A stretch of 64,000 nucleotides of DNA from Minisyncoccota bacterium (GCA_041665925.1 JBAYHW010000004.1:10703-74702), one strand, 5' to 3'; numbered from the stretch's first letter, positions 1-64,000 are shown. Notes: generated by a model not told the origin, from the sequence alone. Numbers and translations are program-made.

Positions 1-134
1 CACTCATTGCATTCACTTGTAAGTTCCATCATATCTTCCGGGCAAGGATCTGTGGCATTCCGCAGCCTGTAGATGTACGCGAAGCTAACGCCAATTATTA
101 TTATCGCAACGACAATAATCCATTTTTTCTTCAT
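1..134 (-). CDS. small membrane protein, 3-prime partial (runs off window start); MKKKWIIVVAIIIIGVSFAYIY...
   Basis: Manual translation of minus strand; N-terminal TM helix; ATG at 132-134 (rc) preceded by shared 17-mer leader motif. Confidence 0.3.
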   Translation of the reverse strand, partial: MKKKWIIVVAIIIIGVSFAYIYRLRNATDPCPEDMMELTSECNE

Positions 135-170
135 TTTTAAATACTAGCAAAAATATGTTAAAATAGCACT

Positions 171-245
171 ACTTGTCCCGTACTAAATTTTTGATTACGT
201 GGTACAATGATAAATATTATTATATAAAATTTTAGTACCGGGATG
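171..245 (+). repeat. start-codon-embedded inverted-repeat element, subfamily A (ATG = exonuclease start 243)
   Basis: ACTTGTCCCGTACTAAATTTT ... AAAATTTTAGTACCGGGATG. Confidence 0.7.
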
Positions 246-956
246 CCAAAACTAATATTTTTTGATACAGAGACCACAGGCAACACTGAAGAAGACTTTT
301 TAGTCCAGATTGCTTATAAAACTGGCGATGAATCTTTTTCCGAACTTTATAAACCAGAAATAAAAATTCCTCCGGAAGCTTCCGCGGTGCATCACATCAC
401 GAATAAGATGGTAGAAAATAAACCCACCTTTAAAGAAAGCACTGATCAACCAATTATTAAAAAACTTTTTGAAGATAAAGATTCAGTCGTCGTCGCTCAC
501 AATGCCCCCTTTGACCTGATGGTCATAAAAAAGGAAGATATCATACCGAAAAATTTCATTTGTACTCTGCGCGTAGCCCGCGAGCTAGACCCCGAAGGAA
601 AAATTGAACGCTACAATTTACAATATTTACGTTACTTACTAGACCTAGACGTGGAAGCTACAGCGCACGATGCCCTCGGTGACGTTTTAGTATTAGAAAA
701 ACTTTTTGATAGATTGAAAAATAAACTTACTGAAAGTGGTTTAAGTGAAGACGAAGCTATTGCGAAAATGATAGAAATTTCTTCGCATCCATCAATCTTT
801 CGTACCTTCAGCTTCGGCAAGCATAACGGTAAAAAGATAGAGGAAGTACTCACCACCGACCGCGGATACCTGGAGTGGCTACTTGCCCAGAAGCTCGAAA
901 GTGGCCAGCTAGAAGAAGATTGGATTTACACTCTAAAGCATCATTTGGAGAAATAG
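243..956 (+). CDS. DnaQ-like DEDDh 3-prime-5-prime exonuclease with small C-terminal domain
   Basis: Exo motifs FFDTETTG, HNAPFD, HDALGD in ORF translation. Confidence 0.8.
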   Translation: MPKLIFFDTETTGNTEEDFLVQIAYKTGDESFSELYKPEIKIPPEASAVHHITNKMVENKPTFKESTDQPIIKKLFEDKDSVVVAHNAPFDLMVIKKEDIIPKNFICTLRVARELDPEGKIERYNLQYLRYLLDLDVEATAHDALGDVLVLEKLFDRLKNKLTESGLSEDEAIAKMIEISSHPSIFRTFSFGKHNGKKIEEVLTTDRGYLEWLLAQKLESGQLEEDWIYTLKHHLEK

Positions 957-1027
957 CTATTTCGTGTTATAATAAAAGTAGTTTCGCACAAAATTCATTG
1001 CGCATAAGCGCTGGAGGGACAAAAATA

Positions 1028-1231
1028 ATGCTTCATAAAGGCATCGTGCTCATTTTTGGAGAAGAAGGTTCCCTGCGGGGAACGTTCATCTCCGAGAGGA
1101 GTAACATACCGGCCCCCATCCCTGATTTCCCCCCCACATATCTTGAAGCGGTGGAGTGGATCAGGGAAAGAGCGGCCGATAAAGGTCACAAGGTTCGAGC
1201 GGCCCGCTCGTCCGCGTACCTCATCGAGTAG
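1028..1231 (+). CDS. small SD-led protein (67 aa) inside GC-rich island 1, unknown function
   Basis: GGAGGG at 1013-1018, 9 nt before ATG 1028; GC-rich codon usage; followed by terminator. Confidence 0.4.
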   Translation: MLHKGIVLIFGEEGSLRGTFISERSNIPAPIPDFPPTYLEAVEWIRERAADKGHKVRAARSSAYLIE

Positions 1232-1244
1232 AAGCATCGTCACG

Positions 1245-1287
1245 GTCGTCGGGAGAGCGTCAGCTCACCGGCGACTCTTCTTTTTTT
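1245..1287 (+). terminator. rho-independent terminator (8-bp GC stem incl. one G-U, then TCTTCTTTTTTT)
   Basis: gtcgtcgg/ccggcgac stem, 15-nt loop, T-run. Confidence 0.6.
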
Positions 1288-1311
1288 ACTTAAAGTGATA
1301 GAATATAAAAT

Positions 1312-2301
1312 ATGGAAAATGCTTTAGGAATAATAATTGGATTAATTGTCGGGGGGATTTTTGTTTATTTTGTTTTGAATAAAAAGAAAGAAGAAACTAA
1401 AACCGAAGACAGCCCGGCGCTTCTTATGCTTCAGCAACAGATGGCAGAGCTCACTCGTGAAGTAAATAAAAATTTAGTAGAAGTCGCTCGAGAACAAACG
1501 AAAACAAATGAAGCTACTAGGCAATTCGTAACCATCGCCGAAAAGCTCGGAGACTTGGAAAAAACTTTAAAACATCAGAAGCAGCGCGGAAACTGGGGCG
1601 AAGCATCACTCGAGCTTATTCTTTCAAACACCTTAGCACCCGGGCAGTTTAAAATGCAGTATGAATTTAAAAATAAAGAAGTGGTAGACGCTGTGATTAT
1701 TACTAAAGAAGGAATTATCCCGATTGATGCGAAATTTTCTTTAGACAATTACGACCGCGTGGTGCACGCGATAGATGACAGACAAAGAGAAGAACTAGAG
1801 AAAGAATTTAAAAATGATTTGAAAAAGCGCATTGATGAAACTTCGAAATACGTCCGCCCCGAAGAAGGCACACTCCCCTTCGCCTTTATGTATATTCCCG
1901 CAGAAGCTATTTATTATGATCTCCTAGTAAACGAAGTCGGGTCAATTAAAGTAAATACTAGAAACCTCATAGACTACGCCTACAACGAGAAAAAGGTTAT
2001 CGTGATTTCTCCGACGACATTCATGGCTTATTTACAATCCGTTCTTTATGGATTCAAGGCTTTTAAAATTGAAGAATCTGCGAAAGAGATAATAAAAAAA
2101 GTGAGTGACTTAACAAAACATTTAAAATCATACGAGGAATATCACAACAAGCTTGGGAATGCCATAGGCACTGTCGTCAATCATTACCAAGCTTCTGGTA
2201 GAGAATATAAAAAAATTGATAAAGATGTTTTAAGAATTACTGGCACGTCGCCAGACATAAATCTTTTGGAAATAGAAAAACCAAAAGTTGATGTAGATTA
2301 A
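1312..2301 (+). CDS. rmuC: DNA recombination protein RmuC family
   Basis: N-terminal TM, coiled coil, RmuC-like C-terminal region in translation. Confidence 0.8.
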   Translation: MENALGIIIGLIVGGIFVYFVLNKKKEETKTEDSPALLMLQQQMAELTREVNKNLVEVAREQTKTNEATRQFVTIAEKLGDLEKTLKHQKQRGNWGEASLELILSNTLAPGQFKMQYEFKNKEVVDAVIITKEGIIPIDAKFSLDNYDRVVHAIDDRQREELEKEFKNDLKKRIDETSKYVRPEEGTLPFAFMYIPAEAIYYDLLVNEVGSIKVNTRNLIDYAYNEKKVIVISPTTFMAYLQSVLYGFKAFKIEESAKEIIKKVSDLTKHLKSYEEYHNKLGNAIGTVVNHYQASGREYKKIDKDVLRITGTSPDINLLEIEKPKVDVD

Positions 2302-2340
2302 AAAAAGTCAGGGCAGGGACGCTTCGGCGTTCCTGCCCTT
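2301..2340 (-). terminator. rho-independent terminator with UUCG tetraloop (also follows rmuC on + strand)
   Basis: agggcagg...cctgccct stem extended by gacgc/gcgtt, loop ttcg; A-run 2301-2306 = T-run on minus strand. Confidence 0.7.
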
Positions 2341-2352
2341 TGCTGTCTCGCT

Positions 2353-2544
2353 CTAGGCAGACAGCTTGATGGCATCCTCGGCGGCTTTCTTGGCCGCGAT
2401 GAGTGCCTCGTTCTTTTCTCTTTCCTTCGCGAACCAATCAGGTGCCGGTTCGCGTCGGTCAAGAACTCCGAGGACAATCATCCCAAAAAACGCCGAGAGC
2501 CAAATGGCGTTTTCGAGAAAGAGTCTCCCGATCACCGTCAACAT
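2353..2544 (-). CDS. small SD-led membrane protein (63 aa) in GC-rich island 2
   Basis: SD AGGAGA 5 nt upstream of ATG (rc); one TM helix; GC-rich. Confidence 0.5.
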   Translation of the reverse strand: MLTVIGRLFLENAIWLSAFFGMIVLGVLDRREPAPDWFAKEREKNEALIAAKKAAEDAIKLSA

Positions 2545-2629
2545 ATGACTCTCCTGTGAATTCCCCCGTTCGAATTGAGCGGGTTACGTTCCTTAAAGGT
2601 ATACAACTCGTATAAAATTCGTCAAGTAA

Positions 2630-2680
2630 AAAAGTGTATAAAAATGTAAAGGGACAGTAACGACGAATCGTTACTGTCCC
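2630..2680 (-). terminator. rho-independent terminator (13-bp stem gggacagtaacga/tcgttactgtccc, loop cgaa, T-rich tail on minus strand)
   Basis: Perfect inverted repeat 2651-2680 followed on minus strand by tttacattttt. Confidence 0.7.
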
Positions 2681-2748
2681 TGTTGAGCATAATTGCTCGA
2701 TACTTTCACTCACCTTCTCCCGGGTGAGCTCCGGTGGACACTAGTTCG

Positions 2749-3411
2749 TCACGCGACGAAATAGTGATGACGACCGCACCCGTGGCAGAACGCCCAGTAC
2801 CTCGTACCAGCGGCCGGAGCCGGCGGGGCGGGAGGCGCGGGCGGAACGGGTCGGCGACCTCGGCGAGCCTCGTGGCTGTCCAACAGCCTGTCGATCATTC
2901 CCGCGAGCAGTGCGAGCGCGAGGCCGAGAGCGAGGAGTCCGAGAACGAGACCAAGGAGGCCCATACCGAGCCATCCCCAGAACCCCAACCCGGACCAGAA
3001 ACCCTGTGTCGCCGGCGGGCAGGCCGGAGGACATGTGACGCACGGCGACGGGCACTGCGGGCAGGCGGGACACGGAACGACGGTCGGCTTCGGAGCAGGC
3101 GGTACGGGGAACGCCACGAGGCGATTCCCACAGGCCGCCTTGTAGCGGATGACGCCGTCGGCATCGACGAGGACGAGATCCCCGGCGACGACCGTGACGA
3201 GCTCGAAGATTCCGCGGGTCCGGTTGAACCCGAGGAAGTCGGTGGACTCGGTCAGGCGGATGGGACGAAGCCCCATATCCGCCATCTGCGCCGTCGTGAG
3301 CGGGCCGACGGTGACGGGGTACTTGTCGAGCTCGGCTCCGGTCGGGACGGGACTCGCCAGCGACACGCTGGCAAAAACGAAAACAGCGATGACGATGAGC
3401 AAATTACGCAT
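2749..3411 (-). CDS. secreted, membrane-anchored Pro/Cys-rich protein (signal peptide, ~85-aa domain, PxP and CPxCP repeats, C-terminal TM)
   Basis: SD AAGGAGGG at 3421-3428 (rc), ATG at 3411; signal peptide MRNLLIVIAVFVFASVSLA; very GC-rich codons. Confidence 0.6.
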   Translation of the reverse strand: MRNLLIVIAVFVFASVSLASPVPTGAELDKYPVTVGPLTTAQMADMGLRPIRLTESTDFLGFNRTRGIFELVTVVAGDLVLVDADGVIRYKAACGNRLVAFPVPPAPKPTVVPCPACPQCPSPCVTCPPACPPATQGFWSGLGFWGWLGMGLLGLVLGLLALGLALALLAGMIDRLLDSHEARRGRRPVPPAPPAPPAPAAGTRYWAFCHGCGRHHYFVA

Positions 3412-3555
3412 TTTTTTGGCCCTCCTTTGAGCCAATCAGGTGTGACCTATCCGGCCACAATCCCTTCTACCACATATTATAGCATAATAAATACCTACTT
3501 GTCAAGCACACATAGAACCCTTGCTTGTCAAATAGAAGCTTGATATAATGTAAAT

Positions 3556-4059
3556 ATGGACAAAGATGAGATAGACAAATTATTGTTCAGGAGAAAGGAT
3601 GAAGACATCAATAAAAAAGATGCATATATTGATTATTGCCTAGAACAATACCGTATCTACCTCCACGTCTTCAACTCCACGAGTGACCGCAGTCAAAAAG
3701 CCAACGAATTCTTCCTCGGGCTAAACGCCGCCATCATAGGTATCCTCGGATACGTAGAAACGAAAGTCTTACCTCATGGAAATATAATTTTTGGGTTAAT
3801 CCCCTTCATCGGCATCAGCATCAGTTATTCTTGGTATAGAATAATTAATTCTTACAGTCAGCTCAACCGCGCGAAATTTAAAGTCATCCACACCCTAGAA
3901 GAAAAGCTACCGATAGCTTTATTTGAAACAGAGTGGAGTCTTCTCGGCAAAGGCTTAGATCCGAAAAAATATGTTCACTTCTCAAAAATTGAAAGAAACA
4001 TCCCTATGACTTTCATAGTGCTTTATGTTGTGATTTTAGTGGCGACGTTGATGAGTTAA
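3556..4059 (+). CDS. hypothetical 2-TM membrane protein (167 aa)
   Basis: ORF with AT-rich host-like composition; two predicted TM helices; promoter-like TTGTCA/TATAAT upstream. Confidence 0.5.
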   Translation: MDKDEIDKLLFRRKDEDINKKDAYIDYCLEQYRIYLHVFNSTSDRSQKANEFFLGLNAAIIGILGYVETKVLPHGNIIFGLIPFIGISISYSWYRIINSYSQLNRAKFKVIHTLEEKLPIALFETEWSLLGKGLDPKKYVHFSKIERNIPMTFIVLYVVILVATLMS

Positions 4060-4062
4060 ATG

Positions 4063-4098
4063 AAAAAACAGTAGCGGCCTCCAGGTGCTACTGTTTTT
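4063..4098. terminator. bidirectional rho-independent terminator between convergent genes
   Basis: aacagtagc...gctactgtt stem flanked by A-run and T-run. Confidence 0.65.
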
Positions 4099-4387
4099 GA
4101 TCGGCATCATGCCGTACCGGTTTGCCGAGGATTCGGCACGTATAATTATACTGCGCCTTTTCTAGTCGCTCGGCCTCCTCGCTCCAGTAATCGTGACGCT
4201 CTTTGAACTCCGCATTGAGTTCATAGAAATGAGCCACTGTCTGGCACTCGAGGATTCGGACGGCGAACGCCGCCAAGCGCCACCGGCGCCATGCGAGAAT
4301 CACTCTCCTGCGAAACCGCATGACGAGCAGGACTCCCGCAAGCTTCCAGGCGATGGCAGCCAGCAAAAGTGTTGTCCTCAGTGTCAT
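4088..4387 (-). CDS. small SD-led membrane protein (99 aa, TM then Arg/Trp-rich segment) in GC-rich island 6
   Basis: SD AAGGAGG 6 nt upstream of ATG (rc of 4385-4387); GC-rich. Confidence 0.5.
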   Translation of the reverse strand: MTLRTTLLLAAIAWKLAGVLLVMRFRRRVILAWRRWRLAAFAVRILECQTVAHFYELNAEFKERHDYWSEEAERLEKAQYNYTCRILGKPVRHDADQKQ

Positions 4388-4460
4388 GTGAACCTCCTTT
4401 TCAAAAATAATATAGCATAGAGTAAAATAAAATGTTATATTCTTTTCTGAAGGTATTTTC

Positions 4461-4532
4461 GGCTCTATCGTCTAACGGTTAGGACATATCCTTCTCAAGG
4501 ATAGAATCGCGGTTCGATTCCGCGTAGAGTCA
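4461..4532 (+). tRNA. tRNA-Glu(CTC)
   Basis: Cloverleaf by hand: acceptor GGCTCTA/TAGAGTC (G2-U71), anticodon loop TTCTCAA, T-loop TTCGATT. Confidence 0.85.
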
Positions 4533-4539
4533 CACGACC

Positions 4540-4570
4540 AAAAAGCACTAGAATATTCTAGTGCTTTTTG
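4540..4570 (+). terminator. rho-independent terminator directly after tRNA-Glu
   Basis: agcactagaat/attctagtgct perfect stem then TTTTT. Confidence 0.75.
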
Positions 4571-4624
4571 CTGTCGCTAGTGATCTCCTGACGGAGAGAA
4601 TCGAAAGCCGGAAGCCGGCGGGCT

Positions 4625-4668
4625 GAGGCGGGGTCGCGAGATTTTTCAGAAGAAAAATACTTGTGACC
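4625..4668 (+). repeat. 44-nt tRNA-3-prime-flank repeat, copy A (inverted copy at 30728..30771)
   Basis: gaggcggggtcgcgagatttttcagaagaaaaatacttgtgacc; 43/44 identical to reverse complement of 30728..30771. Confidence 0.8.
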
Positions 4669-4684
4669 GAAAGCGTACTCGCGT

Positions 4685-4701
4685 TTCCGCGTAGAGTCAC
4701 A
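4685..4701 (+). repeat. direct repeat of the 3-prime end of tRNA-Glu(CTC) (ttccgcgtagagtcaca), att-like
   Basis: 17/17 identical to 4518..4534. Confidence 0.7.
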
Positions 4702-4709
4702 AAACAAAT

Positions 4710-5645
4710 CTAAATCTTCTGCCAAGTGTCTCGGTATAGCAAAACTGGAGTCTTGCCGTTTTGGTTTTTTCGGAATTGCCACATTGCAGATTGAGAAAAT
4801 AATAAATCTCTTAGCATGCTTGTTGTCGCTTTTGGGTATTTTATTAGTTTTTTGAATAAGGCTAACCACACTTTGGGACTCGTTAAAATTTTCCTTTTCA
4901 TTTCTACCAACCAATATTCATATGTGAAATGATAATCTTCTGTGCCGTCTTCTCTACTGACAAGCTTGAAATAGTTCCCTGCATTTTTCTCCAACTGGTC
5001 CCCGTATGGATACCAGCCCCCGAAGTCTTCTAAAAGAAATCTCGCGAAATGATAATTACTAGAACCATAAAGAAAATTTTTAGAACCCTTTATAATTTCT
5101 TTCGGATCGATAAAACTATTAAAATGCGATACAGTAGTGACCACATGTCCCCCAGGTTTTAATAATCTATAAAAAATTTCAAACATTTCCTTGTAAATCG
5201 TGTCTTGCTTACCGTCTATCACATCCTGCACTTGGACGAAATGCTCAATGGAACCATTGGCAATGATGCCATCAAAACTATTATCCCAATCATGTGGAAT
5301 ATTTTTATAATTCATTAGATAAGCAACAAGCCCATCTTGTGTACACCTACTCACCTGCTCTTTAGAAATTGTTACCCCCACGGCGTCTGCCCCGCGTTCT
5401 TTAATAGCTCCCAAGATCCTGCCGTTTCCACAACCTACGTCTAAAATACGACTCCCGACTTTGCAGTGGACTTGATCTAATAAATATTCTGCTTGATTTC
5501 TCTGAGCTATCTCGTGCGATAAAGACTTATCGCCAAAATATTTACCATCAGTGAAGTCCTTTACCCCACCTGCTATCGCCGCGTCTAAAATGTCGTAACA
5601 CCTTATGACCGTTTCTGACGTATTTGTTAAAAATTTTGAAGTCAT
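4710..5645 (-). CDS. class I SAM-dependent methyltransferase (cyclopropane-fatty-acid-synthase-like)
   Basis: Motif ILDVGCGNG and downstream MTase motifs. Confidence 0.7.
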   Translation of the reverse strand: MTSKFLTNTSETVIRCYDILDAAIAGGVKDFTDGKYFGDKSLSHEIAQRNQAEYLLDQVHCKVGSRILDVGCGNGRILGAIKERGADAVGVTISKEQVSRCTQDGLVAYLMNYKNIPHDWDNSFDGIIANGSIEHFVQVQDVIDGKQDTIYKEMFEIFYRLLKPGGHVVTTVSHFNSFIDPKEIIKGSKNFLYGSSNYHFARFLLEDFGGWYPYGDQLEKNAGNYFKLVSREDGTEDYHFTYEYWLVEMKRKILTSPKVWLALFKKLIKYPKATTSMLRDLLFSQSAMWQFRKNQNGKTPVLLYRDTWQKI

Positions 5646-5650
5646 AAATT

Positions 5651-6847
5651 TTATATCATGGAGTCCATAGGCACGTCCTCTGGAAGCTCAAGCTGAGTTA
5701 AATTTTTTCTCTTACGATACAAAACCCAAAAAGCCAAGAGTAAACAAAGTGCACTAAAAAGAAAAGGCATTGATTTATTGGCGTCAAACATTATTCCCGA
5801 AAGAAAAGGACTAATGGTCATACTGAGCGAAGTTATTGAAGCTAAAATCCCCAAGACTTCACCTCTTTCGTGTACTGGAGTCTGCCCAACAACCTGACTC
5901 GTCATCACAACTCTGAGAATGGATTGCCCGAAGGTCGTCAGCACCAAGGCTAAAGCAAAGATAAGAAAAGTTTTAGTATTTAAAAATAAAAACCCAACAA
6001 CAAAGACAATTAGCATAAGTAGCTCTAGAGTGGGCTCTTTAAAATATTTAAGCCAAATATGCTTCATGGCTAAACCTTGATTTATAGCGATGATAACTCC
6101 GATGGCTGCAAACACAAACCCCACAATCAATTCATTGAAGTAAAAAACGTCTCGCATATATAGAGAAAAGATTGATTGAAAGCTAGCAATAGCTAAACCG
6201 AATAAAAACCATGCTAGATAATTCCCCCGAAGGGCGTAACTCTTTACTGCACGCAATAAAGGAATAAAGGGGTTAATGGTAATAGCTCTCGTGCTTAAAT
6301 TTTTATGCGTTTCCGGTAAAATAAAATAAGCTAAGACACCATTGGTTAAGGCAAGCGCCCCAACAAACCAAAACGGCACAGAATGCCCGAAGTGACCCAA
6401 GACTCCCCCAAGGGAAGGTCCGACAATAAAGCCTATTCCAAACACAGCTCCAATAACACCCAAGTTTACTGTTCTTTCCTTATCATCTTTCGCTAAGTCC
6501 GACAGGTAACTCTGAGCAATAGGAAAATTCCCTGCCATAACTCCATCTATTATTCGCCCAATAAAAAGAAATAATATATTTGGCGCGCCTGCGAATACAA
6601 ACCATCCTATGGCGGTGCTAAAAATACTCATGATAAGCACTGGCCGACGTCCAATGCGATCCGAAAGCGCTCCTAGCACAGGTGCACTAAAAAAAGAACA
6701 TAAGGCATACACAGCGAAAAGAGATGTAATCAATAGGGCTGACTTACTGAAACCAGAAACATAAAAAGGAAGAATAGGGATAACTACCCCGAGCCCGATA
6801 ACATCAATAAAAACTGTAAGTAAAATTGTAATTTTCGTTTTGGACAT
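5651..6847 (-). CDS. MFS transporter (drug:H+ antiporter-like)
   Basis: 12-TM profile; MFS signature GRRPVL-like loop in translation. Confidence 0.8.
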   Translation of the reverse strand: MSKTKITILLTVFIDVIGLGVVIPILPFYVSGFSKSALLITSLFAVYALCSFFSAPVLGALSDRIGRRPVLIMSIFSTAIGWFVFAGAPNILFLFIGRIIDGVMAGNFPIAQSYLSDLAKDDKERTVNLGVIGAVFGIGFIVGPSLGGVLGHFGHSVPFWFVGALALTNGVLAYFILPETHKNLSTRAITINPFIPLLRAVKSYALRGNYLAWFLFGLAIASFQSIFSLYMRDVFYFNELIVGFVFAAIGVIIAINQGLAMKHIWLKYFKEPTLELLMLIVFVVGFLFLNTKTFLIFALALVLTTFGQSILRVVMTSQVVGQTPVHERGEVLGILASITSLSMTISPFLSGIMFDANKSMPFLFSALCLLLAFWVLYRKRKNLTQLELPEDVPMDSMI

Positions 6848-6893
6848 AAAAATACATTATATATATATTAACATTATCACACAGAAATAAATA

Positions 6894-7577
6894 ATGGTGT
6901 GCTATAATTTTCAAGTGAAGATAATTTTAAAACTTCTGCGAATTATCCTAGGGATTTTCCTAATTCCCTTCTGCATAGGTTCTGTTATTGCTCTCTACTA
7001 CATTCTTCTAAGTACCGGCTCTGCTCATATGATCTGGTCCTCAATGCTCGCTGGAGTGGCGACGTGGCTACTTATTTATTTCTTCTTACCAGAACCGAAA
7101 TGGCTGTACGTCTTAGGGCATGAGCTCACTCACGCTCTGTGGTCTTGGGGCTTTGGTGGTAAATTAAAAAAAATTAAAGTAAATAGTGATGGTGGGCACG
7201 TACTCATAACCAAGGCGAATTTTCTGACGTCTCTTGCCCCATATTTTTTCCCTTTGTACGTAGTCCTTATCGTGATTATTTTTGTAATCGGCAACTATTT
7301 CTGGAATTGGAATCCGTATATCTTATGGTTTTATTTTTTAATAGGAATGATGTATGCTTTTCATATAACCCTTACTGTTAGCACATTAAAAATAAAACAG
7401 CCAGATATTGTGCAAGAAGGTTACATTTTTTCTGCTGTAGTTATTTTCCTCGGGAATGTGCTAATTCTTCTCGTGGGCATACCGCTCTTAACAAATAAAA
7501 TGGAGGTCTCTATGGCGATAAATTTGTGGCTAAGTTATTCGGCGCAAATATATAATTATTTAAGTAACTTTATTTAA
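6894..7577 (+). CDS. integral membrane protein with HExxH motif (putative zincin-like metallopeptidase)
   Basis: GHELTHALW motif between TM helices. Confidence 0.4.
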   Translation: MVCYNFQVKIILKLLRIILGIFLIPFCIGSVIALYYILLSTGSAHMIWSSMLAGVATWLLIYFFLPEPKWLYVLGHELTHALWSWGFGGKLKKIKVNSDGGHVLITKANFLTSLAPYFFPLYVVLIVIIFVIGNYFWNWNPYILWFYFLIGMMYAFHITLTVSTLKIKQPDIVQEGYIFSAVVIFLGNVLILLVGIPLLTNKMEVSMAINLWLSYSAQIYNYLSNFI

Positions 7578-7587
7578 ATATATTTTT

Positions 7588-7983
7588 ATGGAAAAAATTA
7601 AAAATAGTAAAGCTTTAGAGTTGAGTAATTTATTTTTCTTTATACCCTTAATTGTATCGTTAAGATACAATCTGTATTGGTATGCATTTGTGTTATTTTT
7701 AGTGTTTGTTATTTCTTTTAAGTTTCACTTCTCGGAAGAATTTGAGGACTTATATTATCTAGATGTTCTATTTTCTGTTTTCTTGATGTTTTTTAATGTG
7801 ATTTTACTTTTTATGGGTCATTGGACACTACCTTATAGTGCCTTCGCGGTTATCTGCGCCATAATTGCCATATCTTTTTATTTCCAAAGACTCGAAAACG
7901 ACTATGGCTTCAACCATAGTATGTGGCATATTTTTTCTGCAGGAGTTTGCACTTTTTGTCTATTAACTTTTATACTTAGTTAA
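7588..7983 (+). CDS. small polytopic membrane protein (hemolysin-III/ceramidase-like His motifs?)
   Basis: Hydrophobic ORF, H..WH motif near C-terminus. Confidence 0.3.
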   Translation: MEKIKNSKALELSNLFFFIPLIVSLRYNLYWYAFVLFLVFVISFKFHFSEEFEDLYYLDVLFSVFLMFFNVILLFMGHWTLPYSAFAVICAIIAISFYFQRLENDYGFNHSMWHIFSAGVCTFCLLTFILS

Positions 7984-7985
7984 AA

Positions 7986-9302
7986 TTATTTCTTCTCAAG
8001 CCATTCTTTATCTTGTCTTACCAAGAGCTTGGATTTATTTTCTTGATCTAGAAGTATAGCTTCTACTATCCGCTCCATGCGCATCCCTTGTGAACCTTTC
8101 ACCAAAACTACATCTCCTTTTTTTACAAAAGTTTTTATAAAATTCCCGGCTTCTCTGGAATCTAAAAACTCCAAGACTTTGTCTTCTTTCACCCCGGCAC
8201 CAACTTTTCTCGGATAAGCTTCTAGAGCCCCTGCTTTTATGTTCTTCGCCCGTAGGCCGACGACCATAAGCACATCAGTATTTTCTTGAGCAATTTTACC
8301 AATGTTCTTATGAGCTTCAATAGTGTGCTTCCCAAGCTCAAGCATGTCCCCTAAGATTGCAATTTTCCTTCCAGTACTTTTTATTTCTTTTAATGTCTTC
8401 AGTGCCGTCTCACAAGCAAATGGAGAAGAATTGTAGGTATCGTCAATAATTAGAGTCTGATTAATCCCCTTTAAGAGTCGCATCCGCCCCGGAGGAACGT
8501 CGTAATTTTTTAGTGCTTCTGTGGCTCCTAGGGTGTTGAATTTTAACCCTACAGATAAGGCAAGCGCAGCAAGAGATGCATATATATGATTGCGACCAAA
8601 AACTCCTTCAATAACTACTGGGAAACTCTTCCCTTCGTTGTCTACCCTGAAAATTACGCCTTCGGGTTCCCCCTGATTGTTGTAAGAAATACTATCTCCC
8701 GAACCCACGACGTCGGCCCCTTCGTGAAAACCATAAGTCACGGTGATATTTTTACTTTTTTCTTTCATTTGAAGTACAGCTTCGTCATCAGCGTTTAAAA
8801 CCAAAAGACCGTCTTTTTTCAGAGTTTTTATGAGTTGAGATTTTTCCTCAATGAGGTGTTTACGCGAATCAAAAAATTCAATATGGGCTGGAGTCTCCCC
8901 GATAGCTGTCATTATCACAGCATCTGTTTTAATCCAGGAAGCAGTCTTTTCCATATCTCCAGGTTTGCCTACTCCAACTTCGAGTATCAACCATTTAGGA
9001 TATTTGTGTGGCCAAATGATAAGCCACAAGCCTTCAAGCGTATTCTCTAACCAAGAGATAGGGTTGCTCCAGCCGTTCGGTACTCCGAGAACAGTAAGTG
9101 GTAAACCTATTTCACTGTTGAAACTTTTATCACTTTTACGAACATAAGAAATTTTTGACAGTACGGCATAGACTGCATCTTTCGTGGAAGTCTTGCCTAC
9201 AGAGCCAGTGATGGCTATAACCTTGGGCTTATATTTCCAAAGTACCAGCCGAGCTTCTATCCTTAAAATATACGTTATAATTTTTTTAAAAATTTGTTTC
9301 AT
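7986..9302 (-). CDS. murF: UDP-N-acetylmuramoyl-tripeptide--D-alanyl-D-alanine ligase
   Basis: Mur ligase P-loop GSVGKTST, position in dcw cluster. Confidence 0.85.
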   Translation of the reverse strand: MKQIFKKIITYILRIEARLVLWKYKPKVIAITGSVGKTSTKDAVYAVLSKISYVRKSDKSFNSEIGLPLTVLGVPNGWSNPISWLENTLEGLWLIIWPHKYPKWLILEVGVGKPGDMEKTASWIKTDAVIMTAIGETPAHIEFFDSRKHLIEEKSQLIKTLKKDGLLVLNADDEAVLQMKEKSKNITVTYGFHEGADVVGSGDSISYNNQGEPEGVIFRVDNEGKSFPVVIEGVFGRNHIYASLAALALSVGLKFNTLGATEALKNYDVPPGRMRLLKGINQTLIIDDTYNSSPFACETALKTLKEIKSTGRKIAILGDMLELGKHTIEAHKNIGKIAQENTDVLMVVGLRAKNIKAGALEAYPRKVGAGVKEDKVLEFLDSREAGNFIKTFVKKGDVVLVKGSQGMRMERIVEAILLDQENKSKLLVRQDKEWLEKK

Positions 9303-9306
9303 TTGT

Positions 9307-11022
9307 CTATCGATCTGGGGGAACGTCGTAGTAATTTAATAAAAACTTGGTAATATCTAAAAACGGCACAGTCCACGTAGTCGCTGCATACTGAACTTCT
9401 TTCGGGTTAATTGCGTACAGAAAAATTATAAATTTTGGGTCATACGCTGGGAAATATCCGACAAAAGAATGCGTATGCTTGTCTTCATAATAACCTCCAG
9501 AAGTATTGTCTGCAACTTGCGCTGTTCCTGTTTTTACGGCGACACTAAAATGTTCCAAGCCTACCTTTAATCCTTTATCCATGACCGTCACTAGCATTCT
9601 GCTTATTTCCTGTGCAGTGACTTTAGAAATTTTCGTTGGGATAGTGGGATATGTCATTTTCTTGGATGTGCCGTTGTTATATTTTATTTCTTTCACTACA
9701 TGCGGCACGACTAAATTCCCTCCATTCCCAAGAGACGCCAGGGCCCGCACAAGCTCTATGGGGGTAAGCGCGATACCCTGCCCGAAAGCAGCGTTAGCAT
9801 ATTCTATTTCGCGGGGGCTAGTGAGAATGTTAGAGACGAGCCCGCTTGTTTCATTTGGTAAATCAATTCCTGTTTTATCTTTAATACCAAAAGCGAGGAG
9901 ATAATTTCTTAAATTTATTTTCCCGAGTTTACCTTCAACGAAAACCATCCCTGTGTTCAAAGATTGATTGAGTACGTCTTGCATTGTTGTCCCAGGTCCA
10001 CGTGCCTTCTTGTCAAAGTTAAATATTTCCTTCTTTTCAACTATTACCGAACCTTTATCGTTATACTGCGTAGATGCCGTTAGAACTCCTTCGTTTAGAG
10101 CAGCAGCCATCACGAGAGGTTTCACCACAGATCCAAATTCTAGAACATTTTCTACTAAAGGATTAGTAAAAACAGAAATTTGTTTTACGTCTGAAAAAGT
10201 ATTCGGATCAAAATCCGGCTTTGCCCCTAGTGCATAAATCGATCCATCCATGGGGTTCATAATTATCCCTCCGATAGCGTCCACATTATATTTATTTTTT
10301 ACTTCGGTTAGCTTTTTTTCTAAAAAATTTTGCACCTGAGGCTCAATGGTGGTAACCAAGTCTCCCTCGGGCTCCGCATCCTCAAACAAACTTTTATTAA
10401 TGTTAGAGAAAACTTCCGCGAAGAAGTTCACATATGGATTATCAGTGTTGCGGGCTAAAGTAGAATCATACTGACGCTCGAGACCGTATCTTCCTCCGAG
10501 TTCATCCCCTTTGTACCCTACAAATCCTAAAGCGTGAGAAGCCATATTTTCCCCGGGGTAAAAACGCCATTTTTCTTTAAAAATATTTACGCCGGGAAGT
10601 TTTAATGCAGAGATGGCATCAGCTTCTGTTTTAGAAATACGATTAGCTATTTCTTCGTAAGGATCATTAACCTTACTCGCCCGAGCTATGAAATTATCGT
10701 GATCAATGGAAATAATTTTTGATAATTTTTCGTAAGTATTCTCTGGATCCCCCAACTTAGCGGTATTCAGAGCTATCTTCAGTCCAGAAGTCTGCGTAGC
10801 AGCAGAAACGAGTTGCCCGTCTTTGCGTTCAAAATATATTGTGCCTCGTTCGTATATGTTTGAAGTCGGAGTAGCATACTGTCTGTCTGCTGTCTCTCCA
10901 TATATTCGTCCATTTACAACTTGCACGTAAAAAAGCTTGGTTACAAGTATCACTGCAAACAAGACCACACAAAAGAGGATGATTCTGGAGCGAATCTTAA
11001 AACTAGATTTCATTGTTGGCAA
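9307..11022 (-). CDS. ftsI: penicillin-binding protein / FtsI transpeptidase
   Basis: SVVK, SLN, KTG motifs; dcw context. Confidence 0.85.
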   Translation of the reverse strand: MPTMKSSFKIRSRIILFCVVLFAVILVTKLFYVQVVNGRIYGETADRQYATPTSNIYERGTIYFERKDGQLVSAATQTSGLKIALNTAKLGDPENTYEKLSKIISIDHDNFIARASKVNDPYEEIANRISKTEADAISALKLPGVNIFKEKWRFYPGENMASHALGFVGYKGDELGGRYGLERQYDSTLARNTDNPYVNFFAEVFSNINKSLFEDAEPEGDLVTTIEPQVQNFLEKKLTEVKNKYNVDAIGGIIMNPMDGSIYALGAKPDFDPNTFSDVKQISVFTNPLVENVLEFGSVVKPLVMAAALNEGVLTASTQYNDKGSVIVEKKEIFNFDKKARGPGTTMQDVLNQSLNTGMVFVEGKLGKINLRNYLLAFGIKDKTGIDLPNETSGLVSNILTSPREIEYANAAFGQGIALTPIELVRALASLGNGGNLVVPHVVKEIKYNNGTSKKMTYPTIPTKISKVTAQEISRMLVTVMDKGLKVGLEHFSVAVKTGTAQVADNTSGGYYEDKHTHSFVGYFPAYDPKFIIFLYAINPKEVQYAATTWTVPFLDITKFLLNYYDVPPDR

Positions 11023-11359
11023 GTTTTATGCTTCCAAGTGGTCTACGTGTTGCGAAGACTGCTTCCTTTTCCTGGAACCCCATCTCGGACGACATAGCCA
11101 TGTCAATACTATTTGAAATAGATAAGTAAGAAAGCTCTAGCTCACTTACTTCGTTGGATAAAACCAGAGCTTCTTTTTCTAGAGACTTCCTTTCTACAAT
11201 GTTGAAAACCATATTCCCCAAAATGAGTGCATACAAGAGTGCCAGCCCCGAGAAAATCACTAGCATTCCATTTAAAGTAAGCTTCCCAACGGCAATATTG
11301 TTGTTCATAATATTTACGTTCTGGATTCTTGTCTTTAGTTGTAATGTCATTTCACTCAT
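11003..11359 (-). CDS. ftsL: cell division protein FtsL-like (TM + coiled coil)
   Basis: Size, topology and position between rsmH and ftsI. Confidence 0.55.
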   Translation of the reverse strand: MSEMTLQLKTRIQNVNIMNNNIAVGKLTLNGMLVIFSGLALLYALILGNMVFNIVERKSLEKEALVLSNEVSELELSYLSISNSIDMAMSSEMGFQEKEAVFATRRPLGSIKLANNEI

Positions 11360-11363
11360 ATTT

Positions 11364-12302
11364 TTATTTTGTTTTTTCTAAAATTCGTAACTTTGCACTT
11401 CTGGCTCTGGGGTTATTTTTTAATTCTTCAGATCCCGCTATTATTGGCTTTTTATTTATCAGTTTTGCTTGGCCTTCTTTTTCTAATTCTTTAAAAAATC
11501 TTTTTACTATTCTGTCTTCTAAACTATGAAAAGAAATGACTGACATCCTCCCATTCACCCTAAGTGCATTAAACCCTTTCCTCAAACCAGTCTCTAAGCT
11601 TCGAAGTTCATCATTGACTGCTATCCGTAAAGCTTGAAACGTTCGTGTGGCGCAGTGCACCCTCTCTCTCTTATATGCCCCACCCACTGCACCTTCTATT
11701 ATCTTTACTAAATCGAACGTGGTCTTAATTTCTGCTTTTTTTCTGTGTTCCACGATAGCTTTAGCAATTCTTCGGCTTAGCTTCTCTTCGCCATAACCAT
11801 AGATAATGTCGGCTATGCTTTGCTCTTCCCAAGTATTTACAATCTCCCCCGCTGTAATATCTTCCGGAAGAGGATTTTCCTTCATGGTCATTAAGAGTGG
11901 TTCATCGATCAAAAAAGAAAATCCTCGCCCAGAACTCCCCAACTGATCCGAACTTAAACCTAGATCGAATACAATCGCATCTACTTCTTGGGTACAATTC
12001 TTTTGCAACACTTCGTCTATATCTCGAAAGTTCGCATTGATGAAAGAAATATCACAATTCAAGATGCTAAACTTATCTCCGACTCGTTCAAAAACGTTTC
12101 TGTCTTGATCAAGGGCAATAATTTTCACTTTGGGAAATCTTTTACAAATTTCCGCCGAGTGCCCTCCACCACCGAAGGTGCAATCAAGTACAAACGAGCC
12201 TGGACCTAAGTTCAAACCATCTATTGTTTCTTTTAAAAGAACTGTCTTGTGTATGCTTTCCATAATTGTTGTTTTTGCAAACACAATTTTAGGGGATTTC
12301 AA
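11364..12302 (-). CDS. rsmH: 16S rRNA m4C1402 methyltransferase RsmH (MraW)
   Basis: VLDCTFGGGGHS motif. Confidence 0.9.
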   Translation of the reverse strand: MKSPKIVFAKTTIMESIHKTVLLKETIDGLNLGPGSFVLDCTFGGGGHSAEICKRFPKVKIIALDQDRNVFERVGDKFSILNCDISFINANFRDIDEVLQKNCTQEVDAIVFDLGLSSDQLGSSGRGFSFLIDEPLLMTMKENPLPEDITAGEIVNTWEEQSIADIIYGYGEEKLSRRIAKAIVEHRKKAEIKTTFDLVKIIEGAVGGAYKRERVHCATRTFQALRIAVNDELRSLETGLRKGFNALRVNGRMSVISFHSLEDRIVKRFFKELEKEGQAKLINKKPIIAGSEELKNNPRARSAKLRILEKTK

Positions 12303-12369
12303 GGCTATAGGCCAAGAACGTTATTTGGATTTTATATAAATCCGTCCCCTAAAATTATGTTTTCAAAAA

Positions 12370-12810
12370 TCATTTACCTTCAGCGAGCTTCTCTGCTAAT
12401 TGCTCGGCTTGCCTCTCCACGGCGACCAGATTCTCTGCCCAAGCCTTATCATTCCAAATCTCTACTCTATCCTTGACTCCGATTATGGCTGCAGTATCTT
12501 TTAATCCAATTCTGTCTTTCAGGAAATCGGGAATTAATATTCTGCCTATAGAATCGAACTCCACTTCTACTGCTCGGCCAAACATATATCTGTTGAAACT
12601 TCTTTGATCCGCTTTTAAGAAAGATAAATCTGTTTCAGAATCAGAAAGTTTCTTACTTACTTTCGCCCATTCTGTATTTGTAAAAATGAACAAACATTTT
12701 CCGAGTCCTGGAGTAATAATAATTTTCTTGCCTAATTCTTTTCGGAATTTTACCGGCATTGATACTCTATTCTTCGCATCTATTGTGTGTATGTATTCGC
12801 CGATTAGCAT
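12370..12810 (-). CDS. mraZ: transcriptional regulator MraZ
   Basis: Duplicated MraZ fold with DxxxR motifs; first gene of dcw cluster. Confidence 0.85.
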   Translation of the reverse strand: MLIGEYIHTIDAKNRVSMPVKFRKELGKKIIITPGLGKCLFIFTNTEWAKVSKKLSDSETDLSFLKADQRSFNRYMFGRAVEVEFDSIGRILIPDFLKDRIGLKDTAAIIGVKDRVEIWNDKAWAENLVAVERQAEQLAEKLAEGK

Positions 12811-12906
12811 TTTAATTAAAATTACTTAAAAATAACTTTTGCACAGATTTCCCACTTTTTCCCACTTGATTAACATTATAAACCACTATGCAAAATAACA
12901 CCAAGC

Positions 12907-12915
12907 TCCGCCTGT
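12907..12915 (-). promoter_or_regulatory. perfect DnaA-box consensus (TGTGGATAA = rc TTATCCACA)
   Basis: Exact 9-mer; second exact copy at 21952..21960 with identical 13-mer context. Confidence 0.4.
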
Positions 12916-13029
12916 GGATAACTCCGACGCTAGGCAAGGCCTAGGTCGGAGCCCGACTTCCCTTGAACGTCGGGCTTAATGGTCGACAAAACATAGGTAT
13001 TGTGGTTATATGAGTGCAAGGAGAAAGGA

Positions 13030-13176
13030 ATGTTCGAAGTTGACTGGTGGCTCTGGTTGCAGATTTTGGCTGGCTGCGTAGCAGTCGGCTTGACCTACCT
13101 CATGCTCCTTGGGGCATGGGTTGACCATCACAAAAAACGAAAGGAGGAGAATCACAAAAATACCCCGTCGGCCTAG
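13030..13176 (+). CDS. small SD-led membrane peptide (48 aa) in GC-rich island 3
   Basis: AGGAG 8 nt upstream of ATG 13030; single TM helix; not in ORF track (<60 aa). Confidence 0.4.
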   Translation: MFEVDWWLWLQILAGCVAVGLTYLMLLGAWVDHHKKRKEENHKNTPSA

Positions 13177-13230
13177 CCACGGAGTATCGCTATTTGTGGA
13201 GAAGTTTTTAAAAGATGTTATAATTTAAAT

Positions 13231-13548
13231 ATGGGAGAACCTTCAATGGAAAAAGGAAATTTAAAAAAGTTAGTTGGAATATCTGAATCTACTAGATTGA
13301 GACTGGCAAAATGGATGGGGTTAGGACCAGATACTCCTTTGGGTAACATAGTCAAAAAAGCCAGAGAAGAATGGGCAATGTTTTTTCCAGAAATTCCTGC
13401 ATCCTTCGGAGTAAAACCAAAAGGTACGGATGTTGAAGTTTTAAACGCTTTAGCCTTATTTGACGGAGACAGAACCTTAGAAGGAGAAACGGAAGAAATG
13501 AAAAGAATTCGCGAAGAACTCGCTGCTGAGAATATCTTAGAAAAATAA
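13231..13548 (+). CDS. hypothetical protein (105 aa)
   Basis: ORF with host-like AT-rich composition, terminated by strong terminator. Confidence 0.5.
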   Translation: MGEPSMEKGNLKKLVGISESTRLRLAKWMGLGPDTPLGNIVKKAREEWAMFFPEIPASFGVKPKGTDVEVLNALALFDGDRTLEGETEEMKRIREELAAENILEK

Positions 13549-13580
13549 AAAATCCCGAGATAATACTCGGGATTTTTTAT
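13546..13580. terminator. bidirectional rho-independent terminator
   Basis: atcccgag/ctcgggat stem, A-run before and T-run after, between convergent genes. Confidence 0.75.
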
Positions 13581-13589
13581 TTTATTTTT

Positions 13590-15050
13590 TTATTCTTGTT
13601 TGGGTCTCATTAGTGGGAAAAGTTGCGTCTCGCGAAGTGGTTTATCAGCTAGAATAGCGAAGAGTCTTTCACCGAAACCGAACCCGCACGTCGGAGGCAT
13701 TCCGTACTCGAGCATCTCCACGAATTCATCATCTTGCATCATTGCTTCGGTGTCTCCCTTTTCTATGAGTTTCTGTTGAGTTTCAAATCTATCTTTCTGG
13801 TCTATGGGGTCATTTAATTCTGAGTACCCATTCCCTACTTCACTCCCAGCAATTATCGGGCTGAAACGTTCGGTAGTCGTAGCATCAGCACGATTTAACT
13901 TCGCAAGTGGCGCTACTAAGACTGGATGATGCACTAAAAATGCTGGTCCAGAAATTTGTTTGCGGCAATATTTCCAGAGAGTATCGGTGAGGCGTTCTTT
14001 GTTGTCGCCATCGTATTTCACTCCGAGTTCGTCCAACTTCTTCTTCATATCTTTTTCACTCGCATTTAAAACATCTATACCAGTGAGTTCTTTTATTTTA
14101 GAAACGTAGTCAATTTTCTCCCATTCATCCGCTAGGTCAAAAGTGTGTTCGTGGTAAGTAAATTTTGTCGTGCCGAAAACTTCTTTAGCAATTTTTATAT
14201 ACATTTCACGCACTAACTCCATACCGTTTTCATAATTGGCATAACCCCAATAAAATTCCATATTGGTAAATTCTTGGGCATGTTCCGGACTCGTGCCTTC
14301 GTTTCTGTATGCCCTTCCAATTTCAAAAGTTTTAGGAAATCCCGCGGCCATGAGCCTCTTCTGCCAGAGCTCACCTATAGATATGCGCATAAATACATCT
14401 AGATCATAATCATTATGATGGGTCTTAAATGGTGTGGCTTCGGCACCACCTGTCGTCGTCTCTAAAGTCGGAGTCTCCACTTCAAGGAAACCTTTTTCCT
14501 TCATGAAGTCCCGAGTGACATCCCAAAATTTGGATTTCTTAATTACCAAATCTCGCAGTTCCGGATTCATTAAAATATCCAAATATCGCTTGCGGTAGCG
14601 CTCTTCTACATCCACAAGTCCGTGCCACTTCTCTGGGAGTGGACGTAAGCTCTTTGAGAGCATTCGCCAGTCCTTGGCCTCTAGAGTTTTCTCCCCACGA
14701 GCTGTCGTGAAAAATGTACCGAAAAGTTCTACGAAATCTCCAATGTCTACAACCTCACCCCAAAAATTTAATTTATCTTCGCCAATCACATCTTTCTTTA
14801 GAAGTCCTTGAAATGTCGCCGTCCCGTCAAAAATCGTTATAAAAATAATAGCTCCCTGTCCGCGAATAGACATTATTCTACCCGAGACCCATTTACTATC
14901 TTTGTTTTTTTCTAAACTATCGAAATTCTCTATGGCTTCTTTTAAAGATAGCTCTCTTTTAGACTCGGCCGGATAAGGATCAATACCCTTTTCTTTTAGA
15001 AGGTTTAATTTTTTAATTCTTAGTCCCCGGATTTCATCAATTGAAGACAT
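13590..15050 (-). CDS. lysS: lysyl-tRNA synthetase (class II)
   Basis: Class II motifs, FLEVETP, anticodon-binding N-domain. Confidence 0.9.
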   Translation of the reverse strand: MSSIDEIRGLRIKKLNLLKEKGIDPYPAESKRELSLKEAIENFDSLEKNKDSKWVSGRIMSIRGQGAIIFITIFDGTATFQGLLKKDVIGEDKLNFWGEVVDIGDFVELFGTFFTTARGEKTLEAKDWRMLSKSLRPLPEKWHGLVDVEERYRKRYLDILMNPELRDLVIKKSKFWDVTRDFMKEKGFLEVETPTLETTTGGAEATPFKTHHNDYDLDVFMRISIGELWQKRLMAAGFPKTFEIGRAYRNEGTSPEHAQEFTNMEFYWGYANYENGMELVREMYIKIAKEVFGTTKFTYHEHTFDLADEWEKIDYVSKIKELTGIDVLNASEKDMKKKLDELGVKYDGDNKERLTDTLWKYCRKQISGPAFLVHHPVLVAPLAKLNRADATTTERFSPIIAGSEVGNGYSELNDPIDQKDRFETQQKLIEKGDTEAMMQDDEFVEMLEYGMPPTCGFGFGERLFAILADKPLRETQLFPLMRPKQE

Positions 15051-15068
15051 ATTTAATTCGAAGAGATT

Positions 15069-15536
15069 TTAAGATACGCTGATGATTTTATAATTGACTA
15101 CCCCGTTTGGAGTTTTGAAGGAAACACTGTCTCCTTTCTTTTTTCCAAACAACGCAACTCCTACTGGAGAATGGTTAGAAATTTTTCCAAGTGTCATATC
15201 TGCCTCTTCACTTCCTACTATAACATATTTTTTTTCTTCTTGAGTGCCTTCCTTTTGCACAACTACCTTGGAGCCTATTTCAATTATATCTCCACCGCCG
15301 CCTTTAACAGTCTGTGCATCTTGCAGTATCTTTTCAATTTTCAGAATGCGTGCTTCTAGCTTACCCTGCTCTTCACGGGTTTGATGATATTCGGCGTTCT
15401 CTGATAAGTCTCCCAGGGACTTGGCATACTCTAAATTGGCCAAAATTTCTTTTCTTTTTGGGCCTTTTAAGTCAACAAGCTCGGCTTCTAGAGCTCGTCT
15501 TTTTTCTATTGTTATATAATCTCCAGCTTGGTTCAT
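15069..15536 (-). CDS. greA: transcription elongation factor GreA
   Basis: N-terminal coiled coil plus FKBP-like C-domain. Confidence 0.85.
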   Translation of the reverse strand: MNQAGDYITIEKRRALEAELVDLKGPKRKEILANLEYAKSLGDLSENAEYHQTREEQGKLEARILKIEKILQDAQTVKGGGGDIIEIGSKVVVQKEGTQEEKKYVIVGSEEADMTLGKISNHSPVGVALFGKKKGDSVSFKTPNGVVNYKIISVS

Positions 15537-15672
15537 CCTATTTATTTAATATTGTAATTAAAAACGATTAAATCCCGCTAACGGGATTCATAGATAGCTT
15601 ATATTAAACTTTTTTAATAAAAAGTCAATGACTCCTTGCTAAAAATCTTTTTTATGATAACCTTAGGTTCAT

Positions 15673-15906
15673 ATGGCTAAAACAGTAATCGAAGTGAAGA
15701 AAAACCCAAATGAAAATAATTCAAGTATTTTGCGTCGTTTTTCACGCAGAATCCAAGAGTCCGGCATTATCCGCAAGGTTAAGGGTGCCCGCTATAATGT
15801 TCGTAAGGAGTCTAAGCTTAAATTAAAAAAGAGTGCTTTGAAGAGAATGGGGCGCAGGAAAGAGATAGAGAAACTCAAGAAACTAGGAAAAATGGTGACC
15901 AAGTAA
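15673..15906 (+). CDS. rpsU: ribosomal protein S21
   Basis: Basic 77-aa protein with S21-like RRF.RR and KRMGRRKE motifs. Confidence 0.7.
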   Translation: MAKTVIEVKKNPNENNSSILRRFSRRIQESGIIRKVKGARYNVRKESKLKLKKSALKRMGRRKEIEKLKKLGKMVTK

Positions 15907-15909
15907 TAA

Positions 15910-16248
15910 ATGGACCGTAAGTTTTCTAAAATCAAAAATGACATTTTAGGGAAAGACTATTCCCTATCTATCGCCTTCGTAAGTGAGAAAAAATCTAGAG
16001 AATTAAATAAGAAATATAGGAAAAAAGACAGGGCTACAAATGTTTTGTCTTTTGCATTACGTAAAAATGAAGGAGAACTGGTCTTATGTAAAGCTGTGAT
16101 AAAAAAAGAAGCAAGAGATTTTGGAAAAACTTTTGCTCAATTCTTGGGATTTTTAGTTATCCACGGAATGCTACACCTAAAAGGCTACGATCATGGAAAA
16201 AAAATGGAACGATTAGAAGAAAAATACTTGTCCCGTACTAAATTTTAA
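15910..16248 (+). CDS. ybeY: rRNA maturation endoribonuclease YbeY
   Basis: H-x3-H-x5-H motif HGMLHLKGYDH. Confidence 0.85.
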   Translation: MDRKFSKIKNDILGKDYSLSIAFVSEKKSRELNKKYRKKDRATNVLSFALRKNEGELVLCKAVIKKEARDFGKTFAQFLGFLVIHGMLHLKGYDHGKKMERLEEKYLSRTKF

Positions 16249-16299
16249 AATAAGTGATATAATATTGATATTAGAATTTAAAATTTTAGTATCGGGATG
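16226..16299 (+). repeat. start-codon-embedded inverted-repeat element, subfamily A (arms ACTTGTCCCGTACTAAATTTT / AAAATTTTAGTATCGGGATG; ATG = ftsA start)
   Basis: Left arm identical 21-mer to 171..191; right arm contains ATG 16297. Confidence 0.7.
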
Positions 16300-17460
16300 A
16301 TCAGAAATATTTCTATCGGAATAGACGTAGGCTCACAAACGACACGAGTCGTGGTGGGAGAGTTTCTAAAAGGAGAAAAAAATCCTAAAATAATTGGCGC
16401 GGGAGAAACGCCGACTTTAGGAATGCGACATGGCTATGTTACAAATTCAGATCTCGCTGCTACTTCTATCAAAACTGCAGTCGAACAAGCGGAGAAATCT
16501 TCGGGAATAAAAATAAAGAAAGCCTTCATATCCATTTCGAGCACTTCCTTGCGCGGAGAAATGAGTGGCGGAGAAACTATTGTTTCTAAAGCTGATGGCG
16601 AAGTTACGAGCTTGGATATAAATAAAGCTCTCCAGGATTGTGAAGATAATTTAAACATAGGCAACAAAAAAGTTATCCATGTATACCCGGTGTCTTTCCG
16701 CCTGGATGGGAAGGAGGTGGAGGGACGCATGGAAGGTATGCGAGGCACGAAAATTGAGGCCAAGGCCCTTTTTATCACGTATTCTATAGTTCATTTAGAA
16801 GACCTGCTTGGAGCCATAGCTGAGGCTGGAGTAGAGACCCTAGACGTCATAGCCTCCCCTGTAGCGATAAGCAACATTGCCCTTACTGAAAAACAAAAAA
16901 TTGTAGGAGTCGCTCTAGTAGACATCGGCGCAGAGAAGACGACGTTGTCTGTCTTTGAAGATGGAAAATTAATTTCTATGAATACTTATTCTATCGGTGG
17001 CACAGAAGTTACGAACGATATCGCTCTCGGATTTAAAATTACTCTGGATAAAGCAGACGCTCTCAAACTGGGAAATGCTACCGAAGAATTTTCAAAGAAA
17101 AAACTTGATGAAATCATTGAGGCACGTCTGTGTGATATTTTCGAATCAATAGAAAATAGTTTAAAGAAAATGAAACGCTCAGAACTCTTACCGGCTGGAG
17201 TTGTCTTCGTCGGAGGAGGATCAAGTACGCCAGGACTTATAGAATTATCTAAATCAGAGCTTAAACTCCCTTCAAGTATCGGGATGACAGATATTTTCGG
17301 CACCTCTAAGACTAAGCTCCGCGACCCATCTTGGTTTAATGTTCTTGGACTACTAACTTCCGGTAAGGACAATGGAGGGCAGTCTGATAGCTCCCTAAAT
17401 AACCTTTTTAAAGATCTTAAAAATACAATAAAATCAAGCATAAAACAGTTAATGCCGTAA
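16297..17460 (+). CDS. ftsA: cell division protein FtsA
   Basis: Actin-like ATPase motifs, followed by ftsZ. Confidence 0.85.
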   Translation: MIRNISIGIDVGSQTTRVVVGEFLKGEKNPKIIGAGETPTLGMRHGYVTNSDLAATSIKTAVEQAEKSSGIKIKKAFISISSTSLRGEMSGGETIVSKADGEVTSLDINKALQDCEDNLNIGNKKVIHVYPVSFRLDGKEVEGRMEGMRGTKIEAKALFITYSIVHLEDLLGAIAEAGVETLDVIASPVAISNIALTEKQKIVGVALVDIGAEKTTLSVFEDGKLISMNTYSIGGTEVTNDIALGFKITLDKADALKLGNATEEFSKKKLDEIIEARLCDIFESIENSLKKMKRSELLPAGVVFVGGGSSTPGLIELSKSELKLPSSIGMTDIFGTSKTKLRDPSWFNVLGLLTSGKDNGGQSDSSLNNLFKDLKNTIKSSIKQLMP

Positions 17461-17584
17461 GCATTGGGGGTAAAAAATTTATTAGCATTTTATAAATTTT
17501 TCCACGAAAAAAGTGGAAATTTGCTTTTTTCCATCCTAGTGCTAGTATGATTTCATATAAGTTAAATCTTTAATAAACAAAATT

Positions 17585-18763
17585 ATGCCAAAAGTAAACC
17601 AAGAAATAGAGAGTTTTGCCCGCATTATGGTCATCGGAATTGGAGGTTCTGGAAAGAACGCAGTCAACCACATGATAAACTCTAAGGTCAAAGGCGTCTC
17701 ATTCATTTGCATGAATACAGACACTCAAGACTTGCATCATTCTTTGGCTGATAAAAAAATTCACATTGGTAAAAACTTAACTAAAGGACTCGGCGCTGGC
17801 ATGGATCCTGAAATTGGAAAGAAGGCCGCCGAAGAAACAAAATCTGAAATTCAAGACGTCATCAAGGGAGCAGATATGATTTTCCTTGCCTGCGGAATGG
17901 GCGGAGGCACAGGCACTGGTGCTGCGCCTATCGTCGCTCGTGCAGCGAAAGAGCAAGGCATACTTACTGTCGCTGTCACCACTAAACCATTTTTCTTTGA
18001 AGGAAATCAGAGAATGAAAATTGCTGAAAAAGGAATAGAGGAATTAGCGAAAGAGGTAGATGCGATAATTATAATTCCAAACGACAAACTGCTCCAATTG
18101 GCTGACAAAAACACGAATTTCAAGGATGCCTTTGTAAAGTGCGATGATGTTTTAAGACAAGCCGTAGAAGGTATTTCTGACCTTATAACCACCCCTGGAG
18201 TCATAAACGTAGACTTTGCCGACATTAAAGCCATCATGTCCAATGCTGGAAGCGCTCTCATGGGTATAGGTGCTGGTTCAGGTGAGAAACGCGCAGAAAA
18301 AGCAGCTCTCGCCGCTATTAATTCCCCTCTTCTTGAAGTTTCAATTCATGGAGCTAAGGGTGTTCTCTTTGCTATTTCTGGAGGTGAAGATTTGACGATT
18401 AATGAAATCCAAGAAGCAGCAAAAATAATTACCGAATCAATAGACAAAGACGCCAAGGTTATCTTCGGAACTATTCGTGATGAAAAATTAAAGAAAGGAG
18501 AAATCAAGGTCACCGTCATCGCCACATCCTTCCCTGCTGATATGCCTCGTAAAAGTCTTTTTAGTGGAGCACAAACTGGCACACTTCTAAAAGATGAAGC
18601 TCCAGCAGTTGTAAAAAAAGAAATCCATAACAGCCTCCAGAACGGCAACATCAACAACAATGAATTCATCAAGAAGATGGACAAGAAAGAAGAGATAATC
18701 ATAGATGATGATGGCGATGATTGGAGTGCCGTCCCAGCCTTCCTCCGACGTAACAAAAAATAA
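17585..18763 (+). CDS. ftsZ: cell division GTPase FtsZ
   Basis: Tubulin signature GGGTGTG. Confidence 0.95.
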   Translation: MPKVNQEIESFARIMVIGIGGSGKNAVNHMINSKVKGVSFICMNTDTQDLHHSLADKKIHIGKNLTKGLGAGMDPEIGKKAAEETKSEIQDVIKGADMIFLACGMGGGTGTGAAPIVARAAKEQGILTVAVTTKPFFFEGNQRMKIAEKGIEELAKEVDAIIIIPNDKLLQLADKNTNFKDAFVKCDDVLRQAVEGISDLITTPGVINVDFADIKAIMSNAGSALMGIGAGSGEKRAEKAALAAINSPLLEVSIHGAKGVLFAISGGEDLTINEIQEAAKIITESIDKDAKVIFGTIRDEKLKKGEIKVTVIATSFPADMPRKSLFSGAQTGTLLKDEAPAVVKKEIHNSLQNGNINNNEFIKKMDKKEEIIIDDDGDDWSAVPAFLRRNKK

Positions 18764-18905
18764 AATAAATACTTTTTTAAACTAGATTTTGAAGGGGTTT
18801 TGAGTGTGACGACACGAAAACTTCAGGCTTTTTTAAGCTTCAAAAAATCCGTACCGGAAAAATCTAAGTTTGGAAAAGTTCAAAAATAATATATAATACT
18901 AACAT

Positions 18906-19832
18906 ATGACTTATGACCTTATAATAATAGGTGGTGGACCTGCCGGCACAGCTGCGGCTGTTTATGCTGCACGTAAACGATTAAAGACACTCTTCATTAC
19001 TGCTGAATGGGGCGGACAGTCTGTAGTCTCTGAACAAATTTATAACTGGATTGGCACAACTTCCCTCTCTGGAAACGAACTCGCAGAAAATTTTAAAAAG
19101 CACGTAGTGGCAAACGTTGGTGATAGCCTAGAAGTGAAAGAAGGACAAAAGATAAATTCTGTTTATAAGAATGGAAAAGATTTTTCTGTAAAGACTGAAT
19201 CAGGCGAAGAATTTTCAGCAAAAACAATTTTAGTTGCTAGTGGTAGTGGCCGCCGAAAAATTACTGCAAAAAATGCAGATGTGTTCGAAAACAAAGGCCT
19301 CACCTACTGCGCGTCCTGTGATGGACCGCTTTTTGCAGTCATGGATGTGGCTGTAATCGGTGGTGGCAATGCGGGTTTTGAAACAGCCGCTCAGCTACTT
19401 GCGTATTGTAAATCTGTTACCCTATTAAACAGAGCCGAATCTTTTAAAGCCGATGCGGTAACCGTGGAAAAAGTCATGCAAAATCCGAAGATGAAGGCTA
19501 TAGCTAATGCTGAAATTCTAGAAATCAAAGGTGACAAATTCGTAAGTGGATTAGTTTATAAAGATATCGTATCTGGTAAAGAAAGTGACCTTGCTGTAGC
19601 TGGTATTTTCGTAGAAATAGGCCAAATTCCGAACACTACTTTTTTGAAAGATGTCGTCCCGCTTGATGAAATAGGTAGGGTAAAAATTGACGCCTGGAAT
19701 CAAAAAACAGAAGTCCCTGGAATCTGGGCTGCGGGAGATTGTACTAATGTCCTCTATCATCAAAACAACATCGCCGCTGGCGATGCTGTTAGAGCTCTCG
19801 AAGATATCTATCTTTGGTTAAACACACAGTAA
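18906..19832 (+). CDS. trxB: thioredoxin-disulfide reductase-like flavoprotein
   Basis: FAD GxGxxG, redox-active CASCDG. Confidence 0.8.
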   Translation: MTYDLIIIGGGPAGTAAAVYAARKRLKTLFITAEWGGQSVVSEQIYNWIGTTSLSGNELAENFKKHVVANVGDSLEVKEGQKINSVYKNGKDFSVKTESGEEFSAKTILVASGSGRRKITAKNADVFENKGLTYCASCDGPLFAVMDVAVIGGGNAGFETAAQLLAYCKSVTLLNRAESFKADAVTVEKVMQNPKMKAIANAEILEIKGDKFVSGLVYKDIVSGKESDLAVAGIFVEIGQIPNTTFLKDVVPLDEIGRVKIDAWNQKTEVPGIWAAGDCTNVLYHQNNIAAGDAVRALEDIYLWLNTQ

Positions 19833-20061
19833 CTATGCTACGCAATCACATCCAGCACACTTCTCTCCTTCGTGCTTGGCATGGTCACACTTTGAACATT
19901 TTTCTTCGTCCATGTTGGTTTTATTAAAAAATAATAATTATTTAAAAGATACGTGCGACAAACGTATCTACCAGTATAAAGACGTTGCAAGTTAGAAACC
20001 AATACAAGACAAAATTCGCTTGGTGTGTTTTTGTAAATTATGTTAAAATTGGAGCAATTAT

Positions 20062-21030
20062 ATGTATGAATCAATCTTAAATTTTAACAAGCAGTTCGAG
20101 TACAACCCAGAAATTGTTAACCAAGAAAAACTGATTAAAAAGTCTGGTTTCGTCGTTGTCGGCATGGGTGGGTCTGCGTTGGCTGCGAAGTTATTGAGAA
20201 TATGTAAACCAGAACTAGACATCACTATTCACCAAGATTACGGCCTACCGAAAATTCCAAAAGAAATATTAAAAAGTAAATTAATTATTTTAAGTTCTTA
20301 TTCTGGAAGTACCGAAGAAATAATTGATGCATTTCATAAAGCTAAAGAAGAAAATTTAGATATGGCTGTAATGGCTACTGGCGGTAAATTGTTAGCTTTA
20401 GCCATAGAAAACAAAATCTCATATGTACAGTTACCTGATGCTGGAGTACAGCCCCGTATGGCTTTAGGTTTATTTATGAAAGCAATTTTAAAGTTAATGG
20501 GAGAGGAGGCTGAAGTAGAAAGCTTAGGTACTCTCGCCACAACCCTCAACCCTACAGAATACGAAGAATACGGAAAGAAGTTATCAGTAAAAATCAAAAA
20601 TCATGTTCCAGTTATTTATGTTTCAAGTAGTAATTTATTTCTAGCAAACATTTGGAAGATTAAACTAAATGAAACTGGTAAAATACCTGCTTTTTATAAT
20701 GTTTTCCCAGAGTTAAACCATAACGAAATGACGGGCTTTGACGTCGCAGATGCTACGAAAGAATTAAGTAGCAAGTTTTATTTCTTGATTCTTAAAGACG
20801 GAGAAGACAATCCAAGAATTTTAAAAAGAATGGCGACATTAGAGAAATTATACAAAGATCGTAATCTAAAAATTGAAATAATAGAAATGGAAGGAAAAGA
20901 TAAGTGGTATAAAATTTTCTCTTCCCTGCTCTTGGCGGATTTTACCTCATACTATACGGCACTAGGATATGGCCTAGAACCCGAGCAAGTGCCCATGGTT
21001 GAAGAATTCAAGAAACTTATTTTAGAATAG
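20062..21030 (+). CDS. bifunctional phosphoglucose/phosphomannose isomerase (archaeal-type SIS)
   Basis: VVVGMGGSALAAKLL N-terminal SIS motif, size ~320 aa. Confidence 0.7.
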   Translation: MYESILNFNKQFEYNPEIVNQEKLIKKSGFVVVGMGGSALAAKLLRICKPELDITIHQDYGLPKIPKEILKSKLIILSSYSGSTEEIIDAFHKAKEENLDMAVMATGGKLLALAIENKISYVQLPDAGVQPRMALGLFMKAILKLMGEEAEVESLGTLATTLNPTEYEEYGKKLSVKIKNHVPVIYVSSSNLFLANIWKIKLNETGKIPAFYNVFPELNHNEMTGFDVADATKELSSKFYFLILKDGEDNPRILKRMATLEKLYKDRNLKIEIIEMEGKDKWYKIFSSLLLADFTSYYTALGYGLEPEQVPMVEEFKKLILE

Positions 21031-21039
21031 AAAAACCTG

Positions 21040-21126
21040 CGGAGGCGGTGAGATTTGAACTCACGATCGAGTTGCCCCGATGCCGGTTTTCGAAACCGGT
21101 GCCTTCAACCACTCAGCCACGCCTCC
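21040..21126 (-). tRNA. tRNA-Ser(CGA)
   Basis: Hand-folded cloverleaf with long variable arm; anticodon loop TTCGAAA. Confidence 0.8.
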
Positions 21127-21142
21127 TCGCGACTGAAACTGG

Positions 21143-21214
21143 TGACCCTACAGGGAATCGAACCCTGATTGACGGATTGAAAACCCGCTGTCCTAACCGT
21201 TAGACGATAGGGCC
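21143..21214 (-). tRNA. tRNA-Glu(TTC); CCA encoded at 21140..21142
   Basis: D-arm identical to tRNA-Glu(CTC); anticodon loop TTTTCAA; G2-U71. Confidence 0.8.
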
Positions 21215-21236
21215 TAAACAAAGCTATAATAGCAAT

Positions 21237-21461
21237 TTAAATACTATTTTGCAAAATAAAAACCTCTTCAATATTTTTTTGCTGTAAAGCTTTGGTTATT
21301 TTATAAGCCAAAAGAAGGGACGGATTATAACGATTTTGTTCAAGCGAAATAATAGTCTGCCTAGTCACTCCGACAGCTTGCGCCAGTTGCTCCTGGGTAA
21401 TAGAGAGTTTATTCCTAAAGTAAGAAATCCGTGTTTCCATAATATTAATTTTTTTTATCAA
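21237..21461 (-). CDS. XRE-family HTH transcriptional regulator (YozG-like)
   Basis: [33 protein letters not shown] motif. Confidence 0.8.
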
Positions 21462-21873
21462 GATAAAAATTTGATACAGCTTTTACTACGAGCCCCACAA
21501 CTACAGCAATCAAAATTACAGGATCTATTTTCGAAATATCTTGAGTCATCACTCCTGTTGCAGTCTGATAAGCAGCCCCGACTATAAGAACAGCCAAGAT
21601 AACCCATAGGGCATTTCTCTCGGCAATAGCCTCGTGAATTCTATCTCTCTCATCTTTCGGCAAATGAATCATAATATCAATAAAGTCACAACTCACTATT
21701 AATGCCCAAATCACAATAAGCACGATACGTGTTTGGCTTATGGGTGGGAAACTCGTAAGCAAAACAAGTGGTAATATTGAGATCGCGACATATATCCACC
21801 CCTGCCAGGTAACTGGGGTAAAGCCCCAACCTGTATATTTCCTTCTCCTAAACCATTCGTGTTTTCCTATCAT
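21445..21873 (-). CDS. membrane protein (DUF2178-like partner of small XRE regulators)
   Basis: 4 TM helices; overlaps downstream HTH gene as in yozG-type pairs. Confidence 0.5.
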
Positions 21874-21900
21874 ATATTTTTTATATTAACTACTAATGTA

Positions 21901-21926
21901 ATATATTCTATACGTATAAAATATAT
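21901..21926. promoter_or_regulatory. 26-bp near-perfect palindrome (ATATATTCTATAC|GTATAAAATATAT) upstream of the XRE operon: candidate operator
   Basis: Seen directly; 1 mismatch between half-sites; central TATACGTATA perfect. Confidence 0.4.
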
Positions 21927-21951
21927 TACACAAGTAGGGCTGTGGATAACT

Positions 21952-21960
21952 CAAATAAGC
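21952..21960 (-). promoter_or_regulatory. perfect DnaA-box consensus
   Basis: TGTGGATAA; context ctgtggataactc shared with 12906..12918. Confidence 0.4.
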
Positions 21961-22107
21961 AAATAAAAACCCCGTAGAAACTACGAGGCCGCTTTGAAGC
22001 TGGTGGCGGTATAAACACGCCGATGTAAAACAAATTTTAAAAAGAACTAATGTTCGCCTTCCCCCGCCCTAGGCACTAGCGGCGGGGGTGTCGCTGGAGA
22101 GGTTTAC

Positions 22108-22482
22108 TCACTCTCCGACATGTTCACCGAGCTGGGGCATGTCCCCGTGAGGGCGAACCGTTGCAACCGGTGAAGGGACTTTCCGCTCCTCCGGCGAAGG
22201 CGCGGTGGCAGACGCCGAGACGGACACGGTGGATGACGGCTGTCGAACGGGTGCCGATCCCATGTCCCGCTGGAGCCGAACCGAGACGAGCACACCGTGC
22301 TCGTCGGACTCCATGTCCTCGTGCCAAAAACGCACGAAGTCGCCCCTCTTCCCCGCAGCGACGAAGTACGTACCCCTCTCCAAACTTCTGGTAAGGTTCC
22401 CGGTGATCGTAGACCCCTCCTCTTTGATCACGGTTACCTTTTTCCCTTCTTTGATGAGTGCGTCCAACAACTTGGTATGCAT
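22108..22482 (-). CDS. SD-led small protein with Sm-like/barrel N-domain and low-complexity Ser/Pro/Ala tail, GC-rich island 4
   Basis: SD AAGGAGG 8 nt before ATG (rc 22480-22482); GC-rich. Confidence 0.45.
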   Translation of the reverse strand: MHTKLLDALIKEGKKVTVIKEEGSTITGNLTRSLERGTYFVAAGKRGDFVRFWHEDMESDEHGVLVSVRLQRDMGSAPVRQPSSTVSVSASATAPSPEERKVPSPVATVRPHGDMPQLGEHVGE

Positions 22483-22583
22483 TTCGCATGCCTCCTTAGG
22501 TCATCTTTTTAACATAAAAAACGCTATATGGCAAATGCTGTTTTGGGAGTATAATAAACTCATTATTATTTATTTAAAAATTT

Positions 22584-23024
22584 ATGAAATCATATAAATA
22601 TGTAAAAATGATGTTCTGGTTAGGTCTCGCAGGGGTATTGTTCTCTGGATATCTAAGCAGTGTGAAGTTTTTCACCTCCACTTGTGCCCTTAATGAGCCT
22701 TGCCCTTATTTCCTCGGCTACCCTGCTTGCTATTTTGGCTTTGGAATGTTTCTTATTATTTTCGTCTCGGCCCTACTCGGACTTATGAAGAAAATTTCTG
22801 AAAAAGGAACTGCGCAAATTTTAACTACTATCTCAGCCCTCGGAATACTCTTCGCAGGATATTTCACAATTCCTGAAATTCAGAAACTTTTATCAAATAC
22901 TGAAACAGGATACTCCCTCGGCTTACCTACCTGCGCATATGGGCTTGTCTTCTATCTCTTAATTTTTATTCTCTCACTTTCGTATTTAAGGAAAGGTGAA
23001 CAAAGTATAAATGGATCCCGTTAG
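22584..23024 (+). CDS. polytopic membrane protein with paired Cys (DsbB/VKOR-like thiol-oxidoreductase?)
   Basis: 4 TM helices; C-x5-C loop and second Cys-containing loop. Confidence 0.35.
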   Translation: MKSYKYVKMMFWLGLAGVLFSGYLSSVKFFTSTCALNEPCPYFLGYPACYFGFGMFLIIFVSALLGLMKKISEKGTAQILTTISALGILFAGYFTIPEIQKLLSNTETGYSLGLPTCAYGLVFYLLIFILSLSYLRKGEQSINGSR

Positions 23025-23098
23025 AGATAATAAGATACATGTTTCTAACCTTGAGGAAATAATTGTAAAAAAATATGGTAATCTCTAACGGGATGGAT
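23011..23098 (+). repeat. start-codon-embedded inverted-repeat element, subfamily B (ATGGATCCCGTTAGAGAT ... ATCTCTAACGGGATGGAT; ATG = udg start)
   Basis: 16/18 inverted repeat, 52-nt spacer; right arm carries ATG 23094. Confidence 0.7.
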
Positions 23099-23680
23099 AA
23101 AAATGAGAAGCTGAAAAATCTCCATACTAAATGGAAGGAGGAATGCATATGTGAGCTAAAAAAGACGGCGACACAGGCCGTGCTTGGTGTCGGATCAGCT
23201 TCTGCGGAATTAGTGTTTATCGGTGAAGCTCCAGGAAAGAAAGAAGATGAGCTCGGTGAACCCTTTGTCGGAGCTGCCGGCAAATTCTTAAACGAAATGT
23301 TGGCGCAGATAAATCTAAAACGAGAAGATATCTATATTACAAATATAGTAAAGTATCGCCCGCCGAACAACCGCGACCCCCTGCCAGAAGAAAAAGCGTC
23401 CTGCCGAGAATGGCTCTTGGGCGAGCTTAAAATTATTTCTCCGAAATTAATAATCTTCTTAGGACGGCATGCAATGAATAATTTCTTCCCTGAACTCCAG
23501 ATAGGAAACGCTCACGGCAAGCTCCTTATTAAAACTTTTAAAGGCATGAGCACGAGATACTTCTTCCCTCTTTATCACCCGGCAGCGGCCCTCTATGACG
23601 GCTCTATGCGTGAGGTTTTAATGGCTGATTTTAAAAAAATTCCGAAAGTATTAAAAGAAATTGAGAAACGAGAATCTTAA
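23094..23680 (+). CDS. udg: uracil-DNA glycosylase family 4 (alt. start 23075)
   Basis: GEAPGKKEDELGEPFVGAAGKFL and HPAA motifs; N-terminal Cys. Confidence 0.85.
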
Positions 23681-23686
23681 GGTATA

Positions 23687-24445
23687 ATGGCAAACATGGA
23701 AGATAAAGTAAGAATAGTAGTCTTAGCTGCAGGTAAAGGCACCCGAATGAAAAGCGAGCTGCCTAAAGCCCTTGCACTCTTAAACGGCAAACACATGGTC
23801 AAACATTTACTTGAATCCGTCAAAAAAACGGATTTAGATAAAAAGCCTATAATTGTAGTTGGCTATGAGAAAGATTTAGTGATGAAAGAATTAGGGAGCG
23901 ATTATGAGTATGCAATCCAGGGAGAACAGCTAGGCACAGGACATGCAGTCCTGGCTGCAAAGAAAGCTACCAAAAATGCAGAAAATATAATCGTAATCTC
24001 GGGAGACCAACCATTTCTAAAACCAGAAACTATAAAAAAGTTATTCGCTCGTCACCTATCCTCTGATGCAACTATTACTATTTCCACCACAGTCTTGCCT
24101 GACTTTTTAGATTGGAAAAAAGCATTTTTAACTTACGGCCGAATCATCAGAAAAGAAGGGAGAATAATCGATAAAGAGATAAAGGATTGCACGGCAGAAG
24201 AATTGAATATCAAAGAAGTTAATGTGTCTTGCTATGCCTTCAAGTCAAAATGGCTTTGGGATAATTTAAAAAAATTGAATAAAACCCAAAATTCCCAAAA
24301 AGAATACCAACTTACGGATTTATGGCAAATTGCGGGAGAAAATAATGAAAAAATCGAATCTATACAGTTTGACGCCCTGGAGACACTTGGGGTAAATTCT
24401 AAAGAAGAGCTTGAAATATTAGAAAAGTTAATGATAAAATCATAG
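23687..24445 (+). CDS. sugar-1-phosphate nucleotidyltransferase (GlmU N-terminal-domain-like)
   Basis: LAAGKGTRMKSELPKAL motif; no LbH acetyltransferase domain. Confidence 0.7.
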   Translation: MANMEDKVRIVVLAAGKGTRMKSELPKALALLNGKHMVKHLLESVKKTDLDKKPIIVVGYEKDLVMKELGSDYEYAIQGEQLGTGHAVLAAKKATKNAENIIVISGDQPFLKPETIKKLFARHLSSDATITISTTVLPDFLDWKKAFLTYGRIIRKEGRIIDKEIKDCTAEELNIKEVNVSCYAFKSKWLWDNLKKLNKTQNSQKEYQLTDLWQIAGENNEKIESIQFDALETLGVNSKEELEILEKLMIKS

Positions 24446-24448
24446 TCT

Positions 24449-25675
24449 ATGAACAACCCTTATCAAAATGCGATGTCGCAGTTGGATAAAGTCTCTCGGA
24501 TAAAAAATTTTGGAGATGATTTCGTAGAGAAATTAAGACACCCCGATAGAGACATCCGCATTTCAATCCCAGTAAAAATGGATGATGGAAGTTTAAAGAT
24601 TTTTGAAGGCTACCGAGTTGAGTACAACAATGCCCTCGGACCCTACAAAGGCGGAATCAGGTACCATCAAGATACTGAAATAAATGAAGTGAAGGCACTC
24701 GCCTTCTGGATGACTATCAAGTGCGCGGTGGCAAATATCCCCATGGGTGGAGGTAAGGGTGGCATAACAGTTGCCCCGAAAAAATTATCTAAGAAAGAAT
24801 TAGAGGCACTCTCTCGCGGATGGGTGCAGAAACTCGCAAACAACCTCGGACCCAGAAAAGACGTCCCCGCTCCAGATGTAAACACTACTCCTGAGATCAT
24901 GGCTTGGATGGCAGATGAATTTGAAAAAATAACTGGAGACAAGACAAGGGCAACTTTCACAGGCAAGCCCATAGAGCACGGTGGCTCAGAAGGACGCGGA
25001 CCAGCTACAGGGCTCGGAGGATTTTATGTTTTTGATGCTCTCCGTATAAAATTGGGTCTATCAGAAAAATGTAAAGTCGCAATTCAGGGATTTGGTAATG
25101 TGGGCGCCAATGCTGCCCAGATATTCGCCGAACACAGCCACACAGTCATAGCCGTGTCAGACTCAAAGAGCGCCATAGTAAATGATGCTGGCCTGGATCT
25201 AGAGAAAGTAGAAACGTATAAAAAATCCACCGGTACATTGAAAGATTTCCCTGGTGCAAAAAATATAACCAACGAGGAATTACTCGAACTCCCTTGCGAC
25301 GTACTCATCCCTGCTGCTTTTGAAAACGTTATAACAGATGCTAATGCAGATAAAATTCAGGCGAAAGTAGTCATGGAACTTGCTAATGGGCCAATAACAC
25401 CAGAGGCAGATGAAATATTGTTTAAAAAGAATATTTCTGTGATTCCCGATGTTTTAGCAAATTCGGGTGGAGTCACAGTATCATATTTCGAATGGGACCA
25501 AAACCTTAAAGGCGAGCACTGGAGCGAAAAAGAGGTTTTCGAGAAACTAAAACCAATGATGGAGGACGCTGCGAAACAAATATTTGAACGAGCAAAAGAA
25601 AATAAAACACACCTTCGTATGGGGGCATTTATTCTCGCCCTTGAACGTATCAAAGAAAAGACTCCGACGCATTAG
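24449..25675 (+). CDS. gdh: Glu/Leu/Phe/Val dehydrogenase family (glutamate dehydrogenase)
   Basis: IPMGGGKGG catalytic motif, Rossmann GFGNVG. Confidence 0.9.
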   Translation: MNNPYQNAMSQLDKVSRIKNFGDDFVEKLRHPDRDIRISIPVKMDDGSLKIFEGYRVEYNNALGPYKGGIRYHQDTEINEVKALAFWMTIKCAVANIPMGGGKGGITVAPKKLSKKELEALSRGWVQKLANNLGPRKDVPAPDVNTTPEIMAWMADEFEKITGDKTRATFTGKPIEHGGSEGRGPATGLGGFYVFDALRIKLGLSEKCKVAIQGFGNVGANAAQIFAEHSHTVIAVSDSKSAIVNDAGLDLEKVETYKKSTGTLKDFPGAKNITNEELLELPCDVLIPAAFENVITDANADKIQAKVVMELANGPITPEADEILFKKNISVIPDVLANSGGVTVSYFEWDQNLKGEHWSEKEVFEKLKPMMEDAAKQIFERAKENKTHLRMGAFILALERIKEKTPTH

Positions 25676-25713
25676 GTCGGAGAGCCGACTAAAACGTCGG
25701 CTTGCTATAAAAA

Positions 25714-25974
25714 ATGCCTTTCGTATATATTTTAAAAAATGAAAAAGGGTCGTTTTACATTGGAAGCACAGTCAACCTCGAAAGGAGAATAAAACAGCAC
25801 CTGCAAGGTAACACAATAACCACAAAAAGAATGCGTGCTTTTGAGTTAGTTTTCTCTCAAGAGTACAAAGAATTAGTGGACGCAAGAAAAATTGAATATA
25901 AATTGAAAAAATTGAAAAGAAAAGATTATATTGCTAATATAATTAAAGAGGGTTATATAAAAATGACAGCTTAG
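25714..25974 (+). CDS. small stand-alone GIY-YIG nuclease domain protein
   Basis: YILKNEKGSFYIGSTVNLERRIKQH GIY-YIG core. Confidence 0.7.
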   Translation: MPFVYILKNEKGSFYIGSTVNLERRIKQHLQGNTITTKRMRAFELVFSQEYKELVDARKIEYKLKKLKRKDYIANIIKEGYIKMTA

Positions 25975-25977
25975 TTT

Positions 25978-26050
25978 GCGCGGTTAGCTCAGTTGGTAGA
26001 GCGACCCCTTGACGTGGGGTAGGCCACAGGTTCGAATCCTGTATCGCGCA
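25978..26050 (+). tRNA. tRNA-Val(GAC)
   Basis: Hand-folded; anticodon loop TTGACGT; T-loop TTCGAAT. Confidence 0.85.
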
Positions 26051-26051
26051 C

Positions 26052-27230
26052 ATGAGAATTTTAAGCATTGAAACATCCTGTGATGAAACAGGGATAAGTA
26101 TAATGGAAGCCAAGGGAGGCATCACAAATGCTTCTTTTAAGGTGTTGGCTGATAACGTCTCTTCGCAGATTGACGTTCATATTCCATACGGAGGAGTCTA
26201 CCCTGCTCTTGCAAAAAGAGAGCATCTGAAAAATTTACCTTTAGTTCTTGAAAAAACTCTCAAAGACGCGAAATTAAACAAGAAAGTTAAACCAGTGGAC
26301 GCTATAGCTGTGACTTACGGCCCAGGGTTGGAACCAGCACTTTGGACAGGTATAGTCCTAGCTAAAGAACTTGCCAAAAAGTGGCACGTACCCCTTGTAC
26401 CCGTAAACCACATGGAAGGACATCTACTTTCAGTATTCGGTAAAAATAAAGGCAGTTTTAAAATTCCAAAAATAAAAACCCCCATACTTGCGCTTTTAGT
26501 ATCTGGCGGACACACAGAAATAGTGCTGATGAAAAAGTGGATGGATTATAAAATAATTGGACAAACCTTAGATGATGCTGTGGGTGAAGCCTTTGATAAA
26601 GTCGCTCGCATGCTCGGACTTCCCTATCCCGGTGGTCCACAAATCTCAAAATTAGCAGAAATGGAAAGAGTTCAAGTTAAAGGAAAACAATCTTTACAGG
26701 GTGTCTCGCAGGCCGACGGGCCGAGAGGCAGCGCTCCGCGAACACGCGGAGACAGCGACCCTGGAAAAATTCGTTTTCCTTTTGTTCTTCCTCGTCCCAT
26801 GCTTCACTCTAAAAATTTTGATTTCTCGTTTTCTGGATTAAAGACTGCGGTTTTATATTTAATCCGTGACTTAGGCGGTCTAGAGAAAATAAATGCGCAA
26901 ACAAAATCTCAAATAGCGCTTGAATTTGAAAACGCAGCTATTGAGTGTCTGATTTATAAAACACAAAAAGCCATCGAACAATATAAAATACAGACAATAG
27001 TAGTCGGGGGCGGAGTTTCTGCAAATAAACATCTAAAAGACGAAATGACCCGCCTTCGCCAAGGCTTCGGACGGGCAGGAAAAACTCTGAAAATATATTT
27101 TCCTTCTAAGGAGCTTTCTACTGATAATTCCCTAATGATAGGCATCGCTGGGTACTTAAATTATATTAAAAATAAAAGAAAGGTCCCGAACCCTAAGAGG
27201 ATAAAAGCAACTGGCAATTTAAGGCTTTAA
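26052..27230 (+). CDS. tsaD: tRNA t6A37 threonylcarbamoyladenosine biosynthesis protein TsaD (with GC-rich in-frame insert)
   Basis: Kae1/YgjD fold motifs; FDFSFSGLKTAV. Confidence 0.9.
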   Translation: MRILSIETSCDETGISIMEAKGGITNASFKVLADNVSSQIDVHIPYGGVYPALAKREHLKNLPLVLEKTLKDAKLNKKVKPVDAIAVTYGPGLEPALWTGIVLAKELAKKWHVPLVPVNHMEGHLLSVFGKNKGSFKIPKIKTPILALLVSGGHTEIVLMKKWMDYKIIGQTLDDAVGEAFDKVARMLGLPYPGGPQISKLAEMERVQVKGKQSLQGVSQADGPRGSAPRTRGDSDPGKIRFPFVLPRPMLHSKNFDFSFSGLKTAVLYLIRDLGGLEKINAQTKSQIALEFENAAIECLIYKTQKAIEQYKIQTIVVGGGVSANKHLKDEMTRLRQGFGRAGKTLKIYFPSKELSTDNSLMIGIAGYLNYIKNKRKVPNPKRIKATGNLRL

Positions 27231-27314
27231 TTGATCCCGTAGTGAATTTTGCCAACGCGCTTTAGCGCCTTATAAATATTGGCAAAATCTACTACAGGAT
27301 GATATTATTAGGGC

Positions 27315-27395
27315 ATGGATCCCGTTAAAAATAGCCGCGCCAGCGGTCCCACGGACTCGTCAAAAAAGACGAGCGCGATTTCTAATGGGATGGAT
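27315..27395 (+). repeat. start-codon-embedded inverted-repeat element, subfamily B (ATG = valS start)
   Basis: ATGGATCCCGTTAAAAAT ... ATTTCTAATGGGATGGAT, GC-rich hairpin spacer. Confidence 0.65.
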
Positions 27396-29510
27396 GAGAA
27401 GCTAAAGAAACCCTACGACCCTAAAAACACAGAAGAAAGAATATACAAACTCTGGGAAGAGTCTGGTTTTTTTAGCCCGGATAATTTACCAGGAAACAGA
27501 GAAGAGGCCTTTACTATAATTATGCCCCCAGCTAATGCCAACGGCTCCCTGCATGCGGGACACGGCTTGGTCATGACCATTGAGGACATTATGGTACGCT
27601 ATAAGAGAATGCAAGGTTATAGAACTCTTTGGCTTCCTGGACTCGACCATGCCGGCTTTGAGACACAAGTAGTCTATGAAAAAAAATTAGAAAAAGAAGG
27701 CCGCACTAGATTCGGAATGGATAGAGATGTTTTATATAAAGAAATTCTTGACTTTACCTTAACTAATTCTAAAAATATTAAGTCGCAAATAAAACAGCTC
27801 GGAGCATCTTGCGATTGGTCTCGAGAGAAATTTACTCTAGATGACAGTGTGGTTAAAACTGTTTACCAAACATTTAAAAGAATGTATGATGACGATTTAG
27901 TATATCGAGGTAATAGAATAGTGAGCTGGTGTTCCAAACATCAAACTTCTTTTTCTGATTTAGAAATAAAAGACGAGGAACGAGTTGAGCCATATTATTA
28001 TTTAAAATACGGACCATTTATTATATCTACCTCACGTCCCGAAACAAAGTTTGGAGATAAATACGTGACTATGCATCCGGATGACAAAAGGTATGCGGAG
28101 TATAAAAACGGCCAAAAAATAAATCTGGAATGGATAAATGGGCCACTAGAGGCCACAATAATAAAAGATGAGGCCGTAGATATGGAATTCGGAACCGGTG
28201 TCATGACTATAACTCCATGGCATGACGTTGCCGATTTTGGGATAGCAGAAAGACATAATTTGGACAAAGAACAAGTCATAGATGAACACGGAAAGCTTTT
28301 ACCTATCGCGGGAGAATTTGCAGGTATGCATATCAAAAAAGCTCGCCCCCTTATTATAGAAAAATTGCAGGCGAAAGGTCTGGTAAAAAAAATAGACGAA
28401 AATTACAAACACGTTGTGCGCACGTGTTATAAATGTGGAACGATTATTGAACCTCAAATAAAAAATCAATGGTTCGTTAAGATGAAACCCTTAGCAGAAA
28501 AAGCGTTAGAGAAAATAAATAGTGAAGAAATAAAATACATTCCAGAACATTATAAAAAAGTTACCACGTATTGGCTGGAGAATATTATGGATTGGAATAT
28601 TTCTAGACAAATTGTCTGGGGTATTCCTATCCCTGCGAAAATTTGTACTAAATGCGGACACGGAATGGTAGACCTAGAAAATAAAATTTCTAAATGCGAT
28701 AAATGTGGGGGCGTTGTAACTCAAGACTCAGACACTTTCGATACGTGGTTTTCTTCTAGTCAGTGGCCTTACGTAGTGCTTGAATACCCCGAAGACTCAG
28801 ATTTTAAAACATTTTATCCTACTAGTGTGATGGAAACAGCTGGAGATTTGGTTTTCTTTTGGGTTGCTCGGATGATTATGATGGGCTTATATGTGACTGG
28901 GGAAATCCCGTTTGAAACTGTATACATGCATGGAATGGTTCTCGATGCAAAAAGTCAAAAAATGAGTAAAAGTAAGGGTAATGTAATTGACCCACTAACT
29001 TACACTGAGCAGTTTGGCACAGATGCTTTTCGTATGGGAATGATAGTCGGTAATACTCCTGGAACTTCGTTAGCACTTTCCCCTGATAAAATCAGAGGTT
29101 ATAAAAACTTTGCAAATAAAATTTGGAATGCAACCCGCTTCGTCTTAGACAATACAAAAGATTTTGTTATTCCAGAAAATCCAAATGATATTGAGTATGA
29201 TGAAGAAGACAAGCAATCCGATGCGGAGTTAAAAACCCTAGTCACCGAAATTACGAAAGAAATGGATGAGTTTAAATTCTACATAGTCGCCGAAAAACTT
29301 TATCATTATTTCTGGCACACTTTCGCTGATATAATAATAGAACGCTCAAAAAAGAAAAACACTGATTCGACCAAAGCGCTACTTCTTACCCAGCTCACAA
29401 CCTTGCTCAAGGCACTACATCCTTTTATCCCTTTTGTAACAGAAGAAATTTGGTCGATGATACCAAGGAAAGATAATAATCTTTTAATCGTTGAAAAATG
29501 GCCATCTTAA
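27390..29510 (+). CDS. valS: valyl-tRNA synthetase (short form lacking C-terminal coiled coil; ORF track start 27315 lies inside the repeat element)
   Basis: HAGH (HIGH) and KMSKS motifs; ValRS-like RYKRMQGY..DHAG, SDLEI. Confidence 0.85.
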   Translation: MDEKLKKPYDPKNTEERIYKLWEESGFFSPDNLPGNREEAFTIIMPPANANGSLHAGHGLVMTIEDIMVRYKRMQGYRTLWLPGLDHAGFETQVVYEKKLEKEGRTRFGMDRDVLYKEILDFTLTNSKNIKSQIKQLGASCDWSREKFTLDDSVVKTVYQTFKRMYDDDLVYRGNRIVSWCSKHQTSFSDLEIKDEERVEPYYYLKYGPFIISTSRPETKFGDKYVTMHPDDKRYAEYKNGQKINLEWINGPLEATIIKDEAVDMEFGTGVMTITPWHDVADFGIAERHNLDKEQVIDEHGKLLPIAGEFAGMHIKKARPLIIEKLQAKGLVKKIDENYKHVVRTCYKCGTIIEPQIKNQWFVKMKPLAEKALEKINSEEIKYIPEHYKKVTTYWLENIMDWNISRQIVWGIPIPAKICTKCGHGMVDLENKISKCDKCGGVVTQDSDTFDTWFSSSQWPYVVLEYPEDSDFKTFYPTSVMETAGDLVFFWVARMIMMGLYVTGEIPFETVYMHGMVLDAKSQKMSKSKGNVIDPLTYTEQFGTDAFRMGMIVGNTPGTSLALSPDKIRGYKNFANKIWNATRFVLDNTKDFVIPENPNDIEYDEEDKQSDAELKTLVTEITKEMDEFKFYIVAEKLYHYFWHTFADIIIERSKKKNTDSTKALLLTQLTTLLKALHPFIPFVTEEIWSMIPRKDNNLLIVEKWPS

Positions 29511-30196
29511 CTAGTGATCCAAAAATTTTAATGTTGGCTTTCATTGGAGGCATAATCCCATCTTTGTTGTGGTTGTGGTTTTGGTTAAAAGAAGACGAGG
29601 AACACCCAGAGCCAAAGGGACTACTAACTATGGTCTTCATCATGGGGATAATAGCAGTGGTAGTCACTCTTCCTATTCAGAAATTTATCCAAGGTCACAT
29701 CTCTTCAAACACTGGGCAGATTATCCTATGGGCTAGTACCGAAGAAGTACTAAAATATCTCGCAGTGTTAATAATTTTATATAAAACCAACAACGCCAAC
29801 GAGCCGATAGATTGGCCGATCTACATGATTACCGCAGCCCTCGGTTTCGCCGCCCTTGAGAATGCTCTTTTTCTGATTAAACCCTTTTCATTAAGCGAAG
29901 CAACAGTTGCTCTTCTTACTGGACAATTGCGATTTCTTGGATCTACCCTACTTCACACTATTGCGAGTGGAACTATAGGCATAGCCATAGGAATTTCTTT
30001 CTATACCAAAGGATTCAAGAGAAATTTTTCTATATTTATTGGTTTCTTGGTCGCCATTACCTTGCATAGTGCCTTTAATTTTTTTATAATAAGAAATGAA
30101 GGAAGTGACTTTTTGAAAGTGTTTGCATTTTTGTGGGTCGTCACAATTATAGTCATGTTACTTTTCGAAAAAGTAAGAAGAATGAGCGATAATTAA
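29498..30196 (+). CDS. PrsW-family intramembrane protease-like protein
   Basis: EExxK, FxxxH-like motifs in polytopic membrane protein. Confidence 0.45.
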   Translation: MAILTSDPKILMLAFIGGIIPSLLWLWFWLKEDEEHPEPKGLLTMVFIMGIIAVVVTLPIQKFIQGHISSNTGQIILWASTEEVLKYLAVLIILYKTNNANEPIDWPIYMITAALGFAALENALFLIKPFSLSEATVALLTGQLRFLGSTLLHTIASGTIGIAIGISFYTKGFKRNFSIFIGFLVAITLHSAFNFFIIRNEGSDFLKVFAFLWVVTIIVMLLFEKVRRMSDN

Positions 30197-30243
30197 TAAT
30201 AAATCAAGCCCTAGTAAAATCTAGCGCCTAATATCTAAAATTT

Positions 30244-30714
30244 ATGGAAAAGAAAAAAAGAAGTTTTTTTGAAAGGTTGACAGGAAGTGTAGATTTCGAA
30301 GAAGATAATCTTGAGACCAAGAAGGAAGCCGGAACAAAGGGGGATAAAAAAAATGGAAATAATTGGATTGAAGAAGAAAACGAAGAAGCAGAGTTGTCTG
30401 TGGATGTCTACCAGACTCCGACTGACATTATTATCCAGACTATGGTTGCTGGGGTTAAGCCAGAGGATTTAGAATTATCCATCGCTCGAGACATAATCTC
30501 TATCCGGGGTGAACGTGAAGAATCCAGAACAGTAGACGAAGACAATTATTTTACCCAAGAACTTTATTGGGGTAAATTTTCTCGAACTATCTCTCTCCCT
30601 GCCGAAGTAGAACCAGAGGAAGTAGAGGCAACCGAAAGACATGGTCTTCTTACTATAAAAATAAAGAAAGTAGACAAAGAAAAGAAAAATACCGTAAGAG
30701 TGAAGTCAATATAA
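30244..30714 (+). CDS. Hsp20/alpha-crystallin small heat-shock protein
   Basis: Alpha-crystallin domain pattern in C-terminal 100 aa. Confidence 0.85.
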   Translation: MEKKKRSFFERLTGSVDFEEDNLETKKEAGTKGDKKNGNNWIEEENEEAELSVDVYQTPTDIIIQTMVAGVKPEDLELSIARDIISIRGEREESRTVDEDNYFTQELYWGKFSRTISLPAEVEPEEVEATERHGLLTIKIKKVDKEKKNTVRVKSI

Positions 30715-30727
30715 AAAGATTCATTGT

Positions 30728-30771
30728 GGTCACAAGTATTTTTCTGCTGAAAAATCTCGCGACCCCGCCTC
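30728..30771 (-). repeat. 44-nt tRNA-3-prime-flank repeat, copy B
   Basis: Reverse complement matches 4625..4668 with 1 mismatch. Confidence 0.8.
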
Positions 30772-30813
30772 GTCTGCCTACGCAGACTGCGGCTCACAAA
30801 AGCTCCGCTTTTG

Positions 30814-30885
30814 TGCCTAGGGGGTGAATCGCACACCCGACCTGTCCCTCTTCAGGGGAACGCTCTACTACTGAGCTACCTAGGC
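30814..30885 (-). tRNA. tRNA-Phe(GAA), atypical T-loop (TGCGATT)
   Basis: Acceptor GCCTAGG/CCTAGGC perfect, anticodon loop CTGAAGA; T-loop non-canonical so lower confidence. Confidence 0.55.
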
Positions 30886-31115
30886 ATTTTTAACTTTAAA
30901 AACCTTCTTCCTGCTGCCGATTTAAAATATAATTCTCTCTTTCTTGCTTCCTCAAATGTATCATATTCTTCTTTATATACAAGTTGTAAACCAATCATCT
31001 TACTTGTAGTTATTGTGTGCCCAGAAAAATGTTCGGCTAATCTCCTAACAAGATTATTTGTCATTCCTTTATATAATTTACCTTTTTTATCTTTTAAAAC
31101 ATAGGTGATAAACAT
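30876..31115 (-). CDS. small GIY-YIG nuclease domain protein (alt. upstream start 31190)
   Basis: MFITYVLKDKKGKLYKGMTNNLVRRLAEH GIY-YIG core; 3-prime end overlaps tRNA-Phe 5-prime end. Confidence 0.6.
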   Translation of the reverse strand: MFITYVLKDKKGKLYKGMTNNLVRRLAEHFSGHTITTSKMIGLQLVYKEEYDTFEEARKRELYFKSAAGRRFLKLKMPR

Positions 31116-31192
31116 AAAGAAACATTTATTACAAATTAGGGCTGAGCCCCGCCCGTACCGAACGGTACGTTCGGGCGGGTACCTAGGCATTT

Positions 31193-31450
31193 TTAATTTT
31201 GAAAATTCTTGAAAAAAGAGCTAACACTGTCGACATTACTTTTTGCTCCTCCATATACACCAATTATTTGATCCACATACGGCTGAACAAAATAATATGC
31301 TCCAATGGCCGAACCTATGATGAGAGCCCAGTAAACAAAAGTCATTACTCGCCCTAAAAACATTGAACGCCTTATGGCGCGTAACATTTTATTATTATCT
31401 TCCTCAAGGGCTACACTCTTCTCTAAAAGCTCTCTTTCCTCTTGAGACAT
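31193..31450 (-). CDS. small membrane protein (85 aa)
   Basis: ORF with TM helix; preceded by shared 17-mer leader motif 31454..31470. Confidence 0.45.
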   Translation of the reverse strand: MSQEERELLEKSVALEEDNNKMLRAIRRSMFLGRVMTFVYWALIIGSAIGAYYFVQPYVDQIIGVYGGAKSNVDSVSSFFKNFQN

Positions 31451-31473
31451 AGCTAAATACTAGCAAAAATTTG

Positions 31474-31545
31474 TGCCCTCGGCAAGAATCGAACTTACAT
31501 CTATTCCTTAGGACGGAACTGTTCTATCCATTGAACTACGAGGGC
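31474..31545 (-). tRNA. tRNA-Arg(CCT)
   Basis: Hand-folded; anticodon loop GTCCTAA; T-loop TTCGATT. Confidence 0.75.
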
Positions 31546-31559
31546 AATGGACTATCTTA

Positions 31560-31793
31560 TTATAATCCAAGCAATTTAGCTATCTTCGGCTTATCGAACC
31601 CAACAGTGAGATCACCATCTATTATTATAACGGGGACACCCATTTGTCCACTTTTTTCTACCATTTCCCTCCTTTTTTCTAAATCTGTCGCCACGTTGTA
31701 GTCTGTAAAAGCTACATTGTTTTCCTTAAAGAAATCCTTAGCCATATGGCAGAAATGACAAGTCGGTGTTGAGTAAATCGTTACGTTTTTCAT
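31560..31793 (-). CDS. glutaredoxin-like protein (NrdH/YruB-like)
   Basis: CHFC redox motif near N-terminus, 77 aa. Confidence 0.75.
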   Translation of the reverse strand: MKNVTIYSTPTCHFCHMAKDFFKENNVAFTDYNVATDLEKRREMVEKSGQMGVPVIIIDGDLTVGFDKPKIAKLLGL

Positions 31794-31875
31794 AAAAAAT
31801 TCCCGCTTCAGGCGGACGTCCGCCCCAGGCGGAAATTACTTTTAATCTTTTAATTATAGCATACGTGTCAAGTAG

Positions 31876-31946
31876 TGCGGGATGCGAGAATCGAACTCGC
31901 GTCTAATCCTTGGGAAGGACTCATTTTACCACTAAACTAATCCCGC
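31876..31946 (-). tRNA. tRNA-Gly(CCC)
   Basis: Hand-folded; anticodon loop TTCCCAA; T-loop TTCGATT. Confidence 0.75.
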
Positions 31947-31958
31947 TTAAGCGGTATA

Positions 31959-34376
31959 TTAACCGCTTTTTGTGGTATTGCCAAGGGCCATTATTATCTT
32001 AAACACAGTGTCAGGATTTAGAGACATACTTTCAATTCCTTCTTCTACTAGGAACTTTGCAAATTCTGGATAGTCGGATGGAGCTTGTCCGCAAATGCCA
32101 ATGTATTTATTTTTCGCTCGGCATTTATGAATTATCTCTGCCACCATTTTTTTCACTGCAGGATTGTTTTCATTGGCAATATGAGTGACTATTCCAGAAT
32201 CCCTGTCTAATCCGAGTGTCAGCTGTGTCAAATCATTTGATCCGATAGACATACCATCAAATATTTCCAAAAATTCGTCAGCGAGCAAAATATTTGAAGG
32301 AATTTCGCACATTACATATACCCGAAGAGTAGAATCCGTAGCTCTGTCTACGCCATTGGCTTTCATGACTTCAATCACTTGCTTGCCTTCTTCTGGGGTT
32401 CGGCAGAAAGGTATCATAGGAACAACATTGGTGAATCCCATTTCTTCGCGCACTTTTTTCATCGCTTGGCATTCTAGAGCAAACGCATCTTTGAATTTTG
32501 GGTCATAGTATCTGGATGCTCCTCTCCAGCCGAGCATTGGGTTTTCTTCTTTGGGTTCATACAATTCTCCACCCAAAAGCGTCCTATACTCATTCGTTTT
32601 AAAATCAGAGAAGCGAATAATGACATCGTGCGGAGCAAATGTCGCCGCAATTTTAGCAATCCCGAGCGCTAGCTCGTCAACGTAAAATTGTGCTTTGTTT
32701 TTATATAGCGGAGTGAGACGATCAATTTCTTTTAGAACTTTTGTAATGTATGGGGTCTTTTTGCCCTTCTTCAAATTCTCATATTGCAGAAGCGCATTTG
32801 GATGCGCTCGGACAAATGAAGCGATAATGAATTCAAGCCTTCCCAAACCCACGCCCTCTGCCGGCAAATGATGATTGGCAAAGGCATCGTTTGGTGAACC
32901 TATGTTTACCATTATTTTTACAGGCGGTTTGGAAATTTTGTCCAAGTGATGCTCGGTAACCTTAAATGGTAAAATCCCTGCATATACTTGCCCCGTAGAG
33001 GCATCCACAGTCACCTCCTGGCCGTTCTTAAGCGTTTTAGTAGCGTTATTTGACCCTACAATGCATGGAATACCCAACTCGCGAGAAACTATAGCTGCAT
33101 GCGAAGTTCGGCCCCCTTTGTCGGTTATAATGGCGCTCGCTATCTTCATTATCGGCTCCCAGTCTGGATCAGTGATTTCTGTAACCAGAACTTCCCCTTT
33201 TTGAAATTGAGAAATATTTTTTGCATTTTTTAATATGCGCACCTTACCACTGCCCATCTTGGCGCCAACCGAAATTCCATTGACTAAAACTTTTCCCGTT
33301 TTTTCTAAATGATATTCTTTGAGCACGTTTTTATCTTCTACAGAGCGAACTGTCTCTGGGCGCGCTTGAACTATAAAAAGTTCTCCTGTCTTGCCGTCCT
33401 TTGCCCACTCTATGTCCATGGGTTGATAGCGGTTATGCTTCTTGGAAAAATATTTTTCTATTTGCAAACACCAGCTTGCAAGCTTTTTAACCTCATCGTC
33501 TGTCAAAGAATATTTTACTTGCTCGTTTTCTTTGACATTTTCTTTCTTGGTTCCGTCTTTTGCATAAACTAATTTAATACTCTTTTTTCCCAAATGCTTG
33601 CCTATAATAGGATTTTTTATTCCGCCTTCTAGGGTAGGCTTGTAAACTATAAATTCATCTGGAATCACCATTCCTTGAACTATGTATTCTCCGAGCCCGT
33701 ATATACCGTTTATAACTATTACTTTATCAAAACCTGTTTCAGTATCTATGGTGAAAGCCACACCAGAAGAAGAAAGGTCGGACCGCACCATCCTCTGGAT
33801 ACCTACTGAAAGTGCCGCGTCAAAATGCGAGAACCCCTTATCGGCTCGGTAAGATATCGCTCGGTCTGTAAAAAGCGAGGCTATGCATTTTTTAGTAGCG
33901 ATTAAAATGTTTTCAATCCCATGAATATTTAAATAAGTTTCTTGCTGTCCAGCAAATGATGCCCCGGGTAAGTCTTCAGCAGTAGCCGATGAACGCACTG
34001 CCACATCTGTGTTCTTTCCATATTTTTCACATAGTTTACTGTAAGCTAAATCTATTGCTTGGTTAAGATTTTCTGGAAGTTTAGCTTTAAGAATTGCTTC
34101 TCTAACCTTTTTCCCTCTAACTTGAAGATTCTTTATGCTCTTAGTATCTAAATCAGCGAGAATCAGCTTTATCTGATCATCAAGGCCTGTTTCTTTAAAA
34201 AAGTGCCGATATGCATCAGCTGTTAAGGCGAAGCCGTCTGGAACATTTACCCCAAGTGGCACCAGGTTGGAATACATTTCTCCTAATGCAGCATTTTTAC
34301 CTCCAACCGATGGAACATCGTCTATCCCTACTTCACTGTACCACTTAACAAAATTGTCCTTTTTTTCTTCTGCCAT
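31959..34376 (-). CDS. ppsA: phosphoenolpyruvate synthase (pyruvate, water dikinase)
   Basis: N-terminal VGGKNAALGEM ATP-grasp motif, ~800 aa PEP-utilizing enzyme. Confidence 0.85.
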   Translation of the reverse strand: MAEEKKDNFVKWYSEVGIDDVPSVGGKNAALGEMYSNLVPLGVNVPDGFALTADAYRHFFKETGLDDQIKLILADLDTKSIKNLQVRGKKVREAILKAKLPENLNQAIDLAYSKLCEKYGKNTDVAVRSSATAEDLPGASFAGQQETYLNIHGIENILIATKKCIASLFTDRAISYRADKGFSHFDAALSVGIQRMVRSDLSSSGVAFTIDTETGFDKVIVINGIYGLGEYIVQGMVIPDEFIVYKPTLEGGIKNPIIGKHLGKKSIKLVYAKDGTKKENVKENEQVKYSLTDDEVKKLASWCLQIEKYFSKKHNRYQPMDIEWAKDGKTGELFIVQARPETVRSVEDKNVLKEYHLEKTGKVLVNGISVGAKMGSGKVRILKNAKNISQFQKGEVLVTEITDPDWEPIMKIASAIITDKGGRTSHAAIVSRELGIPCIVGSNNATKTLKNGQEVTVDASTGQVYAGILPFKVTEHHLDKISKPPVKIMVNIGSPNDAFANHHLPAEGVGLGRLEFIIASFVRAHPNALLQYENLKKGKKTPYITKVLKEIDRLTPLYKNKAQFYVDELALGIAKIAATFAPHDVIIRFSDFKTNEYRTLLGGELYEPKEENPMLGWRGASRYYDPKFKDAFALECQAMKKVREEMGFTNVVPMIPFCRTPEEGKQVIEVMKANGVDRATDSTLRVYVMCEIPSNILLADEFLEIFDGMSIGSNDLTQLTLGLDRDSGIVTHIANENNPAVKKMVAEIIHKCRAKNKYIGICGQAPSDYPEFAKFLVEEGIESMSLNPDTVFKIIMALGNTTKSG

Positions 34377-34419
34377 AATAACTATTTTTTTTATTAATAA
34401 TAAATTTATTTTGTAATTT

Positions 34420-35634
34420 TTAATGTGTAATCTGAATTAACCTCTTATACTTTACCATCCTTTCTGTTTTTGTGGGAGCTCCAGCTTTTAAACCAAAACA
34501 GCCGAAAGCAAAGGCGAGGTCTGCGATGAAATCATCTTCTGTCTCTCCACTTCTATGGCTTACTATTAATTCAACGTTATTGTCTCTGGCCAGTTTCATC
34601 GTCTGTAGAGTCTCCGTCAGAGTACCTATCTGATTCGGTTTTATTATCATCGCATTGATGCTATTTTTTTCTATAGCTTGCTGTAAAAGAATTTTATTAG
34701 TCACAGTCAAATCATCTCCTACAACTTTTAACGTAGACTGAGCGTCTTTCAACTCTCTAAAGCTTTCAAAGTCTTCCTCCTGGAAAGGATCCTCAATGGA
34801 GAGTAAATTAAATTCTTTCATCAGATCAGCATAAATACCTAAAAGCTCATCCTTGGTGATTTCTTTACCGTCAACTTTATATTTTCCTTTATCGTAAAAA
34901 GAAGAACTAGCTACATCGAGAGCAATCCTAACCTTACCTTCCAATCCATTTTGTTTTATTGCCTCGTGTAAATAAATGATTGGCTGCCTAATGTCGCTAA
35001 TTTTCGGGGCAAAGCCTCCTTCGTCTCCATAAATCGTAGATTCTTCCCCTAAATCTTTCTTAATTTTCTCTTTTAAATAATTATGAATTGCGATCCCGAT
35101 ATTTATGGCTTCTTCTACGTTTTCTGTTTCAGGGACAATGTGATATTCCTGAAAAGCAAGATTGTTCTTCGCGTGTTTACCGCCATTGATTAAATTCATG
35201 TATAAAAAAGGAATACGTCGAGATGGCTTTATTTCTGCTAAATTTTGTAGATATTTAAAAACTTCTTCCTTCTTTACTTTCGCCGCTACCTTTGCGCACG
35301 CTATACTTACTCCAATCATAGAATTTCCGCCTAGGATATCTTTATTGGCTGTGCCATCTAGCTCAATCATAATTCTGTCTATTTCTTCTTGCTTAAAAAT
35401 ATCTTTACCAATTAAAACTGGATCAATAACAGTGTTCACTTTTTCTAAGGCAGTTTTTATGCCTTTCCCATCTTCATCCCGTAATTCATGGGCTTCGTGG
35501 GCACCAGTGGACGCCCCAGAAGGTACCGAAAAGCTGTCGTGGATCTCTCCCACCCACACCGTCACTTTCAAAGTCGGATTGTCGCGCGAATCCTTAATTT
35601 CTTCTGCAAGAATTTTAGAAATGTAATTATTCAT
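34420..35634 (-). CDS. eno: enolase
   Basis: SGASTGAHEAHELRD and C-terminal SHRSGETED motifs. Confidence 0.95.
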   Translation of the reverse strand: MNNYISKILAEEIKDSRDNPTLKVTVWVGEIHDSFSVPSGASTGAHEAHELRDEDGKGIKTALEKVNTVIDPVLIGKDIFKQEEIDRIMIELDGTANKDILGGNSMIGVSIACAKVAAKVKKEEVFKYLQNLAEIKPSRRIPFLYMNLINGGKHAKNNLAFQEYHIVPETENVEEAINIGIAIHNYLKEKIKKDLGEESTIYGDEGGFAPKISDIRQPIIYLHEAIKQNGLEGKVRIALDVASSSFYDKGKYKVDGKEITKDELLGIYADLMKEFNLLSIEDPFQEEDFESFRELKDAQSTLKVVGDDLTVTNKILLQQAIEKNSINAMIIKPNQIGTLTETLQTMKLARDNNVELIVSHRSGETEDDFIADLAFAFGCFGLKAGAPTKTERMVKYKRLIQITH

Positions 35635-35687
35635 ATTTTACTTATATTATACTTCTTATTTTACCATATTTTTGTTAAGATAAGCAC

Positions 35688-36804
35688 AATGGATAAAATA
35701 ATAAGCCTAAGAAATAATGTCACCCGCTTCACCTACCGATGGATTATAAAACCTATCTTTTTCCAAATAGACCCCGAAGTTATACATGATATTATGGTGG
35801 TTTTCTTGAATTTCTTAGGAAAATTCTCAATACTCAGAAAAATTGCTTATTTCTGTTGGGGATATTCAAATCAACAGTTGGAGCAGAAAATATTAGGCAT
35901 AAAATTCAAGAACCCCGTCGGACTAGCTGCTGGTTTTGACAAAAATGCAAAGATAATAAATATTATGCCTTCACTTGGTTTTGGCTTCACTGAGGTAGGC
36001 TCAATAACTGGAGAAAAATGTGAAGGTAATCCTAAACCCAGACTCTGGAGATTGAAAAAATCAAAATCGTTAGCTGTGTATTATGGTTTAAAAAATGATG
36101 GTTGTGAAATCATCTCAAAGAGAATAAAGGAAAATAACCCCCAGATCCCCATGGGTATAAATATTGCGAAAACTAATTCAAAAAATACTGTTGATGTAGA
36201 GAAAGCAATCCTGGATTATTTTAAAGCTTATCAGGCTTTTATAAATATTGGCGACTATGTAACAATCAATATTAGTTGCCCAAATGCTTTTGGTGGCCAG
36301 CCTTTTACAGATACAGCTAAACTAGATGCATTGTTGATGAAAATTTTTTCTACCCCTAAAACAAAACCGATTTTTTTGAAGATCTCCCCAGATTTGAGCG
36401 TGAAAGAAATAGACGATATCGTAAATGTAGTTTCAAAATATGAAATAGATGGCTTTGTGTGCACCAACCTGACAAAGAACCGTGACAACAAAAATATTAT
36501 TGATAAATATATCCCTGAAAAAGGAGGACTGTCCGGGAAAGTGGTAGATAGTATGTCGGATGATTTAATAAGATACATTTATAAAAAAACAAACGGCAAA
36601 TACATAATCATCGGCGTTGGTGGAATATTTACCGCTGAAGATGCTTATAGGAAAATAAAAGCAGGGGCCTCATTACTACAGCTAATAACTGGAATGATAT
36701 ACGAAGGTCCCCAAGCTGTAAGTGCTATTAACCTCGGTCTAGTAAAACTATTAAAAAAAGACGGTTATCAAAATATCTCTGAAGCTATAGGAAAAGAAAA
36801 TTAA
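35688..36804 (+). CDS. pyrD: dihydroorotate dehydrogenase (quinone), class 2 (ORF-track start 35488 overlaps eno and is rejected)
   Basis: LGIKFKNPVGLAAGFDKNA motif; N-terminal membrane-association helix. Confidence 0.9.
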
Positions 36805-36844
36805 AATAAAAAAACAGGTGAGCGTAGAAACTACAGCTCACCTG
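36805..36844 (-). terminator. rho-independent terminator (caggtgagc/gctcacctg, loop gtagaaactaca) followed by second hairpin 36847..36875
   Basis: 9-bp stem preceded by A-run on + strand (= T-run on minus). Confidence 0.7.
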
Positions 36845-36888
36845 TGTGGATGGCGACGCGCCACCCACACAGGTGTTGCGCTCGTCGA

Positions 36889-37068
36889 CTAGGCGTCGTT
36901 GGTCGGGCTCTCCGCGACGCTGCCCGAATCCGGCTTGGTCTCAGTCTCGACAGTGGGCTCCTTCCCACAGTCGAGACAAGTGAGATTCCCGCCATGCGAC
37001 CGCATCCTTACAACGAAACCGTCACATCCGGGTTCGTTGCAGTGCAACCGATTGTCAGTTCCCAACAT
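36889..37068 (-). CDS. SD-led small zinc-ribbon-like protein (59 aa; C-x4-C ... C-x2-C) in GC-rich island 5
   Basis: SD GGGAGG 7 nt upstream of ATG (rc 37066-37068); 4 Cys in ribbon spacing. Confidence 0.5.
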   Translation of the reverse strand: MLGTDNRLHCNEPGCDGFVVRMRSHGGNLTCLDCGKEPTVETETKPDSGSVAESPTNDA

Positions 37069-37142
37069 AAATGGACCTCCCTCTTGTATGCACCGCATTC
37101 GTCATGAATGGATGCGGACTAATCATCCAACACATTACAATA

Positions 37143-38420
37143 TTAAGGCTTTTTCGTCAACAACACCATCAAGTCGGAGACGTTGGCGCCAGTGGGGCCG
37201 GTGATTATCAAATCCCCCGTTTTTGCGAAAAAATTATACGAGTCAAAGTTGTTTAAATATTCTTCAGAGTTTAAATTTAACTTTTGAGCTTTTTCTATCG
37301 TATTTTTATCTACCACAGCCCCCGCCACGTCGCTATTGTCTTGCCCATCAGACGCGAAAGATATAAAAACAGAATTTTCATCAATTATTTTATTATTTAA
37401 AACTTGCAGACTAAGGTGCGTATTTCTACCACCCTTGCCACTTTTATCTTTGACTTCAATTTTCGGCTCGCCAGCAGCTAGGACGAGGGTATTTTCTCCT
37501 TTAGCATTAAAAATTTTTTGAATGGCATCATCACCTTTATCATAAAGTTCGGTAGAAACAATTTTCGTCGCCAAACCCAGCTCCTTCCCTTTTTCGGCCA
37601 TAGCTTGTGCTGCGGTGGTATTTGAAACCAACACAAAATTGTGAACTTTTTCAAAATATTTATCTTCTTTTGGAGTTTCTATTAATTTAAATTCACCAAG
37701 ATTATTTTTAGCAATAATCTTCTCCGCGTCGGCAATAGTCGTCACGTCTTTATAAGTTGGCCCAGAAGCCACGTCCGCAAAATTATCCCCCGGAACATCA
37801 GAAAAAATAAGACCTATGACTGTGGCCGGATATGCTATCTTTGCGAGTCCTCCTCCTTTTAAAAGGGATAGGTGTTTCCTGACTGTATTCATCTCGGTAA
37901 TAGTCTTACCTGAGTTCAGAAATGCATCGTAAAGCTTCACTCCCTGCACACACTCTTCGTCTCCATAACACAAAAGCGCCGAACCACCCCCAGAGACGAG
38001 TGCAATAATTAAGTCGTCTTCGGTTGAATTTTTAGCTATTTCGTATATCTTTTTCCCAGCTTCAACGTTGGCCTCGCTTGGTCTCGGATGAGTCCCAGCA
38101 AAGATTTCGATATTGTCACAAATAACTTTAGAAAGTCCGATGACTACGCCTTCTTTTATTTTATCTCCTAAAATCTTCTCAAGCGCTATAGCTCCTTCAC
38201 AAGAAGATTTACCAAAACCAACAATTTTTATATTTTTATATTTTGACAGAACAAAACTTTCTCCCATAATAGAAAGAACATCATCTTGCAATCTAACAGA
38301 ATTTAAAATAACATTTTCGGTATTTATAGATTTTAGCCCCGCCTCCATTATAGCCAGGGCATCTCTGCGATTCTCGGTCGTTGCGAGATCTTCAAAATTT
38401 TTTATTTGCTTATCTCTCAT
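37143..38420 (-). CDS. glycerate kinase (MOFRL family)
   Basis: MOFRL-family conserved blocks across 425 aa. Confidence 0.75.
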   Translation of the reverse strand: MRDKQIKNFEDLATTENRRDALAIMEAGLKSINTENVILNSVRLQDDVLSIMGESFVLSKYKNIKIVGFGKSSCEGAIALEKILGDKIKEGVVIGLSKVICDNIEIFAGTHPRPSEANVEAGKKIYEIAKNSTEDDLIIALVSGGGSALLCYGDEECVQGVKLYDAFLNSGKTITEMNTVRKHLSLLKGGGLAKIAYPATVIGLIFSDVPGDNFADVASGPTYKDVTTIADAEKIIAKNNLGEFKLIETPKEDKYFEKVHNFVLVSNTTAAQAMAEKGKELGLATKIVSTELYDKGDDAIQKIFNAKGENTLVLAAGEPKIEVKDKSGKGGRNTHLSLQVLNNKIIDENSVFISFASDGQDNSDVAGAVVDKNTIEKAQKLNLNSEEYLNNFDSYNFFAKTGDLIITGPTGANVSDLMVLLTKKP

Positions 38421-38422
38421 AT

Positions 38423-39394
38423 TTATTGAACTAAATTAATAGGAGTGCCGGAAATAAAACTTTTTATATTCTCTATTGTCGTCTCGGCAATCCTAAACTC
38501 TGCTTCTTTGGTATTAAAAGCAGTATGGGGAGTCATAATGACATTCGGCATTTCTAAAAGTGGTATAACGCCTCCTTTTATAAAGCTCTTCTCTTCTTCT
38601 AAGACATCTAGCCCCGCGCCAGCGATGATTCCCTCTTCTAAGGCAAAGGTAAGCGCCCCGGTATCTACCAGCTCACCCCTCGCAGTATTTATCAGATAAG
38701 CACCTTTTTTAAATTGAGAAATATTTTCCTTGTTTATTAAATGATGATTTTCTTTAGTATATGGAGCATGGAGTGTGACTATGTCTGATTGCGATAAAAC
38801 TTCAGGCAATGTTTTATAAGAAAAATTATTTTTTGTAGCAAAGTCTAAATCTGGATGTAAGTCATAGGCTAAGACATTCATGTTGAAACCACGGGCGATT
38901 TGAATTACATTTTTACCAATTTTCCCAGTCCCGACGACTCCTATGGTTTTACTATCCAAATCAAATCCTTGCACAGTTTTAGGTATAGAAAAATCTCCAT
39001 TTTCTTTGATCGCCTGGCCAGCCTCTCGCATCTTTCGTGAAAGAGTCAAAAGTAGAGCAAAGGTAAATTCAGCAACCGTATGAGACCCATAAGCAGGAAC
39101 ATTTGAAACGAAAATATTTTTTGATTTAGCATATTCACAGTCAATGTGATTAAACCCTGTAGTGCGAGTAGCTATAAATTTCAAATTGGGCATGACATCA
39201 ATTGTGTTTTTATTTACCAAAGAAGTTACAAAAACACATAGAATATCGGCATCCTTAGCTAAACTTACTGTCTTTTCATCTAATCTTTCCTCAAAAAACG
39301 AAACTTCTACCCCAGGTAAAACGTTTTCAAAAAATGCTTGTTTGTCTTTTTCTACTTCAAAAAATGCGATTTTCATCCCTTTATTATATATCAC
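38423..39394 (-). CDS. D-isomer-specific 2-hydroxyacid dehydrogenase (hydroxypyruvate/glycerate/lactate DH-like)
   Basis: NAD-binding GVVGTGKIG motif, catalytic R/E/H triad pattern. Confidence 0.85.
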   Translation of the reverse strand: MIYNKGMKIAFFEVEKDKQAFFENVLPGVEVSFFEERLDEKTVSLAKDADILCVFVTSLVNKNTIDVMPNLKFIATRTTGFNHIDCEYAKSKNIFVSNVPAYGSHTVAEFTFALLLTLSRKMREAGQAIKENGDFSIPKTVQGFDLDSKTIGVVGTGKIGKNVIQIARGFNMNVLAYDLHPDLDFATKNNFSYKTLPEVLSQSDIVTLHAPYTKENHHLINKENISQFKKGAYLINTARGELVDTGALTFALEEGIIAGAGLDVLEEEKSFIKGGVIPLLEMPNVIMTPHTAFNTKEAEFRIAETTIENIKSFISGTPINLVQ

Positions 39395-39399
39395 CCTTC

Positions 39400-39774
39400 T
39401 TACTTAAACAAATTTCTAAAAAATGAGAAAAACCCGCCCGAATCTTCTTCTGGTATGACTGCTGGATTTTTATCTTCTACTACCACAATCAAATCTTCTC
39501 CCTCTTTGGCTAAACCGAGATTTTCTCTAAAAAATTTCTCTTTCCCCTCGTCAGTCTGCAGGCTATTGATATCAGATGAAAGCTTTTGTTTTTGTTGCTC
39601 CAGCTGGAAAACTTTGTCTTCGGCGATTTTCTTATTTTTCCCCGTCTCATACATTTTAGTCCAAAAACCTATGACACTCCAAGCAAAAAATAAAATAAAA
39701 ATACCGAAAAGTATCAAAACTGGTTTAGATTCCAGGATATGCCGCCAACCACCTTGTTTTTGAAAATTTCTCAT
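39400..39774 (-). CDS. septum formation initiator FtsB/DivIC-like
   Basis: TM helix followed by coiled coil, 124 aa. Confidence 0.5.
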   Translation of the reverse strand: MRNFQKQGGWRHILESKPVLILFGIFILFFAWSVIGFWTKMYETGKNKKIAEDKVFQLEQQKQKLSSDINSLQTDEGKEKFFRENLGLAKEGEDLIVVVEDKNPAVIPEEDSGGFFSFFRNLFK

Positions 39775-39902
39775 AATGTGCTATTGTAAGTATATGATAT
39801 TCAATAAGAAACATCAAAAAAGAATTCAGGTAGCTTGGGCTGTAGTCAGCATCCTTATCATCGTCAGTATGATATTGCTTTACACTCCATTCTTTAGATA
39901 AA

Positions 39903-41705
39903 TTATTTATCGCTAGTACGCATCATTTTAAGAAAGACATCTTGTGGAATATTAACTCTTCCGCGTTCTTTCATTTTCTTTTTTCCTTTCTTTTGCTTCT
40001 CGCGAAGTTTCATTTTACGAGTGATATCTCCTCCATACATATGCTGGGTGACGTCTTTTTTCATACCAGAAAGAGTCCGAGAAGAAATGATTCTCCCGAG
40101 GGCTTTACCTTGAACTTTTAAAGTAAACATTTGCCTAGGAAGTAAATCCGCCAATCTCTCCACGGCAAGTTGGGCTTCTTCTTCAGCTCGCTTTTTAGAC
40201 ACAACTCTAGAAAAAGCTGGCACAACTTCGTCCGCCACCAGGAGATCGAGTCTAGTCACGTTGGCCTCCCGCATTTCCCCTATCTCATATGAAATAGAAC
40301 CATACCCCGAGGAAGTACTTTTTAACTCGTCAAAGAAATTGCGCATCAATTCTCGAAGTGGCATAAGAACAGATATAGAAGAACGATTTTCACCGAAGTT
40401 GTCCGTCTCACCTATTTCCCCTTCGTGGTCAAACAACAATTGCATAATACTACCCACATATTCTATTGGCGTAATTATTTTCAATTTTACCCATGGTTCA
40501 AAGACCGTTTCAATGTTCCCATCATCAGGGAAAAAATATGGGGAATAAACTTTTTCTCGTTTACCATTATTCATTAAAACTTCATAGGTAATAGATGGTG
40601 TGGTAATAACTAATTTTAAATTAAATTCACGTTTTAGCCTCTCGGTAATAATCTCCAAATGCAACATCCCAAGAAATCCACAACGAAATCCCTTACCTAG
40701 AGATCCCGAAGCTTCTTCTTCATAAGAAAAAGCAGAGTCGGAAAGTTTTAATTTACCTAGAGACAATTTTAATTCCGCAAAATCGTCCGCATCTTCAGGA
40801 AAAACTGAAGCCCAAACCACGGGCATTGGTTGCATGTATCCAGGGAAAGCAGGTAATGGATTTTTAAACATGGTAATCGTGTCTCCGACAGAAGCGATAC
40901 CGGGCTTTTTAATACCGGTAACAATGTACCCCGTATCTCCGGAGGAAAGATTTTCACGGGGAGTCTCTTCGGGAGAAAAAGTCCCGACTTCAAGGGCTGT
41001 AAATTTTTCTCCTGAAACTGCAAACAGTAAGGTATCTCCTTTAGTAACTTTGCCATCTAGCAGTCGCACGAAAACTATTACCCCGCGATGATTGGAATAT
41101 TTAAAATCAAAAACTAAAGCCCGCAAAATATTGTCACCGTGGCTCGTTTCTTTTGGTTCTGGGATGCGTTTTATCACCTCTTTTAAAAGATTAGGTACAC
41201 CTTCACCCGTACGCCCAGACACAAGTAAAATTTCGTCTGGAGAGCAATTTAATAGCTTAATCACCTCTTCTTTAATATCTTCTACTCTAGACAAAGGAGA
41301 GTCTATTTTAGAGAGCACGGGGATGATTTTAAGGCCTCCCTCGCGCGCCAGGGCAAGCGTAGTAAGGGTTTGAGCCTGTACTCCCTGTGTTGAGTCTATA
41401 AGCAAAATAGAGCCTTCTACAGCCTTTAAAGCGCGAGAAACCTCGTAGGAAAAGTCTATGTGCCCTGGAGTATCTATCAGGTTTAAAATGTATTTTTCCC
41501 CTTCAAAATTATACTCCATGCGCACTGGTTGCATTTTAATGGTGATACCTCTTTCTCGTTCCAGGTCCATAGAGTCGAGTACTTGATCCCGCATTTTACG
41601 AGTCTCGATGGTGTGTGTAATTTCGAGCATTCTATCAGCCAAGGTACTCTTCCCGTGGTCAATGTGCGCAATTATAGAAAAATTTCGTATGTGTTTTAGA
41701 TCCAT
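39903..41705 (-). CDS. lepA: elongation factor 4 (LepA); start moved to MDLKHIRNF
   Basis: GTPase G1 AHIDHGKSTL and LepA C-terminal domain. Confidence 0.9.
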   Translation of the reverse strand: MDLKHIRNFSIIAHIDHGKSTLADRMLEITHTIETRKMRDQVLDSMDLERERGITIKMQPVRMEYNFEGEKYILNLIDTPGHIDFSYEVSRALKAVEGSILLIDSTQGVQAQTLTTLALAREGGLKIIPVLSKIDSPLSRVEDIKEEVIKLLNCSPDEILLVSGRTGEGVPNLLKEVIKRIPEPKETSHGDNILRALVFDFKYSNHRGVIVFVRLLDGKVTKGDTLLFAVSGEKFTALEVGTFSPEETPRENLSSGDTGYIVTGIKKPGIASVGDTITMFKNPLPAFPGYMQPMPVVWASVFPEDADDFAELKLSLGKLKLSDSAFSYEEEASGSLGKGFRCGFLGMLHLEIITERLKREFNLKLVITTPSITYEVLMNNGKREKVYSPYFFPDDGNIETVFEPWVKLKIITPIEYVGSIMQLLFDHEGEIGETDNFGENRSSISVLMPLRELMRNFFDELKSTSSGYGSISYEIGEMREANVTRLDLLVADEVVPAFSRVVSKKRAEEEAQLAVERLADLLPRQMFTLKVQGKALGRIISSRTLSGMKKDVTQHMYGGDITRKMKLREKQKKGKKKMKERGRVNIPQDVFLKMMRTSDK

Positions 41706-41709
41706 AAAT

Positions 41710-43470
41710 TTAATCCAAAAATCCGCCAGTTTGATGATTCCAGAGTTCAGCATAAAAACCATTCTTTGCTAAGAGTTCTTTGTGCGTTCCCTCTTCTACT
41801 ATTTTACCTTGGTCAAGTACTATAATCCTATCCATTTTTTGAATAGTAGAAAGTCTGTGAGCAATAACTATTGTAGTTTTACCTTTCATTAATTCATTAA
41901 AGGCATCTTGAATATAAGTTTCACTGATACTATCGAGAGAGCTTGTAGCTTCGTCGAGCATAAGTATCGGAGAATCTTTAAGCATGGCCCGAGCAATAGC
42001 TACTCTTTGCCTTTCTCCTCCAGAAAGCTTGACCCCTCGCTCTCCAACTAAAGTATCATAACCCTTTGGTAATTTTTTAATAAAATCATCCGCGTGTGCT
42101 TTTTTAGAAGCTTCAATTATTTCCGCATCACTTGCATAATTTTTTGAATATCCAATGTTCTCTTTTACCGATCGGTGAAATAATATAGAATCTTGCGGAA
42201 CGTAAGATATAACGTTTCGTAAATCATCTTGTTTTATGTTTACGATATTTTGTCCATCTATTAGTATCTCTCCCTTTGAAGTATTAATAAATCTTAATAC
42301 TAATTTTGTAATTGTAGATTTTCCGGAACCAGAATGGCCAACTAATCCTATTTTTTCTCCCGGCTCAATGGTTAAATTAAAATCTTTAAAAATAACGTTT
42401 TCTTCGATATACCCAAAGGAAACATTTTTAAATTCTATTTTTCCATTTTTTATTCTACATATTTCTGGGTTTTCGATATCCTTTACTTCCACTTCAGTTT
42501 CAAAAATATCTACCATTTCTTTCATGTCAGCAGTGGACTTCATGAACAGAGCCATGTCTTCAGATAGATCCCAGACACGTTCAAAAATAGAAAATACATA
42601 AACATAAGTAAGAACAAAAACTCCTATGGTTATCACCCCCATTCCCCAAAGTTGGATCATGGTGTATAAAATAAAAATTTGAAATCCAACCATCAGCACT
42701 GCCTGGGTTATGGAACGAAGCATGTCAAACTTAGAGGTGTTATAAATGCGATCCCTAAGAAGCTTACTAAATTTTTTAAAATAGTTGAATTCTTTATCGA
42801 AAGCAGAAAATATTTTAATGTTTAAAACATTGGTAATTGAATCAGCTAAGACGCCGGTAATCTTTGAATCAGCTTCTGCTTCTAATAAATCCAACCTCAT
42901 CTTTTTCTTGACAAAAAATAGGGTGATAAAGATGTACAAGGCTGACCAGGCAATCAAATACCCTGCAATAATTTTTGATTCAGAGTAAAGCACGAAAATA
43001 GAACTAGAAATTAATATCAAAATAAACCAGAAACTTCCAATTATAATTTTATTCATTGCTTCGAATGCACGGACAAACCTCTTTATTTTTGCAACCAAAC
43101 TCCCAGAAAAACGATCGGAATAAAATTTATACGAATGGTTCGCAAGTTTTAAGAAAGAAAAATCATAAATATCTTTTGTAACGTTACTAATTGTTTTAAA
43201 ATTTAAAAAGTCTCTGTATCTGTTGACTGTTGCAGATGAAACAAACCCTACTGCCATTGGAATTAAAAACAAAAAAGCTATATATGACCGCTCGGCAATA
43301 GAAATCTGACTCATGCTCAGAACATCAATAATGCTCTTGTATAAGAACGGAATAAGTATTATCGAGAATAATATCCTAAAAGCTACCATCAAAAACATCA
43401 AAAAAATTGGGATTTTGTATGGCCTTATAAGTATTAAGTAGTATTTTAATATACTTCGAGCTGAAAACAT
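41710..43470 (-). CDS. ABC exporter, fused permease-ATPase (MsbA-like)
   Basis: 6-TM domain + Walker A GHSGSGKST, LSGGERQRVAIARA, Walker B ILMLDEATS. Confidence 0.85.
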   Translation of the reverse strand: MFSARSILKYYLILIRPYKIPIFLMFLMVAFRILFSIILIPFLYKSIIDVLSMSQISIAERSYIAFLFLIPMAVGFVSSATVNRYRDFLNFKTISNVTKDIYDFSFLKLANHSYKFYSDRFSGSLVAKIKRFVRAFEAMNKIIIGSFWFILILISSSIFVLYSESKIIAGYLIAWSALYIFITLFFVKKKMRLDLLEAEADSKITGVLADSITNVLNIKIFSAFDKEFNYFKKFSKLLRDRIYNTSKFDMLRSITQAVLMVGFQIFILYTMIQLWGMGVITIGVFVLTYVYVFSIFERVWDLSEDMALFMKSTADMKEMVDIFETEVEVKDIENPEICRIKNGKIEFKNVSFGYIEENVIFKDFNLTIEPGEKIGLVGHSGSGKSTITKLVLRFINTSKGEILIDGQNIVNIKQDDLRNVISYVPQDSILFHRSVKENIGYSKNYASDAEIIEASKKAHADDFIKKLPKGYDTLVGERGVKLSGGERQRVAIARAMLKDSPILMLDEATSSLDSISETYIQDAFNELMKGKTTIVIAHRLSTIQKMDRIIVLDQGKIVEEGTHKELLAKNGFYAELWNHQTGGFLD

Positions 43471-43519
43471 GCAAGTATTCTAGCAGAAAAAACCCTTATT
43501 TCAAAACTCTAAAAAGATT

Positions 43520-45199
43520 TTAAAGCTCTTCTTGAGAAGGTGCGATGACTTTGGCTTTCCAGAATTTAGTCTTGAGAGTAACTATCAATTCACTTAATTC
43601 TTCACTCTTGAGTAAATACAACACCACTATAGCCGCCATAATTCCTAAGATTCCAGAAATAAATCCTTGCAATAACACACCCCAGAAAGTAGTCGTCCCG
43701 AAAACTGGCGAAAGAGCATTCAAGCTTAAATAGCTCACCAACCCCAAGAAAAATGAAGCCCCTAAGCTCTGGAAAAATGTTTTCGTAATAAAAGATTCGT
43801 TCGGCATAAAGTCTTTCTTTACAAACACCCAATGTAAAATAAAGTTAAAAATGGTTCCAATAGAATATGCAAGTGGAAGCATAAGTATCTCCGTCCCTGT
43901 AATATCAGTAACCTTCAAAAGTGACTCTATAAAATATCTAAAGAAAAGCCAATTTTCAAAAAGACGAATAAATACGAAAGATAAAACTATAATCAAAAGA
44001 GAAGATAAGAAGTTCACAATGAGCGGACGCTTGGTGTCACCTATCGCATAATACGAACGAGAAAGAAGAGTAATCATCCCCTGAGCAAGAATCGAAACGG
44101 AAAAAATAGCCAGACACGCAGCGACCAGACGGGTATTGTCCCAGGAAAAACTTCCGGAGCCTAAAATCACACGGACTATCTGTGCTCGAACAACAATGAA
44201 AAGAAAAATTACTGGTAAAGACCAGAAGACGATAGCTCGTGCGGCACTCTTCAAGTGCTGTTTAAATTCATCTTTTTTACCACTGCTGAAAGATTTTGCT
44301 AAAACTGGGAACGCAGCCACGGCATAAGAAATTCCTATAATATTTAATGGGACAGATTGAAGATTGAAAGCAAAATTAAATACTGAGATAGAGCCCTTTT
44401 GTAAATACGAAGCTAAGGCAATTATAGAAATCAGAGCTATGTTGTTAAAAGCCAGGCCCAACGTCCGTGGAAGTGAAGTTAAAGCTATGTTTTTTATATC
44501 CTTAAAATTTATTGAGAACGAAAATCTAGGGGTAAAACCACAACTACTGGAGGCGAAAACTTGTATTCCAAAATGCATCAAAGCTCCAAATACCACCCCT
44601 ATACTCAAACCGTAAATTCCAAAGATTGGATAAAAGACAATGACTCCAGCGATAATACCCAAATTATAAAAAATTGGGCTTAAAGAATAAATAAAAAATT
44701 TACGAAAAAGCTGAGTGACAGTCCCGAAAAGATTTGATAAACCCATTAGAATCGGTGAAAGCAACATTATTCTAGATAATAAAATAACTTGCATCTGGCT
44801 CTCCCCCACAAACCCCGGAGCAATAAAAAACACCAAATGTGGCATAATCAAAAAGGCTATTAAAGAAACAGACACCATCAGAGAAAAGAAAACAGTGAAG
44901 ATGTCGTTCAAATATTTTTTTGCTTCTTCTGTGACTTTATCTCCTTCCATTCTCGCCACCAGAAAAGGAATAATCACCGTGATAGAAGCAAGAGAAGCAA
45001 TACAAATAAAAATCAAATCTGGCACCCGAAAAGCCGCATAGTAAGCATCGAGTGAAGAAGAAGGTCCGATAAAGTGAGCGATAGATCTATCTCGAAAAAG
45101 AGCCAGGATTTGTGAGAGTAAAGTCAGACTACCAAGCAGAAGAGCCGCTTGGTTTACGCTCCCTGTTTCTTTAGTAAAAATTCTCAGAATTTTCTCCAT
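43520..45199 (-). CDS. murJ: lipid II flippase MurJ
   Basis: MurJ/MviN N-terminal conserved RDR, 14-TM profile. Confidence 0.85.
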   Translation of the reverse strand: MEKILRIFTKETGSVNQAALLLGSLTLLSQILALFRDRSIAHFIGPSSSLDAYYAAFRVPDLIFICIASLASITVIIPFLVARMEGDKVTEEAKKYLNDIFTVFFSLMVSVSLIAFLIMPHLVFFIAPGFVGESQMQVILLSRIMLLSPILMGLSNLFGTVTQLFRKFFIYSLSPIFYNLGIIAGVIVFYPIFGIYGLSIGVVFGALMHFGIQVFASSSCGFTPRFSFSINFKDIKNIALTSLPRTLGLAFNNIALISIIALASYLQKGSISVFNFAFNLQSVPLNIIGISYAVAAFPVLAKSFSSGKKDEFKQHLKSAARAIVFWSLPVIFLFIVVRAQIVRVILGSGSFSWDNTRLVAACLAIFSVSILAQGMITLLSRSYYAIGDTKRPLIVNFLSSLLIIVLSFVFIRLFENWLFFRYFIESLLKVTDITGTEILMLPLAYSIGTIFNFILHWVFVKKDFMPNESFITKTFFQSLGASFFLGLVSYLSLNALSPVFGTTTFWGVLLQGFISGILGIMAAIVVLYLLKSEELSELIVTLKTKFWKAKVIAPSQEEL

Positions 45200-45268
45200 C
45201 CCGTTAGAAATTTAACAAATTAATTTTTTGTAATGAAATATGGTTCATAGATTTCTAACGGGGTCCAT
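45194..45268 (-). repeat. start-codon-embedded inverted-repeat element, subfamily B (minus orientation; ATG = murJ start 45197..45199)
   Basis: rc: ATGGACCCCGTTAGAAAT ... ATTTCTAACGGGATGGAG. Confidence 0.7.
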
Positions 45269-45277
45269 TATTTATTT

Positions 45278-47395
45278 TTATTGTTTAGGTTTGTTAGCGT
45301 TTGAGTCAGGCTTAGGTGTGGAAGAAGGTCCTTTTAGAGAATTAACATACTCTGCAATATCTTTATTGTTTTTTGATAAGACTAAAGCTTTTTCGGCTAA
45401 AGACAAGGCTTCACTTGTATCGCCTTCACTCTTAGCTATCTGAGAAAGTATAAGTAAAGCATCAATGTAGTCTGGCTTGAGTTCGAGTGCAGAGTTAGCA
45501 TAATCTTTAGCAATTTTTGTCTTACCATCAGAAAGTGATACCTTAGCCATAGAAAGTTTTATTCCTGGATTTAGTGGATTAAGATTTGATGCAATTTGAT
45601 AAGCTTCTACTGCTTTAGGATATGCGTCTTTTACTCCAAGGGCTCCTGCGGTATTATAAACAGCCCCGAGCAATAAGAAGTTAATATAATTTGAAGGATT
45701 TTGAGCGACAGCAAGTTGAGAACTTCGGACTGCTTGATCGAAACTAGCTTGCAGTTCTGTTTTTTCCTGCTCAGATAATGCTGAACCTTTATTAGCCAGA
45801 GAACCTAATTTAGCAATATATATCTGCGAATAAGTACGTAAATATAAATCATTAGAATATAAAGAAATAGCTTTTCCTATGTTGGCCTCTGCGTCAGGTA
45901 CAGTAGTAGCACTTACTGCTTTCCCAAAATAAGAAATAGATGCAAACCTTTCTATATATTTGAATGAAGTAGCCACGGCTAGAATTATCAAAAGGATAAG
46001 CCCCATAATAGAGAAGAAACTTTTCCTATGATCATTTAAGAATGAAATTAAAATATGTTCATCTTTCCCTGCTGTAGCTAAACCTATGAAAATCCCAGTA
46101 AAAGACAAAGCAAGTAAGAATATAACAGGTCCAGCAGAATAAAAGAATAATGAGATATATAAATAAAGCGACAAAACAAAGAAGGCTATCATCTCAGAGT
46201 TCACACCCTTTTTAATACTAGAAAATATTGATTTCGAGCCCATCACTAAAAACAAAACTAGAAAAACTATCCAGGCTAGAATACCAAGACCTCCGGTAGT
46301 AGCTGTAAGTGTCGACAACAATCCTGAACCTGATTCAAAATAAACATCCCAGAACTCGATACCATTAATCGCTGCTGTATTTATTTCTATAGGTTTATAC
46401 ATAGCCCAAGCTTCACCGAATCTATTTGGCCCCATTCCTAAAATTGGATCTTTAAGTAAAACTCCTTTGGTCGTAGACAGTGTTGCAGAAAAAGAAGGGC
46501 CGATTTCGGTATTAGAAATTTTTAGAAGATTTGAAATAGTACTACCAAGATACATCGGACCTACTTTGGGAATAGGAATTTGCGGATTTAAAAAGAACAA
46601 CAGAGCAACAATAACTATAACAAATGAAACGGTAGGAAAATTCTTTTTCTTATCTTCCTCTGAAGTTTGCTGAAAAGACAATGAAGCTTTATAAACAAAT
46701 ATTATAAGAGCAGATATGCCGAGAAGAATCCAGGTTAAATAAAAGTTTACGGTCGCCACCAGCAAAACAGAAAGTAGGATAAATATTTGTAAAATAATTT
46801 TTACGATTTTTGAAACTGGAAAAAATTCAACAACTAAAAGAAACATTAAACAAGCAAAACCAGAAAATAGCCCGAGCACATTCCACGAACCCAGTAAATT
46901 CGCAGTTTTCCCTGACAATATCCCAAGAGATAAAGTATCGGGCACAAATAAATGCAGAGTTTGAAAAATAAGCAGAACTGCTGAAGAAAGAATGATGCCA
47001 AGCAGGACCATCTTTGCTTGTTTGGAAGTTCTGAAAATCACTGAAGATAAAAACATTAAAATAAAACCAGCAAAAATAAACCAAAAGCTCCGAGGGTCGA
47101 ACATCGTTCCAAACATTGACGCCTGAGAATTAGAAGAAAGTAATGCAGAAAATAAAAAAACTATTACTATCCCAAGTCCTGAAACTAAAATCCATGATTT
47201 GGGTAAAACTATTTTTCCATCAAAAAATCTCGCCATTGCCCAAAAAATAATACCAATAGCCAACCCTAAAACCAAAAGTAAGCCTTTGGAAATTTCTACT
47301 GGAATGTTCGTAAAGGGTAAACAAAACAAAGGAAGTAAAACAACGACTACGGCTAATGTTAAAAATGACAATCTATCAAAAATATTTGAATTCAT
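45278..47395 (-). CDS. O-antigen ligase/polymerase-like membrane protein with C-terminal TPR repeats
   Basis: Many TM helices incl. Wzy_C-like block; TPR-like repeats in last ~200 aa. Confidence 0.6.
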   Translation of the reverse strand: MNSNIFDRLSFLTLAVVVVLLPLFCLPFTNIPVEISKGLLLVLGLAIGIIFWAMARFFDGKIVLPKSWILVSGLGIVIVFLFSALLSSNSQASMFGTMFDPRSFWFIFAGFILMFLSSVIFRTSKQAKMVLLGIILSSAVLLIFQTLHLFVPDTLSLGILSGKTANLLGSWNVLGLFSGFACLMFLLVVEFFPVSKIVKIILQIFILLSVLLVATVNFYLTWILLGISALIIFVYKASLSFQQTSEEDKKKNFPTVSFVIVIVALLFFLNPQIPIPKVGPMYLGSTISNLLKISNTEIGPSFSATLSTTKGVLLKDPILGMGPNRFGEAWAMYKPIEINTAAINGIEFWDVYFESGSGLLSTLTATTGGLGILAWIVFLVLFLVMGSKSIFSSIKKGVNSEMIAFFVLSLYLYISLFFYSAGPVIFLLALSFTGIFIGLATAGKDEHILISFLNDHRKSFFSIMGLILLIILAVATSFKYIERFASISYFGKAVSATTVPDAEANIGKAISLYSNDLYLRTYSQIYIAKLGSLANKGSALSEQEKTELQASFDQAVRSSQLAVAQNPSNYINFLLLGAVYNTAGALGVKDAYPKAVEAYQIASNLNPLNPGIKLSMAKVSLSDGKTKIAKDYANSALELKPDYIDALLILSQIAKSEGDTSEALSLAEKALVLSKNNKDIAEYVNSLKGPSSTPKPDSNANKPKQ

Positions 47396-47443
47396 ATTGG
47401 ATAATTATACTATAAATTAATAAGCAAATACAATTGAAACTTT

Positions 47444-50314
47444 TTATATCACTATGTTGATAAGTCGGTTTTTGACGTATATTACTATTTGTGGAACTTT
47501 CCCTGCCATGTGCCGAATTACTGACTCATCCGCCAATGCCTGATTCTTGATTTTTTCTTCAGTATCCCCCGCTCCTATCATAATCTCAGCCCTGACTTTG
47601 CCATTTATTTGGACTGCAATTTTTATCTCATCATCTTTTATTAGTGTTTCATCCCATTTTGGCCATATGGAAACATTGATAGATTTTTTCCCACCCGTAG
47701 TTAACCACATCTCTTCGGCAATATGTGGAGCAAAGGGAGAAAGTATTTGTAAGAATTTTTTATAATCTTCTTTTTCTACCCTTTCCGCCTTTTCCATTTC
47801 TGTGGCTAAAATCATTAGTGCCGAAATTGCTGTATTGAAATCCATACTTTCGATGTCTTCTGAAACTTTTTTTATAGTCTTGTGTAATAATTTTGGAACA
47901 GAAGAATTCTGAACGGTGTAGGTCCCACCCGTTACTCCGGGAAGGGTTAAGCCGGAAGAATTTTTCTGTTTCAAAATTTTCTCCCCTATTCGCCAAACTT
48001 TTTCAACAAATCTACGGGCACCAATAATGCTTTCTGTAGACCACGCCACAGACTGATTAAAAGGCCCCATGAACATTTCATAAATACGTAAAGTATCCGC
48101 GCCATAAGTTTTTACTATTTCATCTGGATTTATCACATTCCCGAGAGATTTAGACATTTTAACTCCCCCTTCGCCCAAAATCATCCCATGCGAAGTGCGT
48201 TTCTTATAAGGCTCTGGCGTCGGCACTAGTTTTAAATCATACAAAAACTTGTGCCAAAATCTTGAATATAATAAATGCAGAGTCGTGTGCTCGTTGCCAC
48301 CGTTATACCAATCCACCGGCGTCCAGTATTTTAAATTCTTCTTATCGGCAAAAGATTTGCTGTTCCTGGAGTCGGTGTAACGCAAATAATACCAACTAGA
48401 CCCTGCCCAGTTTGGCATGGTGTCTGTCTCTCTTTTTGCCGGCCCTTTACACTTCGGACATTTAGTATTAACCCATTTGGAAATATTGGCTAAAGGAGAT
48501 TCCCCAGAATCTGTTGGCTGATAATTTTTGACTTTCGGTAGTTCAACAGGTAAATCTTTCTCAGACACTGGCACAAGCCCACATTTTTCACAATGGACCA
48601 CTGGTATCGGCTCTCCCCAATATCTCTGCCTAGAAAACACCCAGTCTCGAAGCTTAAATGTAGTTTTTTCTTTCCCGCCCACAAATTTTATTATTTCTTT
48701 CTTGGCTTGCTCAGAATCCATCCCTGAAAATTCACCTGAGTTATGAAGTATTCCTTCGCCAGAATAAGGTTTTTCTTTACCCTGTAGCATCTCTAAATCT
48801 CGAAGAGATCCACCTATGGTCATCTTTTTTTCTAGTTCTTCCATGGTCATCCATTTTAATTCATGTATTTCTTTCTCTTCTTGAGCTAATTCTTTTTGTT
48901 CATCGTCAATAAGCTCAAAATAAAAGTTCGAGAAGTGAGCAAAGCGATTTTCTTTTTTAGGAACATGATAAAACTTGCTATGTGAGCGTGGAAATTCTTT
49001 TATAAATTTAAAATTTTGATACCCCGTTTCTTCTTTTATTTCTCGAATTGCTGCGATTTTTGGGTCCTCTCCTTCTTCAACTCCGCCTGTTACAAAAGTA
49101 AGCCAATCTACTTTTTTCCATTTCAAGGCTAAATATTTATCTTCCGACCAGTGTTTTATTATAGCGTGTATTGCTTCTCTTTCCACAAACGATAAATCTT
49201 CTTTGGGATTGTCTGAAAATACTGGTTCAATGACTTGTATAACCGGCAAATTAAATTTAGTAGCAAATTCAAAATCCCGCTCATCGTGTGCCGGCACAGC
49301 CATTATTGCCCCAGTGCCATAGTGTGGCAATACATAATCCGCAATCCATATTGGAATTTCTTCTTTTGTCGCAGGATTAATTGCCTTTACTCCTTTTAGC
49401 TCTACCCCTGTCTTTGTTTTATCTTCGGCCGTTCGCTCTATCTCAGTTTCCTTTTTTACTTTTTTAATATAATCCTCAACTTCACTCCAATTCGTAATTC
49501 GTGATTTCAAATTCGCAATTAACTGATGCTCAGGAGCCAAGACTAAATACGTCGCTCCGAAAATAGTATCTGGTCGCGTGGTGAAAATTTTAATTTCACC
49601 CATTTCTTTTATTTCAAATTCTATCTCCGCGCCTTCGGACTTCCCTATCCAATTTCGTTGCGCAAGTTTTATTTGCGGTAAATAATCAACGGTATCTAGA
49701 TCTTTATCTAGTCTTTCTGCATATTTGGTAATTGCTAGCATCCATTGTTCTTTCTCTCTTTTTTCTACAGGAGTCCCACATCTTTCGCAATTTCCCCCTA
49801 CCACCTCCTCATTAGCCAAACCTATTTTATCTTTTGGGCACCAATTGATGGCAATACGCGCTTTATAGGCAAGACCTTTTTTAAAAAATTGCAAAAATAT
49901 CCACTGTGTCCATTTGTAATATTTTGGATCGGTGGTGTTCACCTCTCGAGACCAATCGAAAGAAATACCGAGGGATTTTATTTGTCTTTTAAAATTCTCA
50001 CTATTTTTTTTCGTAACTACTCGCGGGTCCTTACCTGTTTTGATTGCAAAGTTTTCTGTAGGTAATCCGAAGGCGTCCCAGCCTATTGGGTATAAAACAT
50101 TGAAACCTTCAAGTCTGCGCTTCCTGGAAATAACATCCATACCAATGTATGGTCTAGGGTGCCCCACATGAAGCCCGTCCCCAGATGGATATGGAAACTC
50201 AATAAGACTGTAGTATTTAGGTTTTTTAGATTTATTCTGAGCGTGATAAATACCTTTTTTCTCCCATTCATTCTGCCACTTTTTTTCCAGCTTCAAATGC
50301 TCATATGCTTTCAT
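47444..50314 (-). CDS. leuS: leucyl-tRNA synthetase carrying an inserted NUDIX hydrolase domain
   Basis: HVGH, KMSKS, TTRPDT and AHDERD editing motifs; NUDIX box GGVEEGEDPKIAAIREIKEETGY at aa ~409-431. Confidence 0.9.
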   Translation of the reverse strand: MKAYEHLKLEKKWQNEWEKKGIYHAQNKSKKPKYYSLIEFPYPSGDGLHVGHPRPYIGMDVISRKRRLEGFNVLYPIGWDAFGLPTENFAIKTGKDPRVVTKKNSENFKRQIKSLGISFDWSREVNTTDPKYYKWTQWIFLQFFKKGLAYKARIAINWCPKDKIGLANEEVVGGNCERCGTPVEKREKEQWMLAITKYAERLDKDLDTVDYLPQIKLAQRNWIGKSEGAEIEFEIKEMGEIKIFTTRPDTIFGATYLVLAPEHQLIANLKSRITNWSEVEDYIKKVKKETEIERTAEDKTKTGVELKGVKAINPATKEEIPIWIADYVLPHYGTGAIMAVPAHDERDFEFATKFNLPVIQVIEPVFSDNPKEDLSFVEREAIHAIIKHWSEDKYLALKWKKVDWLTFVTGGVEEGEDPKIAAIREIKEETGYQNFKFIKEFPRSHSKFYHVPKKENRFAHFSNFYFELIDDEQKELAQEEKEIHELKWMTMEELEKKMTIGGSLRDLEMLQGKEKPYSGEGILHNSGEFSGMDSEQAKKEIIKFVGGKEKTTFKLRDWVFSRQRYWGEPIPVVHCEKCGLVPVSEKDLPVELPKVKNYQPTDSGESPLANISKWVNTKCPKCKGPAKRETDTMPNWAGSSWYYLRYTDSRNSKSFADKKNLKYWTPVDWYNGGNEHTTLHLLYSRFWHKFLYDLKLVPTPEPYKKRTSHGMILGEGGVKMSKSLGNVINPDEIVKTYGADTLRIYEMFMGPFNQSVAWSTESIIGARRFVEKVWRIGEKILKQKNSSGLTLPGVTGGTYTVQNSSVPKLLHKTIKKVSEDIESMDFNTAISALMILATEMEKAERVEKEDYKKFLQILSPFAPHIAEEMWLTTGGKKSINVSIWPKWDETLIKDDEIKIAVQINGKVRAEIMIGAGDTEEKIKNQALADESVIRHMAGKVPQIVIYVKNRLINIVI

Positions 50315-50354
50315 ATGTCCTAATAATACCTAAAATATGAGCTTTTGCAAAATA

Positions 50355-51275
50355 TTATTGATATTTTGGCGGATAAATATTGTTTGGATTTATAGTTTGA
50401 GAGAAACAATAATACCCAGCTCCATGAACCCAAGATACGTACCCCATAGGACGAGCATATGTATTTGGCTTCGTTACTTCTACTTTGTTGTCTTTATTGA
50501 ATTCTGCACAAAGATCGTACGTAAGAGCTCCTGTTTTTTTGTATTCATAAGGCTTTTGTGTCTGTATATCATTTTGATTTACGTAATAATTAATTGTAGT
50601 AAGTTCAGCTAAATCTTTCGGTAAAGTATTTTTCATTGAATAAAAATTCTGAATCGCATCATTTATCGAGGAAAGATCTGCAACTTTCTGTTCATCGTAT
50701 TTCAGCAATTGCTGCGTTCGAGGAGAACCCAGAACAGCAAATCCCCAGACGATAGACCCGACAATGATCACTAGAGCTACGATACGATATATGTTTCTTA
50801 GTTTAGGTGTCAATTTACCTCTCACGTCAGCAAGATAATAAGAAAAGACCCCAGACGCTATGACCAGAAGAACGAAAATCTTCAACAGAAAACTTGTGGT
50901 TAACTCTTGCCCATCAATAAAGTAATAAAGGACAGTGATTAAATCGATGGCGATAGTGAGACCAGCGATAAATAAAGTTATGTATGTAAGCCAGCGATGA
51001 ATACCTGAATTTTGCTTCTCTGGGTTATTAATGTAATCTTTCCCTAAAAGCCACATCAAAAATATGAAAATCGGAAAGAAAATAATGATAATAGCTACCG
51101 GCCAGCTAATAGAAGAACTACCGAAATAATTGTATCCGTTGTTGATTTGCGGATAGGACTTGTTAATTACAGTAAATAACAAATTTACTAAACTTACGAC
51201 AGTGGTATATAAAGCGACTATAGCTCCTAAATTAATAAAGAAATCTTTTGCACTTGTTTTTGGTTGTGTTTCCAT
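50355..51275 (-). CDS. hypothetical polytopic membrane protein (start uncertain; ORF track 51320)
   Basis: Hydrophobic ORF, no recognisable motif. Confidence 0.4.
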   Translation of the reverse strand: METQPKTSAKDFFINLGAIVALYTTVVSLVNLLFTVINKSYPQINNGYNYFGSSSISWPVAIIIIFFPIFIFLMWLLGKDYINNPEKQNSGIHRWLTYITLFIAGLTIAIDLITVLYYFIDGQELTTSFLLKIFVLLVIASGVFSYYLADVRGKLTPKLRNIYRIVALVIIVGSIVWGFAVLGSPRTQQLLKYDEQKVADLSSINDAIQNFYSMKNTLPKDLAELTTINYYVNQNDIQTQKPYEYKKTGALTYDLCAEFNKDNKVEVTKPNTYARPMGYVSWVHGAGYYCFSQTINPNNIYPPKYQ

Positions 51276-51340
51276 ACCACATATTATATCATGTATCATG
51301 TAGACAATAAATATGACCATTCGGTAAATTCAAGGTCATA

Positions 51341-51706
51341 ATGACACACGGAAATATGAGAAAAAAATTCGAGAATTTTTCGAAAAAATTGACCCGTTGG
51401 ATTGGCTCGCCTCAATCCATTTTTGTTCATACTATTTTTTTTGTAGGTATGTTTTGCTTACGATTATTCGGTATATCTTCCTCAGATGTTCTGTTAATTT
51501 TGACCACAGTAGTATCTTTAGAAGCTATTTACCTTTCGATTTTCATCCAAATGACTGTGAACCAGCATGCTGAAGAATTGGAAGAAGTTTCCGAAGACAT
51601 CGAAGAAATTCAAAAAGACGTGGATGAAATTCAAGAAGACGTGGAAGACATTCAAGAAGAAATCACGGATGAAGAAAATTCAGAGGGAGAAAATACTCAA
51701 ATTTAA
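51341..51706 (+). CDS. DUF1003-like small membrane protein with acidic tandem-repeat tail
   Basis: 2 TM helices then EIQ(E/K)DV(D/E) repeats. Confidence 0.45.
   Translation: MTHGNMRKKFENFSKKLTRWIGSPQSIFVHTIFFVGMFCLRLFGISSSDVLLILTTVVSLEAIYLSIFIQMTVNQHAEELEEVSEDIEEIQKDVDEIQEDVEDIQEEITDEENSEGENTQI
51605..51664 (+). repeat. 21-nt tandem repeat (~2.8 copies) inside CDS
   Basis: gaaattcaaaaagacgtggat / gaaattcaagaagacgtggaa / gacattcaagaagaaatc. Confidence 0.8.
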
Positions 51707-52590
51707 TTTGAATTCCAGATAGCTGTATTCGCAAGCGGGATAACCCGCTTTTTTGATTTCTCTAACACGCATAGTTCACCCTGTTCTATCTCTCCTGTGA
51801 CATCTTGCATAATATCCTTCAGGGCATAGCCGAGAGAAAGCGACGAAGAATCTATCGCATAAGAAGTTACTATCACAAAAAGGGGTTTATCGCTTAAAAC
51901 TTTCTTAACGGATTGTAGAAGCCTTGGCAACATTTCTTCTATTTTCCACACTTCGCCCTTAGGCCCTCTGCCGAACTTTGGTGGATCCATAATTACAGCG
52001 TCGTATTTATTCCCTCTTTTTTCTTCACGCTCAAGAAATTTAATTGCATCATCTTCGATAATTCGCATTGGTAAACCTTTCAAGTCTGGATTTAAATTCT
52101 GGTTTTCTTTTGCCCAGTTAAGAGTTTGATTAGAGGCATCTAAATGCGTCACCTCCGCACCTGCCCGTAAGGCAAAAAGACTCGCTACTCCTGTATAACC
52201 AAATAAATTTAAAAATTTCACGGGCATTTTTGCAGATTTTATTTTTTCTTCTATAAAATCCCAGTGGTTCGCCTGCTCAGGGAAAAATCCAAGATGTCGG
52301 AATGGTGTCGGTAAAGCTAAAAATTTAATACCTTTATATCCCATCTCCCATTTTTCTGTAATTGTTTTAGAAAAAGTCCAGCCCTTTTTTGCCCCAGTTT
52401 TAGAGCTCCAAAATTTCCCGTCAGCATCTGCCCACTCTTTTTTAGATAAAGTCTTAGACCAGACAGCATCTTCATGTGGTCGCACAAAAACATACTTACC
52501 AAATCTCTCCAATTTCTCTCCTTCACCTGTATCTAGGAGTTCATAATCAGCCCAATCTTTACTATAGAAAATTTTAATTTGATTTTGCAT
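51703..52590 (-). CDS. class I SAM-dependent RNA methyltransferase (RlmI/YccW-like)
   Basis: GYTG SAM motif, DPPKF catalytic motif. Confidence 0.7.
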   Translation of the reverse strand: MQNQIKIFYSKDWADYELLDTGEGEKLERFGKYVFVRPHEDAVWSKTLSKKEWADADGKFWSSKTGAKKGWTFSKTITEKWEMGYKGIKFLALPTPFRHLGFFPEQANHWDFIEEKIKSAKMPVKFLNLFGYTGVASLFALRAGAEVTHLDASNQTLNWAKENQNLNPDLKGLPMRIIEDDAIKFLEREEKRGNKYDAVIMDPPKFGRGPKGEVWKIEEMLPRLLQSVKKVLSDKPLFVIVTSYAIDSSSLSLGYALKDIMQDVTGEIEQGELCVLEKSKKRVIPLANTAIWNSN

Positions 52591-52608
52591 AATAATTTTT
52601 TACTTTAA

Positions 52609-53352
52609 TCATTCTCTGTCTATATATGCTACCACAGCTTTATGGTCACTGATTCCTTCTATCAATCTTACGTCTTTCGCTAGATATTTAGGTGTGCTAA
52701 AAAGCCCATCCACCATAAAGACAAGCCCTGGAGCACGATGCAATTTAGGGTCAATACTAGAATCATATTCTTGTGGAATATTATCTTTATATTTAGCTGC
52801 GAAAATACCGAAAGTTTCTCCGCCTCGAGGTGCATTTAAATCTCCGACCAACACAAATTCCTTCAATTGCTCATCTAAAATTGCAGTAATCTTGGAGGCG
52901 TCTTCTTTTTGATACGCTGTTGTTTGGCCATCTGGGGTCCACGTAAAATGAGTACTTGCTATTCTGTAAACTTTTCCCGTAGAGTCAGAGATATCAGCCC
53001 ACATAAGAAGAATGTTGGTATTATTCCTTTCTGTCTTTGCCTTCTCTGCCCTCATAAACTTAGGAATGTTTTTGTCGTCTCCTATAATATATTGATATGA
53101 ACCGACTGTCTTGAAATTAGTTAAAATAGCTACGCCTAAAACCTTCCATTCATCTTTGCCAGAATTAGAAATTCTATAGTAACACATGGGTTTAAAAAAG
53201 CTTTTCATAATTAATGCTTTTTCATATATAGGAAGCATATCTTCAAAAACTTCTTGAAGACAAATTACATCAGGCTTTTCTTTTTGAAAAAAAGGGAGTG
53301 TTGTCTCGAGATGTTTATCTCGCTCTATATTTAAAGAAATAAGTTTCAGCAT
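52609..53352 (-). CDS. endonuclease/exonuclease/phosphatase (EEP) family protein
   Basis: N-terminal ISLNIER, internal GDLN, C-terminal SDHKAV motifs. Confidence 0.75.
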   Translation of the reverse strand: MLKLISLNIERDKHLETTLPFFQKEKPDVICLQEVFEDMLPIYEKALIMKSFFKPMCYYRISNSGKDEWKVLGVAILTNFKTVGSYQYIIGDDKNIPKFMRAEKAKTERNNTNILLMWADISDSTGKVYRIASTHFTWTPDGQTTAYQKEDASKITAILDEQLKEFVLVGDLNAPRGGETFGIFAAKYKDNIPQEYDSSIDPKLHRAPGLVFMVDGLFSTPKYLAKDVRLIEGISDHKAVVAYIDRE

Positions 53353-53354
53353 AA

Positions 53355-54173
53355 TTAAATCAAAAATTCAATGACGTCTCCATCTTTAACAATGTATTCT
53401 TTACCTTCGGTGCGAACCCAGCCGTGTTCTTTAGCTTTAACAAAACTTCCTGCTTCTACAAGCTTATCGTAAGCCACGACTTCTGCCCGTATAAATTTCT
53501 GTTGAAAGTCGGTGTGTATGGAACGCCCTGCTTCTGGAGCAGTAGACCCCCGCTTTGTAGTCCAAGCCCTAGTTTCATCTTCACCAGTGGTCAAAAATGT
53601 AATTAAATTCAATAAATCATATCCAGCTTTTATCAGATTATCCAAGCCTGTGCCGAAAACAGGATCAACTTCGATGTATGGGCCAGGTAATTTAGAAACA
53701 AAATCTTTTTTTACATTCTCTGCAGCCTCGGATTTATTTAATACATAAAGTGTCGGTTTTTTAATTCCCGCTTGCTCTAATTCAAAATTTATAACTTCAA
53801 TATCAAACAGTGGATCAACCTTATCATGCACGTGTATGGTGTTGGGGTCTTCGAAGATTCGCACTACTTCGATAATCGCATCTACTTCGCGAATGTGTGA
53901 GAGGAATTTGTTCCCAAGCCCCGCACCCTCACTTGCCCCTTTTACCAGCCCAGCGATATCAACGAACTCCACTACTGCAGGGATAGTTTTCTTGGACTTG
54001 GACATTTTAGATAAGACATCAAGACGCTCATCTGGAACTGGCACAATGCCCACCGAAGGATCTATGGTACAAAAAGGATAATTCTCCGCGGGTACGCCTT
54101 TTTTAGTAAGAGCATTAAAAAGCGTGGACTTCCCCACGTTTGGCAACCCTACAATCCCTATTGATAGTGACAT
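53355..54173 (-). CDS. ychF: ribosome-binding ATPase YchF (short form lacking central helical domain)
   Basis: GLPNVGKSTLFNALT, FVDIAGLVKGAS, TGS C-terminal domain. Confidence 0.8.
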   Translation of the reverse strand: MSLSIGIVGLPNVGKSTLFNALTKKGVPAENYPFCTIDPSVGIVPVPDERLDVLSKMSKSKKTIPAVVEFVDIAGLVKGASEGAGLGNKFLSHIREVDAIIEVVRIFEDPNTIHVHDKVDPLFDIEVINFELEQAGIKKPTLYVLNKSEAAENVKKDFVSKLPGPYIEVDPVFGTGLDNLIKAGYDLLNLITFLTTGEDETRAWTTKRGSTAPEAGRSIHTDFQQKFIRAEVVAYDKLVEAGSFVKAKEHGWVRTEGKEYIVKDGDVIEFLI

Positions 54174-54222
54174 AAAGAAAATATAGCAGAAATATCCACA
54201 AAAAGAAAACTAAATTTTAATA

Positions 54223-55446
54223 TTACTCATACCTTAAGGCATCTATAGGACTGAGGTTCGCAGCTCGTCGCGCAGGATAATAGCCAAAAATAATTCCTGT
54301 TGCGGCAGAAACTCCAAATGCAAGCAGAACGGAAGCCAGAGATACGCTCGTCGCCACAAGACCACTCAGATTTACGACAAACGAGATTAGCCAGCCGAGT
54401 ACAATACCTATGATTCCGCCGACAAGAGTGAGTGCAATAGCTTCGGCTAAAAACTGTGTTGAGATGTCCTTTTTTCGCGCACCGATCGCCTTACGAAGAC
54501 CAATTTCCTTTGTACGTTCAGTGACAGTCGTAAGCATCATATTCATAATACCGATACCTCCTACGAGAAGTGAAATACCGCCAATTGCCGCCAAGAGATA
54601 TGTGAGTGTTGAAGTTATACTAGAAGCTGAAGACAAGATGTCGCTCTGATTAAGAACACTAAAATCCGCCAGAGTCGCCTCTTTAATTTTATGTCGATTT
54701 AAAAGCAAAGTGGTAATATCTGCCTGAACTTGGCTCATCACCGTAGGTGTTGTGGCCTGCACAGCAATTGTCGTCAGATACTGATCCCCTGAAAGATATC
54801 TTTGAGCACTCTTCACTGGTATATAAATTATATCGTCTTGATTCTGAAAACCACTACCTCCTTTCGCTACAGTGACGCCAATTATTTTAAATTGCAAACC
54901 ATTAATACGAATTACCTGCCCAACTGCATTTGACCCTTCTCCAAACAAATCATCGCGAGTTGTTGGGCCAAGCACCGCGACCTTGGCTGCCGAATTATTG
55001 TGTATGCTCGAGATGAAAGATCCTTCAGCTACTTCTACATTACGAATTTGAGGGTAAACCTCAGTAACTCCCGTAACACTGGTGTTGGTATTGGTACCTT
55101 TGGCGGTGATTTGATATCTACTCGAAACCTCGGGGTCCACTGCCTGCACACCTGATATTTGTGCAGAAATTGCCGCAGCATCCTCGTTGGTGAGAGTCTT
55201 CGCACCGCCCCGCCCAGCTGAAGCGGCAAAGCCTTGTGTTCGTTGTGCCCCTGGCGTAATCTGTATGAGATTCGATCCTAGAGCTTCGATTGAAGAAGAG
55301 ATTGTGTTGGAGGCACCTGTACCGATACTCACCATGGCTATGACTGAAGAAATACCAATCACAATCCCTAACATTGTTAATCCAGACCGAACTTTGTTTG
55401 CCGAAAGGGCGGCATATGTTTCATGAATAATATCTTTAAGCTTCAT
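54223..55446 (-). CDS. MacB/FtsX-type ABC permease with large extracytoplasmic domain (start moved to MKLKDII)
   Basis: N-terminal TM, ~250-aa periplasmic domain, C-terminal 3 TM FtsX block. Confidence 0.8.
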   Translation of the reverse strand: MKLKDIIHETYAALSANKVRSGLTMLGIVIGISSVIAMVSIGTGASNTISSSIEALGSNLIQITPGAQRTQGFAASAGRGGAKTLTNEDAAAISAQISGVQAVDPEVSSRYQITAKGTNTNTSVTGVTEVYPQIRNVEVAEGSFISSIHNNSAAKVAVLGPTTRDDLFGEGSNAVGQVIRINGLQFKIIGVTVAKGGSGFQNQDDIIYIPVKSAQRYLSGDQYLTTIAVQATTPTVMSQVQADITTLLLNRHKIKEATLADFSVLNQSDILSSASSITSTLTYLLAAIGGISLLVGGIGIMNMMLTTVTERTKEIGLRKAIGARKKDISTQFLAEAIALTLVGGIIGIVLGWLISFVVNLSGLVATSVSLASVLLAFGVSAATGIIFGYYPARRAANLSPIDALRYE

Positions 55447-56149
55447 AATGTTTGGCATGTCTACGTTCATGCGATTTAGAATCAGAGATAACCACCCCGT
55501 CACGTAAGGTAATGATTCGATCCGCATATTCCGCAACATCGTGTTCATGAGTAATTAAAATAATAGTGCGACCATGTTCTTTATTTAATTTTTGAAAAGT
55601 TCCAAGAACAATTTCGCCAGTCCTGGTGTCGAGGTTTCCGGTAGGCTCATCGGCGAGAATTAGAGATGGATCATTAACAAGTGCTCTGGCAATAGCTACC
55701 CGCTGAATCTGGCCTCCAGATAATTGATTACTTTTGTGGAAAAAATGCGATTCGGTCATCCCCGCAGAGATTAGGGCTTTTCTTGAACGCTCCTCTCGCT
55801 CTTCTTCCTCGACTCCGGCATACACTAAAGGCAACATTACATTGCGCATTACAGTGGTTCGCGGAAGTAAATTGAAAGCTTGGAAAACAAAACCTATGTG
55901 AAGTCTGCGGATGTCTGCCAACTCCTCATCCGTGAGAGTAGAAACATCTTTACCGTCAAGAAAATAAGTTCCAGTTGTGGGTGTATCAAGACATCCTAAT
56001 ATATGCATCATGGTTGATTTTCCAGAACCAGAAGGACCCATAATGGCAACAAATTCTCCATCTTCAATTGTAAATGAAACCCCGTTTAGAGCCTTAAATG
56101 CCGTATCCCCAGACCCGTATGTTTTTGTAATGTTATTGATTTCAATCAT
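55436..56149 (-). CDS. ABC transporter ATP-binding protein (MacB/LolD type)
   Basis: Walker A GPSGSGKST, LSGGQIQRVAIARA, Walker B ILADEPTGNLD. Confidence 0.9.
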   Translation of the reverse strand: MIEINNITKTYGSGDTAFKALNGVSFTIEDGEFVAIMGPSGSGKSTMMHILGCLDTPTTGTYFLDGKDVSTLTDEELADIRRLHIGFVFQAFNLLPRTTVMRNVMLPLVYAGVEEEEREERSRKALISAGMTESHFFHKSNQLSGGQIQRVAIARALVNDPSLILADEPTGNLDTRTGEIVLGTFQKLNKEHGRTIILITHEHDVAEYADRIITLRDGVVISDSKSHERRHAKHYEA

Positions 56150-56155
56150 ATAATG

Positions 56156-57820
56156 CTACTTTGGAACAAAAGCCCTGCTTCCACTGGTTCTACTAGCACT
56201 CCCTCCCAAGAGGCCTGGGGCAGTAGAGGTAGACTTTGTTGTGGTGCCAACTATAGTGCGTGCGATATATTGATCTCCTTCTTTTAGACCTGATAAAATT
56301 TCTATAGACTCATCGTTTGAAAGACCAGTGGTTACCAAAACGGATTCTGGTGAGGAAGCAAGAAGCACTCCACCAATGCTTCTATCTCCCGATGTTTCAG
56401 TTGGTGACACAATTTCAACATAAGTTTTCTCTCCGCGAGTTTTTATTGCACTCAGTGGAACCTTCATCACCCCTTCTCGCATATCCGTAGTAATATCTGC
56501 ATTCACTGTCATGCTTGGTTTTACTCGGTCATCGTCTGTATCAAAACCAATCTTTACTTTATAACTTACTACCCCTTGGCTGACAGTACCAATAAGATCT
56601 ATTTCTAAAACTTCTCCAGTAATTGTCAGTCCTTCAATGGCATCAAATGTGAGCGTCGCCTTTTGTCCAACTTTAATTTTTGCCGCATCAATTTCGTTTA
56701 ATGAAATTTCTGCAATTTTTTGTTTAGTAATTAAAGTAGCTATGGTTGTACCACTTGAAACTGCATCCATCTTGCGAGCTGAAACAGAAGCGATGACTCC
56801 TGTAAAAGGTGCTCGGATAAAGTAATCTGCATATGCCTGCTCTTTTTGTTTAAGTGAAAGCTCTTTCGCTCGCAAGTCCAGGACGTCTGGACCATCTTTA
56901 ATTTCTTGCAAATCTATATCCGCATTCCTTAAAGTCCTTTTACCTTCGACAATATTATTTTTTACCGCTAAGGTGCTAGACACGGTGGAATTTGATGTAG
57001 TGACCAATCCACTTACAGTGGTGTATGCTTCATCAGCTGTGGTAGAATTACCATCTTGATAGTCACGCAAATAAATCACAGCATCCTTAGAATATTTTGC
57101 AGTTTGTGATATTGCATTAGCAACCTGATTGGCTTTGGATATTATTGATTCAATGGTGTCATTATTTGTTTCGTTTGATGTATCTCGGTATTCTTTTGAA
57201 AATGTATTTAATAACTTTTCAGAGTCGTACCACGACTGCTCTGCTCTGTCTATGTATTCCTTCCCTATTTTACTAATACCAGAACCGCTACTACTTAAAT
57301 ACCCACCAAAAAGATCACCTAACCCAGCCATAACGTCGGCCATATCGTTTGATGCAGACGCAAGAGTGGTGCGAGCATCGACATAATAATTATTTAAATT
57401 TGTTTGTGCTTGCTCGAGTGCATCTGTAGCAGCCCGCAATTCATCTTTATCAACTGAGATAAGTTCTTGATAAGAAAGCTTGGCCGTTTCTAGGTCGTAC
57501 GCAGCAGTACTTGCACTTACTTGCCCTATAACAGCACCAGCGCTGACCTGTTGACCCACTTTTGCGTTGAGATATATCAGATCTCCAGACACTTTTGTCT
57601 TTAGGTCAACCTGATTTGAGGTAGATACTTGACCCGCCCCTGAAACTAAAGATATTATATTGCCTTTCTCGACATTCGCTAGAACATAACGTGTCTCCTG
57701 GGCACTACCACCAAACCCCCAAATCACTGCGTATAAAATACCAACCAAAACAATAGCCCCTATGGAGGAAAAAATTTTATTCTTTAAAATCCAAATCTTA
57801 ATTAAATTAATATATTTCAT
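56156..57820 (-). CDS. HlyD/MacA-family periplasmic adaptor (membrane fusion protein), long coiled coil
   Basis: N-terminal TM, lipoyl/barrel segments flanking extended coiled coil. Confidence 0.7.
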   Translation of the reverse strand: MKYINLIKIWILKNKIFSSIGAIVLVGILYAVIWGFGGSAQETRYVLANVEKGNIISLVSGAGQVSTSNQVDLKTKVSGDLIYLNAKVGQQVSAGAVIGQVSASTAAYDLETAKLSYQELISVDKDELRAATDALEQAQTNLNNYYVDARTTLASASNDMADVMAGLGDLFGGYLSSSGSGISKIGKEYIDRAEQSWYDSEKLLNTFSKEYRDTSNETNNDTIESIISKANQVANAISQTAKYSKDAVIYLRDYQDGNSTTADEAYTTVSGLVTTSNSTVSSTLAVKNNIVEGKRTLRNADIDLQEIKDGPDVLDLRAKELSLKQKEQAYADYFIRAPFTGVIASVSARKMDAVSSGTTIATLITKQKIAEISLNEIDAAKIKVGQKATLTFDAIEGLTITGEVLEIDLIGTVSQGVVSYKVKIGFDTDDDRVKPSMTVNADITTDMREGVMKVPLSAIKTRGEKTYVEIVSPTETSGDRSIGGVLLASSPESVLVTTGLSNDESIEILSGLKEGDQYIARTIVGTTTKSTSTAPGLLGGSASRTSGSRAFVPK

Positions 57821-57825
57821 ATTTT

Positions 57826-58314
57826 TTATTGAATAGGAATATTATTTGGCATTGCCTCGGGCGGAAATGGCACAGCACGAATGAGCTTGGCTTCTATCTG
57901 CCCGACATCATTTGGGACACCAAGAACGACTATGTTGTCTCCAATTTTTAAATCAGCCACTTTGACTTCATCTTGAAACCTCCTGACTAAGGTGTCTTCT
58001 TTTATTAAAATTGTTTTTTCTAGATTGTCCGGCCCAGCGACAACGATAAGCGGAAGTTTGATGCTTACAATTTCTCCCACAGCGCCATTACCCCCCGGAG
58101 GACCCCTCCGGTCAGAAAAATCCTTAAAAAAGCCTCCTTCGCGAGGATCAATGAAATTTCTATTAAAATTATCTCCAAATCTTTCCGAAAATCTTGCTTT
58201 GTGTAAGCCAGAAACCTGTCCCAACTTAAAAACTCCAAGAATAATGATAGCCACACCAAGTCCTATAAGAATTCCGCGAACTGTTTTTGAATTGTGTATA
58301 TTTTTTAAATCCAT
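57826..58314 (-). CDS. membrane-anchored extracytoplasmic protein of unknown function
   Basis: N-terminal TM, Gly/Pro-rich linker, ~90-aa beta-rich domain. Confidence 0.4.
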   Translation of the reverse strand: MDLKNIHNSKTVRGILIGLGVAIIILGVFKLGQVSGLHKARFSERFGDNFNRNFIDPREGGFFKDFSDRRGPPGGNGAVGEIVSIKLPLIVVAGPDNLEKTILIKEDTLVRRFQDEVKVADLKIGDNIVVLGVPNDVGQIEAKLIRAVPFPPEAMPNNIPIQ

Positions 58315-58322
58315 AATTATTT

Positions 58323-58703
58323 TTAGTTAGTTTGTAAAAGAAAACGGCGAGTGTTCGAAAGTGCATTCGCCCCTGACCAAACCAAAATTCCTAAAGTCGA
58401 AAGAAAAACAATCACTCCCAAGATAGGTATTGAGTCGACAAGGGACAGAGATAATTCCTTCCAGTATGAAAAAACCACATTGTCTCCTGAAAACATAAGT
58501 GAGATATATTCATAAAATCCAGATTGGTAGAAACTTTCTGCAAGATATTTAAGTGAAAATGCCACCCCAGCCACAGACGCAAAAAGAGTAGTTATAAAAA
58601 AGAAAAAGTATAGTTTCGCTCGGCGATACTCCTCTAGTATAATTCCTGAAATGATATTATTCCTAAGATTCTGGAGACTTTTTGGTGGTTTTACCTTATC
58701 CAT
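58323..58703 (-). CDS. putative membrane anti-sigma factor (no zinc motif), immediately downstream of ECF sigma
   Basis: Position and topology only (cytoplasmic N-term, TM helices). Confidence 0.3.
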   Translation of the reverse strand: MDKVKPPKSLQNLRNNIISGIILEEYRRAKLYFFFFITTLFASVAGVAFSLKYLAESFYQSGFYEYISLMFSGDNVVFSYWKELSLSLVDSIPILGVIVFLSTLGILVWSGANALSNTRRFLLQTN

Positions 58704-58768
58704 GCTAATTAGACGAAAAAAGAATGCATTTTGGTGCATTCTTAACATTTACACTATAAACACGTAAA

Positions 58769-59335
58769 TCAGATTGTTCTAGCCTCGACTGATCTGCGAA
58801 TAGCAATGATAGCTCTGCGATGCTGGCTTTTGATAGTATGCAGAGGTCTTTTTAGTATTTCTCCGATTTCTTTGAAAGTAAGATTGTCTCCATATCTAAG
58901 ATTAATAACATCCCGGTAAAGTGGATCTAATGCTTCTAAGAGATTTGCTACAAAAAAAGTATTCTCTGCTTTCTCAATGAGTTCAAGAGCTGAAGGATTT
59001 TCATCAGCAAGAGTTTCTGTCAGTAGATTTTTTCCAGCTTCATTATCAAAAATTGAAAGAGGTACATCTTTTCTCTTGCGCAACCAATCAATGGCAGTAT
59101 TTCGTGTGATTGCAAAAAGCCATGTCTTAAAACTGCTCCCCCGTTTCCATCCACGAATATTCTTCCATGCTTTTATAAACGATTCCTGCGCAACATCTTC
59201 GGCGGCGCTAGAATCATGTGTTAACTGAAAGGCAAAATTATATGTATCAGAAAGATAACGATCGACAAGAGTCTCGAGAGCATTCTCGTTTCCTTCTAGA
59301 TATTTTGAAATTAATTGTTCATCAGTTTTTTTCAT
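58769..59335 (-). CDS. ECF-type RNA polymerase sigma factor
   Basis: Sigma-70 region 2 (FIKAWKNIRGW...) and region 4 HTH. Confidence 0.85.
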   Translation of the reverse strand: MKKTDEQLISKYLEGNENALETLVDRYLSDTYNFAFQLTHDSSAAEDVAQESFIKAWKNIRGWKRGSSFKTWLFAITRNTAIDWLRKRKDVPLSIFDNEAGKNLLTETLADENPSALELIEKAENTFFVANLLEALDPLYRDVINLRYGDNLTFKEIGEILKRPLHTIKSQHRRAIIAIRRSVEARTI

Positions 59336-59336
59336 T

Positions 59337-60011
59337 TTAGTTTTTATCTATAGACGTAATTTTACCATCGTCTAGATGCACTATGCGCTCAGCAAATTTA
59401 CTATACTCCACCTCATGGGTAACCATTATGATAGTTTGTCCTCCTTTATGCAAGTCACGAAAAATTTCCATAACAATCCGAGAAGATTCATTGTCTAAGT
59501 TTGCCGTCGGCTCGTCGGCAAAAAGAATTTTTGGTTCGTGGGCAATGGCCCGCGCGATACTTACTCTCTGTTGTTCTCCCCCAGAGAGCTTGCTAGGTAA
59601 ATTCCCCAATCTCTTTCCAAGTCCAACTTTAGTGAGTGCGTCGGTAGCTTTTTCGTAAGCATGCTTTTCTGAAAGACCTTTCATCAAAAGTGGCAAGGCG
59701 ACGTTTTCAAGTGCATTCATTTCTGGAAGTAACGCATAGTCTTGAAAAACATATCCGAGTTCTGAAAGCCTGAAGGAGGTTTTCTCATTTACAGTCATCA
59801 AATGAGTATCTTTTTCATCGATTAAAATCTCCCCGCTAGTCGGTTCATCGAGTAGACTCATCTGATAAAGAAATGTGCTTTTCCCAGCTCCGGAACGCCC
59901 CATGATAGCAATGAATTCTCCATTCTGTGCAATAAAATCTATTCCCTTCAGAACTTCTGTAATGCTATCTCCGTCTTTGAATGATTTTCTTAAATTTCTT
60001 ACTTCTATCAT
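59337..60011 (-). CDS. ABC transporter ATP-binding protein (FtsE/LolD type)
   Basis: Walker A GRSGAGKST, LSGGEQQRVSIARA, Walker B LFADEPTANLD. Confidence 0.9.
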   Translation of the reverse strand: MIEVRNLRKSFKDGDSITEVLKGIDFIAQNGEFIAIMGRSGAGKSTFLYQMSLLDEPTSGEILIDEKDTHLMTVNEKTSFRLSELGYVFQDYALLPEMNALENVALPLLMKGLSEKHAYEKATDALTKVGLGKRLGNLPSKLSGGEQQRVSIARAIAHEPKILFADEPTANLDNESSRIVMEIFRDLHKGGQTIIMVTHEVEYSKFAERIVHLDDGKITSIDKN

Positions 60012-60024
60012 AGATTTATTTAAA

Positions 60025-61281
60025 TTAATTTCTTCCTAGAATTGAATCTAATGTATTCTTACGCACAACAAGCCGTGCAGGAATAAATCCAGCAATGATA
60101 GTAGTCACCATGAGTAATCCGACACGTAATAACGTCCCACTGACAGGAGCTACGAGTATGCCGTCGCTAAATGGGAAATCTATCGGGTGTGCGGCGACTG
60201 CTGGCTGAAGAAATGCATACAACACTATTATTCCAATAATCGAACCACACAATGCATAAAAAAATGACTGCATAATATATGATATTTCAATTGCTCTTTC
60301 GTGAATGCCGATGCCTTTCAAGATTCCAATAAATTTTCTTCGCGTAATAGCATTGATAAAAATAACAATAAAAATTGTGATAGAAGCAACCACAAGCCCT
60401 ATTGAAGAAAGCAGGTTTCCAAGCAAAGCAAATGTGTCAATCATATCTTTAATAAATTTCGGTTGGGCATCTTCATATGTTTGAACCTTAGCGACCTTGT
60501 CAACGCCATTTCTTTTAAGAATATCTCGCACAAGTACTGGGTCAGTCCCAGGTTTTAGTTTTATAGATATTTCGTCTACATTGTAATCATTCCTCCCGAT
60601 AATGCTGCGAAGTTGGGAATCAACCATAAATACTCGCATACTGACTTCATCCACTTTGGCTTTTATTATCCCTTTTATGGTAACTTCTCTCTCTACGCCA
60701 TGCACATTAATACGAATTTTCACTCCAGGTTTAATATTATCTAAAGTAGAAAACCCCGGAGAATCAATAGGTAAATATTTTTTTGTCAGATATGCTCCTA
60801 TCATAACCTGATCATAATCTAGTGCAGAAAGATATTCTCCTTCAATTATAAATTTAGAAAGATTGGTAACGTTTTCTTCCGCGACTGGATCTATCCCCGT
60901 GATGGAAGCTGCTGATGTATTCGGTTTTTCCTTTTCATTTGAACGTGTTTTATAGTTTGCTTCTAGGGTTCCTCCTTCTAAATATCGTGCACTCATGGCC
61001 TCTACTTGAGGTAAAGATTTTACGACATTTATAACTTCTGGACTATTTTCAATATATGTTTTATTGTTCAACGTTGAGATAATTACATCACTTGTATAGT
61101 GCGTACGAACAGCGTCAACTGCTCCCTGAATAATTCCAATTAAAACACCTGAAACAACCACAAGATTCAGAAAAGTAAAAAACATTACGAAAACAATAAG
61201 CACAGTCGTCCAAGGATTAGACCTTCTTATCTGTCTCTTCGCCAAGAAGAATCCGATCTGAATATTTAATGAAGAAAACAT
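60025..61281 (-). CDS. FtsX-family ABC permease with extracytoplasmic domain
   Basis: N-terminal TM + periplasmic domain + C-terminal 3-TM FtsX block. Confidence 0.8.
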   Translation of the reverse strand: MFSSLNIQIGFFLAKRQIRRSNPWTTVLIVFVMFFTFLNLVVVSGVLIGIIQGAVDAVRTHYTSDVIISTLNNKTYIENSPEVINVVKSLPQVEAMSARYLEGGTLEANYKTRSNEKEKPNTSAASITGIDPVAEENVTNLSKFIIEGEYLSALDYDQVMIGAYLTKKYLPIDSPGFSTLDNIKPGVKIRINVHGVEREVTIKGIIKAKVDEVSMRVFMVDSQLRSIIGRNDYNVDEISIKLKPGTDPVLVRDILKRNGVDKVAKVQTYEDAQPKFIKDMIDTFALLGNLLSSIGLVVASITIFIVIFINAITRRKFIGILKGIGIHERAIEISYIMQSFFYALCGSIIGIIVLYAFLQPAVAAHPIDFPFSDGILVAPVSGTLLRVGLLMVTTIIAGFIPARLVVRKNTLDSILGRN

Positions 61282-61287
61282 AATTAT

Positions 61288-62808
61288 TTATTCTGTACTA
61301 GGATTAAGAATAACTAGCTCGCCGTCTTCTAGTCCAGACACAACTTCAACTTGACCTAAAGCAGAGACATCTCCTGTTACTACTTCTCTATTTGATACTT
61401 CTTTGTCAGTCTTTACTTGTACGAATTTCTTTCCATCTTTCTCATACACAACCCCACCTGGAACAACTATGACATTGGGTTTATCGAAAATTATTATGGA
61501 CACATTAGCAGTCATACCAGATTTAACGCGTTCATCTTTCTCGTTAAATTGTAGTTTAATTTTATAAGTAGAAACACCATCTCGTATAGTCTCAGCTGGA
61601 TCTATAGACACAACTTTTGCATTAAATAAAACATTTTCTCCATATGCATCTAGGGTTACTCTAGCTTCATGACCTAGTTTAATAAGTGCAATGTTTACTT
61701 CAGGGACAAAACTTTCAATCTGGAAAGTGTCGGCACTCATCATGGTAATAAGCGCTGTGTTGGGTGTGGCAACTTCTCCAACTTTTGCATCAATTTTCGT
61801 AACCACCCCTTCAAAAGGGGCCCGAATATAATAATCCGCTAGGTTCTTGCGAGCATCTTGGAGAGAAATCTCTTTTTGTTTCACTGTAAGTTCATAATCT
61901 TTAACATCCAAATCTGTAGTAGAAAAAGCATCTTTAGAATCATCTATGTTGGTTCCAGCAGAAGATAAGCTGCTCATGTGTCCATTTATAGTATCAGTAT
62001 AATCTGATAAACTATTTTTAGAATCTGCAAAATTTGTAGTGTTATTGGTATCATCTATCATGTAATCAATAAGATTTTTAGTACTCTTTAAAGCATCTGC
62101 AAATACTTTCGTAGTTTCATAAGTTTTATCAATAATTGCTTCTATGTCAGGATTGGACGAACTACGATTAAGTAATCTGAAGCTATCTCGATTTTCTTTA
62201 AATGTTGCATATACTTTGACATAAAATTTTTCTGCGTCTCTTTTATAAAGCAAAGCAGTGTTGCCACTATTTCTTACGGCACTATCAGAAATATTATCTT
62301 CATTAAGTATATCTTCGAGACCGGTCATAATGGTCGCTAAATCTAAAAAAGCATCTTCAACAGCACTAAAACCATCATCGTATGCTTTTTCTAAATCTGC
62401 ATTCAAATTACCTTGAGAACTTTCAAGTTTAAACTTTTCTAAGGCAAGCTCGGCGCTCGCTAAACTAATTTCCGCATCATGCATACTTTTTTCAGCCTCT
62501 TTGGCGTCTATCTTGGCAATCAAATACCCTAATTTCACCACATCTCCAACTTTATAAAATACACGGTCAACAACCCCTTCTTTCTTAAAGGCCATATCTA
62601 CTTCCTCAGAAGCCACCACTTTACCGGAAACGTATACTTGATTTATAAAATCAGAATGAACAACTGTTAATGTATCATTAGTGGTTTTGCCATTCTTAAA
62701 AAGAAATCCGACTCCTGCAATTAAAACAAAAGCTCCCACTGCCATGTAAATATACTTCTTTTGTTTAAGCAAATTTGGTATTTTTAACATATTTTTATAT
62801 TTTATCAC
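61288..62808 (-). CDS. HlyD-family periplasmic adaptor (membrane fusion protein)
   Basis: N-terminal TM, coiled coil, barrel-sandwich segments. Confidence 0.7.
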   Translation of the reverse strand: MIKYKNMLKIPNLLKQKKYIYMAVGAFVLIAGVGFLFKNGKTTNDTLTVVHSDFINQVYVSGKVVASEEVDMAFKKEGVVDRVFYKVGDVVKLGYLIAKIDAKEAEKSMHDAEISLASAELALEKFKLESSQGNLNADLEKAYDDGFSAVEDAFLDLATIMTGLEDILNEDNISDSAVRNSGNTALLYKRDAEKFYVKVYATFKENRDSFRLLNRSSSNPDIEAIIDKTYETTKVFADALKSTKNLIDYMIDDTNNTTNFADSKNSLSDYTDTINGHMSSLSSAGTNIDDSKDAFSTTDLDVKDYELTVKQKEISLQDARKNLADYYIRAPFEGVVTKIDAKVGEVATPNTALITMMSADTFQIESFVPEVNIALIKLGHEARVTLDAYGENVLFNAKVVSIDPAETIRDGVSTYKIKLQFNEKDERVKSGMTANVSIIIFDKPNVIVVPGGVVYEKDGKKFVQVKTDKEVSNREVVTGDVSALGQVEVVSGLEDGELVILNPSTE

Positions 62809-62831
62809 AAAAAAACCTATTTACAAATAAA

Positions 62832-63218
62832 TTAGCTTTGGAAATCTATCTCAAATGGATACATTCCCATACCACAGCTCCCCTCAAGTAGTCCTAATTT
62901 GGGAACCCCTAAATCAATATCTGTGGTTCCGGACATCGCTAAATTTTTACTAACATCCAGGGATGGTATTCTAACAACGGAAGAGCAGTCGAATGTTCCA
63001 CTAGTGGTAAATCTCACAATGGTAGGAATGCCTGCTTTGGCAACACTTTTTCGAGGAGAATACCCACCTTTGGCAGTAAGATCTATAATTTGTTTCCCAT
63101 CCACAATAGAAACATTGTTCACGTTCTCTGCCGGCAAGCGCACAGCATTTCCCCTAGTAAGCATAAAAGCCACTATAATCAATACTGCCGAAATTGTTGT
63201 CGCAACAAATATTTTCAT
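62832..63218 (-). CDS. small secreted protein with two Cys and C-terminal GSCGMGM motif (metal/thiol-binding?)
   Basis: Signal peptide; Cys78 and Cys116 contexts. Confidence 0.4.
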   Translation of the reverse strand: MKIFVATTISAVLIIVAFMLTRGNAVRLPAENVNNVSIVDGKQIIDLTAKGGYSPRKSVAKAGIPTIVRFTTSGTFDCSSVVRIPSLDVSKNLAMSGTTDIDLGVPKLGLLEGSCGMGMYPFEIDFQS

Positions 63219-63233
63219 GTGATTAATTATATA

Positions 63234-63968
63234 CTAAAAATTAAATATCGGTGATATAAGTCCTATGACTACTAGGCTATTAATCAAGTTGAACAAAGCA
63301 AAAATAATTACAATTAATCCTGCCGTTTTGAAGAAAATTCCAGCCTTGGAGCTATTTTGGATACTAAAAGAACTAAAACTAACTAAAGCGAGTGCAGGCA
63401 AGGTCCCTAGGACAAAAGATAGCATGGTCAATCCACCCGTCATAAAACTTCCAGTGGAAAGTGTAAATATTTGCATTGACTGAGTAAAACCACAAGGTAA
63501 AAAGAAAGTGGCAACTCCGATGAGTAAGGGCGTCAGAGTATGATTCAATTTAGAAACTCCTAGGGCATGCTTACTTATAAATTTTGGCATACTGGGTTGC
63601 AATTTTTTCAAAGATGGAAAAACATCAAGTAGATTCAAGCCCAGCACTAACATAATAATCCCAATTAAAAGACTCAAGGCAAATGACATCCCGGTATTTA
63701 GAGTAAACGCTGAACCTAGCGCTCCGATAATTCCACCTAAAACAAAGAAAGAAACTATGCGCCCAACATGAAACATGAGTTGCGGTTTAAATTTATCTCC
63801 TTCTTTAGCAAAAGTAGCAGACATAGAAAGAACCAGGCCTCCGACGACAGCCATACACGTAGAAAGAGAAGCGACAATACCGATGACAAAAGCAGTACCG
63901 TAAGTAACATCCCCAGAACCCACAATATTTATTAATCCAATTTTTTGCAGAACAATAAACAAGACCAA
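63234..63968 (-). CDS. CcdA/DsbD_2-like thiol-disulfide transfer membrane protein (may extend beyond window)
   Basis: Polytopic; two intramembrane Cys (LSTCMAV, FLPCGFT). Confidence 0.4.
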   Translation of the reverse strand: MVLFIVLQKIGLINIVGSGDVTYGTAFVIGIVASLSTCMAVVGGLVLSMSATFAKEGDKFKPQLMFHVGRIVSFFVLGGIIGALGSAFTLNTGMSFALSLLIGIIMLVLGLNLLDVFPSLKKLQPSMPKFISKHALGVSKLNHTLTPLLIGVATFFLPCGFTQSMQIFTLSTGSFMTGGLTMLSFVLGTLPALALVSFSSFSIQNSSKAGIFFKTAGLIVIIFALFNLINSLVVIGLISPIFNF

Positions 63969-64000
63969 AAATACTAAAGCTATAGGAAGCGCAATTTTAA

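Follow-up and report, generated by a model that had tools for sequence, protein, structure and literature searches.

A Nudix domain nested within the CP1 editing domain of leucyl-tRNA synthetase in a Paceibacterota bacterium and its relatives

Results

The leuS locus

The window analysed here, a stretch of 64,000 nucleotides from an ultra-small bacterium of the Paceibacterota (CPR), carries an uninterrupted open reading frame at 47444..50314 on the minus strand, which encodes a leucyl-tRNA synthetase (LeuRS) of 956 aa with a Nudix domain in its editing region. The neighbours of this gene, leuS, comprise a methyltransferase, a DUF5671 protein, a 705-aa membrane protein, and MurJ, and give no hint to function. 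The features referred to throughout are listed below, with residues numbered along the leuS product.

47444..50314, minus strand: leuS, 956-aa bacterial-type LeuRS with a nested Nudix domain (open reading frame, TIGR00396, 1h3n alignment)
50159..50170, minus strand: HIGH signature HVGH of the class I synthetic site, aa 49-52 (motif location)
49223..49645, minus strand: N-terminal part of the CP1 editing domain, ~aa 224-364 (PF13603)
49565..49582, minus strand: TTRPDT, aa 245-250 (motif location)
49274..49291, minus strand: AHDERD, aa 342-347 (motif location)
48779..49222, minus strand: nested Nudix domain, aa 365-512, in place of an 8-residue loop of Thermus LeuRS (residues 365-372)
49019..49087, minus strand: Nudix box, G410-Y432, Gx5Ex7REUxEExGU, with catalytic residues E425, E428, and E429 (motif location)
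48965..48982, minus strand: X-loop segment HSKFYH, aa 445-450, with Y449 lying 17 residues past the end of the box at Y432 (motif location)
48647..48778, minus strand: C-terminal remainder of CP1, ~aa 513-556, GILHNSGEF ... LRDW (Thermus alignment, PF13603)
48146..48160, minus strand: KMSKS loop, aa 719-723 (motif location)

The whole leuS product belongs to the bacterial LeuRS family TIGR00396 (leuS_bact), scoring 1001.9 bits against a cut-off of 548.4 with the match broken into two stretches by the Nudix insert, and aligns to the LeuRS structure 1h3n with an E value of 4e-221. The AF2 model of the full-length enzyme has a mean pLDDT of 86.8, and every top match returned by Foldseek with this model is a LeuRS. 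The domain order is that of the T. thermophilus (1H3N/2BYT) and E. coli (4AQ7) enzymes, with the HIGH, KMSKS, T-rich, and HDxRD motifs, the zinc-binding module, and the C-terminal tRNA-binding domain all shared, at identities of 38% (Thermus) and 33% (E. coli) and TM-scores of 0.7-0.8. The class I signatures and CP1 editing motifs are intact, the latter as the preliminary description of this DNA had stated for TTRPDT and HDERD, and are invariant or nearly so among 105 LeuRS sequences, with H49, G51, and H52 of the HIGH signature, K719, S721, K722, and S723 of the KMSKS loop, and H343, D344, R346, and D347 of the editing motif being invariant. With its synthetic and editing motifs both in place, leuS encodes a functional-looking LeuRS. 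In contrast to the Thermus enzyme, the leucine-specific domain is missing, with Thermus residues ~581-636 having no counterpart. As this domain is absent from all 120 of the 120 aligned relatives, including those free of Nudix, the Nudix domain is not its replacement.

A complete Nudix domain lies inside CP1

Alignment with T. thermophilus LeuRS pairs residues 3-364 of the two proteins, and residues 513-715 of the leuS product with Thermus residues 373-580, the alignment returning to register past the insert. Residues 365-512, 148 in all, thus occupy the place of 8 in Thermus, a net gain of ~140 aa that is no part of a normal CP1 and agrees well with the ~135 extra residues first estimated. 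The insert had been placed after CP1, which proved incorrect; the Pfam CP1 profile PF13603, reported as two stretches, covers aa 220-368 (profile positions 1-146 of 185), and ~45 C-terminal CP1 residues follow the insert, which is therefore nested inside the domain.

Translation of 48785..49201 on the minus strand reproduces exactly the text quoted in that description, including HAIIKHWSEDKYLALKWKKVDWLTFVTGG and GGVEEGEDPKIAAIREIKEETGY. The Pfam NUDIX search it had proposed (PF00293, gathering score 21.1) gives 64.2 bits when run on the full-length product and 69 bits (E 5e-19) on the insert by itself, whilst residues G410-Y432, GGVEEGEDPKIAAIREIKEETGY, satisfy the Nudix consensus at all positions and the insert has the complete alpha/beta/alpha Nudix fold, confirming the complete domain with a textbook box that had been claimed. 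These profile and fold matches rule out a normal CP1 or leucine-specific segment as the origin of the extra residues. A complete Nudix domain of ~148 aa thus sits in a surface loop of CP1, as an insert within an insert, and none of the solved LeuRS structures among the Foldseek matches has anything at this loop. Both linkers to the Nudix domain have high pLDDT in the AF2 model, and the GC content of the insert (34%) is close to that of the whole gene (38.5%). No intein/Hint or transposase signature was found among the Pfam matches of the protein, and the insert junctions, VIEPVF... and ...GKEKPYSGEGIL, lack the Cys/Ser/Thr-HN signature of an intein.

Distribution of the Nudix clade

The LeuRS-Nudix architecture is standard across much of the Parcubacteria/Paceibacteria. 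A search with the full-length protein showed PF00293 to be carried by more than 100 of the best 120 LeuRS matches, these carriers being from Patescibacteria; a search with the insert alone recovered standalone proteins exclusively, with none of the LeuRS copies among them, not even that of the window. The Nudix domains form a compact clade (294 clusters at E <= 1e-10) found almost only in Patescibacteria LeuRS, a small group of class II prolyl-tRNA synthetases (ProRS), and standalone genes of ~160 aa. The best 150 clusters at 50% identity divide into 106 LeuRS, 35 standalone, and 9 other proteins, every cluster outside the LeuRS and the short standalone proteins being a LeuRS fragment, the one ProRS, or a Nudix-only protein, and 39 of 54 GTDB-species loci are embedded in LeuRS.

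Some LeuRS proteins hold two or three Nudix copies at different loops, giving three sites overall, with extra copies at a second CP1 loop in P0075, P0088, P0089, P0105, and P0111, and three copies in each of P0147 and P0148. The class II ProRS P0290 and P0295-P0298, whose closest relatives are DPANN archaeal, also have a nested member of this clade (37-45% identity, E 1e-30 to 1e-43), positioned past their anticodon-binding domain and ahead of the C-terminal one. The standalone genes follow a HAD-IA phosphatase gene, itself of a generic kind, at a distance of 5-10 bp. Close, syntenic relatives have repeatedly lost the Nudix domain from a LeuRS that is otherwise identical, showing that LeuRS works without it.

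Other domains occupy the CP1 loops of Parcubacterial LeuRS as well, with alpha/beta-hydrolase, DUF559 endonuclease, Ham1, and nucleotidyltransferase-like inserts observed alongside Nudix. A second hotspot at ~aa 233-241 (window numbering) accepts very diverse unrelated domains, endonuclease-type DUF559 / REase_MTES_1575 inserts are present in some relatives, and P0113 bears a Ham1/ITPase domain in another CP1 loop. As to the direction of transfer, neighbour-joining trees (distance-based, built in numpy, and read with nearest-neighbour identities and no support values) only suggest movement from insert to standalone gene, or the reverse, the hint being that standalone copies nest among the inserts and that they carry 'EPLF' at the N terminus, similar to the 'IEPVF' that flanks the insert in LeuRS.

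Conservation of the insert

Across 115 LeuRS inserts, the catalytic residues E425 (100%), E428 (98%), and E429 (100%), and the glycines G410 and G411 (100% each), are near-invariant, as are R379 (99%), K400 (93%), K453 (100%), N456 (97%), R457 (96%), E480 (98%), H484 (95%), and W488 (99%), against a background in which mean identity is ~47% for the insert and 75% for the LeuRS core. In the X-loop, F448 is 90% conserved and position 449 is Tyr in 66% and Phe in 30% of the same inserts. The box of the window insert is fully canonical; a variant, with the first Glu replaced by Gln and the Arg by Ala or Met, is seen in every standalone copy and in roughly one in four inserts and may change activity, and the first half of the box is degraded in the ProRS copies P0290, P0295, and P0296. 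The three metal-binding glutamates and E480 nevertheless remain 98-100% conserved, variant-box forms included. Compared with the close relatives L006 and L007, the insert has a pN of 0.09 where the core has 0.15, with an omega of ~0.06 that is only indicative because synonymous sites are saturated (pS 0.67-0.83). Judged from these comparisons, and with omega taken as a rough value, the insert appears to be under strong purifying selection.

Relationship to characterised Nudix families

Similarity of the insert to any characterised Nudix protein is weak (E ~1e-6) and lies mainly in the box, with the best PDB sequence match, lupin Ap4A hydrolase 1f3y (E 9.5e-7), covering ~39 residues around it. 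Its fold neighbours include the Aquifex and human Ap4A hydrolases, CT771, T. thermophilus Ndx1 (Ap6A), M. tuberculosis Rv2985 (ApnA), DIPP/DDP1, and NudI, with NudB, MutT-like proteins, and MutT1 also among the fold and profile neighbours, and the non-enzymatic Nudix proteins AraR, NrtR, and mitoribosomal L46 among the fold matches. Taking as a comparison set the small monomeric Ap4A hydrolases (lupin 1F3Y, Aquifex 3I7U, human NUDT2 4IJX, and Chlamydia CT771) with Ndx1 and Rv2985, the insert shares the alpha/beta/alpha fold of ~135-150 aa, the canonical box, an aromatic residue at +17 past the box, and several conserved basic residues, but is only 16-25% identical, is nested in a synthetase, and forms a clade of its own.

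The best NCBIfam matches are models of RppH, which in E. coli (RppH/NudH) is an RNA pyrophosphohydrolase and also an Ap5A hydrolase. The E. coli enzyme has the same box and, at the corresponding +17 position, also a Tyr; the alignment covers the box only. The insert scores 35-40 bits against RppH cut-offs of 116-118 and so lies outside the RppH equivalog, whilst the MutT 8-oxo-dGTPase models TIGR00586 and NF008044 give 19-22 bits against cut-offs of 98-148; the cut-offs of the RppH, MutT, and NudE equivalogs are all missed by a wide margin, and the insert belongs to no characterised ApnA or RppH family model.

A tyrosine ~17 residues past the Nudix box has been linked to ApnA hydrolases (Srouji et al. 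2017, PMC5389931, citing Dunn 1999), and Y449 stands at exactly +17 from Y432. ADP-ribose pyrophosphatases are instead marked by a conserved proline downstream of the box, and NADH pyrophosphatases by the array SQPWPFPxS (PMC5389931). Structures of ADP-ribose pyrophosphatases match the insert with lower TM scores (~0.5). Their proline, which reportedly lies at about +15/16, is absent from the insert, where these positions are K447 and F448. CoA pyrophosphatases carry an upstream LLTxR...FPGG NuCoA motif, and inspection of aa 365-512 found neither this nor the SQPWPFPxS array.

Discussion

The Nudix insert would act as an Mg2+-dependent pyrophosphohydrolase on a nucleoside polyphosphate, with conservation of the catalytic residues E425, E428, E429, and E480 an indirect sign of such activity. 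The four conserved Lys/Arg residues, together with fold neighbours that cleave Ap4A, Ap6A, PP-InsP, and NTPs, point to a substrate with a long polyphosphate chain. Synthetases are known to make Ap4A and Np4 caps (PMC9437257). The two unrelated synthetases, LeuRS and ProRS, would have captured the clade independently, and their common ground is adenylate chemistry, involving ATP, aminoacyl-AMP, and the reaction of aminoacyl-AMP with ATP to yield Ap4A, which suggests hydrolysis of Ap4A or other dinucleoside polyphosphates as the most likely role. These compounds, or products of the Np4 type, would be hydrolysed at or near their source, in host cells that would have very few other nucleotide house-keeping enzymes; tethering could raise the local concentration and ensure that hydrolase and synthetase are expressed together, without being mechanistically obligatory. 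We thus tentatively favour, at somewhat less than even confidence, a predicted nucleoside-polyphosphate hydrolase tied to synthetase chemistry, with clearance of Ap4A/ApnA as its function; clearance in cis is only a hypothesis.

The tyrosine at +17, the lupin Ap4A hydrolase match, the Ap4A, Ap6A, and ApnA fold neighbours, and the recurrence in ProRS all hint at ApnA. The standalone copies and the losses in close relatives count against a strict cis requirement, the losses implying that coupling of Nudix to LeuRS is not obligatory. Counting against the ApnA role itself are the weak similarity to characterised Nudix proteins, the scores well short of the RppH, MutT, and NudE cut-offs, the variant box, the Phe at +17 in 30% of inserts, the generic HAD-IA neighbour of the standalone copies, and the ITPase (Ham1) insert of one relative, with the latter two fitting a general nucleotide-sanitising role at least as well. 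In E. coli, LeuRS is not known to rank with the strongest producers of Ap4A. Aminoacyl-adenylates are mixed anhydrides rather than nucleoside-diphosphate-X compounds, and were set aside on these chemical grounds as unlikely Nudix substrates.

A broader form of this proposal, possible but more speculative, is that a dedicated synthetase-associated Nudix clade was recruited repeatedly into loops of LeuRS (in CPR, at up to three sites) and ProRS (in DPANN-like archaea) since ultra-reduced cells would need adenylate side products, Ap4A/Np4N and possibly Np4-capped RNA, to be destroyed at source.

The domain might alternatively be a general pyrophosphohydrolase of (d)NTPs or non-canonical nucleotides, of the MutT/NudI/NudB type, with a chemistry unrelated to LeuRS and housed in a CP1 loop that tolerates insertion, within a gene that is essential and expressed constitutively, the genome being streamlined by fusion. 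NudI, NudB, MutT-like proteins, and MutT1 are among its neighbours, the position of the standalone copies just downstream of a HAD-IA phosphatase is a classic Nudix-plus-nucleotidase pairing, P0113 carries another house-cleaning domain, and close, syntenic relatives dispense with the insert. An arbitrary host is, however, hard to reconcile with the repeated capture of one Nudix clade by synthetases, at three LeuRS sites and in the unrelated class II ProRS, and the best 150 clusters include no hosts beyond LeuRS (with its fragments) and one ProRS, the rest being standalone or Nudix-only proteins. The MutT models also score far below their cut-offs, and we regard such uncoupled house-cleaning as rather unlikely.

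Mature tRNA has a base-paired 5'-monophosphate end, which speaks against an RppH- or NudC-like Nudix domain that strips a 5' pyrophosphate or a nucleotide cap (e.g. Np4A or NAD) from a synthetase-bound RNA, be it tRNA or another, as do the scores well short of the RppH cut-offs, the existence of standalone copies, and the quite different positions, relative to tRNA, of the LeuRS (CP1) and ProRS (past the anticodon-binding domain) sites. This activity on RNA is consequently improbable, although RNA pyrophosphohydrolases are the best NCBIfam matches, both host enzymes bind tRNA acceptor ends, and synthetases cap RNA with Ap4 (PMC9437257).

The diversity of unrelated domains at the second hotspot, the DUF559 / REase_MTES_1575 inserts, the Nudix copies at multiple sites, and the repeated losses would be expected if CP1 loops were landing hotspots for mobile or neutral in-frame cassettes, with Nudix a passenger of little selected function in the fusion. 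The near-invariance of catalytic and phosphate-binding residues in 115 inserts makes this decidedly improbable, with pN of the insert not exceeding that of the core in the closest relatives, the GC content near that of the gene, the lack of intein/Hint or transposase signatures among the Pfam matches, and the filling of the Nudix site in the great majority of a deep radiation arguing in the same direction.

A non-catalytic role, in which the Nudix fold would regulate LeuRS by sensing a nucleotide, or as an appendage that is structural or binds tRNA, in the manner of NrtR or CFIm25, appears very improbable. The box is degraded in its first half in a quarter of inserts and in three ProRS copies, AraR, NrtR, and L46 are among the fold matches, and the well-modelled linkers suggest rigid docking on CP1; against this, the window protein has a canonical box, its metal-binding glutamates and E480 are retained even in variant forms, and the LeuRS of Nudix-free relatives is otherwise identical. 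An artefact, whether an assembly chimera or a neighbouring Nudix gene fused to leuS by a frameshift, is prompted solely by the metagenome-assembled origin of the contig and is rejected, with assembly error excluded because the same architecture, with the same junctions, is found in over 100 LeuRS from independent assemblies as well as in 39 species representatives of GTDB, whilst the reading frame is continuous, LeuRS resumes in register past the insert, and the identical protein stands in NCBI, JGI, and ENA records.

The preliminary description knew of no LeuRS with an internal NUDIX domain. This holds for the literature searched, a full-text search having found no paper that describes LeuRS-Nudix, but the architecture is not unique to this genome and is visible in database annotations, with precomputed PF00293 matches for UniRef A0A0G1GK41 and A0A0G0QTG5 (2015 genomes). 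NCBIfam release 20 contains no curated 'leuS with Nudix' model, and the proteins carry no NCBI name beyond 'class I tRNA ligase family protein', a demotion of essential enzymes by annotation pipelines that the nested insert explains. NCBIfam NF040702 (isoleucine--tRNA ligase, N-acetyltransferase domain-containing) likewise joins a class I synthetase to a second, unrelated catalytic domain, in that case GNAT rather than Nudix and with a host other than LeuRS, and the fact that this model exists means that such exceptions are known to curators.

The acquisition of new catalytic domains by synthetases has mostly been presented as a eukaryotic theme. Here, a bacterial LeuRS is predicted to have a second active site within its proofreading domain, an arrangement conserved through much of the CPR and mirrored in DPANN-like ProRS. 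CP1 (PF13603) is itself inserted into the Rossmann fold, and a recent survey classed it as an 'insertion-exclusive' module with zero cases as a host (Protein Sci 2026, PMC13114784). In contrast, PF13603 hosts Nudix here and in more than 100 relatives, and several other domains in some, contradicting the survey's general rule that this editing domain takes no insertions (PMC13114784) and identifying the CP1 loops of these organisms as hotspots of domain accretion. If our proposal is correct, this would be the first LeuRS editing domain to host another enzyme, and would reveal an unrecognised layer of quality control or alarmone control within the translation apparatus. In the manner of a natural 'Rosetta stone', the fusion suggests that adenylate chemistry in synthetases and polyphosphate hydrolysis by Nudix enzymes are functionally connected, and offers for CPR biology a candidate route of Ap4A or nucleotide turnover in genomes of minimal metabolism.

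Position of the Nudix domain within LeuRS

The leuS gene (window 47444..50314, minus strand) is an unbroken ORF encoding a LeuRS of 956 residues, with the whole protein matching the bacterial LeuRS equivalog TIGR00396 over two stretches at 1001.9 bits (cut-off 548.4), and the Pfam families tRNA-synt_1, PF13603 (the LeuRS editing domain, CP1), Anticodon_1, and NUDIX PF00293 (64.2 bits; gathering score 21.1). Translation of 48785..49201 exactly matches the Nudix text quoted in the preliminary description, and with the isolated insert the PF00293 score is 69 bits (E 5e-19). Alignment to the T. thermophilus LeuRS 1h3n pairs residues 3-364 with 3-364, and 513-715 with 373-580, and the 148 residues 365-512 (window 48779..49222) therefore occupy the place of eight in the Thermus enzyme. 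The proposed architecture, a LeuRS with an inserted Nudix domain, holds, but the domain lies nested inside CP1 and not after it, with the PF13603 match at aa 220-368 covering profile positions 1-146 of 185 ahead of a second stretch, and ~45 editing-domain residues, from GILHNSGEF to LRDW, coming after the insert. Both editing motifs, TTRPDT and AHDERD, are present as originally noted.

Motifs of the window LeuRS (minus-strand gene)
aa 49-52: HVGH
aa 245-250: TTRPDT
aa 342-347: AHDERD
G410-Y432: Nudix box
aa 719-723: KMSKS

The leucine-specific domain (Thermus residues ~581-636) is wholly missing from the window LeuRS, where its place falls at aa 715-719 (window 48158..48172, minus strand), and from all 120 aligned relatives, Nudix-bearing or Nudix-free. 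A role of the Nudix domain as a stand-in for it is therefore ruled out, as relatives without the one also lack the other. Inside the anticodon-binding domain, aa 786-803 (window 47906..47959, minus strand) form a Gly/Ser/Thr-rich stretch with pLDDT <50, whose length varies widely from one relative to the next (8-54 aa in the interval aligned).

Predicted fold and conservation

Structure prediction returns the Nudix fold anticipated in the preliminary description. The full-length AF2 model has a mean pLDDT of 86.8, rising to 93-97 across residues 360-512 with both linkers high, and the domain-only model (pLDDT 91.0, pTM 0.86) displays the strand and helix order expected for Nudix. Foldseek searches of the PDB match the insert with complete single-domain Nudix enzymes (133-148 aa) at TM scores of 0.7-0.78; the full-length model retrieves LeuRS structures only, none with a domain at the insert loop. 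As modelled, the insert is a complete Nudix domain.

Mean identity to the window protein is 75% for the LeuRS core and 47% for the insert, with a set of residues nonetheless conserved among 115 inserts.

Conservation of insert residues across 115 inserts
G410, G411, E425, E429, K453: 100%
R379, W488: 99%
E428, E480: 98%
N456: 97%
R457: 96%
H484: 95%
K400: 93%

The Nudix box of the window protein is canonical. A variant box, in which the first Glu is replaced by Gln and the Arg by Ala, Met, or another residue, occurs in about a quarter of inserts and in all standalone copies, with ExxEE retained in both. Compared with the two closest relatives, pN is 0.09 for the insert and 0.15 for the core, with an omega of ~0.06 that is merely indicative because synonymous sites are saturated. 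From these sequence comparisons we conclude that the insert is under purifying selection, probably as an enzyme.

Distribution among genomes

NCBI, JGI, and ENA all list an identical protein from a Candidatus Paceibacterota MAG, and more than 100 of the best 120 LeuRS relatives (65-79% identical) carry a precomputed PF00293 match, including UniRef entries from 2015 Nomurabacteria genomes, which rules out an assembly artefact or a one-off. A scan of GTDB species representatives yielded 54 loci of the same compact Nudix clade, each in its own assembly, with 39 lying within LeuRS ORFs and 15 being standalone ORFs of 158-195 aa; the complementarity of embedded and standalone forms refers to these 54 genomes, which were retrieved by two narrow peptide patterns. 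Records holding the 39 embedded loci are titled, by their submitters, Nomura-, Moran-, Azam-, Colwell-, Sung- or Taylorbacteria, Paceibacterota, and others. When 1.84 billion cluster representatives were searched exhaustively with an HMM, 294 clusters reached E <= 1e-10 (79 at E <= 1e-30), the best 150 of the 294 comprising 106 LeuRS or LeuRS fragments, 35 short standalone proteins, and 9 others.

At least three Nudix-free LeuRS lineages fall among Nudix-bearing ones in distance-based trees, with core identities of 81-87%. One of these proteins, P0060, has a plain 30-residue loop at the insert site, and in P0102, P0122, and P0128 the deletion also takes part of the C-terminal CP1 segment. P0128, a LeuRS of 788 aa (locus L060, 2299..4665, plus strand), lacks the Nudix domain and the following GILxNSG...KKEII part of CP1, and keeps TTRPDT and HDERD. 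Its locus shares with the window the gene order methyltransferase, DUF5671, leuS, ~700-aa membrane protein, and MurJ, from which we infer that the insert was lost in P0128; LeuRS has no need of it. As a syntenic close relative, P0128 is a natural deletion variant usable for comparison. The membrane protein directly downstream of leuS in the window (45278..47395, minus strand) is a multi-pass protein of 705 aa whose C-terminal tail is TPR-like and which has no recorded Pfam match; the Nudix-free relative has its counterpart (691 aa) at the corresponding place.

Other sites and hosts of the same Nudix clade

In several LeuRS a second Nudix of the same clade sits in a different CP1 loop, the hairpin ahead of TTRPDT (~aa 233-241 by window numbering), with the LeuRS representatives P0147 (1140 aa) and P0148 (941 aa) each holding three separate clade copies in one polypeptide. 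This hairpin (window 49592..49618, minus strand), which is without an insert in the window LeuRS, is a second insertion hotspot, its length spanning 22-395 aa across 120 relatives. Depending on lineage it contains a DUF559/REase_MTES_1575 endonuclease-like domain, an alpha/beta-hydrolase, a Ham1/ITPase, a nucleotidyltransferase-like piece, or the second same-clade Nudix, the listed relatives being P0038, P0076, P0095, P0100, P0111, and P0113.

The nine other proteins include P0290 (locus L061, 2906..4837, plus strand), a class II prolyl-tRNA synthetase (TIGR00408, 585.8 bits; cut-off 437) with the Nudix nested between the anticodon-binding and C-terminal domains, an architecture common to four more ProRS clusters (P0295-P0298). 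The nearest Nudix-free relatives of these ProRS are, by name, Nanoarchaeota or Woesearchaeota MAG proteins; a gene neighbouring P0290 has weak similarity to the archaeal ribosomal protein L18e. The ProRS modules share 37-45% identity with LeuRS inserts (E 1e-30 to 1e-43), and are about as close to these as to one another. That one narrow clade occurs in two unrelated synthetases, and at three sites in one of them, argues more strongly than anything else for a functional and not an accidental association.

Standalone members of ~160 aa (L002, 9400..10486, plus strand; L004, 3089..4103; L005, 969..2034), found for example in Staskawiczbacteria, all have the variant box GQT...A/M-E. Their arrangement is conserved, running HAD-IA phosphatase, Nudix, hypothetical, cupin, and DUF4015. 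At their N-terminus the standalone proteins read 'EPLF', close to the 'IEPVF' of the LeuRS flank, a likeness hinting that standalone copies may derive from an embedded copy.

Possible function of the insert

The best PDB sequence match of the insert is to the lupin Ap4A hydrolase and is confined to the box region (E 9.5e-7), with NudI and NudB added by profile search, and RppH models are its best NCBIfam matches, far under their cut-offs. Its fold neighbours are enriched in enzymes cutting long polyphosphate chains, namely the Aquifex, human, and Chlamydia Ap4A hydrolases, Ndx1 (Ap6A), Rv2985 (ApnA), DIPP/DDP1, and NudI, with ADP-ribose pyrophosphatases matching less well. The insert lacks the proline, the SQPWPFPxS, and the NuCoA motif known from other Nudix subfamilies. 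Tyr449 lies in the X-loop exactly 17 residues past the Nudix box, and aligns in the register of Tyr77 of RppH; of the 115 inserts, 66% have Tyr here and 30% have Phe. Tyr at this post-box position correlates with ApnA hydrolases (PMC5389931), and synthetases make Ap4A and can Ap4-cap RNA (PMC9437257). Additionally, four invariant or near-invariant basic residues would fit a multi-phosphate substrate. Sequence alone does not give specificity, and these features are hints; on their combined weight we tentatively favour a predicted active ApnA/Np4N-type pyrophosphohydrolase, which would be positioned on the synthetase.

The main rival, an enzyme of general nucleotide house-cleaning that simply resides in an essential gene, draws support from the HAD-IA phosphatase directly upstream of the standalone copies and from the Ham1/ITPase insert in P0113, and is judged the less likely of the two. 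RNA-end processing, a non-catalytic role, and a passenger or mobile cassette are less likely readings of the insert again.

Novelty of the architecture

Within the 64-kb window there is no second Nudix box, and no Rfam family reaches threshold other than seven tRNA genes at 4461..31946 (Glu x2, Ser, Val, Phe, Arg, and Gly), none of them tRNA-Leu.

Each component by itself, the bacterial LeuRS and the Nudix hydrolase, is ordinary. The preliminary description knew of no LeuRS with an internal Nudix domain, and the combination was not found described in the searchable literature, with a large Nudix review nowhere mentioning tRNA synthetases (PMC5389931). NCBIfam holds a curated 'IleRS with GNAT domain' exception and no LeuRS-Nudix counterpart, and the only name that NCBI gives to these proteins is 'class I tRNA ligase family protein'. 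Automatic domain annotation already shows the architecture plainly in public sequences that date back to 2015, and it is therefore not rated as categorically new. According to a 2026 survey of domain insertions, the LeuRS editing domain occurs solely as an insert, its count as a host being zero (PMC13114784), a statement to which the LeuRS-Nudix family is a counter-example.
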